Part shown: positions 1-64,000 of the stretch, piece by piece
Position numbering within the stretch: the stretch's first letter is position 1
How the letters are laid out: every line of letters starts with the position of its first letter
Assembly: GCA_036505795.1 (NCBI GenBank)
Contig: DASXSU010000095.1
Coordinates: 18,242 to 82,241, forward strand
Direction: 5' to 3'
Length of the DNA: 64,000 nt
Source of the DNA: Nitrospirales bacterium
GTDB taxonomy: Bacteria; Nitrospirota; Nitrospiria; Nitrospirales; NS-4
Made by a program: the position numbers and the translations under genes
The notes under the pieces: model-generated
Seen by the model: only the letters and a program-made list of their open reading frames with translations
Databases searched by the model: none
Told to the model about the DNA's origin: nothing

Positions 1-1465
1 CCATCTCGGTCGTGGTCTTCGCGCTCTTCATGAGAAGACCGGTCAAGGGCGTGACGGTCAGCAGCACAAAGAGCACGACCAGCACCTGCGTCGTGGAAAA
101 ATAATTAATCCGGGTAATGGCCGGAACGAAATATCCCCACACCCCCAGAACGACGACGACGATGGCCGCCAGGCCGAGGATGACGCTCATCCCGGCCCTC
201 GCGGCCTTAGCCCACCCTGCGGTTTCCTGTTTCCCCGCGCGCCAATACATGATGAAACTCATAAATGTCACGAGGATCATCAAGTTCGCAACAGTCATTT
301 TCGCCGACATTACGCCGAACACACCCAGTAAGGGATGGTGCGTTCCGCCCATCTTGCGCGCCTCTTCGAGGCTAGCGACAAGTGAGTGAGGCGTCATCCA
401 TACCCCCAGGCAGACCAGAAGAATCACCAACATGGTCAGGATTGGGCGCCGGTATTTTGGCTCGGAGCCCGGAATGCGATACATGATGCCCATCCAAAAA
501 TAGTAATTGGCCCCCAAGAAGAGAACGCCGATCAACATGGCCTGAAGGATGAAGAGCCATGATAAAAAGCCCCCCATTAAAGTAATGCCCATTTGCTGGT
601 TGTATTGGTACACCTCCCGCATGAGCCAGTACCCGGCGAACGGGAGCGGCAACAATCCGAAGACTCCGATGAAGTTGCCGACATAGCCCATCCAGTCATA
701 ATGCACGCGCTCTTCCTGATTGGCCGCCATGATGTACCGCAGACCCGCATAGGCGCCGCAAATAAAGCCGCCCAGAACGACGTTCGCGATCAGGCGATGA
801 ATATTGACCGGCCACCAGGTGGGGTTCCAGGTTGCCGCCCAGGCTCTTGCCCACATGCTGCCCTCCCCGATCACCACGGGGCTCGCCTGAAACGTCGCCC
901 AGGAGTTCGGCACGATCATAATGAAAAACGCAAAGACGTTCAGGAGAAACCCCAAGAACAGGTGCATCCCCTTTTTTCTTCCTTGCATCGCGTCCCAGCC
1001 ATACCAGTACAGGTACAGCGTGGCCGTCTCCAGCAGAAAGAGGACACAGTAAAACACAAACGACGGAAAGAAGAGATCCGTCAGGTAGTTCATGAGCTTG
1101 GGATAGAGCCCGATCAACATAAATAACAGAATGCCGCCAAACAAGGCCGTGGTGGCGTAAGCGGAGGTCAAAAGCTTTGTGAATTCCTTCGCGAGCTTAT
1201 CGTAACGCGGATCCTTGCTCCGCACCCCTACGATCTCGCAGACCCAAGCAAAGATCGGCACACCCAGCACAAATCCGGCCAAGAGCAGGTGTTGCTGAGC
1301 CACGATCCAGATGAGATTCCGGCTGCCCAGTCCTGGGATGTCACGGTACTCAACGGCGGCTGCCGCCGGCGGGGCCTCCTGGGCGAAGCCTAAGGACAAC
1401 GGCGCCAATGTCAGGATCAGCATTAGAAAGAGAATAATGTATGGGATCACGTTACGACTACGCAT
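1..1465 (-). CDS. cytochrome bd-like oxidase, CydA-like membrane subunit (paralog B); C-terminus runs off the window edge
   Basis: Absent from the supplied ORF track. My reverse-strand translation from ATG 1465-1463 is open for 488 codons to position 2: MRSRNVIPYIILFLMLILTLAPLSLGFAQE...IWIVAQQHLLLAGFVLGVPIF...LLETATLYLYWYGWD...WWPVNIHRLIANVVLGGF...GGTHHPLLGVFG. It is collinear with the 601-aa protein at 5213-7018 and with the CydA heme-ligand regions. It starts 3 nt after the stop of the upstream gene. Confidence 0.8.
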   Translation of the reverse strand, partial: MRSRNVIPYIILFLMLILTLAPLSLGFAQEAPPAAAAVEYRDIPGLGSRNLIWIVAQQHLLLAGFVLGVPIFAWVCEIVGVRSKDPRYDKLAKEFTKLLTSAYATTALFGGILLFMLIGLYPKLMNYLTDLFFPSFVFYCVLFLLETATLYLYWYGWDAMQGRKKGMHLFLGFLLNVFAFFIMIVPNSWATFQASPVVIGEGSMWARAWAATWNPTWWPVNIHRLIANVVLGGFICGAYAGLRYIMAANQEERVHYDWMGYVGNFIGVFGLLPLPFAGYWLMREVYQYNQQMGITLMGGFLSWLFILQAMLIGVLFLGANYYFWMGIMYRIPGSEPKYRRPILTMLVILLVCLGVWMTPHSLVASLEEARKMGGTHHPLLGVFGVMSAKMTVANLMILVTFMSFIMYWRAGKQETAGWAKAARAGMSVILGLAAIVVVVLGVWGYFVPAITRINYFSTTQVLVVLFVLLTVTPLTGLLMKSAKTTTEM

Positions 1466-1468
1466 GAC

Positions 1469-2290
1469 CTATTTCCCCTTGTGCTCGGGCTTCTTCCCTT
1501 CCTTCTTTTCTTTCGCTTTTTCCTGTTCCAACGTATGCAGGACGGCTTCGGCTTGCACCAGAGATGTTTCAGTCTGCCTGAGCATCTCCTCGGGCTTCAT
1601 GGGCTTAGCTACCTTGGCAACCTTGGGTTTATACTCTTCGGAAGGGTGCGGGGTCGTCACCGGCAACACGATCCAAAATGCGATGGTCAGAAGAACGACT
1701 ACTCCGGCGAACGAGATAAATAGCAACCCCTGATCTCGCGGCACCCGAGCATAATCCCAGCGGCGGACTCTCTCCGAGAGCGGGGCAGTCGTCCGGCGCC
1801 CGGTGGATGTCACGGTGGCCTTAATCCGCCAGCCATAAACTTGTAAGGCGACCGCTCCAACCAGCACCGCAACGATCACGGTCGGAATGCTCCATAACAA
1901 CAGTTCCAGCGTGATCTGTTCGGCGATTGGAAATTGCGGAAACAGTTTTTTGATCCCCGCGATGATACTGGCTGCGAGCGATTTCCCGACCGACACCGCG
2001 GCGCCGACGGCGAAATAGGAGGCCACCCCAAAAGCGACCACGATTACGGCGCCTTGCCACCACAACGCCAGGCCGATCGGTCCCTCCAGCTCCAGGCCAT
2101 GCCGCTCCAGAAAGTACGTCCGCGCGGTCAGCCCAAGGGCCCAGATATCTATAGGGATCGAGACGATAAGCAGCGCCGTCAGGCCGGGCCCTTCCCAGGG
2201 ATGAATCTGCATGGCCAGCAGGAGCACGGCCACGATCATCTTGAGAGGAAACCCGGTCCAAAAGGCGGACCAGCAAATGGCCCAGCCCAC
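1469..2290 (-). CDS. polytopic membrane protein of unknown function with a Lys/Glu-rich C-terminal tail, embedded in the respiratory operon
   Basis: 273-aa ORF with several hydrophobic helices (LLLAMQIHPW, AVIVVAFGVASYF, VIVAVLVGAVAL, LLFISFAGVVVLLTIAFWIV) and the tail EQEKAKEKKEGKKPEHKGK. It sits between cytochrome b and oxidase B with gaps of 43 and 3 nt. I recognised no family. Confidence 0.6.
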   Translation of the reverse strand: MGWAICWSAFWTGFPLKMIVAVLLLAMQIHPWEGPGLTALLIVSIPIDIWALGLTARTYFLERHGLELEGPIGLALWWQGAVIVVAFGVASYFAVGAAVSVGKSLAASIIAGIKKLFPQFPIAEQITLELLLWSIPTVIVAVLVGAVALQVYGWRIKATVTSTGRRTTAPLSERVRRWDYARVPRDQGLLFISFAGVVVLLTIAFWIVLPVTTPHPSEEYKPKVAKVAKPMKPEEMLRQTETSLVQAEAVLHTLEQEKAKEKKEGKKPEHKGK

Positions 2291-2333
2291 CTTGATGGAT
2301 GAGACGCTCTCGACCGCGTGATCTGTGGTTCCG

Positions 2334-3419
2334 TTAATCGAGATACTCCCGGTTCAGGATTGCCGAGATCGTCAAGACCACGATGCCGATCATGACCACC
2401 GCCCAGGAGACAAGGGCAACGGGCCGCTTGAAGATGTCTCGTTCGGGGCTGCGATCGATAAAGGGCAACGCCGCTAGGAGCAGCATGAACAGCGTCGGGA
2501 TCGCGATGGCGGCCATGAACTGCCCCAACTCGCCTGAAAACATTTTCCAGCGGAGCAGCTGAAACAGGAAAAGGAAATACCATTCCGGCTCGGGATGATA
2601 ATCCCCCGGGTCCGGTGTCGCCTCCTGCAGCAATTCAACCGGTTCAATCAGCGCGAGCGCTGAGATTGTCAGGAAGACCGCCGCCATCGCGATGATGTCC
2701 TTCCATACCTGGCGCGGGAAAAAGAAGTCCGTTTTGACCTTCAGTTCCTCAGTTGACCCGCGGAACGGCCCCGCGGGGCCGGCTGACCGGAAGAAAAAGA
2801 GGTGCAGCCCCGCCAACCCCATCAAGGCGGCCGGCAAGACCATGACATGGATCACGAAGAATCGGCTTAGCGTCATCTGACCCGGTGTCGGGCCGCCCTT
2901 GAGGAATCGCGCCAGAAAGTCTCCCACGACCGGAGTCTTATCCATGATCTCCACGCCGACGGTGGTGGCCCAATACGCGCGCTGATCCCAGGGCAGGAGA
3001 TAGCCGGTGAAACCGAACGCCATCACAAGGCCGAAGAGCGCCAAGCCGACAAGCCAGACCATCTCGCGCGGCTTTTTATACGCGCCCCACAGAAAGACCT
3101 GGGACATGTGCGCAAAGACTATTACGACCATCGCCGACGAGCCCCAGAAATGATAGCTCAAGATGAACCAGCCGTAGTCGACCTCATGCAGAATGTACTG
3201 AGTGCTGGCATACGCATGATCCGCGCTCGGGATGTAATAAAACATCAACAAAATGCCGGTGACCACCTGCATGATAAAGATGAACAGCAAGACCGACCCG
3301 AAGACATAGGCCCACCGCGATCCGCCTTTGATCGGCTCGTTCATCATCTTCGTCTCGATCGACTTCAAGCCGATCCGCTCATCCACGAAGTCATAGACTT
3401 TTTGGGCGACGGCGTTCAT
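2334..3419 (-). CDS. cytochrome b of a bc/b6f-type complex (fused b6 plus subunit IV-like)
   Basis: 361 aa. RWAYVFGSVLLFIFIMQVVTGILLMFYY, HFWGSSAMVVIVFAHM, GYLLPWDQRAYWAT and RFFVIHVMVLPA are the classic cytochrome b heme-His and PEWY-region context. Its start overlaps the Rieske stop at 3419. Confidence 0.92.
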   Translation of the reverse strand: MNAVAQKVYDFVDERIGLKSIETKMMNEPIKGGSRWAYVFGSVLLFIFIMQVVTGILLMFYYIPSADHAYASTQYILHEVDYGWFILSYHFWGSSAMVVIVFAHMSQVFLWGAYKKPREMVWLVGLALFGLVMAFGFTGYLLPWDQRAYWATTVGVEIMDKTPVVGDFLARFLKGGPTPGQMTLSRFFVIHVMVLPAALMGLAGLHLFFFRSAGPAGPFRGSTEELKVKTDFFFPRQVWKDIIAMAAVFLTISALALIEPVELLQEATPDPGDYHPEPEWYFLFLFQLLRWKMFSGELGQFMAAIAIPTLFMLLLAALPFIDRSPERDIFKRPVALVSWAVVMIGIVVLTISAILNREYLD

Positions 3420-4345
3420 TACGCGATCCGAACCTGATCGTTTTTTCCGGCCTTGTACTCGATATCGATGACCTCGATCTCACCGGCGGCGGAGACTTTG
3501 ATCGGCAGAAGGTCGAGCGGCCGCGGAGCCGGTCCATCGAGGACCTTGCCGGTCACGTCATAGATGCTCAGGTGGCAGGGACACAAGAACACCTGTCCAA
3601 GGACTCTGTGGGAGCGCCATTTATAGCCGCAACCCAGGTGGGGGCATTTTCCGGAGTATGCGACATACGGCATCGTCGCCTTATTCACCCAGACGACGTT
3701 GCCCTCATTGTCGAAGAAGTTGACGTCACCGTGGGGGTAGATTTTCTGGAGAACCTCCGGGCTGGCCTTGACTACCCAGTTACTCTTATCATCCTCGCGG
3801 GTCAGCACCGAATCTTTGACGCTTTTTTTGAAGATGAACTGCACGCCGACATTTTCCTGTTTGATCTTGCTGATGTTGCCGACCTTCCACCAACGGTTGT
3901 CGAAGCGCGCATACATCGGTTTCATGATATAGCGGAGCACCGGCCAGATCAGCGGGAGTCCGATGAGCACGCCCATGAGAGTCGTAAATCCCGCGAAAAA
4001 CCTGCGTCGTGGAACGCTCCTCTCCAGTTCGGGGAACGGAACGAATACTTTGCCGCACTCGACATCGACCTTTTCTTCTAGATGAGGAATTTCTATTTCT
4101 TTGGAGCTCAGAAAATTTTCGCGGGCGAATATCGGAAACTCCGCGAGTTGGGCCGAACTGCAGAGCAGGTCGACGGAATCCTCCCGTGTCGTGCCAACAG
4201 CCGTCATCGGCACCTGGCGCTCGGTGCCGTTCACTCTCACAACGATGTGGCTGAGCTCAAGGGAGAGAGGATCGGCGATGACATGGGCCACTTCCCCGGC
4301 GACCCCGTCGGTACAGCGAACCTTGGACTTGATGTGGGGCTGCAT
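3419..4345 (-). CDS. Rieske [2Fe-2S] protein with an N-terminal PRC-barrel-like extension
   Basis: 308 aa. Rieske boxes are CPHLGCG and CPCHLSIY. An internal twin-arginine motif and TM helix (SVPRRRFFAGFTTLMGVLIGLPLIWPVL) lie near aa 110. The N-terminal ~75 aa (VRCTDGVAGEVAHVIADPLSLELSHIVVRVNGTERQVPMTAV) look like a PRC-barrel. Confidence 0.88.
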   Translation of the reverse strand: MQPHIKSKVRCTDGVAGEVAHVIADPLSLELSHIVVRVNGTERQVPMTAVGTTREDSVDLLCSSAQLAEFPIFARENFLSSKEIEIPHLEEKVDVECGKVFVPFPELERSVPRRRFFAGFTTLMGVLIGLPLIWPVLRYIMKPMYARFDNRWWKVGNISKIKQENVGVQFIFKKSVKDSVLTREDDKSNWVVKASPEVLQKIYPHGDVNFFDNEGNVVWVNKATMPYVAYSGKCPHLGCGYKWRSHRVLGQVFLCPCHLSIYDVTGKVLDGPAPRPLDLLPIKVSAAGEIEVIDIEYKAGKNDQVRIA

Positions 4346-4379
4346 ATGACGTTTATCTGTTACGCGCGATAGTCTACTG

Positions 4380-5210
4380 CTACTTCTTGATCGGTTTCGG
4401 GGTCTCCACGGCGCTATCCTTTAACGTCCCGAGATATGCGACAAGCTGATCGATCTCCTGATCCGACATCAATTCCTTGTACTTGTCCGGCATAAGCTTC
4501 TTGTTATATTCCTTTTCGAAGCCCTCGGCCATGTAGGCGCGGGGATTTAAAATTTTCTCCTTGAGCTCCTCGGGCTTCATCAGATTGCCGACATTGTCAA
4601 GATGAGGGCCTCGCTTCTTCAGACCGCCCTTGCCGCCTACCTTGTGACAGTTATAGCATTCCTGTAGATCGTACTGCTCCTGCCCAAGCGCCACGAGATT
4701 ACCCCCCGCCCCGCCTGCTTTGGGAATTCCGGGTTGGGCGCCTTTCGCTCCCGCTTCGCTCTCCTTAATTTGCGCGCCGCCGAGGGTCTCAAGCCGCTTG
4801 AGAATGGCGTGGCTTTGCGCGGTGAGCTCCTCCGTGCGTTTCAGCAGCTCATCGACCTTCCCTTTTTCCGTTGCCGCCATTTTCGGTTTGACGATTTTGT
4901 CGATCTTGCCCTTCTCAACTTGGGGATCATATTGCGGGAGTATAGTGGCCCCCGCGATAAAGACGCCCGAGATCACGGCATAAAAGAAGACAAGCGCGAC
5001 GACGGCCTTCAGCCCGTCGACCCGCGTCACCGGCGGGGCGTCGAGCAGAATGTACACCACCGTGCCCAAGAAGGCGTAAAACACGAACATGATCTGAAAT
5101 ACCTGGGGAAAGTGCATCAGGCGGGCAGCGATCACGAGCACGATCGCCGCGATGGCTCCCATCGCGATTCGGGAGACCAACAACCTTAACAGACTCTTAG
5201 GTGACGGCAT
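4380..5210 (-). CDS. membrane-anchored monoheme c-type cytochrome (class I)
   Basis: 276 aa with N-terminal TM helices, a coiled linker and a C-terminal domain carrying a single CxxCH (ECYNCHK). A distal Met context follows (KKLMPDKYKELMSDQEIDQLVAYL). It lies 2 nt downstream of oxidase A. Confidence 0.85.
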   Translation of the reverse strand: MPSPKSLLRLLVSRIAMGAIAAIVLVIAARLMHFPQVFQIMFVFYAFLGTVVYILLDAPPVTRVDGLKAVVALVFFYAVISGVFIAGATILPQYDPQVEKGKIDKIVKPKMAATEKGKVDELLKRTEELTAQSHAILKRLETLGGAQIKESEAGAKGAQPGIPKAGGAGGNLVALGQEQYDLQECYNCHKVGGKGGLKKRGPHLDNVGNLMKPEELKEKILNPRAYMAEGFEKEYNKKLMPDKYKELMSDQEIDQLVAYLGTLKDSAVETPKPIKK

Positions 5211-5212
5211 GC

Positions 5213-7018
5213 CTACTCCACCCCAGCAATTGCCGGCATGGCCTTCGGCGAAGCAGCATGCGCCTTCTCTTTACCGGTCTTCAGGGTCAAGATAATGGCA
5301 AAACTGACGATGATGTAAAAGGTGACTGTAATACCGGTGATCATCCAGCTGGAATAGCCCAAAGTCGGCGTGAACGACTCATTCGTAAAATCGTACTGAA
5401 GATTAAATACGTGAAAATACTTGCGCGTCAATTCCCGGACCGCGCCCATCAGCCCCATGGTCCAGATGGCGCTGAAGGCCAGGAATACCAATACAAACTG
5501 AGAGATAAAATCAATCTTGCCCCACACGATCCGCCCCGTGCGCAAGGCGCGGTTGTAAAGGATATAGTTCACGATTGTCACGAACACCAGCGTGAATGCG
5601 GCGGCGTTCTTGGCCGGCATCAGTGCGAGCATGTCCCATGAAACCGTGCCGAAGAAGCCCAGGTGCACCTCCCCGTGAGGCAGGCTGAGCGATCCATCGT
5701 CCGGAGCCAAGGCCTGTGTGGCAACAAACGCATGGGGGGTCATCCAGATCGCGTTCCCGATGATCACCATGAGGAAGGCAACCTTGACCATTGTCTGAGC
5801 AGAAACCGTCCAGGGTGTGATCTTTGCGATGATTAACCATACGATGACGTAAGCGGCCGGCGCGACCAACGACATGATGTCGGGAATGGGCCATTTGGAC
5901 CACATCAACATGAAGACCACCGGCACCGTGATCATTAACAGCATCGTAGCCGCCGACATCCGAATACGCTCTAGGCCTTCAATCCGTTTCATGCTCAGCC
6001 AGATATAGTAGTTACTGGCCAGAAAGATGAGCCCGACCATCGCCCCCTGCATCTCAAAGAACATCGACAACTGATCGGCCATCATGTACGGACAGATCGA
6101 GGCATCGTAATCGCAGAGCTCATACGCCAGCAGGTACCCGGCGAACGGCAACAGCAACAACGCGCCGACCCCGATCATATTGCCCACAAAACCAAACCAA
6201 TCGTAGAAGGCCCGGTCCTCATCGGTCTTCGATGCCATAAACATATACGCCGCGATCAACCCGGCGATGAACCCGCCGAACACCACATTGCCGACGGTCC
6301 GATGGATATTTAACGGCCACCAACTGTAGTTGTTGATCTTGTCCCACAGTGTCGCCACGGTCTCAATGTAAGTTTTGAGATCTATCCCTCCCTCCGTGGC
6401 TTTGACCGGGGTGTTCATGAACGAGGTAGGGCCGTCGATCACGAAGAGTGTGATAATCCCGATAACATTGAGGAGGACTCCGAGGGCGATATGGCGCATC
6501 TTCTTCGGGCCTTGCAATGCGTCCCAGGTATACCAGTACAGGTAGAGAACGATCGTCTCGCCGATGAATAACAGCGGGTAGATGATCGCGAAGAGCGCGA
6601 AGAAGTGATTGACCAGCCAGATGGTGAACTGGCCATAAGTCGCGAGCAGCACAAAGATGAAGAGCCCTCCCGTCAGGGCGGTCATGCTGTAGAGAATGAC
6701 CGTGACCTTGGTAACCTCTTTGGCTAATCGCTCGTAGCGCCCGTCTGCGCTCTTCCATCCCAGAAATTCACTGATGACGATGAAGATCGGCGCGCCGAGG
6801 ATGAAGGCGGCGAACAGGATGTGCAGCTGGGCCACGACCCAGACGGCTGCGCGATTGCCGCCCCAGGGGAAACTATGCGCTTTGGGTTCCGGCAATTGGG
6901 CGTATGCGGCGGCTCCTCCAATGAGCAGAAGGCCTACGGCAATGAGAAGAGATCGGGGGAAAAGCGTGCTCCATTGAATGTTTCTTTCAGGCACCACAGG
7001 CGCTCTCTTCATCGTCAC
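5213..7018 (-). CDS. cytochrome bd-like oxidase, CydA-like membrane subunit (paralog A)
   Basis: 601 aa and polytopic. VVAQLHILFAAFILGAPIF matches the CydA helix-1 His, LFIGETIVLYLYWYTWD the conserved Glu, and WWPLNIHRTVGNVVFGGF the heme b558 His equivalent. There is no long Q-loop and no adjacent cydB. Confidence 0.85.
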   Translation of the reverse strand: MTMKRAPVVPERNIQWSTLFPRSLLIAVGLLLIGGAAAYAQLPEPKAHSFPWGGNRAAVWVVAQLHILFAAFILGAPIFIVISEFLGWKSADGRYERLAKEVTKVTVILYSMTALTGGLFIFVLLATYGQFTIWLVNHFFALFAIIYPLLFIGETIVLYLYWYTWDALQGPKKMRHIALGVLLNVIGIITLFVIDGPTSFMNTPVKATEGGIDLKTYIETVATLWDKINNYSWWPLNIHRTVGNVVFGGFIAGLIAAYMFMASKTDEDRAFYDWFGFVGNMIGVGALLLLPFAGYLLAYELCDYDASICPYMMADQLSMFFEMQGAMVGLIFLASNYYIWLSMKRIEGLERIRMSAATMLLMITVPVVFMLMWSKWPIPDIMSLVAPAAYVIVWLIIAKITPWTVSAQTMVKVAFLMVIIGNAIWMTPHAFVATQALAPDDGSLSLPHGEVHLGFFGTVSWDMLALMPAKNAAAFTLVFVTIVNYILYNRALRTGRIVWGKIDFISQFVLVFLAFSAIWTMGLMGAVRELTRKYFHVFNLQYDFTNESFTPTLGYSSWMITGITVTFYIIVSFAIILTLKTGKEKAHAASPKAMPAIAGVE

Positions 7019-7048
7019 CGCTCCCTGTTATCCGATGTCGCGCCGCGC

Positions 7049-7633
7049 TTACTTGCCGTCTTTTTTCGGCGAGTCGCTAGGCTTCGACGCGGGCGCGCCT
7101 CCCACCGGCTTGGGTTCACCGGCGGGCACATCGGGACTCGCAACCGGCGCCGCTTTCCCGATCTGGTCCGCTTGAACCCACTGTTTGGTTCCCGGATCCC
7201 ATCCCAGGCCCTTTAATCCGAAGTTGTGCTCATAGGCCATGGCTTTCCAACGATCCTCTTCGCTCAACTTGCTTTTCCAGGCCTTCATCTTGGTGTTCGG
7301 CACGCCTTCAGAAATCCGCCAGAACCACACACTGTCGGAATACAGCTTCATCCGCTCCGATTTGCGGAAGTCGCGGGCGCCGGCCTTGACCGGCTTGCCG
7401 TCCTTGCCGTGACAGGAGGAGCAGTTCACATCGATATTCTTCACCCCTTCAAAGATCTCTTTGCCCTCGGCGATGATCTTTTCGTCGGTCCACCAACCGG
7501 CCGGCATGTGTTTGTCCGCGTATTCAGGCGGCGCGGGCGGCGGCGGAGCGGTACTTTCCTGCTCTTCCGCGCAGCCGCCCAGAAATGCTCCATATCCTAG
7601 AAGCATGACTCCCAGCAGGTATCGGATCTTCAT
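7049..7633 (-). CDS. lipoprotein monoheme c-type cytochrome with a Pro-rich C-terminal tail
   Basis: 194 aa with a signal peptide and lipobox (LGGCA) and a single CxxCH (NCSSCHGKDG). A Met-ligand region (VPNTKMKAW) and the tail PVASPDVPAGEPKPVGGAPASKPSDSPKKDGK follow. It is the first gene of the operon. Confidence 0.85.
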   Translation of the reverse strand: MKIRYLLGVMLLGYGAFLGGCAEEQESTAPPPPAPPEYADKHMPAGWWTDEKIIAEGKEIFEGVKNIDVNCSSCHGKDGKPVKAGARDFRKSERMKLYSDSVWFWRISEGVPNTKMKAWKSKLSEEDRWKAMAYEHNFGLKGLGWDPGTKQWVQADQIGKAAPVASPDVPAGEPKPVGGAPASKPSDSPKKDGK

Positions 7634-7823
7634 ACAACCTCAAGCTCCTTTCTCAGACATCCCGAGAGAACGGGGTAGATTCGGCCATTCATCAGGACTC
7701 GTTTGGCATACTGCCGGGGGTTCATCGAGTCTGGCCGCTTTTCTTTCTCACAATCTCACAAAAAAGACGCTTTCCCGGAGAGCCGCGGCTTCTACGGCAA
7801 AAGCGCCCTGTTCAATTCCTCAT

Positions 7824-8378
7824 TTACGCTTTTCGCTTCTTGCCTCGTCGCTTCCCTTGGTTTCTTGCCTTCGGCTTTCGCCACCAGACAATTGCCCCCA
7901 CGGCCCCGGCCACCACAATCCCGACAATGATAGGGCGCCAGTAGCCGTTTTCCGGGACCTGTCCTACCGGAACCGGGCCGATATTCACCGTCGTCTGGCG
8001 TTCTGTTTTCAGGTCGTTCGGGCTGAATTCCGCACGAACCGTCTTCGCTTCTTCTAGTCCGAGCTTCTCCTCAATGGCTGTAATCTGAACAGGGTCTCCT
8101 GCATTACCATTATGCAGGTGAATGACCGCTTTATAATATCCGGACCCATCCGTGTAGGTCGTAACCGCTTCAACCGACTGATCCCTCAAATCTCGGACAT
8201 GAACTCGGGCATCCCCTACGGGCTTGCCCTGCTTGTCGTATACGTACCCGGATACCGTGAACCGGTGATCCGTTTCGTGCATGGCAGACGCCTGGCACGG
8301 ACTACCGAGCTCGACAGCACACAATCCCACAAGGCTGAAAAAGACCGCCGCGAGCTTTCGGGGCAGTCCTCCAGGCAT
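7824..8378 (-). CDS. secreted, C-terminally anchored protein with a carboxypeptidase-regulatory-like (Ig-like) domain
   Basis: 184 aa with a signal peptide. VSGYVYDKQGKPVGDARVHVRDL...TYTDGSGYYKAVI is the typical CarboxypepD_reg pattern. A C-terminal TM helix (IIVGIVVAGAVGAIVWW) is followed by a basic tail. Confidence 0.55.
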   Translation of the reverse strand: MPGGLPRKLAAVFFSLVGLCAVELGSPCQASAMHETDHRFTVSGYVYDKQGKPVGDARVHVRDLRDQSVEAVTTYTDGSGYYKAVIHLHNGNAGDPVQITAIEEKLGLEEAKTVRAEFSPNDLKTERQTTVNIGPVPVGQVPENGYWRPIIVGIVVAGAVGAIVWWRKPKARNQGKRRGKKRKA

Positions 8379-8516
8379 TACACGTACACTAATCGCAAAA
8401 CCCCGCCAAAGTGCGGCCTATCTAACATAGGCCACCAGCGTTGTCAATCACTTCTTGGGTTTCTGCGAGACGTGCGGCATTGACAGTCTTCGCCCGGTCA
8501 TTTAGCCTCCTCAGCG

Positions 8517-9275
8517 GTGAAGAAGATCAAGCGAAAAGCAGTTCACCAGGAACTGAAACTGCCGACATTTCTGATAGGGTATGCCGCTCCAGAGCCTCTT
8601 CCCCCGGGCTTTCTATCGGCCTGGTTTAATCAAGAGTACGGTGGACCCCTTCACATCCAGCTGACGTCGGGTGAAAACAGCACAATCTTCGAGGCCGTCC
8701 ATGGGCCATGGGCCGCGTCGGCCGATACCAACTTGCCTCCTGCGATCGGAAACCCCTGGCATGAACGGCTGGGCTGGGGTCACAGCCGGGCCGCTCAGGT
8801 TCTTCCGCTTCGCCTCGCCGGCCGGGACACTCGGGATCTCATATTAATGGTGACACGGCTGGCACGCGGACTCACCTTGCTCACGGGCGGCACCGCCTAC
8901 GATACGGCAACGGGGACCTATTTAAATCCCTCGGACTGGAGCGATCGTCCGTTGCGCGCCTTTGAGATCACGGACCATCTCCGGATTGAGGAGGTCAGCG
9001 GGCGCGAGGATGGTCGGGTCTGGTTTCACACGCGCGGCCTTGCAAAATTCGGTCTCGAAGACATCGAGATCTACCGTCCGGTTGGGCTTTCCGAGAAACC
9101 GGTGATTGAGATGATGACCGAGATGGCGGAGAGTCTGATCGACCTCGGTAAGGCCCCGAACGTCGGCGAAGCCCTGACGTTGAGCAACGGCCGCTCAGTT
9201 CGTATCATCCGCCACCGGACCGATCAGTCATATGGCATTCGCTTGAACCTGAGGGAAGTCGAGTGGGCGCCGTAG
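8517..9275 (+). CDS. hypothetical cytoplasmic protein
   Basis: 252-aa ORF with a GTG start and clean coding appearance, and no strong competing ORF. I could not name a family with confidence; the C-terminal part (WFHTRGLAKFGLEDIEIY) may resemble a DUF4261-type domain, unverified. Confidence 0.5.
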   Translation: MKKIKRKAVHQELKLPTFLIGYAAPEPLPPGFLSAWFNQEYGGPLHIQLTSGENSTIFEAVHGPWAASADTNLPPAIGNPWHERLGWGHSRAAQVLPLRLAGRDTRDLILMVTRLARGLTLLTGGTAYDTATGTYLNPSDWSDRPLRAFEITDHLRIEEVSGREDGRVWFHTRGLAKFGLEDIEIYRPVGLSEKPVIEMMTEMAESLIDLGKAPNVGEALTLSNGRSVRIIRHRTDQSYGIRLNLREVEWAP

Positions 9276-9380
9276 CGCGAGCCCGCAACCGTTGACACCC
9301 GACCGCGCGGGCCGCGATCGTCGTGCCGAAGGGCTCATTAGATATATGTGGTCTGCAGGGTACCCGTATCGCCCATCAGG

Positions 9381-9896
9381 TCAAGAGGTGAGCTGCGCGG
9401 TGCGCAACGCGCAATCGCGCGCGACGGTCAGCAGATCGCCGTAGCGATCCTGGGTGTGGATCTGCATCGCCACCGGTGGTGGAATGGGGACTGTCACCGA
9501 TGCGGGTGGCAATGGCTCAACCAAATCCCGCGCGATGAAACGATAAACCGTGCCGTCTTTGAGCCGCAGCACCCACCGTAGGGAAGTGGCATACCAAGCC
9601 AACGTGGACTGATAAAACCGCGTAGGCGTACTGGTATGCGCCCGACTGGAGTTATAGAAGTTTGTCCCGGCAGTTCGCAGGTATCTGATGCGGCCGCCAT
9701 CCGGCAGGATCAAACGCACTTCGCTGCATGGATCATTGCGCAGCAAGCAGAGTTCATAGCTATGCGTGGCACCGATGCCGAACGCCCGTGGCACTGGATC
9801 CAGCGTGCGATAGGCGCTCGTCAGTATCGAAATCACGATCCCGCCCGCTTGCTTGTTCATAGGTCCTCCTGATTGTTGGCCCTGCAGTAAATGCAT
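9381..9896 (-). pseudogene. Rhs/YD-repeat protein fragment (N-terminal core piece only)
   Basis: The 171-aa ORF (likely ATG at 9860) contains FGIGATHSYELCLL...VRLILPDGGRIRYL...WVLRLKDGTVYRF...IHTQDRYGDLLTVARD. That is the FGxGWxHSY / PDG / KDGT / DRxGN spacing found at the start of Rhs cores. It has no N-terminal secretion region, repeat shell or toxin tip. The flanks leave room for only about 100-150 bp more. Confidence 0.5.
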
Positions 9897-10049
9897 GCAG
9901 TCACAGACTCGCCTCTTATACGCCAGTGAAGATGTCCAGTCTGTTCACTATTGCTCACACCTACCGAAGAGGAGGGGTCTTGCCTAACTTATAAAGTGGA
10001 CGCTAAGGGTATAGGTTTCACGGTCCGTGCTGCGAACGACACGCTGGGA

Positions 10050-12980
10050 TCAGTGGTCCTCACGGCGCGTCCCCTCCGGGTTCGGCAAGGAGTCCGGATT
10101 GCGCTCCAGCCTTACCGGCAAATTGACCAAAAAGGTCGTGCCCTTCCCGATTTCGCTTTTGACTTCAATATATCCGCCATGGGCAACGATAATCCGCTGA
10201 CAGATAGGCAGACCCAGGCCCGTGCCTTCGCGCTCTTTGCTTTCGTGTTTGGTGGTAAAAAAGGGCACAAAAATGTTGTCCAGCGTCTCCGGCGGCATGC
10301 CGCATCCGGTGTCCGTGATCTCGATCTGCACCCATATGCCGTCCGGCTTCATTAGAGGACAGGTTTTCGTGATGATCTGGCCGACTCCAGCTGGCTCCAT
10401 AGCATCGAGGGAGTTGATGTACAGATTCCCCAGCACCTGACGCATTTGCTGGCTATCCATCCAGACATGCGGGAGGTTTTCGGCCAATTCCGTGCAGAGG
10501 GCCACGCCCTGGCTTTGGGCCCTGGCTTCGATCGCGAGCTGCGAGGCGGCGACCAGGTCATTGAGGTTCTCCTCTTGCCGCTGGGGCTCATGGAGACGCG
10601 CAAACCCCAAGACCTCCCCTGAGAGCCGTTCAATGCGGGCAGAATCGTTCATCACGACCTTGCGGAACTCTTCCATAAATTCTGGATCGTCCTTTCGCAT
10701 CGGCACGAGTTCCAGAAACGTGTTGATGGAGACCAGCGGATTACGGATCTCATGCGCAAAGCCGCCGGCAATCGTCTCGAAGGCGTGCGCGCGCTCATCG
10801 TGCTTCTCGCGGCGCTGCACGTCCTTCTCCAGCTGATGGAACGCTGCATTCTCAAAAGCGCTCGCGGCACTTGCCGCCAGAATCGACAAATTCTTAAGAT
10901 CCTCGTGCGTATACATCCCGCGATTCGGCTTCGGCCCCAGATTGATAAAGCCGATTAGAAGGCCTTGATTTTGGAGCGGTAGACATAACTCTGCTTCCAG
11001 GTCATCCAGTGTCCCGATGATGCGTTTGCTGAAGACGCCGGGTGTATCACCCCTTCGCTCCAATTCCTCTTTCAGGATGGCTTGAGACCTCTCCTGAAGG
11101 TACTGGGGTAAAAGTTCTTTAGCGCTGATCGTGACGGCTTTCAGCCGAGGCTTATTAATACCGTGGACAGCGGCCAAGATATACTCGTCCTTTTCCTTAT
11201 CGAGCAGAAAGATCGAAATCTTTCCAATGCCCAGAGCCTCGGAGAGGATGGAGACGGTTTTCGCCGTTAAGGCCTTTAATTCCAGGATGCTCCTCATGGC
11301 GGTACTGAAGGCATTCAGGGCATCGTAGGTATTGTGTTGGTGAGGGAACAAGGCCTTGCCGACTACTTGCTCCATTCCTTTGCGGACATTCACCAGCAGC
11401 TCGGCCAACACTATGAGAATGGTCAACAGCACACCCGCGAGGAGATAGTAGGTCGTCCCGGTAAAGATCCATACCACGCCGAGAATGACGAAGTAGGCCG
11501 GGGTCAGAGCGAGCGCTTGAGCGTATGGAAGCACGTCCGTCCTTGGAAGCCAAGGGCTCTCCAGAAATTCATACGCCACGATCGCATACATGACGATACT
11601 GATCCAGAGACCGACAAATACAAATCCAATGGGATAGAACTCCGCCCCGTAGGCTTGCGCGAAGTCAATGGACGCGAGATAGCCGATGGCAAAGGCCACC
11701 AAAACATATTTAATTCTCGTGGCCTCTGCGGGGGCATCGGCCGTTTTGGCCTTAAACCCGCGATACAATGCAAGCAGCGAGAGCCCACTCACCGTACCGA
11801 AATACCCAAGAAAGAGGGGATACAGCGCGCCAGCCTTTAAATAGACCCCCCAGTCATGCACATAGCGACCGCTGATTAGGTAATCAGTCGGAATGAGCGC
11901 TAGGAAGCCGGTGCTGATTATGTACTGTACGACGACGCTTATCTTCTCGTCAGAACGTTTCAGAAACCTCATACAGAAATGATAAAAGAGGGCTGGAATG
12001 AAGACGACCCCCACATAGGCCATTTTTCCCCACAGGACCGCCTCCCCTTCCTGTGGTGAAGAGAACATCATGAAGATGCTGAACAACCAGATGCAGACGC
12101 CGGCGCAGAGCAGCCCAAAAGTGAGGTTGACATCATTTCGCGGATTCTTCAGCACAATCCAGAGGCCGCAGCCAAAGACAAAAGACGCAGCCACCAACGG
12201 CGGGATCGCATAAGCGGTGGCGCGATGGCTGACCGCGACAGTTAGAAAGACCGGGACCAGCAGTGCGCCGAGGAGCAGCGCATATGTAAGTCCCTTTTGG
12301 AATACTACCGTAATGTCCATCAACCGATAACGGGCAATGGCATACGTCGTGATGATTGGATACGCCATGATCCCGAAGTTTCCGTACGGATATAAATCAA
12401 TCTTGAAGATGGGCAAGTAGTCGAGCGAGCCTGTGCCGTAGGCTAAGGCGAAGGCTATAAAGAAATACTTAAACTGGTTGCGCTTTATACCTGAAGCATG
12501 ACGATACAGTCTAAAAACTTGGTAATGGGCATAAATAACGAGCCATGCCCACCAACAGAAGAAGAGAACAAATAATGCGGATCCTGGCACCGCGTAATAA
12601 AATGCTGCAAAAAGAAATCGCACATTTCCAAAAAACAATGATGAGAAACCGATGAGAGGAAAGAGCAGCGTTGCGATTATATAGTTAATGACAACGAGCT
12701 TCCTTTGGGTTAGCGCACAAAAAATGGTCACAAAGTGGTAGAAGAAAACCGGTATCCAAACGACGCCAAAGGCAAAAGAGAAGCGCCAGGCCAACAGGGC
12801 TTGGTGCGGATCCTTCTCCAGGGCAATCCATGTCGCGCCGATGCCCCAGACAGCGACGGACGCAGTAAACAGCAACCATAGTCTGTTTAACTTGGCTCGT
12901 TTGTCCTGCGCGAGGACAAAGAGTCCCATAGCCAGAGAGCTGGCGGCTGTTAAAAGTCCCGATAGTGCAAAGGCATTCAT
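10050..12980 (-). CDS. sensor histidine kinase: tandem 7TM sensor modules, GAF, HisKA, HATPase_c
   Basis: 976 aa. About 480 aa of membrane domain consist of two collinear 7TM modules. A GAF-like region (ISIFLLDKEKDEYILAAVHG...LPLQNQGLLIGFINLG) follows, then the H-box FAHEIRNPL and ATPase motifs (ITDTGCGMP, GTGLGLPICQRIIVAHGG). Confidence 0.9.
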   Translation of the reverse strand: MNAFALSGLLTAASSLAMGLFVLAQDKRAKLNRLWLLFTASVAVWGIGATWIALEKDPHQALLAWRFSFAFGVVWIPVFFYHFVTIFCALTQRKLVVINYIIATLLFPLIGFSSLFFGNVRFLFAAFYYAVPGSALFVLFFCWWAWLVIYAHYQVFRLYRHASGIKRNQFKYFFIAFALAYGTGSLDYLPIFKIDLYPYGNFGIMAYPIITTYAIARYRLMDITVVFQKGLTYALLLGALLVPVFLTVAVSHRATAYAIPPLVAASFVFGCGLWIVLKNPRNDVNLTFGLLCAGVCIWLFSIFMMFSSPQEGEAVLWGKMAYVGVVFIPALFYHFCMRFLKRSDEKISVVVQYIISTGFLALIPTDYLISGRYVHDWGVYLKAGALYPLFLGYFGTVSGLSLLALYRGFKAKTADAPAEATRIKYVLVAFAIGYLASIDFAQAYGAEFYPIGFVFVGLWISIVMYAIVAYEFLESPWLPRTDVLPYAQALALTPAYFVILGVVWIFTGTTYYLLAGVLLTILIVLAELLVNVRKGMEQVVGKALFPHQHNTYDALNAFSTAMRSILELKALTAKTVSILSEALGIGKISIFLLDKEKDEYILAAVHGINKPRLKAVTISAKELLPQYLQERSQAILKEELERRGDTPGVFSKRIIGTLDDLEAELCLPLQNQGLLIGFINLGPKPNRGMYTHEDLKNLSILAASAASAFENAAFHQLEKDVQRREKHDERAHAFETIAGGFAHEIRNPLVSINTFLELVPMRKDDPEFMEEFRKVVMNDSARIERLSGEVLGFARLHEPQRQEENLNDLVAASQLAIEARAQSQGVALCTELAENLPHVWMDSQQMRQVLGNLYINSLDAMEPAGVGQIITKTCPLMKPDGIWVQIEITDTGCGMPPETLDNIFVPFFTTKHESKEREGTGLGLPICQRIIVAHGGYIEVKSEIGKGTTFLVNLPVRLERNPDSLPNPEGTRREDH

Positions 12981-13200
12981 GTACGCGATAGCTTCCCTAC
13001 ATAGTAGGGCTCAGAGTGGCAGGATTCAGGGCAGATCGTGGCTGCAATTGGATTACATGGAAGCGATATCAAGCCTATCAAGTGGCAATAGTAACGCGAA
13101 GGGCCTCCGAGGTAAAGTCCGATTGCCAGATATTCCGTGTTGCAGTCGTGGAGAGGGCAAGCGTTCGTTCTAAAGCTCAGCCCTCTCCGACGACCTCAAG

Positions 13201-14481
13201 CTATACGAGATGAACTCTGTGTTCTCCCTTCCGAGAGCCGGAGCCATAAAACGCGTAACAAGCCTCTAAGGCAAGAAAGAGGTATTCCAGGCTCCGTTGA
13301 GCAGCATGGGTCACTTTTTGTTGGATCTCTGAAGTGGTCGCGTGGAGTTTCATAATCTCCAGCGCCTGATATGGATGCAGATCATCATATGCAGAATGAG
13401 CTTCCATCCACATATAGGCTCGCTTGTCTAAGAGGACCCCATCCTGACCTTGGTATTTCATAAATCCCTTGACCATGATGGTGGCGATGCCTTGCGTGAC
13501 GCCTTCAATTGCATAGTTCGTCGCCGCCACAGCCTCGACAAAGCTACCTCTGTTGGTGATCGACCACATCCAATGTGTCAGAGCTTCGACTTCGAGAATA
13601 ACCGGCGTTGTAAATAAGTCTTCTTTGGGTACGCCGAATCCCTTGGCCATATCAATCCATTGATCCGCATGTCGCTTTTCGACTCGCAGATTATCGATTA
13701 AAAACCCTCGAGACATTGGATCAGTAGCTTTGGCTAGGTACGTGGCCATGAACTGGGGAAAGAGCTCGATGAATGGGTAAAACTGAATACTCCATCCTTT
13801 GACCTGTTCCAGAGACAGAGCGCCGCTTGCTGTTTCCTGTACCAATTGTGATTCCCAAATCGCTTGGCGGTACGGCGCCAGATAGTGGTCCATTTCCAGC
13901 ACCCAGGCCGGATCGGGAGTGAACTTCCGGTTTTTCTTCTTTTGCCGCGGAAGAACCTGCTCGGGGCTAGTCGAAAATGTCGTGTCATCGCTGACACTCG
14001 AGGTTCCATGTACAGCAGCCTCGAGGGCAAGACTGTCGGTGGAAATATGAATGGCGAGAAACGCTTTCCCCAGGGCTTCGGCGTTAGTCGTGAGCTCGGT
14101 GACCGCAGAGACCAACAGGGTAGTTTCCCACTCTCTTAAAGCAGCAAATTTTATTCCGGTCATATAGCCCACGGAGGTGTCGCTAGGTCTGCAATAGACG
14201 ACCTGCCCTACCACATGTAGCTGAGCGGCCCCACCTAAACAACAGCGCAGCATGAGCGGAGTGCCGGGAGCCAAACAGACCTCCGACATAAGTCTGAGGC
14301 CTGTCGCGCTAATATTTACGGTATGACCCGGTACGCCGCCTTCCCATCTCTCAAGGCGAAGCTCGATCTGGAGATCGTCCCGCTGGTACGATCGTCGTTC
14401 AACGCCGGCATAAGGCTCTTGCAGCATAACACTCCCTGTTAAAGACGCGGCCTCGCCGTTGGACTTGTGTGTTGAATACAT
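13201..14481 (-). CDS. PilZ domain fused to a heme-oxygenase-like (TenA/PqqC/UndA-type) putative diiron oxidase
   Basis: 426 aa. PilZ motifs are R30-SYQ-R34 (RxxxR) and N56-ISATG (D/NxSxxG). In the C-terminal helical domain I see E268-KR-H271 (ExxH), E326 (AIEGVTQ) and H362-SAY-D366-DL-H369 (HxxxDxxH). That is the ligand spacing I recall for UndA/CADD-type enzymes. Confidence 0.7.
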   Translation of the reverse strand: MYSTHKSNGEAASLTGSVMLQEPYAGVERRSYQRDDLQIELRLERWEGGVPGHTVNISATGLRLMSEVCLAPGTPLMLRCCLGGAAQLHVVGQVVYCRPSDTSVGYMTGIKFAALREWETTLLVSAVTELTTNAEALGKAFLAIHISTDSLALEAAVHGTSSVSDDTTFSTSPEQVLPRQKKKNRKFTPDPAWVLEMDHYLAPYRQAIWESQLVQETASGALSLEQVKGWSIQFYPFIELFPQFMATYLAKATDPMSRGFLIDNLRVEKRHADQWIDMAKGFGVPKEDLFTTPVILEVEALTHWMWSITNRGSFVEAVAATNYAIEGVTQGIATIMVKGFMKYQGQDGVLLDKRAYMWMEAHSAYDDLHPYQALEIMKLHATTSEIQQKVTHAAQRSLEYLFLALEACYAFYGSGSRKGEHRVHLV

Positions 14482-14938
14482 GGCGTACCTCTTTTCCTGG
14501 TCTGAATGCTCCCAACAAAAAGGAGACTATGGGAATGGGTAAAGTGCGTTCTTAGAAAGTTTCCCCAGAACGACCGAGAAAACGCTCGGGGGATGCGCAG
14601 GTACCGAAGCATAGTCTCTGAGGAATCCCTTTGCAACGTAAATTCGTAGGCAAAGGCTCTTAAAAGAAAAGTAAAAGAGGTAATTACCAACGAAGGAGGA
14701 ACACAGGATGCACTTTGATGACCCTCCGCCATGAGAAGCAATTTCGTGTCAGCTACGTCCTGAGTACGTAGCCGTTGTCGGTCCTCGGAGCGCATAAGGG
14801 TAATCGCTCGCTAACAGAATACCGTAGAGCCTAGCACCGTACGTAAGACTTTCGCAAGACCCCCTGCACCACAAGTTCTAAAGTAGTATCAGTAAGGATA
14901 CACGCACCCCAACCAGTGGTGTCCTCAATTCCATACAG

Positions 14939-17548
14939 CTAGGAGATACGGCGACTGATTCGTGACAGGCGATCGGGATAAGCGGCCTCGGCTGGGATGG
15001 AGGCAGTCGCCGCCATCGATCCCGATTTTGCGGCCACTGCAATATAGGCTTGGTTGGCAAAGGTGGTAAAAATCTGGACTTGCTCCGCGCCGCCGCTCAA
15101 AAGAAGCATCGCGAACTCCTGGCGGTCGAAAGAGCGAAAGCGTCCCTCGCTTTCCGCCTGCCGGAGATGGCCTGAATTATTCAGGAGCTCTCGAGCTTCA
15201 CCAATATCCTCGGTGGTCTCCGCGGTTCGAACGAAATTTCGATAGATCTGTGACAGGTCGGAGTTCGGTTTTAGGTTGGTCAGAATCAGCTTGCCGCCGG
15301 GACTCAGCACTCGCAGGAATTCACTGATCGTGAATGACGCGTCATCCAGATAGCCGAGGACAAGATTGCATACGACGCGATCAAACTCCCCGTTCGCAAA
15401 CGGCAGAGGCGCGTTCAAATTGCCACAGACAAAAGACGAGATCAGGTGCCGCTCCGGCGCAATCTGGTGAGGCCCCACCGGGGGAAGCGCCTGTTCCTGT
15501 AGCTCCAATTGAGCCTCTCGCAACGCAGCGGGCGCAACGTCCAGGCCCGTATACCGGATCAGCGGTACTCGACGGTCGTCCTTCAGGGCGCGATACTGCT
15601 GGTTCATCAGCAAGAACATGCCGAAATGTCCATTGCCGCAGCCCGCATCCAGTATACGCACTGCGGTTTCGCCGACTCCGAGATACCGGTACACGTGATC
15701 GAGCAGTTGCCAATAATCGTGCACATTCACGATGAAATGAGATCGACCGAGATACTCCTCCCAGAACTGAACATTCGTTGCCAACCCCATTTGGTAGTGC
15801 GCCCGCCCACGTTCCCGCTCCAAGCGACCCTGCTGAGCAATTTGGCCGGCAGCGGGCTCACGAATAATGGAACCTGGAATCTGTTCACCGAGCCGCCTCG
15901 CGCAGAGAGCGACAATCTCTCGAAACGTGGCGCGTGCCTTCCTCGGGTTTTCTGCCAGGCGATGAAGCGCCTCGGGAATCACCACCAACTCGCCCAACTC
16001 TGGGCCGATCGCGGTGATCACCTGTTTCACAGAATGCATGTCGACCCAGGCATCATGTTCGGCGGCGAACAAGGCGATCGGAACTTTGATGCCTGCAATG
16101 TCTCGTATCGTCGAAGTCAGATCCGCATAACCCTCGGCCGCCGCATTCTCTAGCCAGCGGTCCGCCTGAATATTCAATCCCAGCATATTAATGACTCCGC
16201 AATGCGCGCCGAGAAGATAGTCCTCGATCAGATCCTGTTGGTGCACGGCGCGCAAAGTCTGCCGCACATCGACCACCCCCGCGATGATCACCCCGAGGTC
16301 CACGCGCCGATCATGCGCCATAATCTTTATGAGCACCCGGCCGGCCAGACTCGCCGCGATGACAACCACCGGGCTCTGCGGGCACTCCGCCTTAACATAG
16401 CCCAGCGCGCTTGCCAGATCACGGTGCATGCGACCCAGGGTGGACTGGGTCGGCGCCCCCTCGCTTTCCCCGACGTGATTAGTGTGATCGTAACGGAGAA
16501 CTTGAAAACCGTTACAGGCCAAATAATACGATAGCGCAATGTATTCTTTCTTTGTCTCGCCATACCCTGGGACGACAATAACAACAGGATTGCCGGGCAG
16601 CAGCTCGTTGGACCGATCAAAATAGGCCGCAATACGCTGTCCAAGCTCGTTACGGAATTCCAGCGGCGTGCTGGTAATGCTCACCGCCGGCGACTGGGCC
16701 TCGGAGACTTCCCTCGCGGTTATCGCATCCTGAACGAGTTGCGCTATAGGTTGGGAAGACTCATTCACCCCAGGAAAAAATTGAACGCCCATCAGGCCCG
16801 ATGCAGCCGAAGCCCACACTACTCGACCCGTCAGGTTATGCCCTTGCTGAGCGTCGGTCTTTGAGGAACCGCTGTCCAAGCCATGCGCTTCGGGAAGAAG
16901 ACGGAGATTGAGATCATCCCCGGGTACCGCATGCCCGTGATTTCTGAGTAACACTCCGGTCGCGCTCACATCACAAGCTTCCGTCTCGACAATCTCATGG
17001 GGACCGGACGCGTTCGCCTGACCGAGCGTGACGCGCATCTTCATGGTAAGGCGCTGAACAAGCCGTCTTTCCTGCGGCCCAGCTTTGTGATCTACGTGCG
17101 TGCTGTCCAGATCATCGGGGCGCCGGGCAACCAGCAAATCGGCCGCATTGGGAGGAGCGAGCAACCCGGTCACTGTGAGGGAAACGCAATCCCTCCTCAG
17201 CCCGTCCAGCAAAGACACAAAGAGTTGCTCCTTGAGCGGATCGAGCGCGGAGAACTCAACGCCCATCCTCAACAAAGGCGCTGATCCGGCATCAGTGCTA
17301 TGCGGCATGAGACCGCGCACACGCCCGGAGAGTTGAAACACGCCTCCTTCGGCTTCAAGGCTCAGCTGAATCGTCTGATTCTCGGCGACACTGATCATTT
17401 CTTCGAAGATAAGGGACAATCCACCCTCACTAATATCCCAGGTACTTCCACGCCACATCGCGTCGTTGAGAAATAAGGTGGCATCCGAAGAGAGCAGCGT
17501 GCGAGCGCTTTGGCGGCGATTTGGGCGCATCAAAATCCTCCTGGTCAT
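14939..17548 (-). CDS. four-domain fusion: PilZ, PilZ, LuxD-like acyltransferase/alpha-beta hydrolase, class I SAM-dependent methyltransferase
   Basis: 869 aa. PilZ-1 has R12-QSA-R16 and D38-ISEGG; PilZ-2 has R162-LVQ-R166 and D193-VSATG. The LuxD-like core is NGFQVLRYDHTNHVGESEG, VVVIAASLAGRV (Ser400), FAAEHDAWV (Asp499) and EALHRL (His529). Methyltransferase motif I is RILDAGCGNGHF (aa 631-642), with VVCNLVLGYLDD and LSPGGKLILTN. Confidence 0.75.
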   Translation of the reverse strand: MTRRILMRPNRRQSARTLLSSDATLFLNDAMWRGSTWDISEGGLSLIFEEMISVAENQTIQLSLEAEGGVFQLSGRVRGLMPHSTDAGSAPLLRMGVEFSALDPLKEQLFVSLLDGLRRDCVSLTVTGLLAPPNAADLLVARRPDDLDSTHVDHKAGPQERRLVQRLTMKMRVTLGQANASGPHEIVETEACDVSATGVLLRNHGHAVPGDDLNLRLLPEAHGLDSGSSKTDAQQGHNLTGRVVWASAASGLMGVQFFPGVNESSQPIAQLVQDAITAREVSEAQSPAVSITSTPLEFRNELGQRIAAYFDRSNELLPGNPVVIVVPGYGETKKEYIALSYYLACNGFQVLRYDHTNHVGESEGAPTQSTLGRMHRDLASALGYVKAECPQSPVVVIAASLAGRVLIKIMAHDRRVDLGVIIAGVVDVRQTLRAVHQQDLIEDYLLGAHCGVINMLGLNIQADRWLENAAAEGYADLTSTIRDIAGIKVPIALFAAEHDAWVDMHSVKQVITAIGPELGELVVIPEALHRLAENPRKARATFREIVALCARRLGEQIPGSIIREPAAGQIAQQGRLERERGRAHYQMGLATNVQFWEEYLGRSHFIVNVHDYWQLLDHVYRYLGVGETAVRILDAGCGNGHFGMFLLMNQQYRALKDDRRVPLIRYTGLDVAPAALREAQLELQEQALPPVGPHQIAPERHLISSFVCGNLNAPLPFANGEFDRVVCNLVLGYLDDASFTISEFLRVLSPGGKLILTNLKPNSDLSQIYRNFVRTAETTEDIGEARELLNNSGHLRQAESEGRFRSFDRQEFAMLLLSGGAEQVQIFTTFANQAYIAVAAKSGSMAATASIPAEAAYPDRLSRISRRIS

Positions 17549-17980
17549 GACATGGACTTGTTAGGGGGAAAGAGAAACCGACGCGATCTTCCCCGACAAC
17601 TGCCGCCTTTGAGAGTGCTCGGGGCAGGTCTCAGAGGAGAACCCTGCCGCGCGAGGTGTATCTGTAAGGGCAACTACAGGATACGCAAGATCACCGCCAT
17701 GTCATTGACGGGCCATCCACTGTCCAATCAAGGTCTTATAACTAGGTAAAATCATCCATACGGTTCCCGGCCAACAATTTCCGGCAAACCGCGGACAAAA
17801 TTTGGTTATGATCAAGGAAACGCGGAGGGTATTGCGTGGTGCGGGTGCGGTAGAGCTGTCTAGTCATGACAGGATCTATCACAACCGCTCAGTGAGGAAA
17901 CTTCTCAGAAAACAAACAAACGGAAGCAAGGAACTGGCCTACGGCAGACGAATTCTAGAGGCGGGAAAAGACCCTGTATA

Positions 17981-18817
17981 TCAAGAAGAGACGGTCGGAA
18001 GCTTTTGGGCGAATGGCTCGACGGCCTGAACGCGCCGTGCTGTGAGCCCGAAAATATCAGCATACGCGACGCCGAACATGCATCCGGCCAGCGCCGTCCC
18101 CAACCCCAGGCCCATCATGGCGCCGCTGGCCACGCCGATCATCATTCCCATATTGACGACGGCGCCGCTCTCGGAAGGACCAAATGGCAGATCACTTAAG
18201 CTGACCTCCGGATAATACTGACTGAGAACCGCGCCGAGGGGCAGACCAAGCATGAGACTAAAGACAGCCGTTCCTCCGGCCATTAAAGCCACCATGAGTC
18301 CCGTTAATCCAGCCACCTTCCACCAGTTCTTGTTGACGACCCGACGGCTGGTCTCCAGGGCCTGCCACACGCTGAACCCGCGATCAATGATCAACATATA
18401 CGCAAATGTGTACGCCACTATCAAATAGATGCCCGGTAGGACGAACAGCAGCAAGCCACCCGCGATGAGCAGCAATCCAACGATTGTGCATAGAATCAAA
18501 TGTCCGATGGTGTCCCAATCCGGGAAGAAATCCACGAAACTGATCGGATCACTTCGCATCTGTTTCCATACCGCCATGGCAATGCCGGCCATCATGATCA
18601 CCTGGACCAGGGCACTGAGAAATTGACCGTAGACGTGTCCAAGCACCAAGGGCGCCTGAGACGCCACGGTGAACAAAAGTGCGAAGCCGAGGAACCCGGT
18701 TGGATAACGCGTGAAAGTCCGCCATCCTTCTCTGAGGTATTCCATCGGCCTGATGTGGTATCCGTGCACGATCAACTCTTCGACTGGTTTAGGTTCTGTA
18801 ATAATACGGTCAGCCAT
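17981..18817 (-). CDS. polytopic membrane protein, unknown function
   Basis: 278 aa with multiple Gly/Ala/Leu-rich TM helices (LGFALLFTVASQAPLVL, LILCTIVGLLLIAGGLLLFVLPGIYLIVAYTF). I am not confident of any family assignment. Confidence 0.55.
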   Translation of the reverse strand: MADRIITEPKPVEELIVHGYHIRPMEYLREGWRTFTRYPTGFLGFALLFTVASQAPLVLGHVYGQFLSALVQVIMMAGIAMAVWKQMRSDPISFVDFFPDWDTIGHLILCTIVGLLLIAGGLLLFVLPGIYLIVAYTFAYMLIIDRGFSVWQALETSRRVVNKNWWKVAGLTGLMVALMAGGTAVFSLMLGLPLGAVLSQYYPEVSLSDLPFGPSESGAVVNMGMMIGVASGAMMGLGLGTALAGCMFGVAYADIFGLTARRVQAVEPFAQKLPTVSS

Positions 18818-18923
18818 TGGCGTTCCTTTCAGCCTGCTCCGGCGACTCGGCCGGCCACGTGTTCAATGTCACGGCGCCGACGCTCGCACCTCACGAGGAT
18901 ATGATTTAGAAAGAGAGCCGGGA

Positions 18924-19226
18924 TTAGAGATGACCGCGAGCACGCGCCGCGGCTTCTATTCGCGCGGACTCCGCTTGCCGTTCGGACTCTTTTTTCTTGA
19001 TCCACGCTTCCCAGTCTCCTCCGGAAGCAGTGTCCTCACCGGTAAGGCTTATATCGACAATTTCAGAGTAAGAAATATGGCGGGGGGCGCTCTGCCCGTT
19101 GATATACATCTGAAGATAAGGAGACTCAGCGTCGGGGTTCCGGTTGAAGATGTACCCTTCAACATCCTCACCGGACTGTACATGAACCGTAACATCACCG
19201 CGGTAATGAAAGGCCTCTTCAATCAT
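18924..19226 (-). CDS. small hypothetical protein downstream of hpnH
   Basis: The track ORF (18924-19364) overlaps the hpnH 3' end. The internal ATG at 19226 (MIEEAFHYRGDVTVHVQSGEDVEGYIFN...) gives ~100 aa; a GTG at 19286 is an alternative start. No family recognised. Confidence 0.4.
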   Translation of the reverse strand: MIEEAFHYRGDVTVHVQSGEDVEGYIFNRNPDAESPYLQMYINGQSAPRHISYSEIVDISLTGEDTASGGDWEAWIKKKESERQAESARIEAAARARGHL

Positions 19227-19293
19227 CCGGGAGACTTCTTCCGGCTTGCTGCGCGATTGCGAATTATGGGCGATTGGGTTCACGGACACCTGA

Positions 19294-20310
19294 TTAACGG
19301 CTCGCGGGAGACAGGGTTGCAATGACCGTTCTGCCAAATCCCCTCCATGAACCGAAGGTATCATTCACTGCCGACGCTTCGTACCCGCAGTGCACCATAC
19401 AATCGGCGCATTTTTCGTGTCGGCCGCTCCCGTACTTGTCCCACTGCGTGTCCTCGATCAGCTCACGAAAGCTGCCGGCATAACCTTCTTGCAAGAGATA
19501 ACAAGGTTTCTGCCACCCAAAGATGTTGTAGGTGGGATTGCCCCAGGGGGTGCACTGATATTCGATCTTGCCCATGAGAAAATCCAGAAACAGCGGCGAT
19601 TGATTGAACCGCCAGCCCTTCCCCGGCCGATGGAGGATACGCGAGAACAGTTCCTTCGTCCGGTTGCGCTTAAGAAAATTCTTCTGATCCGGCGCCTTCT
19701 CATAGCTGTATCCCGGCGAAATCATCATCCCTTCCACGCCGAGTCCCATCATGGCATCAAAGAACTTTCGCACTTTCTCCGGATCCGCATCATCGAAGAC
19801 CGTGGTGTTTGTCGTCACGCGGAACCCTCGCTTCAGCGCGGCCTTGATTGCCTTGAGCGCGACATCATAGACGCCGTCCCGGCAGACCGCCAAGTCATGT
19901 TCGTTTTTGAGACCGTCCATATGCACGCTGAAGGTCAGGTATTTTGAAGGGGTATATTCATGTAGTTTGCGTTCCATCAGAATCGCATTGGTACATAAGT
20001 AGACATATTTCTTGCGCGCGACCAGCCCCTTAACGATCGTCGCCATTTCCGGATGAATGAGCGGCTCGCCGCCCGGAATGCTGACGATCGGCGCACCACA
20101 TTCCTCGGAAGCCGCCCAACACTGCTCCGGCGTCAGCCGCCGGTCGAGGACATGATCCGGATACTGTATCTTGCCGCAGCCGGCACACGCCAAGTTACAG
20201 CGAAACAGAGGTTCCAGCATCAGGACCAATGGATAGCGGCTGATCCGCTTTGCCTTCTGGGTCAGCACGTACTTCGTCACAGTAAACATCTGAGAGATTG
20301 GAACGGCCAC
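19294..20310 (-). CDS. hpnH: adenosyl-hopene transferase (hopanoid radical SAM protein HpnH)
   Basis: 338 aa. The radical-SAM CxxxCxxC is FRCNLACAGCGK. SIPGGEPLIHPE, YLCTNAILMERK and the C-terminal Cys cluster (CADCMVHCGYE) are typical of HpnH. Confidence 0.88.
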   Translation of the reverse strand: MAVPISQMFTVTKYVLTQKAKRISRYPLVLMLEPLFRCNLACAGCGKIQYPDHVLDRRLTPEQCWAASEECGAPIVSIPGGEPLIHPEMATIVKGLVARKKYVYLCTNAILMERKLHEYTPSKYLTFSVHMDGLKNEHDLAVCRDGVYDVALKAIKAALKRGFRVTTNTTVFDDADPEKVRKFFDAMMGLGVEGMMISPGYSYEKAPDQKNFLKRNRTKELFSRILHRPGKGWRFNQSPLFLDFLMGKIEYQCTPWGNPTYNIFGWQKPCYLLQEGYAGSFRELIEDTQWDKYGSGRHEKCADCMVHCGYEASAVNDTFGSWRGFGRTVIATLSPASR

Positions 20311-20471
20311 GTTACCCCCCGGTTTGTTAAACTACATCCGGGAAAGACTGTATCATCTCCAGTCGTGATGGTCAATCGTACGCTCGCCCACCAGAACTTC
20401 CATTGGTATTGATGAACGCTTGTCTAGGACACATAGTTTTCTACTTCCAATTACCTTTTCTCCGGTAACAC

Positions 20472-20508
20472 TGTAAATTATGAGCCGAGGTTTATGATAG
20501 AATTTACA
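20472..20508. promoter_or_regulatory. perfect 8-bp inverted repeat overlapping an extended -10 element in the hpnH divergent intergenic region
   Basis: TGTAAATT (20472-20479) and AATTTACA (20501-20508) are separated by 21 nt. TGaTAGAAT (20495-20503) resembles an extended -10 for the + strand gene at 20540. Confidence 0.3.
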
Positions 20509-20539
20509 CAAGCGTCCGTCCATCCATGTAGAGGAAACA

Positions 20540-20962
20540 TTGCGTTCCGTCACGTACCGGCTTAAGCGGCTATTGGGAATCTCACTGATGTGGCTCGCGG
20601 CAGGTGGCTTGCTCGCAATAACTGCGGCGGGTGCGGAGAAGATCGACCTCTCAGGAGAGTGGGAGATTCAAGAGGAAGAACGCTCGTATGTCGCGACCCT
20701 TGATCCTGAGGGTAACGGCACATACACCTGGCAGAATGGACGGCTCACGACAAACGCCTTCAGCGACGGCCGATGGGAAGGCACTTGGCAGCAAGCCGGC
20801 AACGACCGGGAAGGCGGGTTTGACGTGTCCCTGTCTCCCGACCACAGTCACGCAGAAGGCAAATGGTGGTACACCCGCGTCGGACAACAAATCGTCCCTC
20901 CGGGAGAATGGGGCGGCAACTTCACATGGAAACGCCTTTCCCCAGTTCCCGCCTCTCGGTAG
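20540..20962 (+). CDS. small secreted Trp/Gly-rich hypothetical protein
   Basis: 140 aa with a TTG start after GAGG and a signal peptide (LLGISLMWLAAGGLLAITAAGA). The mature part is rich in W/G/E (GEWEIQEE, GRWEGTWQQ, GKWWYTRV, GEWGGNFTWK). Confidence 0.5.
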   Translation: MRSVTYRLKRLLGISLMWLAAGGLLAITAAGAEKIDLSGEWEIQEEERSYVATLDPEGNGTYTWQNGRLTTNAFSDGRWEGTWQQAGNDREGGFDVSLSPDHSHAEGKWWYTRVGQQIVPPGEWGGNFTWKRLSPVPASR

Positions 20963-21163
20963 GCCCTTCCGCGCTTGCCTTAGTTATCGCTTAGGATACT
21001 CCACCGGTATATCCTGATACGCTTTTCCCGGCAATCGTCTGCGCTGCCGGCGCTCTGTAAATGCTTTCGCTCGATAAGTCCTTCATTTCTCTTCAAGAAA
21101 TCCTCCCTCCTCTCCTGCTGCCAAGTTGGGCACAGTGGTTGCTCACACTTATGCAGGACAGAC

Positions 21164-22504
21164 ATGAACGGAGATACCACGTTTCCCATGTTCCACCGAA
21201 TACCATTTCTTCCGCGGCAATTACTGATGGCCATAATCGCGGGGCTCGGCGCCTGGGCGAGCACGCGACTCATTGAGGAACGACATACCCGGTATGTCGC
21301 GGAGCGCCATCACGCTGCGCAACTGGCAGTGACGCGGGTGTTAGCGGAATCAGCCACTCTCGGAGAAGCAGCACCTCGCCTATTTGAAGCGATCTGCGAA
21401 GGCGAAGGCTGGGATTGGGGGGGAATGTGGGAAGTGGATGAGGACGCTCACCTGCTGCGTTGCCAACACGTGTGGCATTCCTCATTCCTGCCGCTCCCGG
21501 AGTTCGAACGGATGACACGCCAGACTAGTTTTCCCCGCGGCGTCGGGCTTCCAGGCCGAGTCTGGGCCACCGGCCAGCCTGCCTGGATTCCCGACGTCGT
21601 CAAGGATGAAAATTTTCCACGTGCCGCGGTCGCGCAAAAAGAGGGATTGCACGCGGCCTTTGGTTTTCCAATTCTGCTACGCAGGGAAGTCCTAGGCGTC
21701 ATGGAGTTCTTTAGCCGAGGCATCCGGCCGTCGGATGGATATCTGCTTTCGATGATGGCGGAGATCGGCGGAAAGATCGGTCACTTCATTGACCGACGCC
21801 GCGCGGAGCAGGCGTTGCGTAAAGCTGAAAACGACTTAGTAGAGTCAAAGCTTTCGGCCATGTTTCAAGTCGCCGCCGGCGTCGCCCACGAGTTGCGCAA
21901 CCCTCTCGGGGTTATTAGAAACTCCGCGTATTACCTAAAAACCAAGATGCAGGACGATCCGAAGATCGCCCGGCATTTTGAGATCATTGAGGAGGAAATC
22001 GCCGCATCGGATCGGGTGATCGACCAACTTGTCCACTTCGGCCGGCCGATACAACTCAACCCACACCCTTACGATGTTCATAGTATCATCAAGGATGCGC
22101 TCGCGGTCCTGAAAGTTCCTTCTGAGGTAAAGGTCGTGCTTCAGCTCGGCGCTCCAGCCGCATCGGTCCTGCTCGACAAAGATCACTTCCGCCGGGTCTT
22201 CATCAATCTCTTCCGGAATGCCCTGCAGGCCATGGACGGTAATGGAGAGTTGCGCATCGACACGGAAATCCGCGCACACGAGGTTCATATCAACATCACC
22301 GACACGGGAAAAGGTATCTCACCCCATCACCTTACGCGGATATTCGAGCCGTTTTTTACCACCAAGGCGAAAGGCATCGGCTTAGGGCTGGCGATTTCAA
22401 AACAAATCATTGAGCTGCACCGAGGCCGCATCGACGTATGGTCGAAACCGGGCTGCGGCACGGCGTTCAGACTTTCCCTACCGCTTGGCGAGGAGCGACC
22501 ATGA
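21164..22504 (+). CDS. GAF-domain sensor histidine kinase
   Basis: 446 aa with an N-terminal TM helix and a GAF domain (GVGLPGRVWATGQPAWIPDV...FPILLRREVLGVMEFFS). The H-box is VAHELRNPLGVI and the ATPase motifs are ITDTGKGISP and GIGLGLAISKQIIELHRG. Confidence 0.88.
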   Translation: MNGDTTFPMFHRIPFLPRQLLMAIIAGLGAWASTRLIEERHTRYVAERHHAAQLAVTRVLAESATLGEAAPRLFEAICEGEGWDWGGMWEVDEDAHLLRCQHVWHSSFLPLPEFERMTRQTSFPRGVGLPGRVWATGQPAWIPDVVKDENFPRAAVAQKEGLHAAFGFPILLRREVLGVMEFFSRGIRPSDGYLLSMMAEIGGKIGHFIDRRRAEQALRKAENDLVESKLSAMFQVAAGVAHELRNPLGVIRNSAYYLKTKMQDDPKIARHFEIIEEEIAASDRVIDQLVHFGRPIQLNPHPYDVHSIIKDALAVLKVPSEVKVVLQLGAPAASVLLDKDHFRRVFINLFRNALQAMDGNGELRIDTEIRAHEVHINITDTGKGISPHHLTRIFEPFFTTKAKGIGLGLAISKQIIELHRGRIDVWSKPGCGTAFRLSLPLGEERP

Positions 22505-22893
22505 TGACCACGGCCCAAAGCATAATCAAAAACCGAGTGCTGATCGTCGACGACCAGCCGGGTATGGTCGAGACACTGGCCGACATTCTCAAGGACCGCG
22601 GGTGTTCGGTGACGCTGGCCTCGGACGGCTATCAAGCCGTGAAGCAGGTAGGCGAGCAGTCCGTCGATCTTGTCTTAATGGATATTGTGATGCCCGGGAT
22701 GAACGGCCTCGACACCTATCGGGCCATTAAACACCTACGCCCTCAGACGCCGGTGGTGATGATGACGGGTTATAAAGTGGATCATCTTGTCAAGCAGGCG
22801 ATCCATGAGGGAACCTTGGCGGTTTTGCAAAAGCCGGTCGATCCCGCGACGATCGTTGCAATCGTGCTGGCGGTGCTCCGACTGACGACCTAA
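22501..22893 (+). CDS. single-domain response regulator (CheY-like receiver)
   Basis: The ATG at 22501 overlaps the kinase stop (ATGA). VLIVDDQPGMVETL...DLVLMDIVMPGMNGL...VVMMTGY is a receiver domain. The longer track ORF from 22438 overlaps the kinase and is less likely. Confidence 0.85.
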   Translation: MMTTAQSIIKNRVLIVDDQPGMVETLADILKDRGCSVTLASDGYQAVKQVGEQSVDLVLMDIVMPGMNGLDTYRAIKHLRPQTPVVMMTGYKVDHLVKQAIHEGTLAVLQKPVDPATIVAIVLAVLRLTT

Positions 22894-22897
22894 CGCG

Positions 22898-24778
22898 ATG
22901 GACATCATCTTGTCGCCCACGCCGGTCCTGCTCGTTGACGATGACCCGCATGCCCGTGAAACGTTGCGGGACGTCCTTGAGAGCGATGGCTACAGCGTCC
23001 AGGCGGTGGGGCTGGGAGGCCAGGCTATCGAAGAGGTGCGCCGGCGACATTATGCCGCGGCGCTCCTCGATGTCCGGCTTCCTGATCTCGATGGTCTCAT
23101 CGTCCTTGAAATCCTTCTGCAGTTGGATTCCAAGCTTCCTGTAATCTTGCTCTCCGGATACGCGACTGTAGAGAACACCGTCCAAGCCCTGAACCGCGGC
23201 GCATTCGCGTATGTCCTTAAACCCTACAATCTCGATGAGGTAAAAGCGACGCTCCGGCGAGCTATTGAGATGAAGACGCTGGCAATGAAGGCCGAGCGGG
23301 CTGAGCTTCAGTTGCGGGAGAGCGAAGAACGCTTCCGATCAGTCGTGCAATCGGCGACGGACGCCATTATTCTCGCCGACGGCAGTGGGAGCATTTTATC
23401 CTGGAACAACGGAGCCCAGCGGCTCTTCTTCTATACCGAACAGGAGATTCTCGGCGAGCCGCTCACGCGTCTGATACCGGATCGCTACCACGCGGTCCAC
23501 GAACAAGGCATCGCGCGTGAAAAGTGCGGCGGCCAGCGGTGCATGGTGGGCAAGACTATCGAGATGCATGGACTTAGAAAAGACGGGACGGAATTCCCCT
23601 TGGAGCTGTCGATTGCGACCTGGCAGAGCAAAGACGGTTCGTTCTATAGCGGGATCATTCGCGATATTACCGAGCGCAAGCAAGCTGAGGAGGCCTTGCG
23701 GAAGGCGTATCATGAAACCGAAAAGATACTGTCAAGCCTGCCATCATCGATCTTTGTCGTCAACAAGAACCGGCAGATCATCTACGCCAATTCCCTCGCC
23801 TCTCATCATTTCGGCTCGGCGGGCGCGCAGATGACCGGCCGGTCCATCTTCGAAGTCCTTCCGATCCCATGCAACGAATGGGACCGGCTGGCCGCCAACC
23901 TTCCATGCTCCGCAACTCACAATGGGTATCTCCGGCATGACGGCGAGTTCGAAAGCCGGAAAAGCATCTATCAGTACTGCTTGTTCCCGGTGGCTCTGTA
24001 TGGCACAGACGAGGCCCAGACCGGGGTGGTCATTTCGGACATCACGGAGCAGAAGCAGCTCCAGGATCAGCTAATCCAAGCCGAGAAGCTGTCCAGTCTT
24101 GGTATTCTGGTCTCAGGAATGGCCCATGAAATCAACAACCCGATGCATGGCATCCTCGCCATGGCGGAGATTATTCTTGAAGAGACCGACCCGGAGAAAA
24201 TCAAGGAATACGCGCAAGATATTGTGGCGTATTCGAAGCATGCCGCGACCGTCGTGCGAGACTTCGCCTGCTACGCCCGTCCCGCTTCCCAAGACCGTGA
24301 GGTGGAGATTGACCTCAATGAGCGCCTCCTGGAGGCGGTCAAAATGGTGAGGCGCAATCCACAATTCGGTGATATTGAAGTCTTCAAGGATTTTGCAGCG
24401 CTTCCACAGCTCTGGGTACGGCGATCGGAGATCGACCAGATCTTCGTGAATCTCATCAGCAATGCCGCCCACGCGATGGCAGGTCATGGCCGCCTCACGC
24501 TGCGCACACGGGCCACTCCTGATCGCATTTCCGCGAGCGTCACCGATACCGGCAGCGGGATTCCGAAAGCGAATCTGATGCGAATTTTTGATCCCTTCTT
24601 CACGACAAAGGATCCGGGCAAGGGCACCGGCCTCGGATTGAGCATCGTGTATAAAATCGTGTCCAAATATGAAGGCACGATCACTGTGGACAGCGAAGAA
24701 GGCACAGGGACGACCTTCTCAGTCCATTTTCCCGTCATGAACGTATACCGGAAGGAGGCGCCTCATGGAGTCGCATAA
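22898..24778 (+). CDS. hybrid receiver-PAS-PAS-histidine kinase
   Basis: 626 aa. The receiver is LLVDDDPHARE...LLDVRLPDLDG...ILLSGY. Two PAS-like segments follow, then the H-box GMAHEINNPM and ATPase motifs (VTDTGSGIP, GTGLGLSIVYKIV). Confidence 0.88.
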   Translation: MDIILSPTPVLLVDDDPHARETLRDVLESDGYSVQAVGLGGQAIEEVRRRHYAAALLDVRLPDLDGLIVLEILLQLDSKLPVILLSGYATVENTVQALNRGAFAYVLKPYNLDEVKATLRRAIEMKTLAMKAERAELQLRESEERFRSVVQSATDAIILADGSGSILSWNNGAQRLFFYTEQEILGEPLTRLIPDRYHAVHEQGIAREKCGGQRCMVGKTIEMHGLRKDGTEFPLELSIATWQSKDGSFYSGIIRDITERKQAEEALRKAYHETEKILSSLPSSIFVVNKNRQIIYANSLASHHFGSAGAQMTGRSIFEVLPIPCNEWDRLAANLPCSATHNGYLRHDGEFESRKSIYQYCLFPVALYGTDEAQTGVVISDITEQKQLQDQLIQAEKLSSLGILVSGMAHEINNPMHGILAMAEIILEETDPEKIKEYAQDIVAYSKHAATVVRDFACYARPASQDREVEIDLNERLLEAVKMVRRNPQFGDIEVFKDFAALPQLWVRRSEIDQIFVNLISNAAHAMAGHGRLTLRTRATPDRISASVTDTGSGIPKANLMRIFDPFFTTKDPGKGTGLGLSIVYKIVSKYEGTITVDSEEGTGTTFSVHFPVMNVYRKEAPHGVA

Positions 24779-25247
24779 TCAGAAACACGAGGCCGTTCAA
24801 CGCCCTCTGTACTCCGTTTCTGGAGAGGCTGGGCAAGTGGGCGCAATAGGCCGAGAGCGTCGCGGGCGAATCCTGATTGTCGAGGATGATGAGCAGGTGC
24901 GAAAGCCAATGCGCTTGAACTTAACCAAAGCCGGCTATGACGTGGTGGAAGTCGGGACCGGCGCCGACGCCATCGAATTCCTAACCAGAGGGGAAAATGC
25001 CCTCATGGTGGATACGCTACTGTGCGACATCCGCATGCCGGGCGTGACGGGCATTGAAACCATCCAGCATGTCCGTGCGCACCATCCATCGATTCCCATT
25101 GTCGTCCTGACCGGATATCCGGACGTGGAACTCGCCGCGTCTCTCATGAAGCAGGGCGTCTTGGATTACTTGGTCAAGCCGATTACGCGGGAGGAACTGT
25201 TGACGGTGATTGAGCGGTCTGTGGATCAGTGCAAGGCTACCCGCTGA
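24765..25247 (+). CDS. single-domain response regulator
   Basis: 160 aa. The receiver is ILIVEDDEQVR...LLCDIRMPGVTG...VVLTGY...KPI. Its start overlaps the previous gene by 14 nt. Confidence 0.85.
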   Translation: MESHNQKHEAVQRPLYSVSGEAGQVGAIGRERRGRILIVEDDEQVRKPMRLNLTKAGYDVVEVGTGADAIEFLTRGENALMVDTLLCDIRMPGVTGIETIQHVRAHHPSIPIVVLTGYPDVELAASLMKQGVLDYLVKPITREELLTVIERSVDQCKATR

Positions 25248-25252
25248 ACCGG

Positions 25253-26488
25253 CTACATCCAGGAGGCGGTCAGTAAGAGCGCGACGACATCGCGATCAAA
25301 GCTTGACGTAAAGGCCAGGGAGTTAGATGAAAAATGAGAATGAGAATATGTGAATGAGGCGCTCAGCGTTCGGCTGATCGAATAATTAAGAATCAGGTTC
25401 GTACCATACGAGTCAAAAGTCGCGGCCGACCCGGCGGTGACCGCTGCGGAGGAACTGCGGGCATAATTCACGCTTGTAGTGGCTGAGAGGCGGCTAGTTA
25501 ATGTATGGCCTACCGACAACGTGGCTAGATTGCTTTCCAAGGCGCCGGCTGAAATCTCAAAACTTGGTGTGACGGATCTGGTGAAGGTGAACGTTGTGAC
25601 CGTGCTCCTTTCGGTCCACGACAGTGACAGCGTGACCAAAGGGGCCAGCCTGTCGGACGGTGTGATTTTTGTTAGGCCTCCCGATACGGTCCCCGTAAGA
25701 TTCTTGGAAAAACCATGCGTCAGGCCAATCGTGCCTCCCTCGGTATGATAGCCCGGGATGGATCCGCGATAGTCGGCCTTTGAGTACTGGTATTGAAGGT
25801 TGAGCGAGTCGGCAGGGGTCAGTCTTATTGACGGGCCCGCATTGACAGCCTGTAGAGTAGTCCCGAACAGCGGCGTGAACAGGGATGCTCCGACCGTATT
25901 GCCAAAGTTTAAATAAGAATAACTATAACTGCCCGCAAGATCGACGCGCGATGTCAGGGAATACCCGCCCGATGCGAGTGTACTATAAGAATACGACCGG
26001 ACTCGTTGAGGTTGAATACCGGTGGCAAATGGGTTGAAGCCCGCCGTGGCGGTGATAAAGGCCGGCAGTTCCGGTGTGTAGTACCCGCTTGCTGTCACGT
26101 TCATCCGCGCTCGCTTATCAAGCCGCCCAACGAGTTGACTAAGATCAGTCGTAAGTACCCCTGCAGCCGAAGCATAATTGAAGTTTGAGTGCTTGGCATA
26201 GGAGGCTAACGACAGACTAGCGGTGAGAGTACCTTCCAGCGGCCGCCCTTTATAGCTTGCGCTGAGGGCAGGCGAGAAAAACGTGATCAGATCGTCGTTA
26301 TTGGTGCTACTAAACAATACGTTGCTGTCATATTGCTCGGACAGCGTCAGCGACGGAATGATTCTCAACTCGGCCCAGACGGGTAAAGGCAGCGCTAAAC
26401 AAACCGCGATGGCGCTTCCTAGGATGCCCGCCACTAGCCGTCGAATCACAGGGAATTGAGGGGAAGGGGTCCGATTCGAATCAGGCAA
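25253..26488 (-). CDS. putative outer-membrane beta-barrel protein (Ser/Thr/Tyr-rich)
   Basis: 411 aa with a signal peptide (AIAVCLALPLPVWA). Alternating hydrophobic/polar strands run throughout (LTASLSLASYA, LAGSYSYSYLNF, TVTTFTFTRSV, LSASFTYSHSHF). Family not identified. Confidence 0.45.
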   Translation of the reverse strand: MPDSNRTPSPQFPVIRRLVAGILGSAIAVCLALPLPVWAELRIIPSLTLSEQYDSNVLFSSTNNDDLITFFSPALSASYKGRPLEGTLTASLSLASYAKHSNFNYASAAGVLTTDLSQLVGRLDKRARMNVTASGYYTPELPAFITATAGFNPFATGIQPQRVRSYSYSTLASGGYSLTSRVDLAGSYSYSYLNFGNTVGASLFTPLFGTTLQAVNAGPSIRLTPADSLNLQYQYSKADYRGSIPGYHTEGGTIGLTHGFSKNLTGTVSGGLTKITPSDRLAPLVTLSLSWTERSTVTTFTFTRSVTPSFEISAGALESNLATLSVGHTLTSRLSATTSVNYARSSSAAVTAGSAATFDSYGTNLILNYSISRTLSASFTYSHSHFSSNSLAFTSSFDRDVVALLLTASWM

Positions 26489-26875
26489 CTAGGTTCCTCG
26501 TTCAAGGCGCTTTAAATGGTGATGTGATGCCGCGAGACCTTAATAAGCTAAGCCCAGGGGTGTCAAGTACAAAGTAGACCTCAGCCGGTCCCCTTGTCCC
26601 TCGTTTGGTGGTTTCCGTGATGAAGATGGGCAACACGGTACATAGAGCCTGACCTTCTTGTGGAAGTCACGCTGCCAAAGCTTTTCTGGATGTAACCGCC
26701 TTCACTTTGAAGTGTTTCTGCCACAGAGATCTCGTGTTGACAGTGGCCAAACGCCCGACAGGTCTTAATTTTCAATGCCTTGTTATCCCATCTGCGAGGC
26801 ACACTGTGGCATCTCCATTGCAAAGTTATACGTCGCGAACTACTGGGCATCAACTTAACTTAGCAAGGAGACGCC

Positions 26876-27484
26876 GTGCCCACCACGGAAACTTTCTCGG
26901 AAGCGCGTAGCGTCGTTGCAACCCGTGTCGGTTCCGGTTTTCTCATGCTGTCTTCCTCGATTCAACTGCTTCATTGGGACCACCAGGCACAAGAACTTTG
27001 CCGGAGGATAAGCGGGATCAGCGGGGGCTCCCGTGCCCACATCCTGCCATTATGTGTTCAGGATTTCGCGCGCGAAATTGTGACGCTGATGGAAATCCGC
27101 AGCAACCCGAAGGATTGGGAACAGTTTCAACTTCGCCAGGTGATCAAGAGCGAACAGGACTCTATCTTTCTCTCGGGTATTGGACTGCCGGAACTTGGAG
27201 GGCTTGACGATTCGCGGGTGCTCATCATTCTCGAACAGATTGCGCCGCGCCAAAACTTCACCCTCGAGAAGGTCAAGGAACGATTTCATTTCACCGATCG
27301 CGAGACTGAAGTCATTGAACATCTTCTAAAAGGCTGGACGAATAAGGAAATCGCCAACGCGATCGACATCAGCCAGCTGACGGTCAAGGAGCATATCAAG
27401 CACATCATGGATAAGACCCGGACCTCTACCCGCACGGGTATCCTTGTGCAGATCCTGCAAGGATGCGCTCCGCCTTCTCAATAG
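26876..27484 (+). CDS. LuxR/GerE-family transcriptional regulator with an unknown N-terminal domain
   Basis: 202 aa. The C-terminal HTH is TDRETEVIEHLLKGWTNKEIANAIDISQLTVKEHIKHIMDKT. Confidence 0.8.
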   Translation: MPTTETFSEARSVVATRVGSGFLMLSSSIQLLHWDHQAQELCRRISGISGGSRAHILPLCVQDFAREIVTLMEIRSNPKDWEQFQLRQVIKSEQDSIFLSGIGLPELGGLDDSRVLIILEQIAPRQNFTLEKVKERFHFTDRETEVIEHLLKGWTNKEIANAIDISQLTVKEHIKHIMDKTRTSTRTGILVQILQGCAPPSQ

Positions 27485-30400
27485 GAATCGCAACGCCTCC
27501 TCGAAATAGTATCGGCGTGCCTGCGACTGCCGGGACTCGCGGCCCCGGCGTCACAATTCCCGCGAGGTTTAACGGGTCTGCCGCCGAGACCGTTATTTCA
27601 TGAGAAACATCGTCCGGCTCTCGACGCACGCTTCGCAAAGCCTCGATGGCTTCCGGAAGGCCGAACTGCTCTCCGGTAAATCCTGCGACGAAGCGGCCGC
27701 CGCGAATTTCTCCGCGTAGCTCCAGCCGTCGATATTGAACCAGCAGGTCGCGCCAAGGAGGCGCGCAGGATTCGCGACCCAAGAGATCCCTGAATACGAC
27801 TCCATACCGGCGCAGGAGCTGGCGGGCGATCCGCTCGACGTACTCGGGAGAGCCTGACTGTAGCCGCTCAATCCCGAAGGATTCCGGCTTAAGAAGCGCC
27901 CATCGCCCCATACTATGTCGGGGGCGCCGGGCACGCTCTCTGCCTTCGGCCCGGCGACGGCGTGGATCGATGAGGGCCCTCAAGCTGTCGAAGCCGTCTG
28001 CTGTCACGCGACCTGCGCTCACTAACTCCCAGAGTCCTTGCTCCACTTCAGCGGGCAGGTGCCCGGTCCCTCTGACAAGGTCCGTGAAAAAGCTCGCGCC
28101 CCGATCTATCAAATACCGATACAGATTCTGCGCCAACGAGCTTAGCGGAGGCGGCACGATCTCCCGGCTCAGCAGCCAGTCGGCGTCGTCGAGCGGAAAA
28201 AGACCGATTGGCGCAGCACTGGTCAGATTCATGAGTTTCTCGGTCGGGGCGTTGAAGCGGCCCCACCCTACGACGCCGCTCAAACAGAGACGATCCAACA
28301 TTTCCGGTTTGTAGTTTACGACGCGTTTCGCTAGCAGATGGCGCTCCCAGGCTGGCCCCGCCGCCTCAAACCCTGAAAGTTGGCGGATCATCTCAAGGAG
28401 GCCGGCCTCCCCGTGCAGCTGAGAACCGGCGGCCACGTGCTGCCATCGAAACAAAAACCGCAGGAAGTCCGCCGCCGTGACCGGCTCGATCTCTCGGCGC
28501 AGAGCCGCCGTAGTCAGGCGATGAATGCGAGCCAGAAGGCGTCGATCGCACCATTCCTCGACTTCCGCCGGATGGCTCCGTTCGATAAGTTCTTTCATCA
28601 GAGCGGGCGCAGAGAATTGGCCGCGTAGCACCTGCCCAGCCGCTTCCAATCGGAGAAGCGCTCCGGAAATCTCATGGGGCGCAAGATGAAGCCTTCTGGC
28701 CAAACCCGCTGCGGTAGTAGGACCAATAATTGCCATCCACCCTTGCACCACGGCAGTGACCGCCTCGTCGGCGCCAGGGGTGTCCTCAACCGCAACCGAC
28801 GATTCAAGAGCCCTCGGTCCCTTCGTGGAGGCGAGGATCGCATGAGCGAAGTCCCTTCGCTCTGTGGCCACCCAAATCGAAACCATCGCGTTTCCATACG
28901 TGTCAGAAATGCTCAGAATACTTGCGCGCCCCGTCTCAGATAACGCAGGCAGATGCGCGGCCCAAGCATCCGGCACCTGTTCCGCCGGTACCCACACTAA
29001 AGTCAGCAGTGCATCATGAAGTTCATCGGGATCACGGACGGCCGGCCACGCTTCCTCTACGACTTGCAGAATTGCCGCAGCGTCCAAACCGCCTAATCGC
29101 GCCGTGAGATCGCTCGGCAAAGTACGGCGCATTTGCACAGCGCGTGTCCGCCGCTCCTCCAAGGGAGCGTCATCCAAGAACGCATAGGGATTCGCGTTGA
29201 GAATCTCGTGCCCGAAGGCCGATGGAACGGGCGTCTCCGCCGTGAGACACCGGATCTGGCCGCCCTCGATGCGCTGAAGAACCCCGACGAGGCCTTCTAA
29301 ATCCAGTGCCTCCGTCAAACAGTCATGCAGCGTTTCCCGTACCAACGGGTGATCGGGAAGCTCACACTCGATGTGAGGATTATCCGGACACGCTGTGGCG
29401 TTTGGAAATACCGCGGTCAACAAATCCTCGGCCCGCATGCGCTGGATTTGGGGCGGGACGCGTCGTCCATTGCTGAATCGCAGGAGGGCCAACGCACGAG
29501 ACGCGTTCCAACGCCACCGCGTGGTGAACATCGGGGATGCCACCACCGCTTTCACCAATACCTCTTCGACACTCGCCGGTTTGAGGAAATCGAAGACCGA
29601 GGCCAGCGGAAAACTGTGCCGCTCTCCGAGCGAGATCACAAGACCTTCGTCCGTCGCGGCCGCTTGCAATTCGAGATCGAATGCAGTGCAAAACCGCTTG
29701 CGCAAGGCAAGTCCCCAGGCGCGGTTGAGCCGCCCTCCGAACGGGGCGTGCAAGACGAGTTGCATGCCGCCGCTTTCGTCGAAGAACCTCTCCGCGATGA
29801 TCGTATCCTGGGTCGGCACCGCCCCCAGTACCTTGCGTCCCTCCTCGACATACTCCAACGCCTGCTCGGCTCCCCGCCGGTCCAGCCCGCACTGCGCCTC
29901 CAACCAGCTCACCCCGGCTTCTGGAAGAGTCTGTTCCGTTCCGGAGTCCCAAAATCCGCCGAGCTGTTCCCGAATGTGCGCGACCTCGGCCGATAGCTCA
30001 GATGTTCTGGCAGGCGCCTCCCCACGCCAGAATGGGATTGTCGGCGGGGCTCCCTGCGCATCCTCCACCCTGACGGTACCGGTCTCAACGCCACGGATGC
30101 GCCAGGAGGCGTTCCCAAGCAACATGATGTCCCCGGCTAAACTCTCTACCGCGAAATCTTCATCGACAGACCCGACAACCAGTCCGCCAGGCTCGGCAAC
30201 AACCGCATAGTTCGCCGAGTCCGGAATCGCGCCCCCGGACGTCAGCGCAGCGAGACGAGCACCGCGCCGCCCTCGCAGCCGGTGTTGGACGCGATCATGA
30301 TGGAGGAAGGCCCCTCTGCGTCCCTGAGAAGTCGCGAAACCTTCGCTCAGCATTGTCACCACGGCATCGAAATCCACCCGCTGGAGCATGCGGTATGGAT

Positions 30401-31703
30401 AGGCTCCGCGGCACAGCTCAAACAGCGCATCTTCCCGCCACTCTTGCGTAGCGGCAGACGCCACGATCTGTTGCGCAAGGATATCCAAGGGCGCTAAAGG
30501 AATCGCGAGCCGGTCCAGAATGCCGTCACGGATAGCCTTCACCACGGCCGCGCACTCGATCAGATCATCCCGGGTGACCGGAAACAGTCTTCCCTTGGGC
30601 AGGGCGCCGACCCAGTGACCGGACCGGCCGATACGCTGTAGACCGATGGCGATAGCTCGAGGCGACCCTACCTGGCAGACCAGCTCTACACTGCCGATGT
30701 CGATCCCCAGCTCGAGCGAGGCCGTCGCAACGATCACCCGGATGTCCCCGCGTTTGAGCCGGTCTTCGGCGGACAATCGGAGACGCCGTGAGAGGCTGCC
30801 ATGATGCGCCGCCACTTGGTCGTCGCCTAAGCGCTCGGCCAAATGATGAGACACCCGCTCCGCGAGCCGCCGAGTATTGACAAAGACCAGGGTCGTGCGA
30901 TGCGCCTGAGCGAGCTCGGCCAGCCGATCGTAGATATCCTTCCAGATGGCGTTTGTCGCAACGCTTCCGAGCTCATCCTTGGGAACTTCGACCCCGAGAT
31001 CCATCGGCCGGCGATGCCCCATGTCGATCACACGGCAAGGTTTCCCGACGCCGCCGACGAGAAAGGCCGCGATGTCGACAATGGGTTCCTGGGTCGCCGA
31101 GAGACCGATCCGGGTCGGTTTGGTCGCAGTCAGCGCACCCAGCCGCTCAAGAGAGAGGGCGAGATGGGCGCCGCGTTTATTGCCTGCCACCGCGTGTATC
31201 TCATCCACAATGACCGTCTTGACGTCTCGGAGGAGGTCGCGGCTTTTTTCGGCGGTCAGCAAGAGAAACAAGGATTCCGGAGTTGTGACGAGAATATGCG
31301 GCGGCCGCATCAGCATCCGTCGTCGGTTCCAGGCCGGAGTGTCTCCGGTTCGAACTTCCACCCGCAACTCAGGCGTCAACAGTCCCGCACTGAAGGCTCT
31401 TTCCCCGATTTCTGCCAGCGGTTGTTGCAGATTCTTTTGCACGTCGTTGCTCAGCGCTTTGAGGGGAGACACGTAGAGCACCTGAGTCCGGTCTTCTAAT
31501 TCTCCTGCAAGCGCTTGTTTGAACAGATCGTCAATACAGGTCAGAAACGCGGCTAAAGTCTTGCCTGAGCCGGTCGGCGCGGCAATCAAGGTGTCCTCCC
31601 TCGAGACAATCGCCGGCCAGCTTTTGAGCTGGACATTGGTTGGCTCGATAAAGCGTCCACGAAACCAGTCGGCGACCACGGGATGAAAAAGTGAAAGAGA
31701 CAT
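27426..31703 (-). CDS. lhr: Lhr-type large ATP-dependent helicase
   Basis: 1425 aa. Walker A is APTGSGKT, the DExH box is IVDEIHA, and motif VI is QRIGRSGH. The DEAD/H-associated region and the long C-terminal domain are typical of full-length Lhr. Confidence 0.9.
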   Translation of the reverse strand: MSLSLFHPVVADWFRGRFIEPTNVQLKSWPAIVSREDTLIAAPTGSGKTLAAFLTCIDDLFKQALAGELEDRTQVLYVSPLKALSNDVQKNLQQPLAEIGERAFSAGLLTPELRVEVRTGDTPAWNRRRMLMRPPHILVTTPESLFLLLTAEKSRDLLRDVKTVIVDEIHAVAGNKRGAHLALSLERLGALTATKPTRIGLSATQEPIVDIAAFLVGGVGKPCRVIDMGHRRPMDLGVEVPKDELGSVATNAIWKDIYDRLAELAQAHRTTLVFVNTRRLAERVSHHLAERLGDDQVAAHHGSLSRRLRLSAEDRLKRGDIRVIVATASLELGIDIGSVELVCQVGSPRAIAIGLQRIGRSGHWVGALPKGRLFPVTRDDLIECAAVVKAIRDGILDRLAIPLAPLDILAQQIVASAATQEWREDALFELCRGAYPYRMLQRVDFDAVVTMLSEGFATSQGRRGAFLHHDRVQHRLRGRRGARLAALTSGGAIPDSANYAVVAEPGGLVVGSVDEDFAVESLAGDIMLLGNASWRIRGVETGTVRVEDAQGAPPTIPFWRGEAPARTSELSAEVAHIREQLGGFWDSGTEQTLPEAGVSWLEAQCGLDRRGAEQALEYVEEGRKVLGAVPTQDTIIAERFFDESGGMQLVLHAPFGGRLNRAWGLALRKRFCTAFDLELQAAATDEGLVISLGERHSFPLASVFDFLKPASVEEVLVKAVVASPMFTTRWRWNASRALALLRFSNGRRVPPQIQRMRAEDLLTAVFPNATACPDNPHIECELPDHPLVRETLHDCLTEALDLEGLVGVLQRIEGGQIRCLTAETPVPSAFGHEILNANPYAFLDDAPLEERRTRAVQMRRTLPSDLTARLGGLDAAAILQVVEEAWPAVRDPDELHDALLTLVWVPAEQVPDAWAAHLPALSETGRASILSISDTYGNAMVSIWVATERRDFAHAILASTKGPRALESSVAVEDTPGADEAVTAVVQGWMAIIGPTTAAGLARRLHLAPHEISGALLRLEAAGQVLRGQFSAPALMKELIERSHPAEVEEWCDRRLLARIHRLTTAALRREIEPVTAADFLRFLFRWQHVAAGSQLHGEAGLLEMIRQLSGFEAAGPAWERHLLAKRVVNYKPEMLDRLCLSGVVGWGRFNAPTEKLMNLTSAAPIGLFPLDDADWLLSREIVPPPLSSLAQNLYRYLIDRGASFFTDLVRGTGHLPAEVEQGLWELVSAGRVTADGFDSLRALIDPRRRRAEGRERARRPRHSMGRWALLKPESFGIERLQSGSPEYVERIARQLLRRYGVVFRDLLGRESCAPPWRDLLVQYRRLELRGEIRGGRFVAGFTGEQFGLPEAIEALRSVRREPDDVSHEITVSAADPLNLAGIVTPGPRVPAVAGTPILFRGGVAIPIEKAERILAGSAQGYPCG

Positions 31704-31885
31704 GGAGGAATTGTAACACTAAGACAGGATTTACGCAGTTCCCTCCATTAACGCTACTTGGTGGCGCCGACAGATACACCTGATTATCCGCCCGGATACT
31801 GTTTTGCGTGCCCTAATCACGAGTCGCGTTTCACCAGACTCATAATTCTCTGCGCTTATGGACGATCAGGCATCAACAGCACCTT

Positions 31886-31900
31886 AGGCATAGCTGTTGC
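31886..31900 (+). promoter_or_regulatory. sigma54-type (-24/-12) promoter candidate
   Basis: aGGCAtagctgTTGCg matches TGGCAC-N5-TTGC at the invariant GG (31887-31888) and GC (31899-31900) with correct spacing. It lies ~50 nt upstream of the GTG at 31951. Confidence 0.3.
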
Positions 31901-31950
31901 GTACCCTATGTTCAGCTACCTCTACTCTTGATAGATGAAGGAGCTGAGCC

Positions 31951-32340
31951 GTGTCATTCTCTCGTACGTCGGTTTCGAAACGGGTCCTGATCGTCGATGA
32001 CGATCCGGACATTCGTCAGGTTTTACGGGACCGCCTCGAGTCCCTCGGCTATGCTGTTGAGACTGCCGGCAATGCTCTTGAGGCCATTCTGGCGATCGAC
32101 AAATCTCTCCCCAACGGGATCCTCCTTGACTTCATGTTGCCGGCGATCGACGGGCTACAAGTATTGCGCGAAGTCAGGCGGCTGTATCCCATGCTGCCGG
32201 TCGTCATTATCACCGCGACCCAGGACGAGACCTTTGCCGCGCGAGCCACCGCCGCAGGCGCCGACGACGTGCTCTTTAAGCCTGTTGACAATGACCATTT
32301 CAAGAAGGTTGTCCATCGATACTTCGGAACGGCCCATTAA
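31951..32340 (+). CDS. single-domain response regulator
   Basis: 129 aa with a GTG start. VLIVDDDPDIRQVL...ILLDFMLPAIDG...VVIITAT...KPV. Confidence 0.85.
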   Translation: MSFSRTSVSKRVLIVDDDPDIRQVLRDRLESLGYAVETAGNALEAILAIDKSLPNGILLDFMLPAIDGLQVLREVRRLYPMLPVVIITATQDETFAARATAAGADDVLFKPVDNDHFKKVVHRYFGTAH

Positions 32341-32469
32341 GCCGGACGCATAGCCTCTGCGGCTGTCGTCCACCGGCCATTTAGATTGCCTCCCTGTAAA
32401 TTAAGCTAATTCACCTAGATAGCCGATATATTACTTAGGCTAATGCCCTAGAACGCCAAAGGTGGACCT

Positions 32470-33537
32470 GTGCCGTTTCAACGATCAGCCTCTCGCCCGC
32501 ACCGGTCAGCGAGTGTCCGTGTCCATCGAGCGCTCGCCACTGACCGCTCCGACGAAGAACTAATGGCTCTGAGAATGTGCGATCTCGGCTTGAATTTAGC
32601 AGGGACCTGGCTTGAAGGCCGGATCGCGCAGCTCTGCGCGGACCTCAAACGGCGTGGTCTCCGCTTTTGCCCGCATACATGGCTATCACACGATTGGTTC
32701 TCCCCAGATGGCGTCCCCGGGATCGCCATTCCCTTCTACCTTGCGCACCCACGTCTCATGCGTCTTGAGCATCGCCAGATTCGCCAGGTAGAGGGTGGCT
32801 CGCGGGAAGAATGCATGAAGATCTTGCGGCATGAGTGCGGTCATGCCATTCAGCATGCCTACCAGTTACAGCGCCGACGGCGATATCAGCAGTTATTCGG
32901 CAAATCCTCCCACCCTTATCCGGAGTCCTACCGCCCGAACCCCGCCAGCCGGCACTATGTTCAGCACCTCCCGCTCTATTATGCCCAGAGCCATCCGGAC
33001 GAGGATTTCGCAGAGACGTTCGCTGTCTGGCTGCAGCCGCGCGCTACTTGGCGCAGGCGCTATCAAGCCTGGGCCGCGCTCAAGAAGCTTGAATACGTCG
33101 ACGACGTGATGTCCGAGATCAAGCAGTCGCGCCCGGTGATCTCGTCACGAAAGCAGATCGATCCGGTCCATTCGCTGAAAATTCTATTGCGCGATTACTA
33201 TGCCGACAAACGGGCGCGCTACGACCTCGGCTACACGATTATGTATGACCGCGATTTGTTGCGATTATTTTCGAGCGATCCAAGATTCGGCAACCACGAC
33301 CGTGCCTCTACGTTTTTGAGGTGCCATCGCCGGGAAATCCGCAAGCTGGTCGGCCCGAACACCCGGGCATCCCTCTTTGCTCTGGACTTCGTCCTGGATG
33401 AAATGATCGGTCGCTGCCGGGAGTTGAAGCTGCGTGCCGTGGGTTCCAAACGGCAGCTGCTAAGGAACTTTTCGGTCCTGCTCACCGTGAAAACGGCCTT
33501 GTTTCTCACTCGCCGATCCAACGAGATCGCCCTATGA
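32470..33537 (+). CDS. putative zinc metallopeptidase-like protein (HExxH)
   Basis: 355 aa with a GTG start after AAAGGTGGA. The HExxH is LRHECGHAIQHAY and a downstream acidic motif is HPDEDFAETFAVWL. It resembles the 'putative zinc-binding metallopeptidase' family, unverified. Confidence 0.6.
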   Translation: MPFQRSASRPHRSASVRVHRALATDRSDEELMALRMCDLGLNLAGTWLEGRIAQLCADLKRRGLRFCPHTWLSHDWFSPDGVPGIAIPFYLAHPRLMRLEHRQIRQVEGGSREECMKILRHECGHAIQHAYQLQRRRRYQQLFGKSSHPYPESYRPNPASRHYVQHLPLYYAQSHPDEDFAETFAVWLQPRATWRRRYQAWAALKKLEYVDDVMSEIKQSRPVISSRKQIDPVHSLKILLRDYYADKRARYDLGYTIMYDRDLLRLFSSDPRFGNHDRASTFLRCHRREIRKLVGPNTRASLFALDFVLDEMIGRCRELKLRAVGSKRQLLRNFSVLLTVKTALFLTRRSNEIAL

Positions 33538-34568
33538 GACGACTGCGCCTGAAAAATCTCCGGGTTCTCGCGCTCATGCATCCGTCGCTGCTCCCTCCCG
33601 AGTCGCTCGAGGGCCTAACTGAGAAGGAAGCGTATGCGATCAAGACTGAATACGATATTGTCACGACCTTGCGCCGGCTGGGCCATGACGTGCAGGTCCT
33701 CGGGGTTCAGGATGAACTGATGCCAATCAGATCGGCGGTTACTGACTGGAAGCCTCAAATCGTTTTCAATCTTCTCGAAGAATTTCACGGCATCTCTGAA
33801 TTTGACCAGCACGTAGTCGCTTTCCTGGAACTCCTTCAAGTGTGCTATACGGGTTGCAACCCTCGCGGAATGGTGCTGGCGCGGGGGAAAGCGCTGTCGA
33901 AAAAGCTGGTGACCTACCACCGGATCCGGGTGCCGGCATTCACGGTTTTTCCTCGTGGCCGGCGGGCTCGGCCGTCTCGAGGTTTGCGATTTCCGCTGAT
34001 CGTGAAGAGCCTCACCGAGGAGTCCTCGAACGGCATCTCACAGGCATCGATTGTGGACACCCCGGAAAAACTCGAGGAACGAGTGGCCTTTATTCATAAG
34101 AGTATTGGCACCGATGCCATTGTCGAACAATATATTGAGGGGCGAGAGATCTATGTAGGGGCAATCGGCAACAAACGGGTACAGGTCCTACCGATCTGGG
34201 AGCTGGAGTTCACTAATCTCGCGCCGGGGACTGCCGCCATCGCCACGGCGCGCGTCAAGCATAACCCTGTCTACCAACGCAAGCACGGGATCAACCAACA
34301 TCCGGCGAAAAACTTGAGCGCGGCATTGCAAAGCCAGATCGTACGTACCACCCGACGCATCGTTAAAATTCTTGAGCTCGATGGATACGCGAGGATCGAC
34401 TACCGATTGGCGGCGGACGGCACCCTGTATTTTCTGGAAGCCAATCCTAATCCGGAGATCGCTGAAATCGAAGAGTTCGCCTCAGCGGCGAAAGTCGCGG
34501 GTCTCCCCTATGCTCAACTTGTGCAAAAGATCGTCAATCTCGGATTACGTCGAGGCCTGGGATCTTGA
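33534..34568 (+). CDS. ATP-grasp enzyme of the D-alanine--D-alanine ligase-like family
   Basis: 344 aa. The ATG overlaps the previous stop (ATGA at 33534-33537). LIVKSLTEESSNGIS, VEQYIEGREIYVG and RIDYRLAADGTLYFLEANPNPE are ATP-grasp motifs. Confidence 0.8.
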   Translation: MRRLRLKNLRVLALMHPSLLPPESLEGLTEKEAYAIKTEYDIVTTLRRLGHDVQVLGVQDELMPIRSAVTDWKPQIVFNLLEEFHGISEFDQHVVAFLELLQVCYTGCNPRGMVLARGKALSKKLVTYHRIRVPAFTVFPRGRRARPSRGLRFPLIVKSLTEESSNGISQASIVDTPEKLEERVAFIHKSIGTDAIVEQYIEGREIYVGAIGNKRVQVLPIWELEFTNLAPGTAAIATARVKHNPVYQRKHGINQHPAKNLSAALQSQIVRTTRRIVKILELDGYARIDYRLAADGTLYFLEANPNPEIAEIEEFASAAKVAGLPYAQLVQKIVNLGLRRGLGS

Positions 34569-34577
34569 CCTTCTCCT

Positions 34578-35057
34578 TTATTGCAAGGCCAGAGAGGTCA
34601 AAGTCGCTCTGCACATCCTGCCGCCCTTATCAGGTTTGATCCACAGCCGGAGATGAGTCACAGGTTCCCCCGGCACGGTCCATTCTTCCCGTTCAAACGT
34701 CGTCCCTGGCGGGCTAAAGTTAAACTCCTGGCGTACCAATTCACGGTACTTCTGCCCTCCGTCATAGGAGACAGCCAACACTACCTCCTGCGTTCGGCTC
34801 ACGGTCTCTTCTTCGACCTCTATGGTCACCTTCCGAATCTTTTGCGGAACGTCGAAGACCAGTGTCACCGCCTGTTCACCGGACTTTTCTGCGACCCACC
34901 GACTTCCTCCAGATCCGCGCTGGCCATCGAAGACGTTATCAATCGGATGGTCCGCTGCTTCTGATGTCACTAGTACAGTGGCGACCGCCGCTACGGGAAT
35001 CTCGTCTGGGTGAGCCCCGGTTGTCGCTGGGTGGGCACCGACCTGTTTACGCAACAT
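34578..35057 (-). CDS. hypothetical protein with a discoidin/galactose-binding-like domain
   Basis: The ATG at 35057 (MLRKQV...) is preferred to the track start at 35114. PIDNVFDGQRGSGGSRWVAEKSGEQAVTLVFDVPQKIRKVTIEVEE...THLRLWI resembles an F5/8 type C fold. Confidence 0.45.
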   Translation of the reverse strand: MLRKQVGAHPATTGAHPDEIPVAAVATVLVTSEAADHPIDNVFDGQRGSGGSRWVAEKSGEQAVTLVFDVPQKIRKVTIEVEEETVSRTQEVVLAVSYDGGQKYRELVRQEFNFSPPGTTFEREEWTVPGEPVTHLRLWIKPDKGGRMCRATLTSLALQ

Positions 35058-35250
35058 GGCGCTTCTCCTCCGCTTCGGCAAATGTGGAACCGGTTTTCCA
35101 ACGCCACCTTCCATTTGACGTTAACGATCCGATTGTACTACGGCGTGACCAATAAATCTCTCCCGCTGTTAGTGGCCCACGCCCGACCGTTGCTGCCATT
35201 AGGAGCGTGGCTGTCGGAGCAGAATGCGGCAGTCGACGCGCCAACTTTAT

Positions 35251-35754
35251 TCAGAACGCCATCTTCTCCCTGGCCGGAACCTCGCACACATACGTTGTCT
35301 CAACCATAACGACATCCCCCTCTTCCACATCCGCAAAAGGAGTTCGCCATCCACTCTTGCGCCACTGGGACGCCTGGTTGTTCACGTCCAGGGATCCATG
35401 GGAATCAATAATTGTTTTGGCCTGATTGACCTTGTCTTTATCCACAGTGACACAGATGAGAGTACCGCCACGCCGGACAGCTTCTGAGTAGAACACGGCT
35501 TTTTTCTCCGACATGCCCATTTCGATCAGGGAGACGGCGACACTGCCGCCGGTGGCCTCTTCGGTAATTTCAGCGACGGTATCAGCCCCCGGAGTCCTTC
35601 CACCCACGGAAGCTGTGGCCGTAGGTACAGGCTGAGTGCCCCCTTCCGGCATCACACGAATATCATCGCGTGGAAAGCCTTGATTTTCCAAATCCCTCAC
35701 GACAGTCTCAGCAGTGACAGGGTCCGCAAAAAGGCCGATGACTGTATTGACCAT
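35251..35754 (-). CDS. general-stress-type protein (YflT/GSP17M-like N-terminal domain)
   Basis: 167 aa. VIGLFADPVTAETVVRDLENQGFPRDDIRVM and KAVFYSEAVRRGGTLICVTV are typical of this small stress-protein family. Confidence 0.45.
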   Translation of the reverse strand: MVNTVIGLFADPVTAETVVRDLENQGFPRDDIRVMPEGGTQPVPTATASVGGRTPGADTVAEITEEATGGSVAVSLIEMGMSEKKAVFYSEAVRRGGTLICVTVDKDKVNQAKTIIDSHGSLDVNNQASQWRKSGWRTPFADVEEGDVVMVETTYVCEVPAREKMAF

Positions 35755-35904
35755 AGGGAAGCTCCTTTCGTCGGGTAGTTGCCTTCAGATAGCCATATTT
35801 GTGCCGTCCTCACAATGGATAAACTGATGATCCGGATGACGAAAAATGTCCAAGAGGCGTGACTGGGGTAAGCCTAATAAGATGCGTGGGCGGGATGCAA
35901 GATT

Positions 35905-35980
35905 TGGAGGCGCCGAGCGGGGTCGAACCGCTGCATCGCAGTTTTGCAGACTGCTCCCTTAACCACTTGGGTACGGCGCC
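35905..35980 (-). tRNA. tRNA-Cys: tRNA-Cys (anticodon GCA), CCA encoded
   Basis: The reverse complement reads GGCGCCGTACCCAAGTGGTTAAGGGAGCAGTCTGCAAAACTGCGATGCAGCGGTTCGACCCCGCTCGGCGCCTCCA. The acceptor stem is GGCGCCG/CGGCGCC and the anticodon stem is GCAGT/ACTGC with loop CTGCAAA. The T arm is AGCGG-TTCGACC-CCGCT, and the discriminator is U followed by CCA. Confidence 0.93.
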
Positions 35981-36040
35981 TTGTTGGGGATTATAAAGAT
36001 GAAGGGGCTAGTGAGACAAGGAGGTTAATCGGGGCTGCTT

Positions 36041-37216
36041 TTACAACTTGAGCATGCGAACTTCCTTATTTTTCGAGTTTCCTGCGTCCGAGATCGACTC
36101 TGTAGCCAGCTCGCCGTTGACGCTGCCGTTGGCATCACCGTAAAGATCAGCTTCCTTTTCTTTCGCCATGATTTCGATTTCAGCGAGTAGGGTGTCCAAC
36201 AACTCTTCCGATTTGACTTTCCTAACGAGCTTGCCTGCTTTGAAGAGAATTCCGTGGCCATCTCCGCCCGCAATACCGATATCGGCCTCCTTGCCCTCAC
36301 CGATGCCGTTCACGACGCAGCCGAGGACCGAGACATTCAGCGGCACGCGGATATGTCCCAGCCGCTTCTCAAGTTCGTTGGCCAGCTTCACCACGTCGAT
36401 CTCCACCCGGCCGCATGTCGGACAGGCGATGACATTGACGCCGCGATGACGAAGTTCAAGGGATTTCAGTATTTCAAAGCCGACTTTCACCTCTTCGACA
36501 GGATCGGCAGCGAGGGAGACACGAATGGTATCACCGATGCCGCCCGCCAGGAGCAAGCCGATGCCTATCGATGACTTGATGGAACCGGTCAAGAGCGTCC
36601 CCGCTTCGGTAATCCCCAAATGCAAGGGGTAATCGGACTGCAACGAAAACAGCCGGTAGGCGTCCACAGCCAGATGTACATCGGAGGCCTTCAATGAGAC
36701 CTTCATATCGGTGAACCCGATGTCCTCGAGGGCGTGGACGGCGTTCAGGGCGGATTCACACAAGGCTTCGGCGGTGGGATACCCGTATTTGGCGAGTAAT
36801 TCCCGTTCGAGCGAGCCGCCGTTGACCCCAATGCGCAGAGGAATGTTGCGGTCACGGACCGCCTTCACAACCTCCTCCACCTTCCACCAAGCGCCGATGT
36901 TGCCGGGATTGATCCGGACGCAATCGACGACCTGCGCCGCCTTGAGCGCCAGGCGGTGATCAAAATGAATATCGGCGATCAGCGGGATCGTGACTTGAGA
37001 TTTGATCGCCCGTAAGGCGGCGGCCGCCTCCGGCGTATTCACCGTCACCCTGACAATCTCGCATCCGACTTGCTCTAGTTCGTGGATCTGGGCGACCGTG
37101 GCGGTCACATCGGCGGTGTCCGGGGTGGTCATGGATTGAACGACTATCGGCGCCCCTCCACCAATCGGCACCCGCCCGACACGAATCTGTTTGGTTTTGC
37201 GTCGTGTAATAAACAT
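36041..37216 (-). CDS. ispG: 4-hydroxy-3-methylbut-2-en-1-yl diphosphate synthase (IspG/GcpE)
   Basis: The ATG at 37216 (MFITRRKTKQIRVGRVPIGGGAPIVVQSMT) is the canonical IspG N-terminus. RVTVNT, RINPGNIG and the Cys ligands (IACPTCGR, VLGCVVNGIGE) are present. The C-terminal tail is about 45 aa longer than usual. Confidence 0.92.
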   Translation of the reverse strand: MFITRRKTKQIRVGRVPIGGGAPIVVQSMTTPDTADVTATVAQIHELEQVGCEIVRVTVNTPEAAAALRAIKSQVTIPLIADIHFDHRLALKAAQVVDCVRINPGNIGAWWKVEEVVKAVRDRNIPLRIGVNGGSLERELLAKYGYPTAEALCESALNAVHALEDIGFTDMKVSLKASDVHLAVDAYRLFSLQSDYPLHLGITEAGTLLTGSIKSSIGIGLLLAGGIGDTIRVSLAADPVEEVKVGFEILKSLELRHRGVNVIACPTCGRVEIDVVKLANELEKRLGHIRVPLNVSVLGCVVNGIGEGKEADIGIAGGDGHGILFKAGKLVRKVKSEELLDTLLAEIEIMAKEKEADLYGDANGSVNGELATESISDAGNSKNKEVRMLKL

Positions 37217-37309
37217 GGTTACGGTACGGCTTTCACAAGTCCTTGGCGACCCGTAGAACTCCTGAATTATAAACGTGTTTTTGGCTGCTGTCAAACAGTG
37301 CGACAGATA

Positions 37310-38395
37310 TCACAACCGATCCAACCGGTAGGTAATGACCGTCGCCAGGGTGAAATCGGGCGCCGAGTCACGGGTAAAATCAAGGTTCTCAATTCCATAG
37401 AATTGCCATAGGAGCCTTGGCGTGAACCGATACCCGAATACCAGCACGCCCTCGGTGATGGCGTTATCGAGTAATTTCATGCCGGTATGGTGAAATGGGG
37501 ACTGATAATAATCGAACTGCCCCGTAATCGAGAACTTCGGGGTGATGACGAACTCTACGCCGGTGATCGAGGTCATATAGGCCCGCAGTCCAAATCCAAG
37601 ATAGTGACCGATCGGAAAGATCTCATTCACATTCTGGTACAAGACCACATGCCCCAGGAAGGCCTTTTGCGCGGCGAGCCCGAAACCGAGATCTACCAAG
37701 CCGGTTCCAAATGCTCGGCTTTGGTCCCCGGTCGGGATCTTGACAGCCATGCGAAGCGCGATGCCTGGAAGATATTTTTTCTCAGGAATCACGAGCGCCT
37801 TGGACGAGAGGACCGTATCGGTCAGACCGTAAGCGCCATTGGTTCCCTGGAGCACAGTCTGGCCGTTGCGTGAAAGCCTATAGGCAAAGCCGGCATGGTT
37901 GAGATTGACACGAAGCGGCGCCGGCCTATTGACAAGATGCTCGACGGCCGTCACCAGACCATCGAGTCCGCCCGAGTTGTTATACAGCGAGGCGATCTCG
38001 ATGCCGACCTCGGTATTATGCAGAAGTCCGTAGCGAAGATCGATTGACGACCGAAGTTGATTGAGCTTGAGGACGGCGCTCGCCGTCGGAGTCGTCTCTT
38101 GGAGAATGGTGCTGCTTTCGGCGACATGGAGTCGCATCGCAAATCGTCCCTTGGCCACAGGATGAATCGATTCTCCGGGTATCTGCAACGACAGTCCCTG
38201 AATCGGCTGGAAATCTCGGACAGGCGCAAGGCCTTGTCCTATGTATGATTCCTGAGCCCGGATGCCAGGGGGTGTTGCCACAAGAAGGAAAACGAAGAGC
38301 GCTGCCGCTGGAAAAAATGGGGTCAGAGTCGACTTATTCACGACTCGCGGAATCCTAAAATCAATAAGTCGACTCTGACCCCAATTGGGGGCCAT
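37310..38395 (-). CDS. putative outer-membrane protein (DUF3187-like)
   Basis: The ATG at 38395 overlaps the upstream stop (TGATG). It has a hydrophobic signal region (AAALFVFLLVATPPGIRA) and beta-strand-rich sequence ending TLATVITYRLDRL. The family call is from memory and the start is uncertain. Confidence 0.5.
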   Translation of the reverse strand: MAPNWGQSRLIDFRIPRVVNKSTLTPFFPAAALFVFLLVATPPGIRAQESYIGQGLAPVRDFQPIQGLSLQIPGESIHPVAKGRFAMRLHVAESSTILQETTPTASAVLKLNQLRSSIDLRYGLLHNTEVGIEIASLYNNSGGLDGLVTAVEHLVNRPAPLRVNLNHAGFAYRLSRNGQTVLQGTNGAYGLTDTVLSSKALVIPEKKYLPGIALRMAVKIPTGDQSRAFGTGLVDLGFGLAAQKAFLGHVVLYQNVNEIFPIGHYLGFGLRAYMTSITGVEFVITPKFSITGQFDYYQSPFHHTGMKLLDNAITEGVLVFGYRFTPRLLWQFYGIENLDFTRDSAPDFTLATVITYRLDRL

Positions 38396-39612
38396 CAAAA
38401 TGGAAAATCCAGACCAGCGAAGACGGCATTGCCGTCTTTGCTGGTGGCAACATCCACCCGGCCGACCACATTCGGGCGCGCGATCGCTCGAAAGCCGATT
38501 CCAGGATTAAATTCGTACTGAGAGAACGCGCGGTACTGGAAGCTACTCAACACTTTACCAATATCAAGAAAGGGGGCGGTTTCGATCTCAGCGACGGTGC
38601 CAAAAAGCCGGAGGTGGAACAACTGGATACGCTCCTCAAAGTTAAAGACGATCGAATGGTCGTCGACAAAGCGACCGATCCCAAATCCTCGCAGGGAATT
38701 CTGGCCGCCCAACATGCTCCGCTCGAAAAATGGGATCTTCTCCCCCCCAAGGGTAGCCTCGAATTTACCACGGAACGCGAAGGTGTAGCGTTTGGTCTGG
38801 TCCGGGATCAGTTTTCGATATTCAATGCCATATTTGCTGAAGACCGTTGTGTGGTCGGACGTCACCGACTGCGCCAGTTCCGAGTACATTGTAAAGTAGG
38901 ATCCGATCGTCGGGCTGACGGCGTCGTCGCGTGTATCGCTCAAATATCCCAGCCTATTGCCAAAAATGGTGGCGCCCCCTGTCCCTTTGACGGTTGGAAA
39001 AACTGACTGAGTAAATGAAAGGCTTGGGATTCCGCCCGGCTGTAACTCCACATTGCGTACTCGTCCGGTGATGATGACCCGCTTTCCGGGACCGATATAC
39101 ATCCCGGCCGAAAGATAGCCATAGAGTTCCCGGTCCGTATAGTTCGTTTCACTCGACTGCGGAGCCTTCGGACCCAGCCCGAAAAACCGCGATGTCGCGT
39201 TCTTGTAAAAACCTCCGCCCAATTCGAGGCTGTAGCGGCCTTGCGAGAGATACAGGTTGCGATAATTCCCCACCAGTTTGCGCTCGATTCTCTCGGTGTA
39301 GGAACCTTGAAAAGTCATCTCCTCCCCACGGGTGGGATACTTGAAGAGATTAAGCGTCCCCCGCGAACCGAGAAACTCGTTGTGCACATACATGGGCGCG
39401 ATGATCTTATTGATCCTGCCATCGGCGTCATTAAAAATGAAGGGAGCGATAAGGCCGAGGTCGACCCCGTCGTTCTTCGAATTCGCAATTGCGGGGATGA
39501 GGAAGTAGTTCCAGTCTCGGGCGGCGGCGTGTCCCTTCGCAGGCAGGCTCAGCGCCAGCACGGAGGCAACCACCAATCCCAAGACGACGGAAACGCCGTC
39601 ACGGAATCTCAA
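38395..39612 (-). CDS. Omp85-family (bacterial surface antigen) outer-membrane barrel without recognisable POTRA repeats
   Basis: 405 aa with a signal peptide (VVLGLVVASVLALSLPAKGHA). LGGQNSLRGFGIGRF and the C-terminal VFAGLDFPF (terminal Phe) are Omp85 barrel hallmarks. Confidence 0.65.
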   Translation of the reverse strand: MRFRDGVSVVLGLVVASVLALSLPAKGHAAARDWNYFLIPAIANSKNDGVDLGLIAPFIFNDADGRINKIIAPMYVHNEFLGSRGTLNLFKYPTRGEEMTFQGSYTERIERKLVGNYRNLYLSQGRYSLELGGGFYKNATSRFFGLGPKAPQSSETNYTDRELYGYLSAGMYIGPGKRVIITGRVRNVELQPGGIPSLSFTQSVFPTVKGTGGATIFGNRLGYLSDTRDDAVSPTIGSYFTMYSELAQSVTSDHTTVFSKYGIEYRKLIPDQTKRYTFAFRGKFEATLGGEKIPFFERSMLGGQNSLRGFGIGRFVDDHSIVFNFEERIQLFHLRLFGTVAEIETAPFLDIGKVLSSFQYRAFSQYEFNPGIGFRAIARPNVVGRVDVATSKDGNAVFAGLDFPF

Positions 39613-39642
39613 TATGGCTATGATGCTCGTTCCGATACGATA

Positions 39643-40296
39643 TTAATCGGCTTTACGACGCTCAGGAGCCGCGCCGGGAGCCGAGATGACGTCCGCCTTG
39701 TCACGAATCGTCTTGCTCAACGACTCAAATGAATCCTTGCGAAGGATTCGCTTGAACTGCTCGCGATAATTGCTGACGAGCCCTGTCCCCTCAACCACGA
39801 CATCGTAGACGCGCCATTCGCCGCCGCCGTGTTCCATTTTGTAGTCGATAGGGACTTGGGATTTTCCTGTATCGATCTCGGTCCGTACCTCGGCATACTC
39901 GCCGTCCGTAAGCTCTTTGAGGTAGTGAATCTTCTCCCCGGAATAGTTTTCGATACGACCCAGGTATGAACTGGACAACAATGTGCGAAAGGAATCCACA
40001 AAGTCTTTGCGCTCCTCGGGAGTGCGCTTGGCCCATTCCGACCCGACCGTGCGCTTTGCCATTTCCTGAAAATTGAAGCGCTTGCCGATCACTGATTCAA
40101 GCTTCTTGCGCCGCTCTTCTTTCTTCTCCGGCACTTTTAAAGCCGGGTCTTCCAGCACGATGAGAACTTCATCGACGGACTGCTTGAGAGCCTCCGTAGG
40201 CGGACCTGCCGACGCGATACCTCCTGTCAGCGCTATCCACCCGGCCAAGAAACCGATCGCGAGCATCCCGCTCGTTACCCCGCTACACTTTGGCAT
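39643..40296 (-). CDS. mlaC: MlaC/Ttg2D-family periplasmic lipid-binding protein (HpnM-like)
   Basis: 217 aa with a signal peptide. FNFQEMAKRTVGSEWAKRTPEERKDFVDSFRTLLSSSYLGRIENYSGE is the typical MlaC/toluene-tolerance core. Confidence 0.8.
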   Translation of the reverse strand: MPKCSGVTSGMLAIGFLAGWIALTGGIASAGPPTEALKQSVDEVLIVLEDPALKVPEKKEERRKKLESVIGKRFNFQEMAKRTVGSEWAKRTPEERKDFVDSFRTLLSSSYLGRIENYSGEKIHYLKELTDGEYAEVRTEIDTGKSQVPIDYKMEHGGGEWRVYDVVVEGTGLVSNYREQFKRILRKDSFESLSKTIRDKADVISAPGAAPERRKAD

Positions 40297-40400
40297 TCCG
40301 CTCTCCTCTCTGACGAACTGAACATGATCGACCGGATCGCTCCTTCAACCTGTACAATGCTATTATACATCCTGCCGCAGCGAGATGCTTTCGCCTGGCG

Positions 40401-40895
40401 TCATTTTGCGGGCTTCCCGCTGCCATCCGGCTTTCCTTCGTCTTTTCCGCTGCTCCCGGCGCTTCCGTGAATGAATTCGCCGATGATGGCTTCTAAGTCT
40501 ACTCCTGATTCCGTATCGCGGATCTTACCTCCGGCCGTGAGTTCCTTGTCGGAGCCCCCAGGGGAAAGAGCGACGTACTTGTCGCCGATGAGCCCGCGGG
40601 TTTTGATCGACGCAATGGCATCCTGGTACACTTTGAGGCCAGGATTGACTGACAGGGTTACAAGCGCGCGCTCGCCGTCCAGAGCGATCCGTTTTACTTG
40701 GCCGACCTGAACGCCGGCGACCTCCACCGGGGCGCCCGTCTTCAACCCCGCGACCGAATCAAAGACCGCTTGGACGTGCCGCTGGTTTGTTCCGACGACT
40801 TCCAATTTCCCGAGTTTTACGGCCAGATAGGTCAAGGCCGCAATGCCGACAAGAACAAAGATCCCTACAGTGAGCTCTAGCTTGGTATCCTTCAC
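40401..40895 (-). CDS. mlaD: MCE-domain protein MlaD
   Basis: 164 aa with a GTG start overlapping the mlaF stop (GTGA). An N-terminal TM helix is followed by the MCE core (AVFDSVAGLKTGAPVEVAGVQVGQVKRI...IKTRGLIGDKYVAL). Confidence 0.85.
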   Translation of the reverse strand: MKDTKLELTVGIFVLVGIAALTYLAVKLGKLEVVGTNQRHVQAVFDSVAGLKTGAPVEVAGVQVGQVKRIALDGERALVTLSVNPGLKVYQDAIASIKTRGLIGDKYVALSPGGSDKELTAGGKIRDTESGVDLEAIIGEFIHGSAGSSGKDEGKPDGSGKPAK

Positions 40896-41731
40896 GGTCG
40901 TCGCGCCTCCTGAACCGCTGCTGCCTCTCTCCCCGCAGGGGAAAGGTTCGGATGACCGGCCTCTCTGCCGCCATTAATGAACTCTTGGATGGCTGGGTTC
41001 TGGGTGCGCACAAACTGATCGGAGGGCGCCATTTCGGCGATCTTGCCATCGAGAAGCATCGCCACATAATCCGAAATCTGAAAGATCTCGGGAATCTCAT
41101 GGCTCACCATAACTGCGGTAAATCTGTACCGCCGTTGCGTTTCCTGAATCAGGTCATGGATCGTGCGCGCGAGAAGAGGATCCAGGCCGGTGGTCGGCTC
41201 GTCGAACAGCATGATCTCCGGTCCCAGCACAAGTGCGCGGGCAAGCCCGGCACGTTTACGCATACCGCCGCTCAGTTCCGAAGGATACTTCTGTTCCATT
41301 CCTGTGAGCCCTACCTGGTCCAGCATCTCGAGGACTTTTTGTCGGATCTCTTCTTCTTTTAAAGTCGTTTTCTCACGAAGCGGGAACGCCACGTTTTCAA
41401 AAACCGAAAGCGAGTCAAAAAGCGCCGAGCCTTGAAACAGCATCGCGAACTTCTTGCGGATCTCATTGAGCTCGCGTTGACCCAGCAGAGTAATATCAGT
41501 GCCTTCCACCAGGACCTGACCGCGGTCCGGCCTGATTAAGCCGATGAGGTGTTTCAGTAACACGCTCTTGCCGCCTCCGCTGCGCCCAATGACGGTGGTG
41601 AGTTTTCCCCGCGGAATCTCCAGATTCAAGCCTGTGAGGACCGGATGCTCGCCAAAGCTTTTGTACACGTCCACGAGGCGAATAACCGGCGTCGTAGCGC
41701 CTGCAGCTTCTGTACTCAAGGGGGTCACCAT
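40892..41731 (-). CDS. mlaF: ABC transporter ATP-binding protein MlaF
   Basis: The ATG at 41731 is preferred because the track start at 41770 overlaps mlaE. Walker A is GRSGGGKS, the signature is LSGGMRKRAGLARAL, and Walker B is IMLFDEPTTGLD. Confidence 0.88.
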   Translation of the reverse strand: MVTPLSTEAAGATTPVIRLVDVYKSFGEHPVLTGLNLEIPRGKLTTVIGRSGGGKSVLLKHLIGLIRPDRGQVLVEGTDITLLGQRELNEIRKKFAMLFQGSALFDSLSVFENVAFPLREKTTLKEEEIRQKVLEMLDQVGLTGMEQKYPSELSGGMRKRAGLARALVLGPEIMLFDEPTTGLDPLLARTIHDLIQETQRRYRFTAVMVSHEIPEIFQISDYVAMLLDGKIAEMAPSDQFVRTQNPAIQEFINGGREAGHPNLSPAGREAAAVQEARRP

Positions 41732-41736
41732 TGCGG

Positions 41737-42510
41737 TCACAGCAGCACCGACGTAAGGAAATAATCCCAAATCAGCACCAAGACAGACGCCAGCACGACG
41801 GCCTCGGTCGTCGCCTTTCCAAGGCCCTCCGCGCTCATCCCGGTGTTGTAGCCTTTATAGGTACACACCCAGGTCACTATCAGTCCAAAACTTAACGCCT
41901 TGAGGATGCCACCGTACACATCCTTCCACTCTACGGCCGACTGCATGGAACTGGTATAGGCGCCGGAGCTTACCCCTAAGAGCTCGACGCCGACGAGGTG
42001 GCCGCCATAAATCCCGATCACATCAAAGATGGCCACCAACAGCGGCATGACCAGCACTCCAGCCAGCACCTTGGGCGCCACCAAATACTGCATAGGACTC
42101 ACCGCCATCGTATCTAAGGCGTCGATTTGCTCGGTAATGCGCATCAATCCGATCTCCGCCGTCATCGCCGATCCCGCGCGTCCGGTCACCATCAGTGCGG
42201 AAAGCACCGGGCCTAACTCTCGGATCATGCTCAGGGCGACCGCAGAGCCTAGAAGACCCTCTGCCCCAAACTTGCGCAGCGAATAGTATCCTTGTAGCCC
42301 CAACACCATGCCGGTGAACGCCCCAGTGAGCACGATGACGAACAATGATTTTACACCGATGAAATGCATTTGCTTGAGCAGTTGGAGAAACCTAAACGGG
42401 GGACGTACCAACCATGTGATGGTCTGCGCCAGGAACACCCCCATCCGGCCCATCTCGCGAATGGTCGACAGCGTAATGGCGCCCCAATGGGCGACGGTCG
42501 ATGTGATCAT
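41737..42510 (-). CDS. mlaE: ABC transporter permease MlaE
   Basis: The ATG at 42510 overlaps the hpnG stop (TGATG). QMHFIGVKSLFVIVLTGAFTGMVLGLQ and RELGPVLSALMVTGRAGSAMTAEIGLMRITEQIDAL are the MlaE family core. Confidence 0.88.
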   Translation of the reverse strand: MITSTVAHWGAITLSTIREMGRMGVFLAQTITWLVRPPFRFLQLLKQMHFIGVKSLFVIVLTGAFTGMVLGLQGYYSLRKFGAEGLLGSAVALSMIRELGPVLSALMVTGRAGSAMTAEIGLMRITEQIDALDTMAVSPMQYLVAPKVLAGVLVMPLLVAIFDVIGIYGGHLVGVELLGVSSGAYTSSMQSAVEWKDVYGGILKALSFGLIVTWVCTYKGYNTGMSAEGLGKATTEAVVLASVLVLIWDYFLTSVLL

Positions 42511-43304
42511 CAAGAAAGCGCCACAGAACAATCCGGTTGTGGAGGAAGCTGGCAAGACGGAAGAGCCATGGCAAACCAGGCAAAAAACCGTCTCAACGTA
42601 TCGTCGGCGTTGTCAGCATGACACTTCATGCGATACAAACCTCGGAGCAGGGACGGATGTGTCATCAGTTCCAGAATACCACGTAACGAGCCGGAGGCTG
42701 AGAGCCAAAGGTTAAAATCCATGGGTAAATCATCCCCTACTTTGTCGGAAACAGCCCGTACCGCCAGAAACGGCACCTTTTCCATGGCTGCGATGCGGGC
42801 GATTGTCGCGCTTTCCATATCCACGCCGATCGCGCCACTGGCGGCGGCCAGAGCCTGCTTCTCCGATGCCCGCCATACGATATTTGCGACAGTGATGATG
42901 GGCCCTTTTGTCCACCCCACGCCCGCCTCCCTGGCGGCAACGGCCGCTGCCGTCAGCAACGTCTCATCAACCGCAATGGCAGTGGACGACCGCTCCTGAA
43001 TCCAATCATGGATGCTCGTGCCAAGGATCAGCGCGCCTACACCTTCTGGTCCTAAGCCACCGATGTAGCCGGTCGAAATTATTGCATCTGGAGAAATGGC
43101 GAGTTGGACGGCTTCGGTGGCGAGCCGCGCGCGCTGATGCCCAATGCCGGTTTTGATCAGATGCACTTCGACATCCTTCAATCGTCCGATGGCATGGGCG
43201 AATCTTCCGACGCGATCATGGCGTATGCGGCCAAAGAACTCTAAGACCGATTGTGCCGGAGCAAGTTCGCGAGCAGTCGCAGCCAGGATTGCGACACGCC
43301 GCAT
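42510..43304 (-). CDS. hpnG: hopanoid-associated phosphorylase/nucleosidase (PNP_UDP_1 family, HpnG)
   Basis: 264 aa. VAILAATARE, IKTGIGHQRA and VDMESATIARIAAMEKVPFLAVRAVSD are the nucleoside phosphorylase fold. The start overlaps the shc stop (TAATG). Confidence 0.8.
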   Translation of the reverse strand: MRRVAILAATARELAPAQSVLEFFGRIRHDRVGRFAHAIGRLKDVEVHLIKTGIGHQRARLATEAVQLAISPDAIISTGYIGGLGPEGVGALILGTSIHDWIQERSSTAIAVDETLLTAAAVAAREAGVGWTKGPIITVANIVWRASEKQALAAASGAIGVDMESATIARIAAMEKVPFLAVRAVSDKVGDDLPMDFNLWLSASGSLRGILELMTHPSLLRGLYRMKCHADNADDTLRRFFAWFAMALPSCQLPPQPDCSVALS

Positions 43305-45466
43305 TACGGCACGAGCCGAAGCTGTCCGTGTTTACGGTTGTGTTCGAGGATCTCGTCCCCGCGCGCGCGCCCTTTGAGCTTGAGAGAGCGGTACATCGAG
43401 AGCGCCCAGAGGGGAAAGTAGTGGCTGTAGCCGTGGTAGCGTAAATAAAACACCCGGGGAAAGCCGGTCCCGGTGAAATGGCGCTCCGGCCAGTAACCCT
43501 GGGAATTCTGATGACGGAGAAGATAGTTGACGCCACGGACGACGCTGATCGTCTCGACTTCGCCTGCGCACAGCAATGCGAGGAGCGCCCAGGCGGTTTG
43601 TGACGGGGTACTCTCACCGTTGCCGTGTGCGTCTCGATCCGCGTACGAGAGACATGACTCATCCCAGCCGCCGTCATGGTTCTGTTTTGAAACGACCCAG
43701 GCCACGGCCTTTCGAATATACGGGGCATGCATGTCTTCACCGATGGCTTTCAGCCCTGCGAGCACGGACCACACACCATAGACGTAGTTGACCCCCCAAC
43801 GGCCGTACCACGAGCCATCCTTTTCCTGTTTCTCTTTCAAGAACCGGATTCCCCTGACGGCGGCCGGGTGCGACCGATCATAGCCCAGCGCGCCCAGCAT
43901 CTCGAGTTCTCGACCGGTCACGTCCGCGGTGCTTGGGTCCAATAACGCGCGGTGATCGGCAAACGGGATCTCATTAAAGAACATTCGATTATTGTCGCGG
44001 TCGTAGGCGCCCCATCCGCCGTCGCTTCCTTGCATCGGCAGGGTCCATCTCAGTCCGCGCTGCACCGAGGCATACAAGTCTTGTTGTGCCGGAATTTTAA
44101 TCTTGGAAAGCGCGATCAGGACGGCCGCGGTATCGTCATTGTCAGGATAGCATTCATTCTCAAACTGAAAATACCAGCCGCCCGGTTTGGAACGTGGGGA
44201 CGAGACTATCCAGTCGCCGACTTTTGTACATTGCCGCGAGAGAAGCCACTCTGCCGCCTGGACGAATGCGGGATGTTCCTGGGGAACGCCGCTCTCGATC
44301 AAGGCGCTGATGGTCAAGGGAGTATCCCAGAGGGGGGAAAAACAGGGCTGCAGGTGTAACGTGTCGCCGCGATCCACCTCCAAAGCTTCGATTTCACGAA
44401 AGGCCTTTTGCACCAACTCGTGATCATCCGGAAAGCCCAAGCAGCGCAACGCGAGAACCGAATTCGCCATGGCGGGATAAATGGCCCCCAGGCCTCCCTC
44501 ACCCTGCATCCGGGGCACCATCCAACGTGCCGCCTTCTCCACGCCCTTTTTCCGAACCCATTGCGGAACGAGCCGGTCATACACCCGTAACGCGCTATCG
44601 AGCGCAATAAAGACATTTCGCCATGTCAGCCAGCGGTCATCTTTTCGAAATGGAGGCTCCCGCCGAAAATCGACGAGTTCTCTGGGGATGCAATACAGCT
44701 CATCGATCCCCTGTTCCTTGGGAATTTTGCAGACCGGTTTGTTTGCAAAAATGATCAGCAGAGGCACCAGCACCGTGCGCGACCAGTAGGAAAGCGCATA
44801 CAGGTTGAAATAAAACCAGGGCGGTAATAAGGTGAGCTCGGCGGGCATCGTTGGAATTCCCCGCCAATCGTACTGATCAAATAAGGTCAGGGCAATCTTC
44901 GTGAAGACATTCGTGCCAACCACCCCGCCCTTCTCCAAGATCGTCGCCCGAGCTTTCTGCATAAACGGCTCATCTGCGGGAATGCCGGAAAGTTTCAGGG
45001 CGAAGTATGCCTTCACCGAGGCGCTGATTTCCGGGCTTCCTCCGTGATAGATGGGCCAGCCGCCTCCGGCAAGTTGGCTCTCAATCAGGTAGCGGACCGC
45101 CTTGGCCTCCTTTTCCGGCTCACGAAAGCCCATGAAGCGCCTCAGCATGATGTACTCGGCGGTCAACGTGGTGTCGACTTCTAATTCATGGATCCAGTAG
45201 CCGTCTTCCGACTGCTGCGCAAGGAGCCACTCTTGACCCCGGCGAATCGCCTCATGAAGCGTCCCAGAGTGGTGAGGCCCGTAGGTCGGTTCAAACCGAC
45301 GCGGTAAGCGAGGTAAGGATGCCCCGTCGCCGGAAAGGTTCAGATTACCACCGACTAAACTCAGCAAACGATTGGCATTGCGGCGCGCCCGCTGCTGTAC
45401 GCGCGGGGGTGCAGCAGACAGGATCCTCTCAGACCAGGTAGTCAACAGACCCAACAATCGCTTCAT
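43304..45466 (-). CDS. shc: squalene-hopene cyclase
   Basis: 720 aa. The catalytic DxDDTA is YPDNDDTAAVLIAL. Multiple QW repeats are present (QQSEDGYW, QLAGGGWP, QGSDGGWGAY, QEKDGSWYGRWG, QNHDGGWDE, QNSQGYWPE). The N-terminus is ~50 aa longer than typical, so the start is uncertain. Confidence 0.93.
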   Translation of the reverse strand: MKRLLGLLTTWSERILSAAPPRVQQRARRNANRLLSLVGGNLNLSGDGASLPRLPRRFEPTYGPHHSGTLHEAIRRGQEWLLAQQSEDGYWIHELEVDTTLTAEYIMLRRFMGFREPEKEAKAVRYLIESQLAGGGWPIYHGGSPEISASVKAYFALKLSGIPADEPFMQKARATILEKGGVVGTNVFTKIALTLFDQYDWRGIPTMPAELTLLPPWFYFNLYALSYWSRTVLVPLLIIFANKPVCKIPKEQGIDELYCIPRELVDFRREPPFRKDDRWLTWRNVFIALDSALRVYDRLVPQWVRKKGVEKAARWMVPRMQGEGGLGAIYPAMANSVLALRCLGFPDDHELVQKAFREIEALEVDRGDTLHLQPCFSPLWDTPLTISALIESGVPQEHPAFVQAAEWLLSRQCTKVGDWIVSSPRSKPGGWYFQFENECYPDNDDTAAVLIALSKIKIPAQQDLYASVQRGLRWTLPMQGSDGGWGAYDRDNNRMFFNEIPFADHRALLDPSTADVTGRELEMLGALGYDRSHPAAVRGIRFLKEKQEKDGSWYGRWGVNYVYGVWSVLAGLKAIGEDMHAPYIRKAVAWVVSKQNHDGGWDESCLSYADRDAHGNGESTPSQTAWALLALLCAGEVETISVVRGVNYLLRHQNSQGYWPERHFTGTGFPRVFYLRYHGYSHYFPLWALSMYRSLKLKGRARGDEILEHNRKHGQLRLVP

Positions 45467-45626
45467 AACGCCTTTCTGCCTCTACTATGATTGGTGTTAT
45501 CTGCCCCCTGGAGGGAGGGAGCCCCATTGAAGGCTATCGAAGCCGGAGTATACAGCAAAGCGTTGCCTAACTGTCAAGAGAAATCACGCTCATTATCAAT
45601 AGGTTACCAGTCAGCCACCACCACCC

Positions 45627-48600
45627 CTAAACCGGCTCGAGCATTCTGTTCAGGCGCACGGATACCAGAGTTGAAATTCCCGGCTCCTCCATGGTCACCC
45701 CGTACAGCGAGTCAGCCACCTCCATCGTCTGTTTACTATGGGTGATGACGATGAATTGCGACCGGGCGGACAAGCCCTGAAGCACTCGGGTAAAGCGCCC
45801 CGTGTTCTCTTCGTCCAGCGGCGCATCTATTTCGTCCAACACGCAAAACGGGGTCGGCCGTATGATAAAGCTGGCAAACACCAAGGCCATGGCGGTCAAT
45901 GCGCGCTCCCCTCCAGAGAGCATGGTAATATTCTTGAGGCGCTTTCCGGGCGGCTGGGCCACGATGTCCACCCCGGGCTCCCCCCCTTCCTCATCTTCTA
46001 CAAGTAACAACTCCGCCCGTCCGCCCTCGAAGAAGTTTCGAAACATCTCGTCAAATTTGCTCTGAAGCTCTTGAAAAGTATTCAGAAAGAGCTCCTTGGT
46101 CGTGCGATTGATCTTGGAGATAATTGTCCGCAGCGAGGCGACGGATTGGGCCAGATCCTCTTCTTGCGTGGTTAAGAAACGCAAGCGCTCTTCAAGTTCC
46201 CGGTGTTCCTCGATCGCCATCACATTCACCGGCCCCAATTCCTCTAATCGCCCGCGACGTTGGATTAAACGCTCGCGGGCGCTGTGGGCATCCTCTCGGT
46301 CTCCAACCTGTGCAATCGCCGTCTCCAGGGACACTTGATAGGTCCCCCGTAATTGACCTTCGTATCCCTCAAGCCGGATCTCCGCCTCGCGCCGGCTAAG
46401 TCGGACGGCCTCCTGTTCCCGGTGTAACGCTTCAATTCCATGCCGCAACTTATTAAATTCGGCGTCCAGAGCGCGCAGTCGGGTTGTCAGTTCGGCTTGC
46501 GCTTCCTGAGCCCCTGATAAGGTCCGGCGCGCTCTGAAAAGTTCCGATTCAATGGCCGGGATACCGGCTTCCGCTGCCTGTCGTTCCAGCAGAGCGGTCG
46601 CACACGCCTCCCGTAGACGCATGACTTCCCCCTGCAGTTCCAAAATACGCGTTTCCCGGACAGCGGCCACAGACTCCATTCGGCGGATTTCTGCTCTGGT
46701 CTGCTCCAGACGCTCCGTCAGGCCCGCAACCCTCAGACGAACCTCGCCGGTACTGGCGTGGCGTCGTTCGACGACTCCTTCATTCTCCGCAACCGTATGC
46801 TGCAGTTCGGCCAAGGCCGCTTCGGCCGAAGCCCGTTCAGTCTCCAACCGCTGAAGGTCATTACGATTGGCGAGTTCATCGGCAAGCAGCGCCTCCCGCT
46901 CAGCCTCCGACGCCTGGCATTCCGCCATCAGGACTTGTATTCGTTCTCTGAGTTGGGCCAAGTCTTGATGGCATCGCTGCTCATCAGTTCGTTCACCGAT
47001 CAGATCCATCTCGCGACGGCGCGCCTCGGAATCCCGCATTTCCCATCGCTCGGTCTCACCGGCCAAGGCATGTTCTAACTCATCCCGGGTTTCTTTCGCC
47101 TCTTGCAATGCGTGCTCAAGTCCCTGCACTCGGTCCGTGAGGGCACGCAATTCCCGCTCCCTGGCAAAAACACCAACGGCCGCATCGGCAGGACTTGCGG
47201 TGATGGCTCCGTCAGGCTCGAGAATTTCGCCGTTCACGGTAACCAACAGAGCGTAGGCGCTTTCGGTCATCCCCTGCCATAGCGCGACAGCATCGTCCAG
47301 GGTCTGAACAATGACAACGCCGCCCAGGAGGTGCGAGGTCAGCTCTTCATATCCGGACAGAGGAGACACGAAGTCCAAGGCCGGGCCAACGATCCCTTCC
47401 CCATAAATCATGAGGGGATGGTCGGCGCGGAAAATCCTGGGCCGCTTTGGAAGAAAGGTCACCGCCGCAGATCCCTGGCCTTGGAAGGTTTTCAATAAAC
47501 GAGCCGCATCCTGAGGCGCGTCGATCAGCATGCCGATGAGCTTATGGCCTAAAACCGCCTCGATCGCGACATCGTATTCGGAGCGTACCGTCAGAACATG
47601 GGCCAACGTTGCGCCAAGACTTTCTGAGTCGGCGAGCGATTCAAGCGCTCCTCGAGTAATGGCCTGTAGAGCCCGCTGCCTCGCCGTAGATATGGCCAAC
47701 TCCTCTTGTGTCGCCGCGACCTTGTTGCCGGCATCGGACAGGCGTTTTTTGAGATCAGCCATCCCTTCGGCCAAAGCGCGGACCGCGGCGACCGTCTCCT
47801 GGAGTTGGATTTCATGGTGGCGCCGGCGCTCCTGACACTCGCGGAGCTGCTGCCTTAGACTGTCGAAGGCCGCCTCTGCTTGGATACGTTGCTGCTCAGA
47901 CTTTTCTGTGCGCCGGCTAAGTTCAGCAGCTCGGGCTTGGTTGTTGGTCACTTGATTGACGGCAATGCTGGCTGCCATGGCGCGGTCCATAGCGCGGCTG
48001 CGGCTCACTTCGAGGGCGGCTTGACTCTCACGGTAGCACTGGACCGCTTCCTTTAATGCGGCGTCTTCCCCGGCGACTGCTTCGGCCGTGGCGGAAAGCT
48101 CACGCTGGATGTCGGCGCCACGGTCCGCCCAGCCCATTAAATCTTCAGCATCCTTGAGTTTCTCTGTTTGGACTTGGGCAAGGTCCGCCTCCACGCGTAC
48201 CCGCTGCTCTTCCAAGAGGCATGCGCGTTGGGTTGACAACTCGATGGCGGTCGCGGCTTGACCTAACCGCCCTTCTAACTGCGCAACTTCATCGCGCCAT
48301 TCGGCGATGGCTGTGTCACCGGCAATCAGTTGAAGCTGACCCGCTTCGACTTCCGTATCAAGACGAGCGGCGGCGGCATTTTCGGCACTTTCGCGTTCGC
48401 CAAGCTCCAGCAAGGACCGCTCGCAGTGCCGGAGGGTGCCGGATATCTCCTGGTGTTCATGGATCAGCACAATGAGTTCCAGACGGCGCACCTCTTCTCT
48501 GAGGGCCTGGTAGGCTTCGGCCGCCTTCGCCTGCCGCTCCAGACTCCCTAACTGCCGTTTCACCTCGTTCACAATATCCCGCACACGCGAGAGATTCTGG

Positions 48601-49190
48601 TTGGTGGCCTCAAGCTTCCGAAGCGCTTCGGTCTTCTGTTTTTTATAGCGGATGATCCCGGCGGTTTCTTCGATGAGCTCTCGACGCTCGATGGGCGACG
48701 CCTTCAGTAAGCGATCGATCATGCCCTGTTCGATCACGGTGTGTCCCTTGCTTCCAGCTCGGGTATCCAGCAAGAGACCGCGCAAATCCTTGAGGCGGCA
48801 GGGTGTCTGATTAATGAAATACTCGCTGACGCCATCGCGAAACAGCCGCCGGGTGACCATGATCTCTTGATACTCCCCAAGCGAATAGGGAAGGAACGCT
48901 CGATCAGGCTCACCCCCGGGCCGAGTTCCATCCACCTCTCCCAGGATCAATGAGACTTCCACCATGCCCTGCGGCTTGCGGGATTCCGTCCCGTTGAAGA
49001 TGACATCTTCCATTCGTTCACTACGCAAGGTCTTGGTACTCTGCTCGCCCAACACCCAGAGAATAGCGTCTAGAATATTACTTTTTCCGCTTCCGTTTGG
49101 GCCCACGACCGCGGTGATTCCCTGCTGAAAGATGATTTGGGCCTCTACGAAGGACTTAAAGCCGTTCATCTCTAATCGCTTCAGATGCAT
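45627..49190 (-). CDS. smc: chromosome segregation protein SMC
   Basis: 1187 aa. The N-terminal Walker A is MHLKRLEMNGFKSF...GPNGSGKSN. Long coiled coils flank a hinge region, and the C-terminus carries LSGGERALTAMALVFA and FCVLDEIDAPLD. Confidence 0.93.
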   Translation of the reverse strand: MHLKRLEMNGFKSFVEAQIIFQQGITAVVGPNGSGKSNILDAILWVLGEQSTKTLRSERMEDVIFNGTESRKPQGMVEVSLILGEVDGTRPGGEPDRAFLPYSLGEYQEIMVTRRLFRDGVSEYFINQTPCRLKDLRGLLLDTRAGSKGHTVIEQGMIDRLLKASPIERRELIEETAGIIRYKKQKTEALRKLEATNQNLSRVRDIVNEVKRQLGSLERQAKAAEAYQALREEVRRLELIVLIHEHQEISGTLRHCERSLLELGERESAENAAAARLDTEVEAGQLQLIAGDTAIAEWRDEVAQLEGRLGQAATAIELSTQRACLLEEQRVRVEADLAQVQTEKLKDAEDLMGWADRGADIQRELSATAEAVAGEDAALKEAVQCYRESQAALEVSRSRAMDRAMAASIAVNQVTNNQARAAELSRRTEKSEQQRIQAEAAFDSLRQQLRECQERRRHHEIQLQETVAAVRALAEGMADLKKRLSDAGNKVAATQEELAISTARQRALQAITRGALESLADSESLGATLAHVLTVRSEYDVAIEAVLGHKLIGMLIDAPQDAARLLKTFQGQGSAAVTFLPKRPRIFRADHPLMIYGEGIVGPALDFVSPLSGYEELTSHLLGGVVIVQTLDDAVALWQGMTESAYALLVTVNGEILEPDGAITASPADAAVGVFARERELRALTDRVQGLEHALQEAKETRDELEHALAGETERWEMRDSEARRREMDLIGERTDEQRCHQDLAQLRERIQVLMAECQASEAEREALLADELANRNDLQRLETERASAEAALAELQHTVAENEGVVERRHASTGEVRLRVAGLTERLEQTRAEIRRMESVAAVRETRILELQGEVMRLREACATALLERQAAEAGIPAIESELFRARRTLSGAQEAQAELTTRLRALDAEFNKLRHGIEALHREQEAVRLSRREAEIRLEGYEGQLRGTYQVSLETAIAQVGDREDAHSARERLIQRRGRLEELGPVNVMAIEEHRELEERLRFLTTQEEDLAQSVASLRTIISKINRTTKELFLNTFQELQSKFDEMFRNFFEGGRAELLLVEDEEGGEPGVDIVAQPPGKRLKNITMLSGGERALTAMALVFASFIIRPTPFCVLDEIDAPLDEENTGRFTRVLQGLSARSQFIVITHSKQTMEVADSLYGVTMEEPGISTLVSVRLNRMLEPV

Positions 49191-49408
49191 AGATCTCCTT
49201 TAACTCATAAATACCATGAGTTTGGGCAACGGATACCATATCTTGTGGAGCAATGCAAATTAAAACACTAGGATCCAGCCCTAAAAGATCTTCGACCCCG
49301 GCCGGACGTGCGATGGTTCTTGAGCAAAAAGCCCCCTAGACTGCAGCCAAGAACTGGGAAGCGATTCAAGTCTATCCGGACGCCTAACTTCCGTGTGCAA
49401 AAGGGAAA

Positions 49409-49978
49409 GTGCCAACTGTGGCTAGACGGCTGCGACTTGAATTACTCGATGTCACCTGTCGTGAGACCGAAGATCTCTTCGTTCCGGACACGTTCTACCT
49501 AATGGCGGTCCTGGCCGTCTCAGATTCCATACGGGCTGCCGTGATTACCGATCCTATTGTGATGAAGTCCGGTCAGACGCATACATTTTCGGGTCCGGAT
49601 GCAGTCCTCTTTGACGGGGTCGTTGAGAACCGACAGGCTATCCTCGGCGGTGTCAAAGCGTACGAGCAAGATTTCGCCAAGGATTGGGCTCACAAGCTCC
49701 GGTGGGTCAAGGAAATTTTGCGAGGATTGCCGGCTTTCGAAGATCTTCCCGAATCCCTCACAGCTTCCGCAGAGCTCATCCTGACCGCGGCTACGAATGT
49801 CCTCGATCTCCAAGCTCACAGCGATAGGGATGATTTGCTCGGCGCCTTGCCGCTTGTATTTTCTATGAATGGACCCTCGAGCGAAGAGATGCAATGGGTC
49901 TTTAAAGAGGAAGGAATCGGCCTGTCTACGTGGGACTACACTATCCGTTGCCAGCTCACCAGAATTCAGATCGTCTAA
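49409..49978 (+). CDS. hypothetical protein
   Basis: 189-aa ORF with a clean coding look and no recognisable motifs. It partly overlaps the rejected extended xthA ORF (49869). Confidence 0.4.
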   Translation: MPTVARRLRLELLDVTCRETEDLFVPDTFYLMAVLAVSDSIRAAVITDPIVMKSGQTHTFSGPDAVLFDGVVENRQAILGGVKAYEQDFAKDWAHKLRWVKEILRGLPAFEDLPESLTASAELILTAATNVLDLQAHSDRDDLLGALPLVFSMNGPSSEEMQWVFKEEGIGLSTWDYTIRCQLTRIQIV

Positions 49979-50021
49979 GCAGCTCGCTCCTCAACGGCTT
50001 CTCTGTGCTATTCTAGTTTGG

Positions 50022-50795
50022 ATGAAAATCGCCACGTTCAATATCAATTCGATCAGAATGCGGCTTCCTGTCATTCTCCGCTGGGTGGAAGAGCACCAGC
50101 CGGACGCCCTGTGTCTGCAGGAAACAAAAGTTCAGGACAGCGAGTTTCCCGCACTTGGCTTGGCCTCGACCGGATATCATGTCGTGTATCGCGGTATGAA
50201 AGCCTACAACGGCGTCGCGGTCATGACCCGCACCGAACCCGACGCTGTGTTCTATGGCTTTGATGATGGCGGCGAGCCTGACGAGGCCCGTATTATGAGA
50301 GTCATTCTTAAGGGTATTCCGATTCTGAACACCTATGTTCCGAACGGCTTTAAGATCGTGTCGCCCAAATACGCCTACAAACTGGAGTGGTTCAAGCGGC
50401 TGCGGGCTTATTTTGAACGGCACCTGTCGGCCGAGCAGCCGGCAGTGTGGTGCGGGGATATGAATGTCGCTCCAGAGGCCATCGACGTACATAGCCCTGA
50501 CAAGCATGTCAGGCACGTCTGCTTTCATGAAGATGTCCGGCGGGCCTATAAAGAAGCCGCGGCTTGGGGTTTTGTCGATGTCTTCCGCCGGCTGTACCCG
50601 GACAAACAACAGTTCACGTTTTGGGACTACCTGCGCCCCGATTCCTTGGATGCCAATAAAGGGTGGCGCCTCGACCATATCTTGGCGACATCCGCTATGG
50701 CTGACAAATGCAAGAAAGTTGAAGTGGATATCGAGCCCCGCCGGGCCCCTCAATCATCGGACCACACGTTTCTCTGGGCCGAGTTTGAGTTGTAA
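50022..50795 (+). CDS. xthA: exodeoxyribonuclease III
   Basis: The ATG at 50022 gives MKIATFNINSIRMRL...ALCLQETKV...GDMNVAP...RLDHILAT...SDHTFLWAEF, the canonical ExoIII/AP endonuclease motifs at a typical length (257 aa). Confidence 0.9.
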   Translation: MKIATFNINSIRMRLPVILRWVEEHQPDALCLQETKVQDSEFPALGLASTGYHVVYRGMKAYNGVAVMTRTEPDAVFYGFDDGGEPDEARIMRVILKGIPILNTYVPNGFKIVSPKYAYKLEWFKRLRAYFERHLSAEQPAVWCGDMNVAPEAIDVHSPDKHVRHVCFHEDVRRAYKEAAAWGFVDVFRRLYPDKQQFTFWDYLRPDSLDANKGWRLDHILATSAMADKCKKVEVDIEPRRAPQSSDHTFLWAEFEL

Positions 50796-50840
50796 GCTTC
50801 GGCTAAGAGGTGACTAACCGAAGGCGAACGGACCTTCGTC

Positions 50841-51206
50841 TTATCGCTTTTGTCCGGGTGCGCTCGGTGTCGTCCCTGTTTCAGGCCCTGCCTCTGACTT
50901 GTTGATCAGCGTCACGACGCCCTGATCGGACACCTGTGCGACGATCCGATCACCGACCTCAAAAGCCGTCGTGACTTTTGAGTCCTTGTTGACCGTCAGC
51001 CGCACTTCCTGCCCGGTCTCATCGCGAACCAGATAGGTATTGCCTTCCATCTTCAAGACTTCCCCCTGGACGATCCGGAAGCCTTGAGCCTGTCCCGAAC
51101 TGATTGATGGCTCGGCAAGGGGGGCCTGCTCCGCCGCGAAGGCCATAACTACGGAACCCGCGGCAAATCCCAACGCTGCAATGAGGGCTGTTACGCTTGT
51201 TTTCAT
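50841..51206 (-). CDS. small secreted protein with one copy of a ~60-aa beta-rich domain
   Basis: 121 aa with a signal peptide (ALIAALGFAAGSVVMAFA). The domain IVQGEVLKMEGNTYLVRDETGQEVRLTVNKDSKVTTAFEVGDRIVAQV is shared with the protein at 51825-52358. Confidence 0.6.
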   Translation of the reverse strand: MKTSVTALIAALGFAAGSVVMAFAAEQAPLAEPSISSGQAQGFRIVQGEVLKMEGNTYLVRDETGQEVRLTVNKDSKVTTAFEVGDRIVAQVSDQGVVTLINKSEAGPETGTTPSAPGQKR

Positions 51207-51789
51207 CGCTTCCTCCTACGACCTTTCGGTCCATTGCTCGCCGATGATCAAGTCATCCGGCTTATTATATCATTTTCGAAAGTCACTTCCGAGAGTTGGT
51301 TCATGACATTCGGAACTGTAAAACTCACGCGCATGAAGGGATCCGTTGAGTCAAAATCTACGGAAGGAACAAAGCACGGGTAACAGTCTGGAAGACAGTG
51401 AGGCCGTCGGACGACGATGCCGCGAGGTTTCTTTCTAGTAAAAGAGCATAGGCACCCCCGAACAGCAGACTGATCATGAACATTGTCCACAGGTAGCCCA
51501 AGCGCGTGATGCCATTAGCAATCAATTATTTTCTTCCGATTTAATGCCTAATGCTAGGCGGGCACCCGATGGTAGGCTATAGATCAAACGACTGGGGACG
51601 CTGTTCTTCCGAGGATGCACCTCCGGAGTCTTTAGAGACATTAGTGGGAGGCATAATCGATCTGGAGGGACCCTTGAGAATACCTATCTATTAATCCTAG
51701 GTCCAGGCCACTTTTTATATTGCCTGGACTACATTTCCTTTAAGACTGCCATATGCCTCTTAAGACCATACCCCCCTCCTTTGATCTCC

Positions 51790-51818
51790 TTGACACCTTG
51801 CCATTCACCTAGTAAACT
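51790..51818 (+). promoter_or_regulatory. sigma70-type promoter candidate (TTGACA-17 nt-TAAACT) placed for a leaderless transcript
   Basis: TTGACA lies at 51790-51795, followed by a 17-nt spacer and TAAACT at 51813-51818. Six nt later comes the ATG at 51825, so there is no room for a Shine-Dalgarno. Confidence 0.35.
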
Positions 51819-51824
51819 TCACTC

Positions 51825-52358
51825 ATGTTGTTATTCGGATCTCACCGTCCGACAAAGTACTCCCTCTGCTCCTTAGGTCTCGTTCTGTGCGCATCGCTAA
51901 GTCCTCTCCCAACCCTCGCGGCGGAAGATGCCACTCAAAAAGGGTGGATGGGTCGTGTCCGCGGCGAGGTGATAAAGATGGATGGGGATATTTTCATCGT
52001 TGAAGATGACCTTGGAAGACAGCTGCGGCTGCATCTGACCCCGAAATGTGAGCGCGACACCGATGTTCGGGTTGGCGACGAGATCGTCGCTCGGACAACC
52101 CATCGCGGCAAAGAGTTTTACATCAAGTCCATCAAGAAAATTTCTTCTTCAGTATCAGCAAGCCATCTCATTGAAGGTAAGGTTGTTAGGATTGATGGCG
52201 AGTCTTACCTGGTCAAAGACATCTCCGGACGAGAAATCAGCCTGCATGTGGACGGCACGACTTCGAGGGACGGCAATATCACCATCGGTGACATCGTTCA
52301 CGCGCGGATCGACGGCAACGCGCCCGTCTCTCATGCCGAGACCTTGAGCAAACGTTAA
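51825..52358 (+). CDS. small secreted protein with two copies of the same ~60-aa domain
   Basis: 177 aa with a signal peptide (LGLVLCASLSPLPTLAA). Repeat 1 is VRGEVIKMDGDIFIVEDDLGRQLRLHLTPKCERDTDVRVGDEIVART. Repeat 2 is IEGKVVRIDGESYLVKDISGREISLHVDGTTSRDGNITIGDIVHARI. Confidence 0.6.
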   Translation: MLLFGSHRPTKYSLCSLGLVLCASLSPLPTLAAEDATQKGWMGRVRGEVIKMDGDIFIVEDDLGRQLRLHLTPKCERDTDVRVGDEIVARTTHRGKEFYIKSIKKISSSVSASHLIEGKVVRIDGESYLVKDISGREISLHVDGTTSRDGNITIGDIVHARIDGNAPVSHAETLSKR

Positions 52359-52383
52359 GCCCGCCGCACGGCATCACCCGCAC

Positions 52384-52797
52384 TCAGATCTGGCTACGGC
52401 TTTTCGCCTGATCCGATTGCTCGATTGCTTCTTCGGTTTTCTCCTGGCATTGAATGCATCGCCGAGCGAACGGAACCGCTTTTAACCGGCGCTCGCTGAT
52501 TTCGGAGCCACAATCCTCACAGATCCCATATCTTCCGTCCGCCAGTCGGAGTAGGGCCTCATCGATCTGCTCCCGCATCCCGTTTTTTAGTTCCATCAGC
52601 GAGATTTGCTGTTCCTCGGTGGTGTCTTGAAGGGCCATATCGGCGACATCCGGGACGGAATCATCCCGTTGTTCAGCCTGCGCCATTCGGCGCCTCGCTA
52701 AAAGGTCCTCCACGGCTTTCAAAACCTGCCCCCGTTCTTCCAGCAGCATTTGGCGCAGTACTTCCGTCCGTTCGCCACTGCTGACTTTTTTCGGCAT
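52384..52797 (-). CDS. DksA/TraR-family C4 zinc-finger protein
   Basis: 137 aa with a coiled-coil N-terminal part and the zinc finger CEDCGSEISERRLKAVPFARRCIQCQ. Confidence 0.8.
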   Translation of the reverse strand: MPKKVSSGERTEVLRQMLLEERGQVLKAVEDLLARRRMAQAEQRDDSVPDVADMALQDTTEEQQISLMELKNGMREQIDEALLRLADGRYGICEDCGSEISERRLKAVPFARRCIQCQEKTEEAIEQSDQAKSRSQI

Positions 52798-52920
52798 ACG
52801 TGGTTCCTTTCTGGTTGTGCCGGCTGGCCATCATATCCACCTTTCCGGACTTTCAAACAATAGACAAAAACCTCCGTCGTTCGCGTCAATTGTCGCGCTC
52901 AAAGATGATGGCATGAGGAC

Positions 52921-54198
52921 TCAACCAGTTGCAGCGCCTTCTCCAAGGGCGTCAACAACCCGTGTGACCTCTTCTGTGGTGTTGTAATGCACGAGTCCCA
53001 AGCGGAGCATCCCTCCCGCGCTTTCAACTCCGAGCCGCTCGGTCAGATTTAATGCATAATAATTCCCGGCCCACGTAAACATGCCTTGATCGCCAAGCAC
53101 GCTCGCCAATTCTTGGGGCGTACGCTTGGCCGACCGCAGAGCAACCGTGGGGGTACGCCGGTCAAAACGCGCCGGATCGGTGATGCCGTAGACTGTCACC
53201 CCGGGGACCGCCAGCAATCCGCGAATGAGTGGCTCAACGAGGTTTCGTTCATACCGCCTGATTGCTTCCATCGCTGAAAGCAGCGCTGGCCGCCGGCTCT
53301 CATTCTTCCCTCTGGCCGCCTCCGGGCTCACGCGATGGCCGAGTTCCTCAAGATAGTCAATCGCCGCGGTCACTCCCGCAAGACCTTCGTGATTCTGCGT
53401 GCCGGTTTCCCATCGCTCCGGGCTTTCCGAGGTCGCCGGTCTCACTTTATATGGCATGAGGCGTCTTAGGTGCTTCCGCTTGCCGTACAGCACTCCGATA
53501 TGCGGCGCAAAAAATTTATACGGCGAACAGGCGAGAAAATCGCAGTCCAGGACCCCCACATCAATGGGCGCATGCGGAGCAAAGTGGACGGCGTCGACGA
53601 ATACCAGCGAGCCAACGGCGTGGGCGATGCGGGTTATTTCTGTCACGTCGTTGATCGTCCCGACCGCGTTGGAGGCATAGCACACGGCGACCAGACGCGT
53701 CCGCTCATTGACCTGCCCGCGAAGGTCGGCCATGTCCAACGTGCAGTCCTTCGGGTCAATATCGACCAAGCGAATCACCACTCCCCGCTCCTCTAAGGCC
53801 GACCACGGCGCGATATTGGCATCATGATCTAGTCGGGTGAGCACAATCTCGTCTCCCGCATGAAGTTCCCGGCCAAGCGCCCGACTTAAGGCGAAGGTCA
53901 TCGTCGTCATATTCGACCCAAACACGATCTCATCCGCTTCGCAGCCCAGAAAATCTGCCATCGCTTGCCGCGCCGTGGCGATCACCTCATCGGTCCGACG
54001 ACTCGTGACAAAGCCGCCATGGGTGTTGGCATTGGACCGGGCCAGGTAATCGCTCACCGCATCGATCACGCGTTGCGGCACCTGAGTTCCCCCCGGGCCG
54101 TCCAGATAGATCACCGGCCTTCCATTGACCTTTTGCTGAAGCGCCGGGAACTGCGAGCGAATCCAATCGAGATGATGTTCGAGATCAGGCGAGGCCAT
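52921..54198 (-). CDS. class V aminotransferase, cysteine desulfurase-like family
   Basis: 425 aa. YLDGPGGTQVP, NMTTMTF, VDAVHFAPH and the PLP-Lys context ACSPYKFFAPHIGVLYG are present. Confidence 0.75.
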   Translation of the reverse strand: MASPDLEHHLDWIRSQFPALQQKVNGRPVIYLDGPGGTQVPQRVIDAVSDYLARSNANTHGGFVTSRRTDEVIATARQAMADFLGCEADEIVFGSNMTTMTFALSRALGRELHAGDEIVLTRLDHDANIAPWSALEERGVVIRLVDIDPKDCTLDMADLRGQVNERTRLVAVCYASNAVGTINDVTEITRIAHAVGSLVFVDAVHFAPHAPIDVGVLDCDFLACSPYKFFAPHIGVLYGKRKHLRRLMPYKVRPATSESPERWETGTQNHEGLAGVTAAIDYLEELGHRVSPEAARGKNESRRPALLSAMEAIRRYERNLVEPLIRGLLAVPGVTVYGITDPARFDRRTPTVALRSAKRTPQELASVLGDQGMFTWAGNYYALNLTERLGVESAGGMLRLGLVHYNTTEEVTRVVDALGEGAATG

Positions 54199-54390
54199 GC
54201 TTAATTCCTTTCGACGTCTGTCTGAGAGCGCAGAGGGTGAAGTGACATAAGTCTAACCAAAATCGATACCAGGATGTACCTGGCGCGCATCCCCCAGATT
54301 ACGAACAAAGAGATCGTTTTTCAGCACTTTTCTCCGACCCTTGGGGCACTGGTCGTCATGATCGCGGACCAGTATAGTAGTGACAAGCGT

Positions 54391-55323
54391 ATGGCACTAT
54401 TCATAAACACGCTCACCGCGGTTGTGGTCGCCGTCGTCCCATTAGCCGCTGCAAACACAAAGTTTGCAGAATGGCACATCCTCGAAAGCAGGACAGGGTC
54501 GCCGCTGGTTTTTGAAGATCTTGCATCGCACCTGGCTGTCCAGGAGGTCATTTACTTGGGCGAGGAGCACCACAACCGCAATCACATTGAAGCCGCGCTT
54601 AAGACCATGCGGGCATTGATCGCCCAAGACCGCCGGCCGGTCCTGGGTCTTGAAATGTTCTCATGGGATGGCCAAGCCGCCCTTGATCAGTACCTGACGC
54701 ATCCAGAGATGCCCACGGACACGTTCCTAGAGGAAGCTCACTGGAAGCAGAACTGGGGCGGCCCCTACGAGGAATACGAGCCGTTACTTGCGTTCGCACG
54801 AGACCACCACCTTTCAGTGGTTGCTCTCAACCCGCCGCGCCCCCTTGTCAGGGAGGTGGCCAGGGACGGGATTGCCAAGGCGCGCACGAAGCCTGAGATG
54901 TGGCAGTGGAAGATGCAAGACGAATCCCTAGTCGAGGATCCAGCGTACCGTGACAGGGTTCTGAACCAGCTCCATTCGTGTCATGACGGGTTGACGAATG
55001 CGGCGTACGAACGCATGTATGAGGCCTCGGTGTTCCGTGATGAGAGCATGGCCAAGACCATTGCTGACCAACTGCGGCGCCTCCCGGAAGGCGCTGGGCC
55101 TATCATCAGTTACACCGGAGGGGGGCATATCCAGTATCGGCTCCCAATTCCGAACCGCGTTGCACGACGGTACGGGCTGCCCCTCCGGCAGATGACGATC
55201 TATCTGGCGGCGTTCGATCCGGGCCGCGTCCAGGAAATCCAGGAACTGCTTCAGCCGCCCATCGCCGACTATCTATGGTTAACCCCCATGGGCCAGCACG
55301 GCCCCACGCGGCGGTGCCTCTAG
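54391..55323 (+). CDS. ChaN-like (heme-binding/Tiki superfamily) periplasmic protein
   Basis: The ATG at 54391 gives the signal peptide MALFINTLTAVVVAVVPLAAA. VIYLGEEHHNRNHIEAAL, LGLEMFSWDGQ and the GGGH region are typical of the ChaN/DUF399 family. Confidence 0.6.
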   Translation: MALFINTLTAVVVAVVPLAAANTKFAEWHILESRTGSPLVFEDLASHLAVQEVIYLGEEHHNRNHIEAALKTMRALIAQDRRPVLGLEMFSWDGQAALDQYLTHPEMPTDTFLEEAHWKQNWGGPYEEYEPLLAFARDHHLSVVALNPPRPLVREVARDGIAKARTKPEMWQWKMQDESLVEDPAYRDRVLNQLHSCHDGLTNAAYERMYEASVFRDESMAKTIADQLRRLPEGAGPIISYTGGGHIQYRLPIPNRVARRYGLPLRQMTIYLAAFDPGRVQEIQELLQPPIADYLWLTPMGQHGPTRRCL

Positions 55324-56855
55324 AACACGATCGTGTATTGCAACCGGCCGCGGTTCTCGATCAAGGAGACAGCGCCTGTGCCGGTGTCTGCCGCGCTCAG
55401 CCGAGTCGTAATCACGCCGAAATCCAACTGTAGCTTGTGCTCATGCCCGCTCAGATACCAATTAAGACCACCCACCGCCGACGTGATCGTATCTTGTGTC
55501 CGCATGCTGTCAGGGTCCATGTAACTGTACCGTCCGACGACTTCAATCGCGCGGGGAACCAGGAAATACCCCCCTTGTACATAGTAGCCGGTTGCATTGC
55601 CGATACGCTTCGAATGGTCGCGTGTGTCCACATTGCGAACAAACCCTTCGGCCTGGAGCGACAGGCCTTTGTACTTGAAGACCGCCTCGATTCCACTCGT
55701 CCCGAGATTGACGACCCCTTGATTCAGCAGACGCCCGTTCCCTAACGACGCAATCGCGGTGGACACCTGATTATTGCTTCCAATGCCGGTGGTGTTCGTC
55801 TGTAAACCTGCGTTGTACCCGTAACTTGCGCCGACTCCGAATTGTGGCGTGGCTGAAAACGCCAGGTCGCCTTCAGGATAACCGGGCTTTCCCAACACAT
55901 CGGCCGTCACACGCCCGACGTACATCAGTTCATTGGCATTAGACGGGCTATTGAGGCCCAGTCGGGTCAAGTTAATGCCGACGCCGTTAAACACTCCCAT
56001 GTTGTAGTTGAAGCGGTGCTTAGCCGGGTCGCTGAACACGGTGATCCCTTGATCGCGACGATCGATTCCGTTCGGCACAAACGCCTCGGCCACGAACCCA
56101 CGATCCACAAACTGCAGGAGTGCGGAGGACACAAATTCCTGTCGCCCAAAATGCGTTCGGTACTGGCCGACTTTCAGGTTTGCCCACGACAACTGTCCCA
56201 AAGCGACATACGCATCGTACAGTTGGGTCGTCGAGCGCGACGTGCTGGGCTGCGTCGTCGACCCATTCGTATCGTTCCTGAACTGGACGAAGTACGTGAT
56301 GTCCGGTGAGAACGCAAATCCTTCGAAGACGAGCCTGACGCGACGCACATCCAACTCGCTAATGTCCTCGGCGTGTCGGAGGCCACTAATCGTCCCCGTC
56401 CCCGAGACACTCGGAAAATTCTTGGTGTCGCCGACCGTGTTGTAATTTTTGTTGAAGGCGCTATCGGTGAATCGAAATTGACCGCGAATGCGGATCTTCA
56501 GGCGGAATTTGTCCCTGAACTGGGTATAGAGACCCCGGTCGTATCCGAATTTGATGCCCTTGCCGAGATCCACGGTGTTGTCCTGCTCCGACGCAATCTT
56601 TTCGGTTCGCACGCTAGCGTCGTTCTTCTGAATCGCTGACTGAGATTGGGCGGGTGGCGCCGATAGCTGCTCGGCTTCTTTAATCGCCTCATCATATTCT
56701 TGCTGGGTGATGATTCCTTTCTGAAGCAGGATCTTCAGCGCGGGATCCGCCGCACTTACTGGGGCGACCATAAGGACCGCGGTCAGGCCAGCCGCCAGAA
56801 CCGGAGCGGGCCACAGTCGTCCCACTTTGCGGAATCTCACCTTGAAGTACCCCAT
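55320..56855 (-). CDS. outer-membrane porin (phosphate-selective porin O/P-like)
   Basis: 511 aa with a signal peptide. An N-terminal helical segment (LLQKGIITQQEYDEAIKEAEQL) precedes a long beta-barrel ending RLQYTIVF. Confidence 0.6.
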   Translation of the reverse strand: MGYFKVRFRKVGRLWPAPVLAAGLTAVLMVAPVSAADPALKILLQKGIITQQEYDEAIKEAEQLSAPPAQSQSAIQKNDASVRTEKIASEQDNTVDLGKGIKFGYDRGLYTQFRDKFRLKIRIRGQFRFTDSAFNKNYNTVGDTKNFPSVSGTGTISGLRHAEDISELDVRRVRLVFEGFAFSPDITYFVQFRNDTNGSTTQPSTSRSTTQLYDAYVALGQLSWANLKVGQYRTHFGRQEFVSSALLQFVDRGFVAEAFVPNGIDRRDQGITVFSDPAKHRFNYNMGVFNGVGINLTRLGLNSPSNANELMYVGRVTADVLGKPGYPEGDLAFSATPQFGVGASYGYNAGLQTNTTGIGSNNQVSTAIASLGNGRLLNQGVVNLGTSGIEAVFKYKGLSLQAEGFVRNVDTRDHSKRIGNATGYYVQGGYFLVPRAIEVVGRYSYMDPDSMRTQDTITSAVGGLNWYLSGHEHKLQLDFGVITTRLSAADTGTGAVSLIENRGRLQYTIVF

Positions 56856-56919
56856 GGCCGCCTCCTATTTTTATCAAACTAACTGCATCAACTTACTAAA
56901 CTAATGCACAATAGCAACC

Positions 56920-57825
56920 TTACGGTCCATGGCGGCCACTAGGTGTCACCGGAGTCTGCAGTGCTTCCGCTCGCCTCGCGGCGGGTCTCTGTACCGTGAA
57001 AAAGGTGTATAGCAGATAGGTGTCTAAGACAATGGCGACCAGCATGACGCTGTAGGCCCACGGGCTTTCCATCAATTTCAAATCGATCACCACTCGCGAG
57101 AGACCGAACCCAACGACCCAGGCATCGAAGCTCATGCAGATGCGACGAAATGTCTCGGCATCAAGACGTCGGATAAGATAGGCGCCAAGTGGAATTCCAA
57201 CCAGAACGCTGGGAATAATCATCAATAAGATGCTCTGGCTTTCTGCTGCAAACAGGCCGAGATGGTAATACACGATCGCGGTCAAGCTCGACTCGGCCAC
57301 GCGAATCAATCCGAGACCGGCCCGAAACTCTTTTTTGACAAGGCCTTGATTGTTGAACAAAATTGCCAGGGGCGGGCCGGAAACAGTGGTGACGGAATAG
57401 AGGAAGCCGAGCGCTGTTCCAAAAGGGAGACCGATGAGCCGTTCCGACCGAATCGGCCTTCGGAGACCGGCTGCCTGGACAAGAATGAGTGGAAGCAGAA
57501 CAGTATAGGTGACGAATTTGATCCAGCCGGGATGGAGCGAGGCAAGAAGATAGCTTCCGAGCGCAACACCGGGCGCCAGCCCAATCAGAATGGGAAACAC
57601 CCGTTTCCAAACAGCCGGAACGCTGTCCCGATTGATGAACAGAACATACAAGTTAATGAAGACTTCAATCACAACCAGGGCGGGGTTCAGGATGCGATTC
57701 GTATAGAAAACAAGCGCGACCGGTACGGTCAGCGAGGAAAACCCATAGCCGAGCGCCCCATTGACAAAGGCCGCAAGAAAAGTAATTCCGGCAAGAACGA
57801 TCACAGCGGTATCAAGCGAAGGCAT
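56920..57825 (-). CDS. TauE/SafE (TSUP) family anion exporter
   Basis: 301 aa. The N-terminus VIVLAGITFLAAFVNGALGYGFSSLTVPVAL and the internal repeat of 4-TM units are typical of TSUP. Confidence 0.75.
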   Translation of the reverse strand: MPSLDTAVIVLAGITFLAAFVNGALGYGFSSLTVPVALVFYTNRILNPALVVIEVFINLYVLFINRDSVPAVWKRVFPILIGLAPGVALGSYLLASLHPGWIKFVTYTVLLPLILVQAAGLRRPIRSERLIGLPFGTALGFLYSVTTVSGPPLAILFNNQGLVKKEFRAGLGLIRVAESSLTAIVYYHLGLFAAESQSILLMIIPSVLVGIPLGAYLIRRLDAETFRRICMSFDAWVVGFGLSRVVIDLKLMESPWAYSVMLVAIVLDTYLLYTFFTVQRPAARRAEALQTPVTPSGRHGP

Positions 57826-57838
57826 CGTTAATTCTCCG

Positions 57839-58306
57839 TTACCGGCCGGCAGTCACACGGCGCACGTTTGATCGACGCGATCTTGGCATCCCAGAAATGA
57901 AATTCTCGAGGCTATAGTTATCCAAAATATCGGCGATGGCATTGCGTACGCTCCCCATCACGTGCTGTAACGGGCAATAGGCTTTCTTCGTATAGGGGCA
58001 GTCCTGGCACTTTTGATACGCCGTCTTGCTCACGCACGCGATCGGCGCAAGGGGACCATCGAGAATACGGATCACCTGACCGAGCGTGACCTGGGATGGC
58101 GGCTTGATGAGCGCATAGCCTCCTTGCACGCCTCGAGTGCTGGCTAACAGCCCCGCATGCTTCAGACGCAACAAGATCTGCTCGAGAAAGACAACCGGCA
58201 CGTTTTGCCGGTCGCCGATCTGCTGCCGCGTGATTGGATGCCCGTAGTTCTTGGTCAGCTCGATCAGGGCCCGCAGTCCGTATTCGCTTTTCTTCGAGAA
58301 CCTCAT
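57839..58306 (-). CDS. Rrf2-family transcriptional regulator
   Basis: 155 aa. MRFSKKSEYGLRALIELT...LEQILLRLKHAGLLASTRGVQGGYAL is followed by Cys residues (CVS...CQDC...C) downstream. Confidence 0.85.
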   Translation of the reverse strand: MRFSKKSEYGLRALIELTKNYGHPITRQQIGDRQNVPVVFLEQILLRLKHAGLLASTRGVQGGYALIKPPSQVTLGQVIRILDGPLAPIACVSKTAYQKCQDCPYTKKAYCPLQHVMGSVRNAIADILDNYSLENFISGMPRSRRSNVRRVTAGR

Positions 58307-58394
58307 GCGTCGCCCGCCGCCTAATGTTTAGTAAACCAGTCGACAAAGTACACATTAGGCCCGGCGCATGTCAAGTGAAATCTGTTGGAGCGTT

Positions 58395-58847
58395 CTATAG
58401 GCGTAAGGGCTTGATCTGCGCGAGCACCGCCTCCGGTCGCTCGCGCCAAATCGCGGGATCGGCGTCTACGTAGAGTTCCACTTCGTTGCCGTCGGGGTCG
58501 GCCAGGTACAAGCTTTGGCTGACCGTGTGATCGCTCATCCCGGTGGTCACGACACCCGCCCGATCCAGTTCCGCTTTTGCCGCTCGGAGGGCATCCAGAG
58601 AATCGCCGATTTTAATACCGATGTGATAAAGGCCCAACTTCGGAGCGGATGACACCGGCCGCGGGGCGGCATCCTCGATTTCAATCAGGAGCAGTTCATG
58701 GTGCGTGCGTCCGGATGTCAATGCCGCCGCCTTTCCGCCGAATGTGCGGCCGACTTCCCGGAATCCCACCAAATCCCGATAGAACGCCAAGGAGCGCTCC
58801 ACGTCTTTCACGTAAAACACCACATGACCCAGATACTGCGCCTTCAT
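58395..58847 (-). CDS. glyoxalase/bleomycin-resistance/dioxygenase (VOC) family protein
   Basis: The ATG at 58847 gives MKAQYLGHVVFYVKDVERSLAFYRDLVGF...HHELLLIE...LYHIGIKI...LYLADPDGNEVELY. Confidence 0.75.
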   Translation of the reverse strand: MKAQYLGHVVFYVKDVERSLAFYRDLVGFREVGRTFGGKAAALTSGRTHHELLLIEIEDAAPRPVSSAPKLGLYHIGIKIGDSLDALRAAKAELDRAGVVTTGMSDHTVSQSLYLADPDGNEVELYVDADPAIWRERPEAVLAQIKPLRL

Positions 58848-58857
58848 GGCCGGGTCC

Positions 58858-59229
58858 TCATTTCTCGATGTCCATGTCATGCTCTTTCCAGCTTCGAAAT
58901 CCGCCTTCCAGTTCCATCACCGGATAGCCTTTCGAAGCGAATTCCAGAGCCGCGGCAGCCGCCAGGTGGCACACTTGAGAGTAACAACAGAGGGCATTGG
59001 TCTTGTCCTTACGCAAGCCCTCGAGCGTCTGCCATTTATCCTTGGGAAGATTCACGGCCCCCGGGATGTGACCCTCGGCATAGTCCTCCGCCGCGCGCAC
59101 GTCGACAACATTGACCTTCCCTTGTTTCATCATGCGTTCCAGTTCGACTGGGCCGGTAGTAAAGGCCATCTTGGCTTCGAAGTATTCCTTCGCTTTCTGC
59201 GTGTTCCCCGTCAGCGTGTTTGTATCCAT
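58858..59229 (-). CDS. single-domain rhodanese-like sulfurtransferase
   Basis: 123 aa. VNVVDVRAAEDYAEGHIPGAVNLP is followed by the active-site loop CYSQVCHLAAAAA and then GGFRSW. Confidence 0.75.
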   Translation of the reverse strand: MDTNTLTGNTQKAKEYFEAKMAFTTGPVELERMMKQGKVNVVDVRAAEDYAEGHIPGAVNLPKDKWQTLEGLRKDKTNALCCYSQVCHLAAAAALEFASKGYPVMELEGGFRSWKEHDMDIEK

Positions 59230-59249
59230 GGTTGCTCCTCCCCGGTTAT

Positions 59250-59981
59250 TTATTGAAGACCCGTATCCATCTCCCAGATCAAGACTTCCGCGCCGGAGAC
59301 TGCATCCGCGGTGAGCTGGGGAGAACCGGCAGCCGCCAACCGTACAGCATCGCCGCTATTCAACAATCCGGCGCCTTCCAACTGCGCCGCACCCCGCGCG
59401 ATGAAGATATGAGCGTAGGGCGCATCCGGGATCAGTATGGTCTCGCCCGGCTTGAGTCGGCCTCCCCACAGGACCGCCCCGCGCTGACGGATGGAGATGG
59501 CCGCGTCGTGGCCCCGACCCGACGCGATCGGCACCAACCCTCCTTTTTCCAGATGGCTGTTGATATCGACCTGCTCATAGCTGGGGCTGATCCGTTCCGT
59601 GTCCGGAACGACCCACATCTGCACCAGGTGGACCTCCTTCTCCTTACTGGGATTCATCTCTGAATGCCAGATCCCGCTGCCCGCGCTCATGCGCTGCGCG
59701 AGTCCGGGATAGATCACGCCGGTATTGCCGACCGAATCTTTATGCTCCACCTCCCCGCTCAATACCCACGTGATGATCTCCATATCCTGGTGCGGATGGG
59801 TCCGAAATCCGGTTTCCGCAGCAATGACGTCGTCATTGCTGACCAGCAACAGTCCATGGTGCGTATTCTGCGGATCGTAGTGATCGGCGAAGCTGAAACT
59901 GTGGTACGAATCCAACCAACCGGCGCGTGTGTGAAACCGTTCGTCGCGTCGTCGAATGTCCATCATGGCTGTCTTCATCAC
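59250..59981 (-). CDS. pirin-family protein
   Basis: 243 aa. GFRTHPHQDMEIITWVLSGEVEHKDSVGN and MSAGSGIWHSEMN form the bicupin metal site. Confidence 0.85.
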   Translation of the reverse strand: MMKTAMMDIRRRDERFHTRAGWLDSYHSFSFADHYDPQNTHHGLLLVSNDDVIAAETGFRTHPHQDMEIITWVLSGEVEHKDSVGNTGVIYPGLAQRMSAGSGIWHSEMNPSKEKEVHLVQMWVVPDTERISPSYEQVDINSHLEKGGLVPIASGRGHDAAISIRQRGAVLWGGRLKPGETILIPDAPYAHIFIARGAAQLEGAGLLNSGDAVRLAAAGSPQLTADAVSGAEVLIWEMDTGLQ

Positions 59982-60021
59982 ATGCCTCCTTTCCGGTCAT
60001 TTCCAATAGTCGCGGCGAGGC

Positions 60022-60471
60022 TCATATCCTGATGCCCCGCGCCACCACCCGGTCCACCGACGATCGGCCGGCACCCCAGATCATAAGGACAATGGTGATT
60101 CCAATGACCAAAAGGTGGTACTCGAAGCCTTCGCCCGGCTGGTTCCCACCCCAGTTCATGAAAAACCCGTTGGGCCAGTGCACCATGGCAATAGCGACCA
60201 CCATAATGCAGAAAATGCCGAATGCGGCCAGTCGGGTAAGGAAGCCGACGATCAACCCAACGCTACCCAACGACTCGGCCATGATGACAAGGAACGCGAG
60301 TACAGCAGGGATCCCCATTTTTTGCGTGAACATGTTCATCGTTCCGGCAAAGCCATAGCCGCCGAACCACCCCAAGAGCTTCTGAGCACCGTGTGGAAAC
60401 ATCACCAGCCCCAGCGTCACCCGCAAGATGAGCTGAGCCCAGTCATCGGTGGTTTCAAAAAGCTTTCTCAT
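60022..60471 (-). CDS. DoxX-family membrane protein
   Basis: 149 aa. [25 protein letters not shown] is followed by four TM helices. Confidence 0.8.
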
Positions 60472-60487
60472 GACCGTTCTCCTTTCG

Positions 60488-60964
60488 TCATTTCTGCGAA
60501 AAGCTTTCCTTCAGGCGGAGAAGAAGCGTTCGTAATTGGTCCATGTCGCGGGCCGTCAACGCCTGCTCAAAATACGGCTTCATATACGAGATATGCGCAG
60601 GGAAGACCCTGTCAAATACAGCCTTACCCTTTGATGTAAGCCGTATAATCGTACTTCGCCGATCTTCTTTTGAGGGAATTCGCTCAATCTCCCCCCGCGC
60701 CTCTAACCGGTCCAGCACCCCGGTGAGGGTCCCCTTCGTGACCAACGTCTTCTCTGAAAGCTCCCTGCACGGCATACCGGGCGTATCGCCCAACGTCGCG
60801 ATGACGTCAAACTGCGGCGATGTCAATCCCAATAACCGGATGTGGCGGTCATCCTTTCTTACAAATGCGAAATAGGTCTCCACGAGCGGCCGTAATATTT
60901 GCAAAAACGGCTCGTCACCCGGATCTTCGGCCTTTGCTCGATGGACCCTGCGTGCCCTTGGCAT
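60488..60964 (-). CDS. MarR-family transcriptional regulator
   Basis: The ATG at 60964 is preferred over the TTG at 61000. [43 protein letters not shown] and [13 protein letters not shown] form the winged HTH. Confidence 0.8.
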
Positions 60965-61223
60965 AGACAGAAATATAGTACTAGTTAGTACGATTGTCAA
61001 GCCGTAAGCAGGGGGCAGATTTAGGAGTTATGTGTAGGATTCAGGCAAGCGATGGCTGAAAGTCGATAGCCGTCTTCACATCATGCGGCTGGCGTTGGAG
61101 CGCCAGCGCTCAGTCTCTCAGCGGGAGGCGCCAACCGCCTGAATTCGCGAATCGATTTAGACCGCAAAATGGGGCATAGAGCGAAAGCTATTCTTCGTTC
61201 GAGATAAGAAGGCCGTTGTCACG

Positions 61224-62216
61224 TTAGTGAAAAAGTTGCAGCGCGAGATTCACGACATACGCCACAAGCCCCGCGCCCGGGAGGGTAAAAATCCAGGCAT
61301 AGATGATCCGCAAACTTACACCCCACTTGACGGCGGACAGGCGCGTGACTGCGCCGACGCCCATAATGGAGGACGTGATGGTATGCGTGGTGCTGACCGG
61401 CATGCCGAAATGCGCCGTGCCCAGCAGAATCACCGCCGCGCTCGTCTCGGCCGCAAAGCCATGCACCGGCTCCATCTTGATGATTCGCATTCCGAGCGTG
61501 CGAATGATCCGCCAGCCTCCCGCGGCAGTCCCCACGCCCATCGCGAGAGCACATGATAGGATGACCCAGGTCGGCACGATCATGTGGTCGAGCTGCCCGG
61601 CCGAAACCAGCGCGAGCGTGATAATGCCCATTGCCTTTTGCGCGTCGTTCGCTCCATGGCTGAAGGCCATCAGGCTCGCCGATAGCAATTGCAGTCGCCG
61701 GAAAGATCGGTTGGCAAGGCCCCGCGGCACGCGAAAGACTGCCCAATACACACCGAGAATAAACAAATATCCAAAGATGAAGCCCATGAGCGGCGAGAAC
61801 AACAGCGCTTCGAGGACGGCCCGAAGGCCGGATAACTTGATCGAGGTCCAGCCGTTTTGCGCCAATGCGGCGCCGATGATGCCGCCGATCAAGGCGTGCG
61901 ACGAGCTGCTCGGGAGACCAAGCCTCAAGGTGAACAGATTCCATGAAATCGCTCCTACCAACGCCGCGATCACCGTGAATTGATTGATCAGCGTGGGTTC
62001 AACAATTCCGCCTCCTATCATTTTCGCCACGGCCGTGGACATGAACGCGCCGGCAACATTCAAAATAGCAGCCAACATGACCGCTTGACCCGGCGACAGG
62101 ACATGAGTGGAGACCACCGTGGCAATGGCATTGGCGCTGTCATGCCAGCCGTTCGAGAAATCGAACAGCAGCGCCAAAACCACGACTAGAACCAGGATCA
62201 GGCTTGGGTCAAACAT
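61224..62216 (-). CDS. pit: inorganic phosphate transporter, PiT family
   Basis: 330 aa. The two PiT signature repeats are LLFDFSNGWHDSANAIATVVST and the second-half AFSHGANDAQKAMG. Confidence 0.88.
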   Translation of the reverse strand: MFDPSLILVLVVVLALLFDFSNGWHDSANAIATVVSTHVLSPGQAVMLAAILNVAGAFMSTAVAKMIGGGIVEPTLINQFTVIAALVGAISWNLFTLRLGLPSSSSHALIGGIIGAALAQNGWTSIKLSGLRAVLEALLFSPLMGFIFGYLFILGVYWAVFRVPRGLANRSFRRLQLLSASLMAFSHGANDAQKAMGIITLALVSAGQLDHMIVPTWVILSCALAMGVGTAAGGWRIIRTLGMRIIKMEPVHGFAAETSAAVILLGTAHFGMPVSTTHTITSSIMGVGAVTRLSAVKWGVSLRIIYAWIFTLPGAGLVAYVVNLALQLFH

Positions 62217-62259
62217 CCTCAGCGGCGGGTACTACGTGCGATACGAACACCGAGTCGAA

Positions 62260-62880
62260 TCAGACATGCTTCAGCAGAATACGCTCCAGAACGTTCGCCA
62301 CGTCCTCGCAGCGGTCGGTTGTTTCTTCCAGACTCTCATAGATCTCTTTCCATTTAAGGACCGTGATGGCATCCCGCTCATTTTCAAACAGCCTGGCGAT
62401 TGCGTCTCGCGTAATACGGTCCGCCTCATTCTCGAGGCTATTCACGCTGACGAAGGTCGCATTTAAGTCTGTGACTTTTCCCAGTTGAGCGATGCCTCGT
62501 CCCAGCTCTTCAGAGGACCGGTAGATGATGTCGGCCAAGCTGATGGCTTCCTGGGTTGGCTTTTCGATTTTGAACACGACCATTTGATCAGCCGTGGCCT
62601 CGACCAAATCCAGCACATCGTCGATGCAACTGGCCAAGGCATAGATGTCTTCCCGATCTATCGGCGTAATGAAGGTCTGATTGAGGTTTCGGAAGATTCT
62701 ATGGGTGATGGTATCTCCAGCCGATTCGATTCGTTTGATCTCGCGGGCCTTCTCTTCGATATCGCGAAAGGCTTCCAGCATCTCTTTGAGCAGGCGGCTG
62801 CCGACGACCATGTTCTGCGCCGCTTCATGAAACATGTCGAAGAAGTCCAGTTTACGGGGGAACAAGCTAAAACTGAACAT
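62260..62880 (-). CDS. DUF47/PhoU-like Pit accessory protein
   Basis: The ATG at 62880 gives MFSFSLFPRKLDFFDMFHEAAQN...IKRIESAGDTITHRIFRNLNQTFITPIDREDI...LENEADRI. It forms the usual pair with pit. Confidence 0.8.
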   Translation of the reverse strand: MFSFSLFPRKLDFFDMFHEAAQNMVVGSRLLKEMLEAFRDIEEKAREIKRIESAGDTITHRIFRNLNQTFITPIDREDIYALASCIDDVLDLVEATADQMVVFKIEKPTQEAISLADIIYRSSEELGRGIAQLGKVTDLNATFVSVNSLENEADRITRDAIARLFENERDAITVLKWKEIYESLEETTDRCEDVANVLERILLKHV

Positions 62881-63266
62881 CCGCGCTCCTGAATAGTAAT
62901 AGTGAAGGGGGCTGGACCGGCCGAGTGTACCGATGTTGTTCGCACAAATCAATGACAGGAATCACAAAGCTTCTGCTATTCTACCGTTCCTATGACCAGA
63001 AGGGCCTTGGTCTATAATAAGACACGGTAGAATCATCGACATGCGCGGCTGTATTGTCCTCCTAGGCGCCTCAGTACTTCTGATATATACACATTGCACC
63101 CACCCCAAGCCTGCCAAGACAGGCTCTTCACCCGTAATCCCGTTTTCACCATCAAGATGTTCAAGGTCTGGCCAAAGCCACCCCGGTATGCTCGCTCATT
63201 TCCCTTTTGGGATCGATGGATCTATCCGTTCGATGACTCCCGGACGTATCCTTATTGGAGCAGCTA

Positions 63267-63980
63267 TTAATCCGCCTGAAGCTCTAGCAGCAGTTGATCC
63301 GCCGCCGCCGTGAATGCGATCTTCCCCAACTCCGCGAACGGATCCCCTTCCACGACCGTGAATGGCCCGGTCGTAGTTTGCGTTCTATAGTAGACTCGGG
63401 GATAGCCGATAGTCCTCGGCACGTCCCGGCGTTGCGCGAGAATGTAATCTTCCTGGCCTGCCGCCGTGAGGAGGATCCGGCTGGCGTTAAGGTCTACGAG
63501 AACCGCGTCCATTCGGGCGAACAGCTGGGTCTCAATGATTGGGTACTCCTGCACGCGCTGCGCCGATTGTGAGCTGGGGATTAAAACCAGAAGATGCTGC
63601 AGGCCGGTCTCTTTGCCGATCTGGCGCAATCGCTCCAGCGTAAGAGCACCCTTGCCGTCTCCCGGAAGAACGATCGGCGACGCAATCGAGCTGATCGCAA
63701 CCTTCGTGCTATGCAGGTTCGTTCGCACACGCTCCACCAACTCCTTCTGCGCAACAGGTATCAATGCGGTCGGCTTCGCCGCCTCGGTTTCGGGGATGGC
63801 CAGGACTACCGCAGCGGGTATCGGCGCCTTTTGGGGCGGGCCTGCGGGGGCTGTCGAAAACCCAGCGAGGTAGTCGCTCGCACGCAAGCCGGTTGCTGAG
63901 CATCCGGTGAGGCCCGAGACCGCGATCACGAGCATCACGACCGAGAACGTCTTAAGCCAGCGATCGGACATCCTATTCAT
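63267..63980 (-). CDS. hypothetical lipoprotein
   Basis: 237 aa with a signal peptide and lipobox (MLVIAVSGLTGCSA). No family recognised. Confidence 0.5.
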   Translation of the reverse strand: MNRMSDRWLKTFSVVMLVIAVSGLTGCSATGLRASDYLAGFSTAPAGPPQKAPIPAAVVLAIPETEAAKPTALIPVAQKELVERVRTNLHSTKVAISSIASPIVLPGDGKGALTLERLRQIGKETGLQHLLVLIPSSQSAQRVQEYPIIETQLFARMDAVLVDLNASRILLTAAGQEDYILAQRRDVPRTIGYPRVYYRTQTTTGPFTVVEGDPFAELGKIAFTAAADQLLLELQAD

Positions 63981-64000
63981 AGGCTCCTCACATTACTCCT

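Follow-up and report, generated by a model that had tools for sequence, protein, structure and literature searches.

Bacteria of the genus Nitrospira are the dominant nitrite oxidisers of soils, waters and treatment plants. As a conventional cytochrome c oxidase is missing from most of them, it is a genuine question which enzyme serves as their terminal oxidase and how it works; a gene cluster encoding cytochrome bd-like proteins is the leading candidate, under discussion since 2010. Most Nitrospirales are devoid of heme-copper oxidases (PMC6606698 and later literature), and some are described in the literature as also carrying CydAB or cbb3 oxidases. In N. moscoviensis, the region of interest comprises CIII_1, bd-like_1, bd-like_2 (the putative CIV) and alt_nxrC_1, the last coming after the putative oxidase with two cytochrome c genes in between; transcription of the entire region is strong during growth on nitrite, and a CIII-CIV supercomplex has been proposed (Mundinger et al. 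2019, PMC6606698). The NIDE0901 region of N. defluvii was described by Luecker et al. 2010, as cited in later papers. Murali, Gennis and Hemp (2021, bioRxiv 10.1101/2021.01.16.426971) distinguish OR-N1, typically found with petA/B/D, from OR-N2, whose gene neighbours include several cytochromes c and a homologue of ebdC. They suggest that OR-N1 complexes use quinol via the pet subunits and OR-N2 cytochrome c, and they flag the two as a possible exception to co-association, OR-N2 often occurring without another cydA-like gene. Literature from 2024-2025 reads OR-N1/OR-N2 as a CydAA' oxidase and states that the role of the bd-like oxidase still awaits experimental confirmation; in the literature that we searched, neither O2 reduction nor the binding of copper nor physical association into a supercomplex is demonstrated for the bd-like cluster.

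The locus described here stems from an uncultured Nitrospirales lineage and represents this already described respiratory cluster, which is conserved across Nitrospirales. The stretch of DNA that was analysed (64,000 nucleotides; hereafter ‘the window’) carries seven co-directional genes on its minus strand at positions 1-7633, as established from the list of open reading frames and their translations. A metagenome contig (L081) that is 100% identical to the window continues beyond its edge, and supplies the missing 119 codons of the seventh gene plus four further co-directional genes:

7049..7633, minus strand: gene 1, lipoprotein monoheme cytochrome c, 194 aa; lipobox LGGC; CSSCH at residue 71
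5213..7018, minus strand: gene 2, bd-like A, 601 aa, GTG start; assigned to OR-N1
4380..5210, minus strand: gene 3, membrane-anchored monoheme cytochrome c, 276 aa; ~3 predicted N-terminal TM helices; CYNCH at 185
3419..4345, minus strand: gene 4, Rieske 2Fe-2S protein, 308 aa; CPHLGC at 234, CPCH at 255
2334..3419, minus strand: gene 5, cytochrome b, 361 aa; fused b6 + subunit-IV type
1469..2290, minus strand: gene 6, membrane protein without known family, 273 aa from a GTG start
1..1465, minus strand: gene 7, bd-like B, first 488 of 607 codons, cut by the window edge; assigned to OR-N2 (NIDE0901 type)
outside the window (L081), co-directional with B: gene 8, diheme cytochrome c, 273 aa
outside the window (L081), co-directional with B: gene 9, monoheme cytochrome c, 239 aa
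outside the window (L081), co-directional with B: gene 10, NxrC/EB_dh-type heme b protein, 318 aa
outside the window (L081), co-directional with B: gene 11, second diheme cytochrome c, 268 aa

From gene 1 to gene 7 the intergenic gaps are 30, 2, 34, -1, 43 and 3 nt, the Rieske and cytochrome b genes overlapping by 1 nt. The first-pass annotation of the window had listed the seven genes in this order, with the same coordinates and gaps, and had recognized that B is truncated, with 488 codons inside; reading frames and translations bear this out. Its notion of a seven-gene operon, however, falls short, since the cluster comprises 11 genes, of which only 7 are inside the window, and the extension of the contig that it had proposed yields the 3' end of B, for a total of 607 aa. 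Across the 11 genes all gaps are ≤63 nt, and a convergent UbiA gene ends the run. No further oxidase besides A and B is encoded in the 64-kb window.

The arrangement is strictly maintained. Of the 56 Nitrospirales loci whose flanking DNA suffices, 55 have all 11 genes in the same order, N. defluvii included; the upstream six genes are kept in order in 60 of the 61 loci that extend far enough upstream, the downstream four in each of 65 loci, and gene 1 is located upstream of A in related loci too. The cluster is collinear over all 11 genes with the N. defluvii chromosome (L078, FP929003.1), where the orthologues of A and B are CBK40660.1 (68% identical) and CBK40665.1 (82% identical), five numbers apart, in keeping with their distance of five genes. 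With the N. moscoviensis region it has in common the Rieske protein, cytochrome b, a pair of bd-like proteins, several cytochromes c and a protein akin to NxrC, the gene for which likewise comes after that of the putative oxidase with two cytochrome c genes in between. Within the cluster, conservation across related loci is highest for B (median 82% identity to the window protein), cytochrome b comes second (median 81%), and A is at 68%. In one genome (locus L059), B has its cytochromes c and an EB_dh protein as neighbours, with no Rieske/cytochrome b module and no A within 10 kb, and the OR-N2 module can thus stand alone.

A and B are similar in size (about 600 aa each) and match the CydA family PF01654 above cut-off (E = 4e-19 and 3e-19, respectively), albeit in their N-terminal part only. 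Hydropathy and model helices indicate for each of them 13 TM helices in addition to an N-terminal helix that resembles a signal peptide (AYA/QL in A, GFA/QE in B). The heme-ligand contexts of CydA to which the first-pass annotation had drawn attention are all found: AQxH, the ET motif and NIHR correspond to AQLH63-66, ETIVLYLYWYTWD154 and NIHR237 in A, and to AQQH56-59, ETATLYLYWYGWD146 and NIHR221 in B. The alignment with CydA for which it had called likewise reveals that the heme-ligand equivalents are retained in both paralogs. When aligned with Geobacillus CydA, residues H66, E154, H239 and M313 of A are the counterparts of CydA heme/channel residues; for B, alignment with solved CydA structures assigns this role to H59, E146, H223 and M297, with the equivalents of Geobacillus CydA H21, E108 and H186 retained. 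H66 of A and H59 of B correspond to Geobacillus H21 in the alignments, and neither varies among the homologues over which conservation was counted (118 for A, 119 for B); M313 and M297 are invariant in their respective families. At the position of the proton-channel glutamate E99 of E. coli, both paralogs possess a tyrosine. That both lack a Q-loop and a CydB partner also stands: the CydA profile matches at its positions 3-242 of 418 only, in the low-confidence AlphaFold models the sixth CydA-like helix is not followed by a long periplasmic loop, and a Pfam search of the 11 gene products yields no match to the CydB family.

Further downstream the paralogs diverge, as had been claimed, and the histidine motifs quoted there are present (PHGEVH447 in A, THH375-377 in B). 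A is not, however, B with two helices added: according to profile alignment, A possesses a two-helix insertion ahead of the helix carrying WMTPH (residues 425-429); the insertion of B, likewise of two helices, is a different one and is located behind the next helix. In B, W356-x3-H360 and H376/H377 are invariant in all 119 homologues. The positions of A that match this triad in an hhalign comparison with the B family are H429 (99% of the 118 homologues), P447 and H448 (82%); H452, which is specific to A, is retained in 3%. The full set of three downstream histidines is therefore invariant only in B, and A is devoid of the third. The first-pass annotation had proposed two alternative or cooperating bd-like subunits; two are present, but they are not equivalent.

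The pattern in B resembles the CuB site of heme-copper oxidases (a His with Trp at -4, plus His-His), and cbb3 oxidase is known from the literature to exhibit W-x3-H and HH. The distance from His to His-His, however, is 16 residues in B versus about 50 in heme-copper oxidases. The AlphaFold models are poor (mean pLDDT 59 and 63, and <50 around the histidine motifs); when such a low-confidence model is compared with the PDB by use of Foldseek, only CydA and CydB chains match and no heme-copper oxidase subunit I, and Pfam detects no COX1 domain in the bd-like proteins. The subunit I fold of the heme-copper oxidases is rejected for B on these grounds, and since the fold matches only CydA/CydB, any CuB-like site would be convergent.

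Judged by gene context, residues and helix count, A fits OR-N1 and B fits OR-N2. Like the published subfamilies, both (i) are devoid of a quinol site, (ii) retain the His19 and His186 equivalents, (iii) have Tyr at E99, and (iv) comprise about 14 hydrophobic helices when the signal peptide is counted. The genes for the Rieske protein and cytochrome b follow A within two genes, as is typical for OR-N1, and downstream of B come two cytochromes c, the EB_dh protein and a diheme cytochrome c, as is typical for OR-N2. In one column the assignment deviates: the OR-N1 table of Murali et al. has Gly at E107, whereas our alignments place an invariant Glu (E154 of A) there.

The core next to A has the hallmarks of a bc1/b6f-type complex, with both Rieske boxes, the four His ligands of cytochrome b (pairs H90/H104 and H191/H206, the spacing of 14 being b6-like) and PEWY (at 278) all present. 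Cytochrome b matches PF00033 (Cytochrome_B) at E = 4e-50 as well as PF13631 and PF00032, with cytochrome b6 as its top NCBIfam match, and motif inspection of the 361-aa sequence reveals no Cys for heme ci. The Rieske protein matches PF00355 above cut-off, scores under cut-off for TIGR01416 and the PetC model, and possesses a single TM helix at about residues 116-134; a domain search yields no family for its N-terminal extension (~110 aa). The gene 1 product matches PF13442 and PF00034 above cut-off. The gene 3 cytochrome c matches PF00034 (E = 6e-13) and no c1 or f family in Pfam or NCBIfam; its gene is directly upstream of the Rieske gene, a position that makes it a candidate for the c1/f-like partner of Rieske/cytochrome b. 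In total, seven CxxCH motifs are spread over five cytochromes c, each of which carries a lipobox or is predicted to have TM helices at its N-terminus.

The product of gene 10 groups with the NxrC/EB_dh gamma subunits of type II DMSO reductases: it matches PF09459, the EB_dh heme b domain, with 78 bits (cut-off 33) and TIGR03477 with 107 bits, which is below the cut-off of 170. It possesses hydrophobic segments at its N- and C-terminus, and is thereby akin to alt_NxrC_1 of N. moscoviensis with its signal peptide and one C-terminal TM helix. The gene 6 protein (273 aa from the GTG start versus 256 aa in the JGI gene call) has ~5 predicted TM helices and a C-terminal tail rich in Lys/Glu, and matches neither Pfam nor NCBIfam. 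It has 305 homologues, a search among 1.84 billion gives 62 representatives, and across loci the identity is 29-72%; all named homologues are called ‘hypothetical protein’ and all named sources are Nitrospirae/Nitrospiraceae, the lineage to which the protein, as judged from these homologues, is restricted.

Taken together, we consider it probable that the cluster is a conserved 11-gene, two-module respiratory operon of Nitrospirales in which B likely is the O2-reducing subunit. Module 1 (the lipoprotein cytochrome c, OR-N1, the membrane cytochrome c, Rieske, cytochrome b and the small membrane protein) would connect the quinone pool to membrane-tethered c hemes through its b6f-like core. Module 2 (OR-N2, the diheme and monoheme cytochromes c, the membrane-anchored NxrC-like heme b protein and the second diheme cytochrome c) would deliver electrons from the periplasmic side to B, where the CydA heme-ligand residues, along with the invariant Trp-x3-His and His-His that presumably face the periplasm, suggest O2 reduction. 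The tyrosine in place of E99 and the CydAB or cbb3 oxidases of some Nitrospirales count against this reading. The likely source of these electrons is nitrite oxidoreductase, via the NxrC-like protein and the cytochromes c, and in reverse electron transport the c hemes would feed Rieske/cytochrome b, and thus quinone, uphill. The gene content fits the chain from quinol via cytochrome c to O2 that the first-pass annotation had envisaged, and that specialists have published; quinol as the only input is weakened, since the NxrC-like protein and the three additional cytochromes c point to electron input from nitrite oxidoreductase as well. A bolder proposal, which we regard as possible but rather doubtful, is that B constitutes a new type of cytochrome c oxidase on a bd scaffold, with a metal, possibly copper, at W356-x3-H360 and H376/H377, and that it is part of a megacomplex which also comprises OR-N1 and Rieske/cytochrome b and on which nitrite oxidoreductase can dock.

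Other readings have to be weighed against the two-module operon. A and B might form an obligatory heterodimeric oxidase of the CydAA' type, in which OR-N1 replaces CydB and all 11 products constitute one Rieske/cytochrome b-oxidase supercomplex docking nitrite oxidoreductase. This is the model favoured by specialists, a supercomplex having been proposed already, and it is consistent with the co-directional occurrence of A and B in 60 of the 61 loci, with the lack of any CydB in the cluster, and with a histidine set that is intact in B and partly lost in A, as expected of a catalytic/non-catalytic pair. Yet four genes separate A from B, A retains heme-ligand residues absent from CydB, the locus L059 has B alone, and Murali et al. 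flag precisely OR-N1/OR-N2 as a possible exception, OR-N2 being often on its own (bioRxiv 10.1101/2021.01.16.426971); hence, we regard an obligatory heterodimer as possible but somewhat doubtful.

That the two paralogs are instead alternative isoenzymes, each catalytic and used, for example, at different O2 levels or with different donors (A as a quinol oxidase with Rieske/cytochrome b, B as a cytochrome c or nitrite-linked oxidase), would accord with the donors suggested by Murali et al. for OR-N1 (quinol via pet) and OR-N2 (cytochrome c; bioRxiv 10.1101/2021.01.16.426971), with the H19, E107 and H186 equivalents and the invariant Met retained in both, and with the separability of the modules. 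It appears unlikely, however, considering that A lacks one histidine of the triad, conserves the second at 82% and keeps its own H452 in only 3% of homologues, and that the tight gaps and the uniformly high transcription of the region speak against the two being used differentially. We likewise deem it improbable that the bd-like proteins are heme b conduits or quinone modules which, similar to alternative complex III, link nitrite oxidoreductase or cytochrome c with the quinone pool while O2 is reduced elsewhere. Such a role has been proposed for a related bd-like protein of the NXR cluster that is kept even in strictly anaerobic anammox bacteria, the E99 equivalent is gone in both paralogs, and the literature searched holds no activity measurement for bd-like proteins; but the CydA quinol-binding residues and the Q-loop are all missing, B retains the His19-equivalent ligand of the O2-binding heme and its invariant triad, and most Nitrospirales genomes offer no other candidate cytochrome c oxidase.

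An extra copy of the cluster from an uncultured relative leaves the state of knowledge unchanged, and the window offers no new way of testing the copper-site idea for B. If that idea is true, B would represent a further class of respiratory oxygen reductases, convergent on a CuB-like site, a thought that dates from 2010. The additions made here are modest, that is, the strictness of the 11-gene order, the invariant histidines per paralog, the differing two-helix insertions and the lone OR-N2 module, but they could guide the choice of constructs and mutants for biochemistry.

Comparison with better known systems places the two-module operon as follows. With canonical CydAB of E. coli, Geobacillus and Mycobacterium, A and B share a homologous N-terminal region of ~250 residues (E = 2e-7 to 4e-9), and the folds match as well (Foldseek E = 2e-7; about 250 columns at 2.9-3.7 Å r.m.s.d.). 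In contrast to canonical CydA, however, their C-terminal half is unrelated, with extra helices and new invariant histidines, and cytochromes c rather than quinol are the likely donors; the absent Q-loop, the absent CydB and the Tyr at E99 rule out that they are a canonical CydAB quinol oxidase. Compared by description, TO_1 of ‘Ca. Manganitrophus’ and other Nitrospirota (Yu et al. 2022, PMC9040806) resembles module 2 and the stand-alone module of L059, whereas in Nitrospirales module 2 is joined to the Rieske/cytochrome b and OR-N1 module. In the actinobacterial bc1-aa3 supercomplex, quinol:cytochrome c reductase and oxidase are linked by membrane-bound c hemes, with no soluble carrier. The five cytochromes c of the present cluster, all predicted to be tethered to the membrane, suggest an analogous wiring, in which the oxidase would be derived from bd rather than being of the aa3 type.

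The seven minus-strand genes of the first-pass annotation lie where it had placed them at the left edge of the window, and the intergenic distances of 30, 2, 34, -1, 43 and 3 nt were reproduced. The genes are real, but the count of seven is not that of the cluster, which is cut by the window. Metagenome contig L081, which carries the identical cytochrome b and matches the window at 100% identity for 13,419 nt (window 1-13419, ungapped; JGI contig Ga0376051_0000212, sample 3300036862, 31.6 kb), continues for 7.7 kb further and shows eleven genes. Extending the contig to recover the 3' end of B (the cytochrome bd-like paralog assigned to OR-N2), a check proposed at the outset, yields a protein of 607 aa plus four genes, separated by 15, 63, -10 and -4 nt in this downstream part:

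First after B: diheme cytochrome c, membrane-anchored, 273 aa
Second after B: monoheme cytochrome c, membrane, 239 aa
Third after B: EB_dh/NxrC-type heme b protein, 318 aa, signal peptide and one C-terminal helix
Fourth after B: diheme lipoprotein cytochrome c, 268 aa

The 11 genes comprise seven c-type heme motifs, and all five cytochromes c possess either a lipobox or TM helices predicted at the N-terminus. The unit is closed by a convergent gene for a 4-hydroxybenzoate polyprenyltransferase:

L081:17244-18122, minus strand: UbiA-type gene (TIGR01474, 275 bits), 3.8-4.7 kb past the left edge of the window

This quinone-biosynthesis gene has a fixed place beside the respiratory operon, which it follows in 57 of 59 related loci; a 2025 paper is said to describe unusual plastoquinones in nitrifiers. 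A promoter scan detected 7 promoter-like sites in the cluster (~5 expected), which equals the level of shuffled sequences, and 23 terminator-like sites versus ~12 expected in shuffles, most of them inside genes and none at a gene boundary; judged from such predicted sites, the scan is uninformative on operon structure.

In the domain search, A (601 aa, assigned to OR-N1) and B each match the CydA profile over its N-terminal 240 positions only (E ~1e-19 each), and CydB has no match among the proteins of the cluster, in agreement with the initial statement that a CydB partner is lacking. The search further identified a Rieske protein, a b6-like cytochrome b with a fused C-terminal domain and two monoheme cytochromes c, and found no family for one membrane protein. 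Assignment as a heme ci-binding cytochrome b was rejected because the b6-type Cys is missing. Ahead of its membrane helix, the Rieske protein is extended by ~110 N-terminal residues (window 4010-4345, minus strand), a presumably cytoplasmic stretch for which Pfam gave no match up to E = 10; with a 315-aa ORF, its N. defluvii orthologue is just as long. The membrane protein lacking a family assignment (window 1469-2290, minus strand) has ~5 TM helices and a Lys/Glu-rich tail that likewise matches no Pfam family at E up to 10. An exhaustive phmmer search retrieved only a very small family (62 representatives among 1.84 billion) and no remote link, and the protein is fast-evolving (29-72% identity vs 75-92% for its operon neighbours); it may represent a lineage-specific assembly or linker subunit.

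Scanning one genome per species yielded 80 Nitrospirales loci, and gene order was counted only in those with sufficient flanking sequence on the contig. The complete set of eleven keeps its order in 55 of 56 such loci, N. defluvii included; taken separately, the six genes upstream of B do so in 60 of 61 loci and the four behind it in 65 of 65. Median identities across related loci are highest for B (82%), followed by cytochrome b (81%) and A (68%), and lowest for the family-less membrane protein (38%). The sole exception to the gene order is L059, a locus of Nitrospirota bin371, in which B, its cytochromes c and the EB_dh protein are surrounded by unrelated genes:

L059:9869-14599 (CP070743.1): stand-alone OR-N2 module with B, two cytochromes c, EB_dh protein and cytochrome c

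This module is flanked by a fatty acid hydroxylase gene upstream and RNase PH downstream, with neither Rieske/cytochrome b nor OR-N1 within 10 kb. Since L059 carries the B half alone, this half constitutes a separable module.

Twenty of the larger ORFs elsewhere in the window include no other oxidase; all are housekeeping or regulatory/signalling genes. Upstream of the operon are located:

Window 7824-8378, minus strand: small protein with a C-terminal TM helix and a sub-threshold Pfam match to a CarboxypepD_reg-like Ig fold
Window 10050-17548, minus strand: sensor kinase, then two PilZ-domain fusion proteins

The gene for the small protein is 190 nt away from the operon and recurs at this place in about half of the related loci. 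The sensor kinase (976 aa) combines 7TM, GAF and HisKA domains, and the PilZ fusions contain (i) a heme-oxygenase-like/TenA domain and (ii) acyltransferase/hydrolase and methyltransferase domains, respectively; these proteins could point to c-di-GMP-linked regulation near the respiratory operon.

All motifs initially quoted for A and B are present in their sequences. Alignment to solved CydA chains places A H66 and B H59 at Geobacillus H21, the Glu of the ET motif at E108 and the His of NIHR at H186, and both proteins have Tyr at the position of Geobacillus E101 (E. coli E99). Thousands of OR-N homologues are available; among the 119 homologues of B that were compared, H59, H168, H223, H255, H360, H376, H377, H525 and H527 are invariant. 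Among 118 homologues of A, this holds for H66, H138, H176 and H536; H239 (98%) and H429 (99%) are near-invariant, and H448 and H452 occur in 82% and 3%, respectively. Family profile alignment indicates that the WMTPH helices of A and B are homologous and that A P447/H448 align with B H376/H377, so that no more than two of the three histidines (H360, H376 and H377 in B) are present in A. The approximately two extra helices previously ascribed to A do exist as an insertion ahead of the WMTPH helix (about residues 355-418), but they do not set A apart, B having its own two-helix insertion past the helix that follows the WMTPH helix (about residues 427-500); because the insertions sit differently, the region is misaligned by plain BLAST and MAFFT. 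B H255 lies in the context RVHYDW (RAFYDW in A; codon at window 701-703, minus strand), and the H525-W-H527 pair is located in the loop ahead of the last helix (L081:13527-13535), A retaining the second only, as H536. These extra invariant histidines of B might bind an additional cofactor.

Much of this picture has precedent. The same region was described in N. moscoviensis, where all its genes show strong transcription on nitrite and where the authors suggested a CIII-CIV supercomplex as a possible docking partner of nitrite oxidoreductase (NXR) (Mundinger et al. 2019, PMC6606698). OR-N1 typically occurs with petA/B/D, and OR-N2 alongside multiple cytochromes c plus an ebdC homologue, the E99 column being Tyr for both (Murali et al. 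2021, bioRxiv 10.1101/2021.01.16.426971); the contexts of A and B fit OR-N1 and OR-N2, respectively. Comparative genomics papers of 2024 and 2025 hold that OR-N2 proteins like NIDE0901, a bd-like protein of N. defluvii, probably form a CydAA' oxidase with OR-N1, and describe its subunit composition, function and oxygen affinity as still unconfirmed; our literature searches found no later biochemical or structural work. Published descriptions of gene order and histidines, as opposed to a locus tag, suggest that B would be the NIDE0901 equivalent. Because the supercomplex, OR-N1/OR-N2 and CydAA' proposals are already out, the interpretation given in the first-pass annotation is essentially the published hypothesis. 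The cluster exists and was read correctly, and clusters of this class are of biological importance; it had been known before, and the present copy is ordinary.

A two-module operon is the best reading of the cluster, and we consider it moderately probable. In module 2 (B and the four genes after it), periplasmic electrons would be passed from NXR via the NxrC-like heme b protein and the tethered cytochromes c to B for oxygen reduction. Module 1 (the six upstream genes) would connect the same c-heme pool with quinone through Rieske/cytochrome b and could work in either direction, reverse electron transport included, with A joined to it as another bd-like heme protein. That A and B form an obligatory heterodimer within a single supercomplex, a model to be weighed with both the CydAA' proposal and the stand-alone module of L059, appears possible but rather unlikely. 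That the bd-like proteins are electron conduits without oxygen reduction seems more doubtful still; equally improbable is that A and B are independent isoenzymes. These alternatives are not fully exclusive of the two-module operon.

AlphaFold2 models of B (via P0121, a 92% identical homologue) and of A, computed with 68-sequence alignments of both families, have mean pLDDT values of only 59 and 63, with C-terminal halves below 50 and poor quality in the histidine region; a Foldseek search of the PDB with such a low-pLDDT model confirmed the CydA-like N-terminus and nothing more. The histidine triad and H525/H527 of B would be periplasmic, judging from N-termini that resemble signal peptides, the topology of CydA, the order of helices in the models and the placement of positive charges. 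The W356-x3-H360 motif of B, in combination with the His-His pattern, recalls the CuB ligands of heme-copper oxidases. However, the fold of B is CydA-like and its histidine spacing is 16 residues versus ~50; membership of A or B in the heme-copper oxidases was rejected, as the domain search gives no COX1 domain and Foldseek only CydA and CydB chains.

Follow-up and report, generated by a model that had tools for sequence, protein, structure and literature searches.

PilZ-fused LuxD-like/methyltransferase and UndA-like proteins adjoin a 7TM-GAF histidine kinase in Nitrospirota: a putative module for making and sensing a lipid-derived signal

Background

In the Phc system of Ralstonia the genes phcB and phcS share one operon (phcBSR). 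PhcB is a SAM-dependent methyltransferase that yields a fatty-acid methyl ester signal, which is sensed by the histidine kinase PhcS (PMC8578825). In the Rpf/DSF system of Xanthomonas a fatty-acid-derived signal is made from acyl-ACP by RpfF, a synthase with thioesterase activity, whose gene clusters with those of the membrane sensor kinase RpfC and the REC-HD-GYP phosphodiesterase RpfG (PMC4542539, PMC3744752). UndA, the 1-undecene synthase of Pseudomonas (4WWJ, 6P5Q), acts on mid-chain fatty acids (PMC13108848), and 1-undecene itself is an intraspecific signal for which a receptor has not been reported (PMC10614000). PilZ receptors fused to enzymes, such as the cellulose synthase BcsA, are also of a known kind. 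LuxD of Vibrio harveyi, a myristoyl-ACP thioesterase/acyltransferase (1THT), releases a C14 fatty acid.

Here we analyse a stretch of 64,000 nucleotides from a Nitrospirales bacterium (the window), in which a first-pass annotation had read two neighbouring PilZ-fused enzyme genes as a free-standing acyl-tailoring pathway. Sequence, structure and gene-neighbourhood comparisons identify a histidine kinase as the constant partner of both genes and suggest a system without earlier description that produces and perceives a lipid-derived signal.

Results and discussion

Domain architecture of the two PilZ-fused enzymes

Both minus-strand ORFs, here called gene 1 and gene 2, were located precisely as first annotated (Table 1), as were the three PilZ motif pairs and all the enzyme motifs quoted for them; the NCBI entry for this MAG has gene 1 starting six codons further in, with 863 residues.

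Table 1. Features of the locus (window coordinates)
Feature	Position	Strand	Evidence
Gene 1, 869 aa: PilZ - PilZ - LuxD-like alpha/beta hydrolase - class I SAM methyltransferase	14939..17548	-	ORF, Pfam, NCBIfam
Gene 1 PilZ domain 1, aa 10-114, R12xxxR16 + D38xS40xxG43	17207..17521	-	Pfam PilZ, E 1.6e-18
Gene 1 PilZ domain 2, ~aa 158-262, R162xxxR166 + D193xS195xxG198	16763..17077	-	second Pfam PilZ stretch
Gene 1 LuxD-like acyl-ACP thioesterase/acyltransferase domain, aa 303-545	15914..16642	-	PF02273, 1THT phmmer, Foldseek
Gene 1 class I SAM-dependent methyltransferase domain, ~aa 601-840, motif I LDAGCGNG	15029..15748	-	Methyltransf_11/12/23/25/31
Gene 2, 426 aa: PilZ - linker - UndA-like heme-oxygenase-like diiron oxidase	13201..14481	-	ORF, Pfam
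Gene 2 PilZ domain, aa 28-146, R30xxxR34 + N56xS58xxG61	14044..14400	-	Pfam PilZ, E 1.4e-10
Gene 2 UndA-like domain, aa 190-413	13243..13914	-	phmmer, Foldseek, ligand conservation
Histidine kinase, 976 aa, conserved partner beyond the region first annotated	10050..12980	-	Pfam, adjacency in relatives
Kinase double HisKA_7TM membrane region	11481-12980	-	Pfam
Kinase GAF	10848-11279	-	Pfam
Kinase HisKA+HATPase_c	10110-10763	-	Pfam

The three PilZ domains carry intact motifs, RRQSAR (11)/DISEGG (38) and RRLVQR (161)/DVSATG (193) in gene 1 and RRSYQR (29)/NISATG (56) in gene 2, and both proteins match the Pfam PilZ model far above chance, gene 1 in two stretches. In the first of these the RRSG motif pattern is retained in 50 of 89 aligned homologues, the remainder mostly showing gaps or missing the domain; for the second, the AF2 model of gene 1 (mean pLDDT 77.7) gives beta-barrel strands at residues 171-257. 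Among 115 members of the gene 2 family R30 is conserved in 98, R34 in 105, D/N56 in 106 and G61 in 111. Unlike the BcsA-type fusions, PilZ here is N-terminal, and its partners in this locus and its relatives are an alpha/beta hydrolase-methyltransferase, a diiron oxidase, KAS III and an aldehyde dehydrogenase. Such PilZ-lipid-enzyme fusions are not described in two PilZ surveys or in a 2026 HDO review, in keeping with the initial remark that neither a PilZ-LuxD-methyltransferase nor a PilZ-diiron oxidase architecture was known to have been described.

Gene 1 has about 97 homologues, mainly in Nitrospirota, some of which contain REC and PAS domains, with REC at the N-terminus in some. Its middle domain, first annotated as LuxD-like, indeed has LuxD as its leading match by both sequence (PF02273, E 2.7e-23, 83 bits against a cutoff of 20.3; phmmer against 1THT, E 1.2e-16) and fold (1THT top in Foldseek, TM 0.82). 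The motifs HVGESEG (358), AASLAG (398, Ser400), EHDAWV (497, Asp499) and EALHRL (526, His529) are present, and Ser400/Asp499/His529, an intact triad in the window, align one-to-one with LuxD Ser114/Asp211/His241. However, identity to LuxD is about 21%, the score of 81 bits is far under the LuxD equivalog cutoff of 420, and LuxD lacks the two PilZ domains and the methyltransferase. The triad is degenerate in 25 of 89 homologues, including the four closest (N-D-Q/H), the Ser nucleophile of LuxD being lost in many family members, and what is invariant instead is a different loop, H358-x-G-x-S362-x-G, whose HVGxSxG form is common to LuxD and gene 1. Hence thioesterase chemistry is not a family-wide property. 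No luxCABE genes were found among the neighbours scanned. The class I methyltransferase reported to follow the hydrolase was recovered by several Pfam models (E 1e-9 to 1e-13), with motif I LDAGCGNG confirmed at 633 and D634, G636, G638 and G640 near-invariant among homologues; searches of PDB and NCBIfam returned generic relatives only, none pointing to a substrate.

The C-terminal domain of gene 2 had been assigned to the heme-oxygenase-like diiron fold, which Pfam bears out (Haem_oxygenas_2, E 7e-13, and TENA_THI-4, E 1.6e-10, both far above chance), and the assignment can be narrowed: beyond a general HDO likeness, it is specifically an UndA homologue. In phmmer searches it matches UndA (4WWJ/6P5Q) with E 1.8e-33 and 119 bits (4WWJ), as against about 33 bits for CADD and PqqC; residues 190-409 cover almost the whole of UndA at ~31-34% identity, and 3OQL and UndA are the top Foldseek matches (TM 0.80-0.83; AF2 model, mean pLDDT 82). 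The metal ligands E268xxH271, E326 and H362xxxD366xxH369 match the 3H/3C set of UndA, and all six are invariant in 115 of 115 homologues. W358, the counterpart of UndA W190, is invariant in a 40-sequence alignment. At 34% identity the substrate could differ from that of UndA. Gene 2 also differs from UndA by its N-terminal PilZ domain and linker, and its family (at least 210 homologues, nearly all of the same architecture) is restricted to Nitrospirota, whereas UndA is from Pseudomonas.

A 7TM-GAF histidine kinase is the constant partner of both enzymes

A HisKA_7TM-GAF histidine kinase, missed by the first annotation, immediately follows both enzyme types in about 100 related loci of Nitrospirota. 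This kinase is directly 3' of PilZ-UndA in all evaluable loci and downstream of the LuxD-methyltransferase gene in 32 of 34 dereplicated clusters; the adjacency is tight and strand-conserved across 29-100% identity. In contrast, stand-alone undA genes have a comparable neighbour in only 2 of 63 loci. Past the kinase, a REC-σ54 activator occurs in 16 of 24 and a REC-HD-GYP c-di-GMP phosphodiesterase in 14 of 17. The kinase still adjoins LuxD-methyltransferase genes that lack PilZ (five loci), so its linkage goes with the enzyme and not with PilZ.

The gene pair is found elsewhere in Nitrospirota, the trio with the kinase recurring in at least eight other loci, but it is not obligate: of 16 evaluable PilZ-UndA loci about 12 have no gene 1 next door, among them that of the closest relative, at 77% identity, and most LuxD-methyltransferase genes have no UndA neighbour. 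The original reading, a self-contained pathway of LuxD-like release and UndA-like decarboxylation and/or methylation under c-di-GMP control, with the kinase functionally unlinked, agrees with the domain chemistry and with the recurrence of the pair; since most loci of either family lack the pair and either enzyme alone still adjoins the kinase, we regard it as decidedly improbable. Given the universal kinase partner, and the σ54 regulator and REC-HD-GYP protein of relatives, we read the locus as a signalling module rather than as a free-standing metabolic pathway.

Where gene 2 lies in the window, between gene 1 and the kinase, other loci can have a PilZ-FabH-like, PilZ-aldehyde dehydrogenase or acyl-ACP-reductase/PigE-like gene, so that, with PilZ-UndA, this slot is occupied solely by fatty-acyl enzymes. 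This bears on two further explanations. The enzyme-like domains might be accessory sensors, serving chiefly to bind ligands or to regulate: docked on the kinase, they would adjust its activity to c-di-GMP, fatty-acyl status, O2 or iron, giving a three-component system of the kind in which a PilZ adaptor works on a kinase. The degeneracy of the LuxD triad in some homologues, next to an invariant alternative loop, and the REC and PAS domains of some gene 1 homologues, as in signalling proteins, would fit, and there is a precedent in P. aeruginosa, where the kinase SagS is a binding partner of the PilZ adaptor HapZ. However, the invariant UndA ligands and near-invariant methyltransferase motif I favour retained catalysis, the kinase linkage survives without PilZ, and the slot enzymes make up a chemically coherent acyl pathway, which together leave this explanation unlikely. 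Alternatively, gene 1 might reversibly methylate the kinase or another protein in a CheR/CheB-like adaptation, with c-di-GMP input as in MapZ-CheR1, a methyltransferase under c-di-GMP control. A single protein with esterase-like and methyltransferase domains does adjoin a sensor kinase, and the N-terminal REC of some homologues recalls CheB; but Pfam gave no CheR or CheB_methylest match, the hydrolase is LuxD/acyl-transferase-like and lipase-like, and the accompanying UndA, FabH, ALDH and AAR-like enzymes target lipids rather than proteins, making it very improbable indeed.

The sensor regions of the kinases co-vary with the enzyme type: median similarity of the 7TM regions is 180 and 155 bits within enzyme types and 82 bits between them, whereas the GAF domains of the same kinases (144, 150 and 146 bits) differ with no enzyme type; in the long, double-7TM clade, which includes the kinase of the window, enzyme types are mixed. 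Like the domain identities, the conservation of catalytic residues and the operon architecture, this co-variation is observed directly. It bears on the possibility that the PilZ-enzymes remodel lipids or the envelope by changing cellular lipids or making hydrocarbons or esters to a structural or physiological end, such as the properties of the membrane or the biofilm matrix, the kinase sensing, for example, membrane state and being only co-regulated. The enzymes belong to ordinary lipid-metabolism families, the module of the window and of one relative sits amid hopanoid, Mla and Omp85 envelope genes, and a response regulator dedicated to the module is absent from the window. Yet the hopanoid linkage is backbone synteny in just 4 loci, one kinase family adjoins tightly and with strand kept across the whole identity range, and 7TM-specific co-variation is not predicted by simple co-regulation. 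We consider envelope remodelling the less probable account, while giving it real weight.

A proposed module for making and sensing a lipid-derived signal

With roughly even confidence, we propose that genes 1 and 2 and the kinase form one module for the c-di-GMP-gated making and sensing of a lipid-derived signal. What the enzymes do and make, that the PilZ domains bind c-di-GMP and that the kinase senses the product are what we infer from sequence and context. The LuxD-like domain would remove a medium-chain acyl group from acyl-ACP, and the freed fatty acid would be turned by the gene 1 methyltransferase and/or the UndA-like diiron oxidase into a hydrophobic, diffusible product, the candidates being a methyl ester of the fatty acid, a 1-alkene (formed along with CO2), or both. 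As UndA requires a free carboxylate, methylation and decarboxylation cannot be successive steps on one simple fatty acid. The three PilZ domains would tie these activities to the cellular c-di-GMP level, and the double-7TM region of the kinase would perceive the product in the membrane.

Such a module would be analogous to the Rpf/DSF and Phc systems. The Rpf/DSF gene logic of synthase, kinase and REC-HD-GYP recurs in relatives of this locus; the synthases are unrelated (crotonase-fold RpfF there, LuxD-like/methyltransferase and UndA-like proteins here), the sensor is HisKA_7TM plus GAF and not of the RpfC type, and the window, unlike Rpf/DSF, has no HD-GYP gene. Phc shares the pairing of a SAM-dependent methyltransferase with a sensor histidine kinase, PhcB being likened by description only, but has no PilZ, LuxD-like or UndA-like parts and differs in its downstream regulators. 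A further difference from Rpf/DSF, if our proposal is right, would be c-di-GMP input at an upstream point, namely at the synthases, via PilZ.

Neither a σ54 regulator nor an HD-GYP gene was found adjacent in the window, nor was a σ54 promoter, so the locus itself does not encode a feedback loop and would represent a shortened version with both enzymes and the kinase. In most relatives, perception of the signal would feed into transcription through the σ54 regulator and into c-di-GMP through REC-HD-GYP, and from there back to the PilZ-gated enzymes. σ54-type promoters lie upstream of LuxD-methyltransferase genes in 16 loci; including one undA locus, there are 17 such promoter windows against about 2.6 expected.

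Domain architecture of the two PilZ proteins

The first-pass annotation had picked out two neighboring genes as PilZ-enzyme fusions, and we recovered both minus-strand open reading frames exactly where it had placed them, with each quoted motif at its assigned residue (see the table below). NCBI's entry for this MAG ('Nitrospirales bacterium') places the start of gene 1 six codons later. The Pfam PilZ profile (PF07238; cutoff 22.5 bits) matches two stretches of gene 1 (67 bits, E 1.6e-18) and also gene 2 (42 bits, E 1.4e-10). All three PilZ domains carry both c-di-GMP-binding motifs, RxxxR and [D/N]xSxxG, which are kept in most homologs, and the structure models of both proteins contain PilZ beta-strand barrels with a C-terminal helix. 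These domains are putative c-di-GMP receptors, as judged from their sequences.

Gene 2 had further been proposed to contain a heme-oxygenase-like diiron domain, which is borne out by Pfam matches to Haem_oxygenas_2 and TENA_THI-4 and can be narrowed to UndA specifically. In a comparison with PDB sequences, residues 190-409 align with residues 19-246 of the 263-residue UndA chain (4WWJ/6P5Q; 119 bits, E 1.8e-33), with CADD and PqqC reaching only about 33 bits. Likewise, the top seven Foldseek matches of its AlphaFold2 model (pLDDT >90 across the helical domain) are UndA or its P. syringae ortholog (TM 0.80-0.83). E268, H271, E326, H362, D366 and H369 align with the 3 His/3 carboxylate ligands of UndA and are invariant in 115/115 homologs, and W358, the equivalent of UndA W190 (PMC13108848), is invariant in a 40-sequence alignment. 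A CADD/PqqC identity was rejected: CADD is the best NCBIfam match (64 bits, below cutoff), and both the PDB sequence and fold searches favor UndA. By sequence and fold the domain belongs to the UndA family, and its predicted activity is the fatty-acid decarboxylation by which this family turns C10-C14 acids into 1-alkenes. The PilZ-UndA fusion is confined to Nitrospirota MAGs, apart from one labeled Deltaproteobacteria.

Gene 1 likewise has the PilZ-LuxD-like-methyltransferase architecture that had been read from its sequence. Its hydrolase domain matches the Pfam Acyl_transf_2/LuxD profile (PF02273) with 83 bits (cutoff 20.3), and LuxD (1THT), which has the alpha/beta-hydrolase fold, is its top match by both sequence (phmmer E 1.2e-16) and fold (Foldseek TM 0.82). 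It resembles LuxD without being its ortholog: it scores only 80.7 bits against the cutoff of 420 for the NCBIfam LuxD equivalog, and no luxC/A/B/E-type genes were found among the neighbors scanned. The methyltransferase domain scores above threshold with five class I Pfam models, and its motif I, LDAGCGNG, is intact and near-invariant among homologs. In searches aimed at its substrate, comparison with carboxyl methyltransferases gave NCBIfam scores below cutoff (BioC 37.5 bits vs 185, Mtf2 23 vs 400, DVU_1556 53 vs 155), and a profile search of the PDB retrieved generic class I methyltransferases only. Protein methylation of the CheR/CheB type by such a protein is hardly credible: neither CheR nor CheB_methylest matches in Pfam or NCBIfam, and a CheR/CheB-like adaptation system was rejected on this ground. 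Two homologs of about 1190 aa (L011:5990-9583 and L019:6198-9746) have a C-terminal extension of ~300 aa past the methyltransferase, with no significant Pfam match.

Features of the window and of related loci, mostly from Nitrospirota (L handles)
Feature	Location	Strand	Remarks
Gene 1	window 14939-17548	minus	869 aa; co-oriented with gene 2
H-V-G-x-S-x-G loop of gene 1	window 16456-16476		aa 358-364
Gene 2	window 13201-14481	minus	426 aa
Histidine kinase	window 10050-12980	minus	976 aa; double HisKA_7TM membrane region, GAF, HisKA, HATPase_c (Pfam)
Multi-pass membrane protein	window 17981-18817		278 aa; weak DUF308 and BPSS1780-family matches
ORF beyond the multi-pass membrane protein	window 18924-19364		146 aa; no family match
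HpnH (544 bits), GcpE/IspG, squalene-hopene cyclase, Omp85, DUF3187	window 19294-20310, 36041-37294, 37310-39612, 43304-45466
Sensor kinases GAF-HisKA-HATPase and REC-PAS-HisKA-HATPase	window 21164-22504, 22898-24778	plus
Respiratory cluster	window 2334-7018	minus	cytochrome b, Rieske protein, cytochrome c, cytochrome-bd-subunit-I-like
Lhr-type helicase	window 27426-31703		1425 aa; housekeeping
SMC	window 45627-49190		1187 aa; housekeeping
Slot PilZ-FabH-like KAS III	L145:10814-12385
Slot PilZ-aldehyde dehydrogenase	L140:10692-12896
Slot AAR-like protein	L121:10776-12515		579 aa; C-terminal half like acyl-ACP reductase/PigE reductase domain
Near-consensus σ54 promoters	L008, L106-L113, L125, L137, L146, L147, L151, L154, L159		upstream of LuxD-MT genes

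Association with a 7TM-GAF histidine kinase

Directly downstream of gene 2, on the same strand, lies a HisKA_7TM-GAF histidine kinase. For PilZ-UndA genes we sampled 17 loci of GTDB species representatives together with several long contigs from metagenomes, and such a kinase adjoins PilZ-UndA in every evaluable locus (the contig of L016 ends too soon), being downstream and co-oriented except in L015, where it is divergent. Similarly, 80 metagenome loci with homologs of gene 1 (LuxD-MT) yielded 47 clusters, of which 34 were evaluable; the kinase is downstream on the same strand in 32 of these 34, and directly adjacent in 24 of the 32. In the LuxD-MT clusters it is followed by a REC-σ54 activator (16/24) and by a REC-HD-GYP protein (14/17), which is a c-di-GMP phosphodiesterase of the NosR family (203 bits). 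Stand-alone undA served as the control: of 63 loci, mostly from Pseudomonas, just 2 have one of these genes within 4 kb. The canonical operon runs from PilZ-LuxD-MT, with or without an intervening slot gene, through the 7TM-GAF kinase and REC-σ54 to REC-HD-GYP. PilZ-UndA can head a complete operon of its own, as in L002, where UndA is followed by kinase, σ54 activator and HD-GYP, and L121 and L138 have two modules in tandem, each with one kinase. LuxD-MT genes devoid of PilZ (e.g. in L008, L131, L150, L157 and L163) retain the kinase, so the linkage is a property of the enzyme core. In the 64-kb window no cognate response regulator, including REC-HD-GYP, was detected at the tblastn thresholds used, and the ORFs scanned there yielded no response regulator that has an output domain.

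A comparison of 48 non-redundant kinases shows that their membrane-proximal 7TM region co-varies with the enzyme: the median blastp score is 180 bits within the LuxD-MT type and 155 within the UndA type, against 82 between types, and no such difference is seen for their GAF domains (144, 150 and 146 bits). In a neighbor-joining tree the short-7TM kinases separate cleanly by enzyme type, whereas types are mixed in the long double-7TM clade, which includes the kinase of the window. A σ54-type promoter, GGCAC-N5-TTGCT, precedes the LuxD-MT gene in 16 loci; with one undA locus included, matches occur in 17 of the 154 windows, against about 2.6 expected, a result consistent with autoregulation through the σ54 activator that the operon encodes. 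The 7TM co-variation and these promoters are further pointers to a synthase-receptor relationship, and the co-variation is the one indirect indication that a diffusible product may activate the kinase. An output in lipid or envelope remodeling, with the kinase merely co-regulated, is unlikely. In the window itself the best σ54 promoter matches reach only 8/11, counts of σ70 promoters and terminators around the genes are no higher than in shuffled controls, and the intergenic regions of 12800-18200 have no Rfam match to a c-di-GMP riboswitch or other RNA element up to E = 1. The near-consensus σ54 promoters stand in several lineages, and one precedes a stand-alone UndA-like gene on a Nitrospirales chromosome (L049:9878).

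Slot genes, gene pairing and the LuxD-type triad

Between the LuxD-MT gene and the kinase, the slot can be occupied by four types of genes. PilZ-UndA takes this position in the window and in L011, L012, L013, L019, L104, L105, L123 and L134, a PilZ-FabH-like KAS III (207 bits) in L145 and its relatives, a PilZ-aldehyde dehydrogenase (ALDH; 221 bits) in L140, and a protein resembling long-chain acyl-ACP reductase (AAR) and the PigE reductase domain in L121 and L138. The N-terminal 275 aa of the L121 protein match no Pfam family. Going by their homologies, all four types are predicted fatty-acyl-processing enzymes.

The gene pair had been expected to be syntenic in related genomes. It does recur in the loci with PilZ-UndA in the slot, but an obligate pairing was rejected: among the PilZ-UndA loci fetched, only the window and L011, L012, L013 and L019 have a gene 1 homolog upstream, and the closest relative, L001/L009 (77% identity), like most other loci, has none, although it shares the flanking membrane-protein gene and the kinase. 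With the kinase and regulators as its usual surroundings, the interpretation of the pair changes, and the stand-alone two-enzyme pathway of the first-pass annotation, with which the recurrence of the pair agrees, now seems quite improbable. L012 and L013, from the same Nitrospiraceae MAG (JBFJQA01), apparently represent two LuxD-MT/PilZ-UndA/kinase trios on separate contigs. The closest relative MAG has its kinase broken up into three ORFs (L001:11524-14417) and a gene 1 homolog with no adjoining kinase into two (710 and 163 aa; L005:10001-12584), which could reflect assembly-error frameshifts or real decay.

Ser400, Asp499 and His529 of gene 1 align onto Ser114, Asp211 and His241 of LuxD. This triad, intact in the window, is intact in 64 of 89 homologs and degenerate in 25, among them the four closest relatives (Asn-Asp-Gln/His). 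Wherever the slot gene is FabH-like, ALDH or AAR-like (ten loci), the nucleophile position is Asn or Gly, and the triad is degenerate in each of the four evaluable loci lacking the kinase. In contrast, the loop H358-x-G-x-S362-x-G ('HVGLSSG' in LuxD) is invariant in 89/89 proteins; it follows strand beta4 of the LuxD-like domain and is kept even where the Ser400 position is Asn, Gly or Asp. The options are that S362 is more important than had been supposed, or that the degenerate forms act as scaffolds for acyl binding and have recruited a second enzyme. That these proteins are accessory sensors modulating the kinase is distinctly unlikely.

A candidate lipid-signaling circuit

The mechanism we consider most likely, with roughly an even chance of being correct, is c-di-GMP-gated synthesis of a lipid product that is sensed by the adjoining kinase. 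The enzymes would turn a medium-chain fatty acid derived from acyl-ACP into a hydrophobic product, a 1-alkene in the case of gene 2 and a methyl ester or other methylated lipid in that of gene 1, with the PilZ domains gating them by c-di-GMP. The kinase would sense the product in the membrane, and in full-length versions the HD-GYP regulator would then lower c-di-GMP, closing the loop. UndA requires a free carboxylate, and therefore decarboxylation and carboxyl methylation cannot run in series if the substrate is a simple fatty acid. The pair may yield two products, or its substrate may be bifunctional. What the data show are the protein identities, the conservation of catalytic residues, the layout of the operons and the co-variation; activities, product, binding of c-di-GMP and sensing by the kinase are inferred.

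Such a circuit would work like the Rpf/DSF (PMC4542539, PMC3744752) and Phc (PMC8578825) systems. As in those, a putative synthase gene adjoins and is co-oriented with a membrane sensor kinase in the window; their clustered response regulators, including REC-HD-GYP, were not detected in the window but are present in its relatives. The mechanism also fits the report of 1-undecene as an intraspecific communication signal in Pseudomonas, for which no receptor was reported (PMC10614000). An UndA homolog hard-wired to one specific sensor kinase makes the question of this receptor testable, offering a concrete candidate and a first ligand hypothesis for HisKA_7TM.

More tentatively, Nitrospirota might possess an unrecognized family of cell-cell or volatile signaling systems, in which PilZ-gated modular lipid-signal synthases (LuxD-like/MT, UndA-like, FabH-like, ALDH and AAR-like) are served by dedicated HisKA_7TM kinase receptors. 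This phylum includes the main nitrite oxidizers, which are key nitrifiers in soils and wastewater biofilms, and would thereby have a lipid-based signaling circuit linked to their transition between biofilm and motile life. The HisKA_7TM domain is widespread but, to our knowledge, uncharacterized. If the proposal is true, the kinase would be the first receptor of this kind for a 1-alkene or fatty-acid methyl ester, and such a lipid the first ligand class for that domain. The modular slot would be a natural experiment in which signal chemistry and receptors may diversify together.

All the parts belong to known families; it is the combination that is new, in which lipid enzymes putatively gated by PilZ are tied to a 7TM kinase, a σ54 regulator and an HD-GYP phosphodiesterase. 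Databases label the proteins only generically ('PilZ domain-containing protein', 'iron-containing redox enzyme family protein', 'PQQ biosynthesis protein C'), and a literature search for PilZ with UndA, or fused to hydrolase, oxygenase or TenA domains, returned nothing relevant. Neither the PilZ-LuxD-methyltransferase nor the PilZ-diiron oxidase architecture is mentioned in two PilZ surveys or in the 2026 review of heme-oxygenase-like diiron oxidases (HDOs), in agreement with the initial impression that both were undescribed. According to that review, no protein effector is required by the HDOs examined to date (PMC13108848); if the proposal is true, gene 2 would be the first to be regulated by a fused second-messenger receptor. 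Direct allosteric control of fatty-acyl enzymes, including a diiron O2-activating oxidase, would constitute a new class of c-di-GMP output.

The wider neighborhood

We rejected a functional link to the hopanoid genes, since HpnH occurs in no loci other than the window, L001/L009, L006 and L019, reflecting backbone synteny and not a general association. The window and L006 have in common a backbone of hopanoid/isoprenoid, Omp85 and DUF3187 genes, and in L006 the LuxD-MT module comes right after GcpE. The multi-pass membrane protein encoded immediately upstream of gene 1 is found flanking PilZ-UndA in L001, too, where the module is flanked by the respiratory cluster as well.

Follow-up and report, generated by a model that had tools for sequence, protein, structure and literature searches.

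The path by which hopanoids reach the outer membrane has long been sought, and the locus described here raises the question whether a string of genes that joins hopanoid synthesis to a complete Mla-type lipid shuttle and an unusual outer-membrane barrel encodes such a path. The string lies in a 64,000-nucleotide stretch of Nitrospirales DNA, from a genome of the nitrite-oxidiser type, and this stretch is called here the window. The original prediction had placed nine genes on one strand and read them as a dedicated hopanoid route. Profile searches of the window returned the same order, shc, hpnG, mlaE, mlaF, mlaD, mlaC-like, Omp85, DUF3187 and ispG, all on the minus strand, with scores that support each identity, and an independent contig (L090, 99.98% identical) carries the same arrangement. 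The shc gene (43304..45466) encodes a squalene-hopene cyclase of 720 aa (TIGR01507, 763 bits, cutoff 431) with both the N and the C SQHop_cyclase domains. The hpnG-like gene (42510..43304), which is found directly 3' of shc in all lineages examined, encodes a nucleosidase/phosphorylase of 264 aa (PNP_UDP_1, PF01048, 82 bits) whose top NCBIfam match is HpnG (TIGR03468) at 117 bits, under the cutoff of 187. The adenosyl-hopene transferase gene hpnH (19294..20310, minus strand; TIGR03470, 544 bits, cutoff 225) belongs to the same pathway, yet it lies 16 kb distant in the window; in 32 relatives it sits downstream of ispG by only about 0.3-5 kb.

The transporter genes resemble those of an ordinary Mla system. 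The permease MlaE (41737..42510; 257 aa from ATG 42510, a length that the JGI annotation of the twin contig L090 shares) scores 281 bits with PF02405 and 270 bits with TIGR00056 (cutoff 212), and 216 and 212 bits against the PDB sequences of Pseudomonas and E. coli MlaE, respectively. The ABC ATPase MlaF (40892..41731; 279 aa; ABC_tran, 115 bits) has MlaF (PRK11831) as its top NCBIfam match, at 219 bits, under the cutoff of 441. MlaD (40401..40895), a short MCE protein of 164 aa with a GTG start preceded by GGAGG, exceeds the MlaD equivalog cutoff (TIGR04430, 147 bits, cutoff 135; PF02470, 79 bits). Thus, judged from their sequences, MlaE, MlaF and MlaD look canonical, akin to phospholipid Mla proteins, and carry no hopanoid-specific mark. 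The MlaC-like periplasmic lipid-binding protein (39643..40296; 217 aa, or 207 aa from ATG 40266; PF05494, 162 bits) has a Sec signal peptide ending in ...GGIASA. It scores 87 bits as HpnM (TIGR03481), below the cutoff of 160, and 35 bits with the E. coli MlaC model (cutoff 195), while its closest solved chains are the beta-proteobacterial MlaCs 2qgu and 8dte, which bind phospholipid. These likenesses favor a reading in which MlaFED and MlaC form a general glycerophospholipid (lipid-asymmetry) system that is merely parked in the hopanoid cluster or co-regulated with it, since Mla and hopanoids both tune the outer membrane; the barrel would then stand in for MlaA/OmpC or act apart from Mla as a hopanoid factor. 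MlaEFD is a general system of ancient origin (PMC10665443), and among about 40 scanned of the 55 larger open reading frames of the window we noticed no second mla set and no hpnN, nor any MlaB (STAS) or MlaA, whose absence from the string had been predicted; tblastn gave no match to HpnN, HpnI or HpnK in the whole window. If Nitrospirales have no other mla locus, the present one must also, or only, serve phospholipid homeostasis. Moreover, mlaEFD is gone in two loci placed in two subclades (L034 and L054), while the rest of the locus stays. Against this reading, mlaC and omp85 remain beside shc-hpnG in loci devoid of mlaEFD (L034, L038, L054 and L057), so that mlaC stays attached to the hopanoid-linked barrel, and additional MlaC copies adjoining hopanoid genes have already been reported in Proteobacteria, for which a 2025 preprint proposed a Mla-like hopanoid route, HpnN-HpnM-HpnS (PMC12324291). 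The insertion point of the module, moreover, is precisely the space separating hpnG from the barrel, throughout the order its junctions are conserved as overlaps or near-overlaps, and a lineage of 70% GC, described below, has its own shc-mlaEFD. On balance we consider a purely housekeeping Mla system unlikely, though it is the rival to be taken most seriously.

The junctions themselves were read from the sequence. As predicted, shc and hpnG overlap as TAATG at 43304, hpnG and mlaE as TGATG at 42510 and mlaF and mlaD as GTGA at 40892-40895, mlaE and mlaF are 5 nt apart, and mlaC is 30 nt from the longest Omp85 open reading frame (60 nt with the start of the independent JGI gene call); the gap of 104 nt between mlaD and mlaC had been left out of that list. 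Tight junctions are commonplace in operons, and it is their conservation that goes beyond chance: with heuristic start calls, the median gap is 3 nt for hpnG-mlaE, where 60 of 79 loci have at most 20 nt, and 10 nt for mlaC-omp85, where 74 of 103 loci do. The best 80 genome loci and 36 metagenome loci from Nitrospirales were compared, and essentially all, about 100 in total, keep the order shc-hpnG-mlaEFD-mlaC-omp85-(DUF3187)-dxs-ispG; this collinearity extends to Ca. Nitrospira defluvii and down to 44% barrel identity. In essentially every such locus of sufficient length shc-hpnG lies upstream and dxs-ispG-hpnH downstream of the mla, mlaC and barrel genes, which are thus embedded in a hopanoid/isoprenoid cluster, as had been claimed.

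Such an arrangement could be a frozen accident of vertical inheritance, saying nothing of function. The best 80 genome matches all come from one order, and in most Nitrospirales loci smc, too, runs collinear with these genes; synteny within the order therefore proves little by itself. However, the flanks vary (in L054 dnaB, TPR, pilin and UDP-glucose dehydrogenase genes stand in place of smc), and inside the string the insertion, loss and replacement of genes have left the hpnG..barrel and mlaC-barrel adjacencies intact; a bona fide hpnN (834 bits, cutoff 752) lies in the string of L041 and L066. The adjacency of barrel and hpnG also persists at 30-40% identity across organisms of 52%, 60% and 70-75% GC, and we regard a mere accident as very improbable.

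We then asked what the barrel is and what company it keeps. The Omp85-family protein (38395..39612; 405 aa, or 395 aa from TTG 39582; PF01103, 57 bits) bears a signal peptide, carries the conserved motif LRGFG in loop 6 and ends in ...GLDFPF. Its AF2 model (pLDDT 77.9, pTM 0.74) is all-beta from about residue 33 and matches the BamA/TamA barrels in Foldseek (E=5e-10); it thus resembles them in predicted fold and in the retained loop-6 RGF, and differs in that no profile match to a POTRA domain was found in it. The second barrel, of the DUF3187 family (open reading frame 37310..38395; PF11383, 43 bits), was claimed to overlap omp85, and a TGATG is indeed present at 38395, but translation probably does not begin there: GTG 38341, which gives 343 aa, is the likely start, since 37 aligned homologs and a normal signal peptide (MNKSTLTPFFPAAALFVFLLVATPPGIRA) speak for it. 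Its model (pLDDT 83.2, pTM 0.77) matches FapF, the COG4313 channel and FadL/TodX in Foldseek, so that its predicted fold is FapF/COG4313/FadL-like. Profiles, models and Foldseek together uphold the proposed non-canonical outer-membrane terminus, and both predicted folds fit the handling of hydrophobic cargo.

Several unrelated bacteria carry members of the barrel family next to hopanoid genes, and the barrel is on this account a concrete candidate for the hopanoid route. It follows shc-hpnG, with mla genes missing, in a Leptospirillum-type cluster (shc-hpnG-omp85-hpnA-like-ispH-rSAM-GT2) and in two further lineages, some with 70-75% GC. Four loci (L085, L086, L096 and L098) read hpnH-shc-hpnG-omp85-dxs-ispG, and contigs of 72-75% GC read shc-hpnG-hpnL-like-omp85-hpnA (HpnA, 483 bits, cutoff 368). 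Another clade of the family, clade D, has omp85-ispH-hpnJ-TPR-rSAM-hpnI (hpnJ 722 bits, cutoff 578; hpnI 377 bits, cutoff 310), and a Nitrospira paralog of the barrel sits after hpnI (338 bits, cutoff 310) and hpnK (303 bits, cutoff 233). In a neighbor-joining tree of the subfamily six clades are linked to hopanoid genes and one is not; the neighbors of the latter are sigma-54 two-component systems, an MsbA-like exporter and an ArnT-like transferase. The only constant neighbors across lineages are hpnG, shc, hpnA and ispH. By this comparison of gene neighborhoods the POTRA-less barrel is itself a hopanoid-cluster gene, whether or not mla is present. The Mla module is not its sole or obligatory partner, since most of its hopanoid-linked lineages have no mla adjoining the barrel and HpnN and MlaFED coexist in L041. 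In one contig of 70% GC (L115), shc-mlaE-mlaF-mlaD lie on one strand, divergent from hpnH-hpnG-omp85-hpnA-hpnD, an adjacency that appears, from this one contig, to have arisen independently of Nitrospirales.

It may be argued that the barrel does not handle lipid at all and serves protein assembly or secretion, or is a structural protein that needs a hopanoid-rich outer membrane, its clustering reflecting co-regulation under stress and not transport. To our knowledge all characterised Omp85 proteins act on polypeptides, and the conserved loop-6 RGF motif, the BamA/TamA-like fold and the clade devoid of hopanoid neighbors agree with this. The barrel of the published L. ferriphilum hopanoid cluster, whose gene content is that of our Leptospirillum-type cluster (PMC12654047; PMC7231039), is named merely "BamA" (PMC7231039). 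On the other hand, the Omp85-like barrel lacks a POTRA domain that could accept a substrate protein, and no passenger or partner protein is conserved beside it across the lineages compared, while lipid carriers and transporters, namely MlaC, HpnN, a TatT/BstC-like protein and DUF3187, were repeatedly recruited next to it. We therefore hold a non-lipid barrel to be improbable.

Comparison of the loci shows how the cluster was assembled: an ancestral core of shc-hpnG followed directly by the POTRA-less barrel, often then by dxs-ispG or hpnA/ispH; in Nitrospirales, insertion of a four-gene mlaE-mlaF-mlaD-mlaC module between hpnG and the barrel; and addition, 3' of the barrel, of the DUF3187 barrel or a TatT/BstC-like TPR protein. 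We give about even chances to the view that Nitrospirales have here their own form of a hopanoid "supercluster", in which synthesis genes (shc and hpnG, with dxs/ispG and hpnH nearby) are joined to an envelope trafficking module. In such a module the MlaFED ABC/MCE complex would extract hopanoids made at the inner membrane and hand them to the secreted MlaC-like (HpnM-like) carrier, which would bring them to the Omp85-type barrel, possibly with the DUF3187 barrel, for lateral release into the outer membrane. The linkage of the barrel to hopanoid genes, the Mla insertion in Nitrospirales and the shc-mlaEFD of L115 support this trafficking role well as far as gene context goes. What the analysis establishes is which genes these are, how they join, their predicted folds, and how far gene order is kept or varied among relatives; that the cargo is hopanoid and not phospholipid, which way it moves, that MlaC physically hands it to the barrel, and how the genes are grouped into operons, we infer. 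Of the dedicated route first proposed, the hopanoid context and the unusual barrel terminus stand, but MlaFED looks canonical, the carrier falls below the HpnM cutoff, and co-expression with IspG is unlikely.

This last point follows from promoter-like boxes. The genes from shc to DUF3187 probably form one transcription unit, and the 160-nt smc-shc spacer (45467..45626, minus strand) holds a TTGACA...TATACT box with a 19-nt spacer, which is only a putative promoter since its sigma-70 match is not conserved in relatives. The MEP-pathway HMBPP synthase gene ispG (36041..37216; 391 aa from ATG 37216, as in the JGI gene call; GcpE, 493 bits; NF001540, 502 bits) is preceded, in the DUF3187-ispG spacer, by a TTGACA-17-TATAAT box (37266..37294, minus strand) agreeing with the sigma-70 consensus at 12 of 12 positions. 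A homologous TTGACA-17-GAnAAT box stands ahead of dxs(-ispG) in 39 of 40 DUF3187-dxs gaps of relatives, which suggests that ispG, with dxs in relatives, probably has its own conserved promoter and is a separate transcription unit, not expressed from the promoter of the string as had been claimed. The string ends downstream at a tRNA-Cys gene (35905..35980, minus strand; ARAGORN and Rfam, 60 bits).

ORF listing and profile searches of the window upheld the predicted order of nine co-directional genes on the minus strand, shc-hpnG-mlaE-mlaF-mlaD-mlaC-omp85-DUF3187-ispG. The shc gene (43304–45466) matched TIGR01507 with 763 bits (cutoff 431) and adjoins a gene (42510–43304) for a PNP_UDP_1 protein whose best NCBIfam model is HpnG (117 bits, cutoff 187). 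Together with hpnH (19294–20310; 544 bits, cutoff 225), which lies 16 kb from ispG, they form the hopanoid set of the window, in which Shc and HpnH are above their cutoffs while the HpnG-like protein is a member by position only. The next gene, mlaE (41737–42510), exceeded the cutoffs of PF02405 (281 bits against 22.5) and TIGR00056 (270 against 212) and fell slightly short of that of NF033619 (295 against 315). It is followed by mlaF (40892–41731), whose best NCBIfam match is MlaF PRK11831 at 219 bits against a cutoff of 441 and whose location between mlaE and mlaD agrees with this identity, and by mlaD (40401–40895; TIGR04430 147 bits, cutoff 135; PF02470 79 bits). Then come genes for an MlaC-domain protein (39643–40296; PF05494 162 bits, cutoff 26), an Omp85-domain protein without a POTRA match (38395–39612; PF01103 57 bits, cutoff 24) and a DUF3187 protein (37310–38395; PF11383 43 bits, cutoff 24), and finally ispG (36041–37216). 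By these domain tests the Mla parts belong to the Mla family, though MlaB and MlaA are not among them. The smc gene lies upstream of the string, which is bounded downstream by a minus-strand tRNA-Cys(GCA) gene (35905–35980) 60 nt from the ispG stop; this tRNA gene has its own promoter-like box (TTGTCT-18-TATAAT, 36019–35990) and was the only Rfam match, no regulatory RNA being found in the spacers. The junctions proposed as signs of translational coupling (TAATG at shc/hpnG, TGATG at hpnG/mlaE, 5 nt between mlaE and mlaF, GTGA at mlaF/mlaD, 30 nt between mlaC and omp85, and TGATG at omp85/DUF3187) are all present in the sequence. The last overlap is doubtful, because DUF3187 more likely starts at the GTG at 38341, a start favoured by a canonical signal peptide and by agreement with the starts of its homologues. 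The gap between mlaD and mlaC is 104 nt, and its predicted fold showed nothing unusual (z = −1.1); a candidate internal sigma-70 promoter in this gap, TGTATAAT, was rejected as it is not kept in relatives. The same layout was observed in a near-identical twin, the JGI contig L090 (99.98% identical), where independent gene calls placed the starts of mlaE, mlaF and mlaD exactly as in the window.

More than 1500 relatives of the Omp85-like protein are in the databases, and the top 120 all belong to Nitrospirota. A genome scan with one genome per species gave 363 loci, and the best 80 of these were analyzed by tblastn with the window proteins. All but three of the 80 are labelled Nitrospirota, Nitrospirales or Nitrospira (Ca. 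Nitrospira defluvii among them), while the remaining three are a Nitrospinota-labelled MAG and two entries called ‘uncultured bacterium’. The order smc-shc-hpnG-mlaE-mlaF-mlaD-mlaC-omp85-(DUF3187)-…-ispG was found in practically all loci of sufficient length, and collinearity persists at barrel identities as low as 44%. Another 36 loci, from metagenomes, concur in gene order, so that the check for synteny of shc-hpnG-mlaEFD-mlaC-omp85 was borne out across Nitrospirales. With heuristic start calls, the median gap between hpnG and mlaE was 3 nt, with overlap in 37 of 79 loci, and that between mlaC and omp85 was 10 nt, mlaD to mlaC being the loosest junction. In 32 loci hpnH lies within a few kb (about 0.3–5 kb) downstream of ispG, which suggests that its separation by 16 kb in the window reflects an insertion or rearrangement in this lineage. 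Between the two genes the window encodes an Lhr-type helicase (27426–31703), sensor kinases, response regulators, an ATP-grasp/peptidase pair and a putative porin.

The downstream end of the string is more variable. In 70 of the 80 loci dxs is placed between DUF3187 (or the barrel) and ispG, and there is no dxs anywhere in the 64-kb window. This absence is not an assembly artefact, since the twin contig shows the same arrangement. A TTGACA-17-GAnAAT box was noticed upstream of dxs in 39 of 40 DUF3187-dxs gaps, and in the window the DUF3187-ispG spacer (37217–37309) carries a perfect version, TTGACA-17-TATAAT, directly before ispG (compared spacers: L001 2433–2523 and L005 12247–12374). Because the box precedes dxs in the relatives and ispG in the window, dxs-ispG most likely forms a transcription unit of its own, which weakens the original prediction that the string is co-expressed with IspG. 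DUF3187 is dispensable, being absent in some loci; the relative L160 (84% barrel identity) has neither DUF3187 nor dxs. The closest long relative, L002 (77% barrel identity), has no DUF3187, and its dxs reads as two overlapping ORFs of 173 and 479 aa (11349–13248), probably through an assembly frameshift error rather than as a pseudogene.

The claim that the string holds a POTRA-less Omp85 barrel and a second outer-membrane protein in place of MlaB and MlaA was confirmed in structural terms. The AF2 model of the barrel, built on a 54-sequence alignment (pLDDT 77.9, pTM 0.74), is beta-stranded between about residue 33 and the C-terminal …GLDFPF, and among PDB structures BamA/TamA barrels match it best (Foldseek E=5e-10, TMq 0.55–0.66). 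The loop-6 (V/I)RG(F/Y) motif is present, with L307, R308, G309 and G311 invariant or nearly so and the consensus LRGFGVGRF in the 54 sequences, while the score on the BamA equivalog is 35 bits against a cutoff of 297. No POTRA domain was detected in the barrel by profile search or in its model, and because of this absence we place it in the noNterm class of Omp85 proteins, whose classification is reportedly that of Heinz and Lithgow in 2014. We know of no function for this class. Its members, for example three Leptospira paralogs (PMC11358297), resemble the present barrel in their 16-strand-type fold, loop-6 RGF motif and lack of periplasmic POTRA domains; what distinguishes the present proteins is that they form a defined subfamily with a consistent hopanoid gene neighbourhood. 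The DUF3187 protein was also modelled as a barrel (pLDDT 83.2, pTM 0.77) and matched FapF, the COG4313 channel 4rl8 and FadL/TodX (E=2e-10 to 2e-9, TMt 0.63–0.70), yet at a sequence identity of 9–14%. It scored 18 bits on Pfam Phenol_MetA_deg, under the cutoff of 22, and the N. defluvii ortholog scored 87 bits on PF11383. Hydrophobic substrates pass through the barrels of the COG4313 channel, FadL and TodX, and FapF is an amyloid-subunit secretion channel.

The best-supported reading of the locus is a hopanoid synthesis-plus-trafficking cluster. As to the hopanoid substrate, the direction of transport and the protein contacts, we infer a route in which MlaFED would extract hopanoids from the inner membrane, the MlaC-like protein would carry them across the periplasm, and the Omp85-type barrel, which DUF3187 would assist or bypass, would receive them at the outer membrane. 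The main rival explanation is that a housekeeping Mla system is co-located with hopanoid genes. In its favour, MlaFED looks entirely canonical: as in E. coli MlaFEDB-MlaC-MlaA/OmpC, the MlaE permease is accompanied by an MlaF-type ATPase, the short MCE protein MlaD and a secreted carrier of the MlaC fold, the E-F-D-C order is that of proteobacterial Mla operons, and the proteins are strongly similar in sequence to solved Mla proteins. The MlaC-like protein, which has a Sec signal peptide, resembles the solved Ralstonia and Neisseria MlaCs (E=1e-16 to 1e-14) and scores 35 bits against 195 on the E. coli-type equivalog PRK15117. HpnM (TIGR03481) is its best-scoring NCBIfam model, at 87 bits against a cutoff of 160 (orthologs 92–112 bits), a shortfall that tells against the trafficking model. 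We rejected this preference as a weak sign of hopanoid specificity, because the MlaC model that competes with HpnM is a narrowly enterobacterial equivalog, and the solved chains closest to the protein are ordinary MlaCs. Unlike the E. coli system, however, the string has neither MlaB/STAS nor MlaA, places a POTRA-less Omp85 barrel after mlaC and sets the whole module amid hopanoid genes, and the MlaC-like protein is encoded within the shc…ispG string in all examined Nitrospirales loci that extend far enough. As for the rest of the window, neither MlaB/STAS nor MlaA (VacJ) was found in the scanned ORFs (about 40 of the 55 larger ones), no MlaA domain that could mark an MlaA-like HpnS was found, and tblastn of the window gave no match to HpnN; within the window, then, a second mla locus, mlaA and hpnN were looked for and none was found. 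The Mla distribution table of Grasekamp et al. contains no true Nitrospira genome. The predicted dedicated route with a non-canonical terminus is partly supported, by gene context and the POTRA-less barrel; its inner-membrane and carrier parts look like ordinary Mla.

Natural variants of the string bear on the same question. The mlaEFD genes are absent between hpnG and mlaC in L034, L038, L054 and L057, where mlaC-omp85 is retained, and this came about more than once, since L034 and L054 fall in different subclades. An RND protein in L034 was considered as an HpnN substitute for MlaFED and rejected as a generic HAE3/MMPL protein (117 bits against 752 on HpnN). In eight Nitrospirales loci the DUF3187 position after the barrel is taken by a 257-aa TatT/BstC-like TPR protein. 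Across the clusters in which it occurs, this protein measures 247–257 aa (L041 11198–11971, L054 11231–12004 and L117 11455–12198). Its similarity to BstC is weak (30–31 bits against 350 on NCBIfam BstC), the best PDB match of the L117 protein being BstC 7t1s at E=3e-4; it also occurs between hpnJ and hpnI in other clusters (clade D, below), and it may be a hopanoid counterpart of sterol-binding BstC. In L041 and L066, the only homologous strings with HpnN, a bona fide hpnN (834 bits against 752) follows the TPR gene, together with a gene for a B12-binding radical-SAM/DUF4070 protein (HpnP/HpnR-like), both located before dxs (L041 12437–16859; L066 4472–8885). There hpnN coexists with mlaEFD-mlaC, which, in L041, counts against the trafficking model.

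Furthermore, the barrel was followed beyond Nitrospirales. A profile search of 1.8 billion cluster representatives gave 192 clusters of the subfamily at E≤1e-30, and in an NJ tree, which is descriptive only because it has no support values, the context classes formed separate clades, six of them hopanoid-linked and clade E and one singleton not. The barrel lies next to hpnG/shc in at least six clades, from Nitrospirota to organisms of 70–75% GC. Clade B (52–54% GC) has hpnH-shc-hpnG-omp85-dxs-ispG without mla; set beside the Nitrospirales order, this shows that mlaEFD-mlaC entered exactly at the junction of hpnG with the barrel, and that DUF3187 came to lie between the barrel and dxs. The Leptospirillum-type locus reads shc-hpnG-omp85 (4-nt overlap)-hpnA-like-ispH-B12 rSAM-GT2-EamA-carotenoid synthase, which agrees with the published L. 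ferriphilum hopanoid cluster; a 214-aa ORF after its barrel was discarded, its translation looking spurious. Clade C (68–75% GC) occurs in two forms, shc-hpnG-hpnL-like-omp85-hpnA (HpnA 483 bits against 368) and hpnH-hpnG-omp85-hpnA-hpnD (HpnD 317 against 279), and clade D has omp85-ispH-hpnJ (722 against 578)-TatT/BstC-like-rSAM-hpnI (377 against 310). A Nitrospira paralog, 34–41% identical, stands at the end of an hpnI (338 against 310)-hpnK (303 against 233)-EamA (128 aa)-DegT aminotransferase-SDR-LtaS-like sulfatase (735 aa) string with a sigma-54 two-component pair upstream (L082 3072–11368; L084 4707–10997). This paralog (455 aa in L082, 541 aa in L084) is extended at its N terminus, and the gene content of its string suggests a second hopanoid-related, possibly BHT-glucosamine, envelope module. 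The monophyletic clade E has no hopanoid neighbours; beside its barrels are a HAMP histidine kinase with a sigma-54 response regulator, an MsbA-like ABC exporter, an aldehyde dehydrogenase and a PMT_2/ArnT-like transferase (L149 4697–11161; L157 6465–12593), and these barrels may be associated with a different glycolipid of the envelope.

Among hopanoid-linked barrels, most lack an adjacent mla gene, which again counts against the trafficking model. One further mla link came from L115, part of a 64-kb metagenome contig of 70% GC, where shc-mlaE-mlaF-mlaD are adjacent and co-directional (1034–4973, minus strand) and divergent from hpnH-hpnG-omp85-hpnA-hpnD, with mlaC absent. Its Mla proteins are 49–56% identical to those of the window, MlaD being confirmed by Pfam, and its shc appears to run over two frames, perhaps through a frameshift or an assembly error. 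L115 is an independent shc-mla link in a clearly different lineage, seen on a single contig. These gene neighbourhoods identify the POTRA-less Omp85 subfamily as a conserved hopanoid-cluster gene across lineages, beside which Mla, HpnN, TatT-like and DUF3187 partners appear to have been recruited in modular fashion. We therefore put forward, as a tentative proposal which we hold to be somewhat less probable than its negation, that the subfamily is a dedicated outer-membrane hopanoid receptor or insertase served by lineage-specific feeding modules. Its cargo would then be a lipid and not a polypeptide, and the feeders would be MlaFED-MlaC in Nitrospirales, MlaFED in the high-GC lineage HpnN with the TatT/BstC-like protein in marine Nitrospirales, and other partners in Leptospirillum.

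To our knowledge, the inner-membrane RND pump HpnN is the only characterised component of hopanoid transport to the outer membrane. What happens in the periplasm and at the outer membrane is a matter of speculation, HpnM, HpnS and HpnT having been proposed in 2025 for Proteobacteria only, in an HpnN-HpnM-HpnS (and HpnT) trafficking scheme (Lawrence et al., bioRxiv 2025, PMC12324291) that does not mention Omp85, DUF3187 or MlaE/F/D. The present locus shares with that scheme an MlaC-family carrier beside hopanoid genes, the idea of an Mla-like route from inner to outer membrane and, in two relatives, a true HpnN in the homologous string. It differs in that the inner-membrane partner is the MlaFED ABC/MCE complex and not HpnN, the outer-membrane candidate is an Omp85 barrel (plus DUF3187) and not the MlaA-like HpnS, and the carrier misses the HpnM cutoff. 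An ‘Omp85’ or ‘BamA’ has been noted in the Leptospirillum hopanoid gene cluster, as in the phrase ‘HpnCDEFGIJHGRP and BamA hopanoid system’ (PMC7231039; PMC12654047); the gene was merely listed there, with no analysis of its fold, missing POTRA, distribution or role. That barrel is of the same family (~35% identical) and directly follows shc-hpnG, but there are no mla genes at its locus. A beta-barrel that terminates a lipid route between the membranes on its outer side has precedents in TamA-TamB, in which an Omp85 barrel anchors an AsmA-like lipid conduit, and in the long MlaD of Veillonella with its own outer-membrane barrel (PMC10665443). TamA, however, has POTRA domains and binds TamB, and the Veillonella barrel is fused to MlaD, whereas here MlaD is short, MlaC is soluble and the barrel is a separate gene. 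The BstABC sterol transporter of Methylococcus (PMC10942540; PMC11713862) is similar in that a polycyclic triterpenoid biosynthetic cluster encodes its own envelope transport chain, and where the BstC-like protein replaces DUF3187, HpnN, the closest BstA relative, follows in two loci; the window itself has no BstA, BstB or BstC. The locus and its relatives supply a specific and widely conserved outer-membrane candidate, the POTRA-less Omp85 barrel, and, in MlaFED, a second type of energised inner-membrane module, and the natural swaps (MlaFED present or absent, DUF3187 or TatT-like, HpnN present or absent) make the hypothesis directly testable. If it is true, lipids would join proteins as known cargo of the Omp85 superfamily, Mla systems would have a wider range of substrates, and it would be clearer how outer-membrane hopanoids originate in nitrifiers, organisms that are important sources of sedimentary bacteriohopanepolyols.

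Elsewhere in the window, two adjacent PilZ-domain fusion proteins are encoded on the minus strand (13201–17548), one of 869 aa joining PilZ to alpha/beta-hydrolase or acyltransferase and methyltransferase domains and the other of 426 aa joining PilZ to a haem-oxygenase-like/TENA domain. These are unusual c-di-GMP-receptor architectures, and they adjoin a 7TM-GAF histidine kinase (10050–12980).
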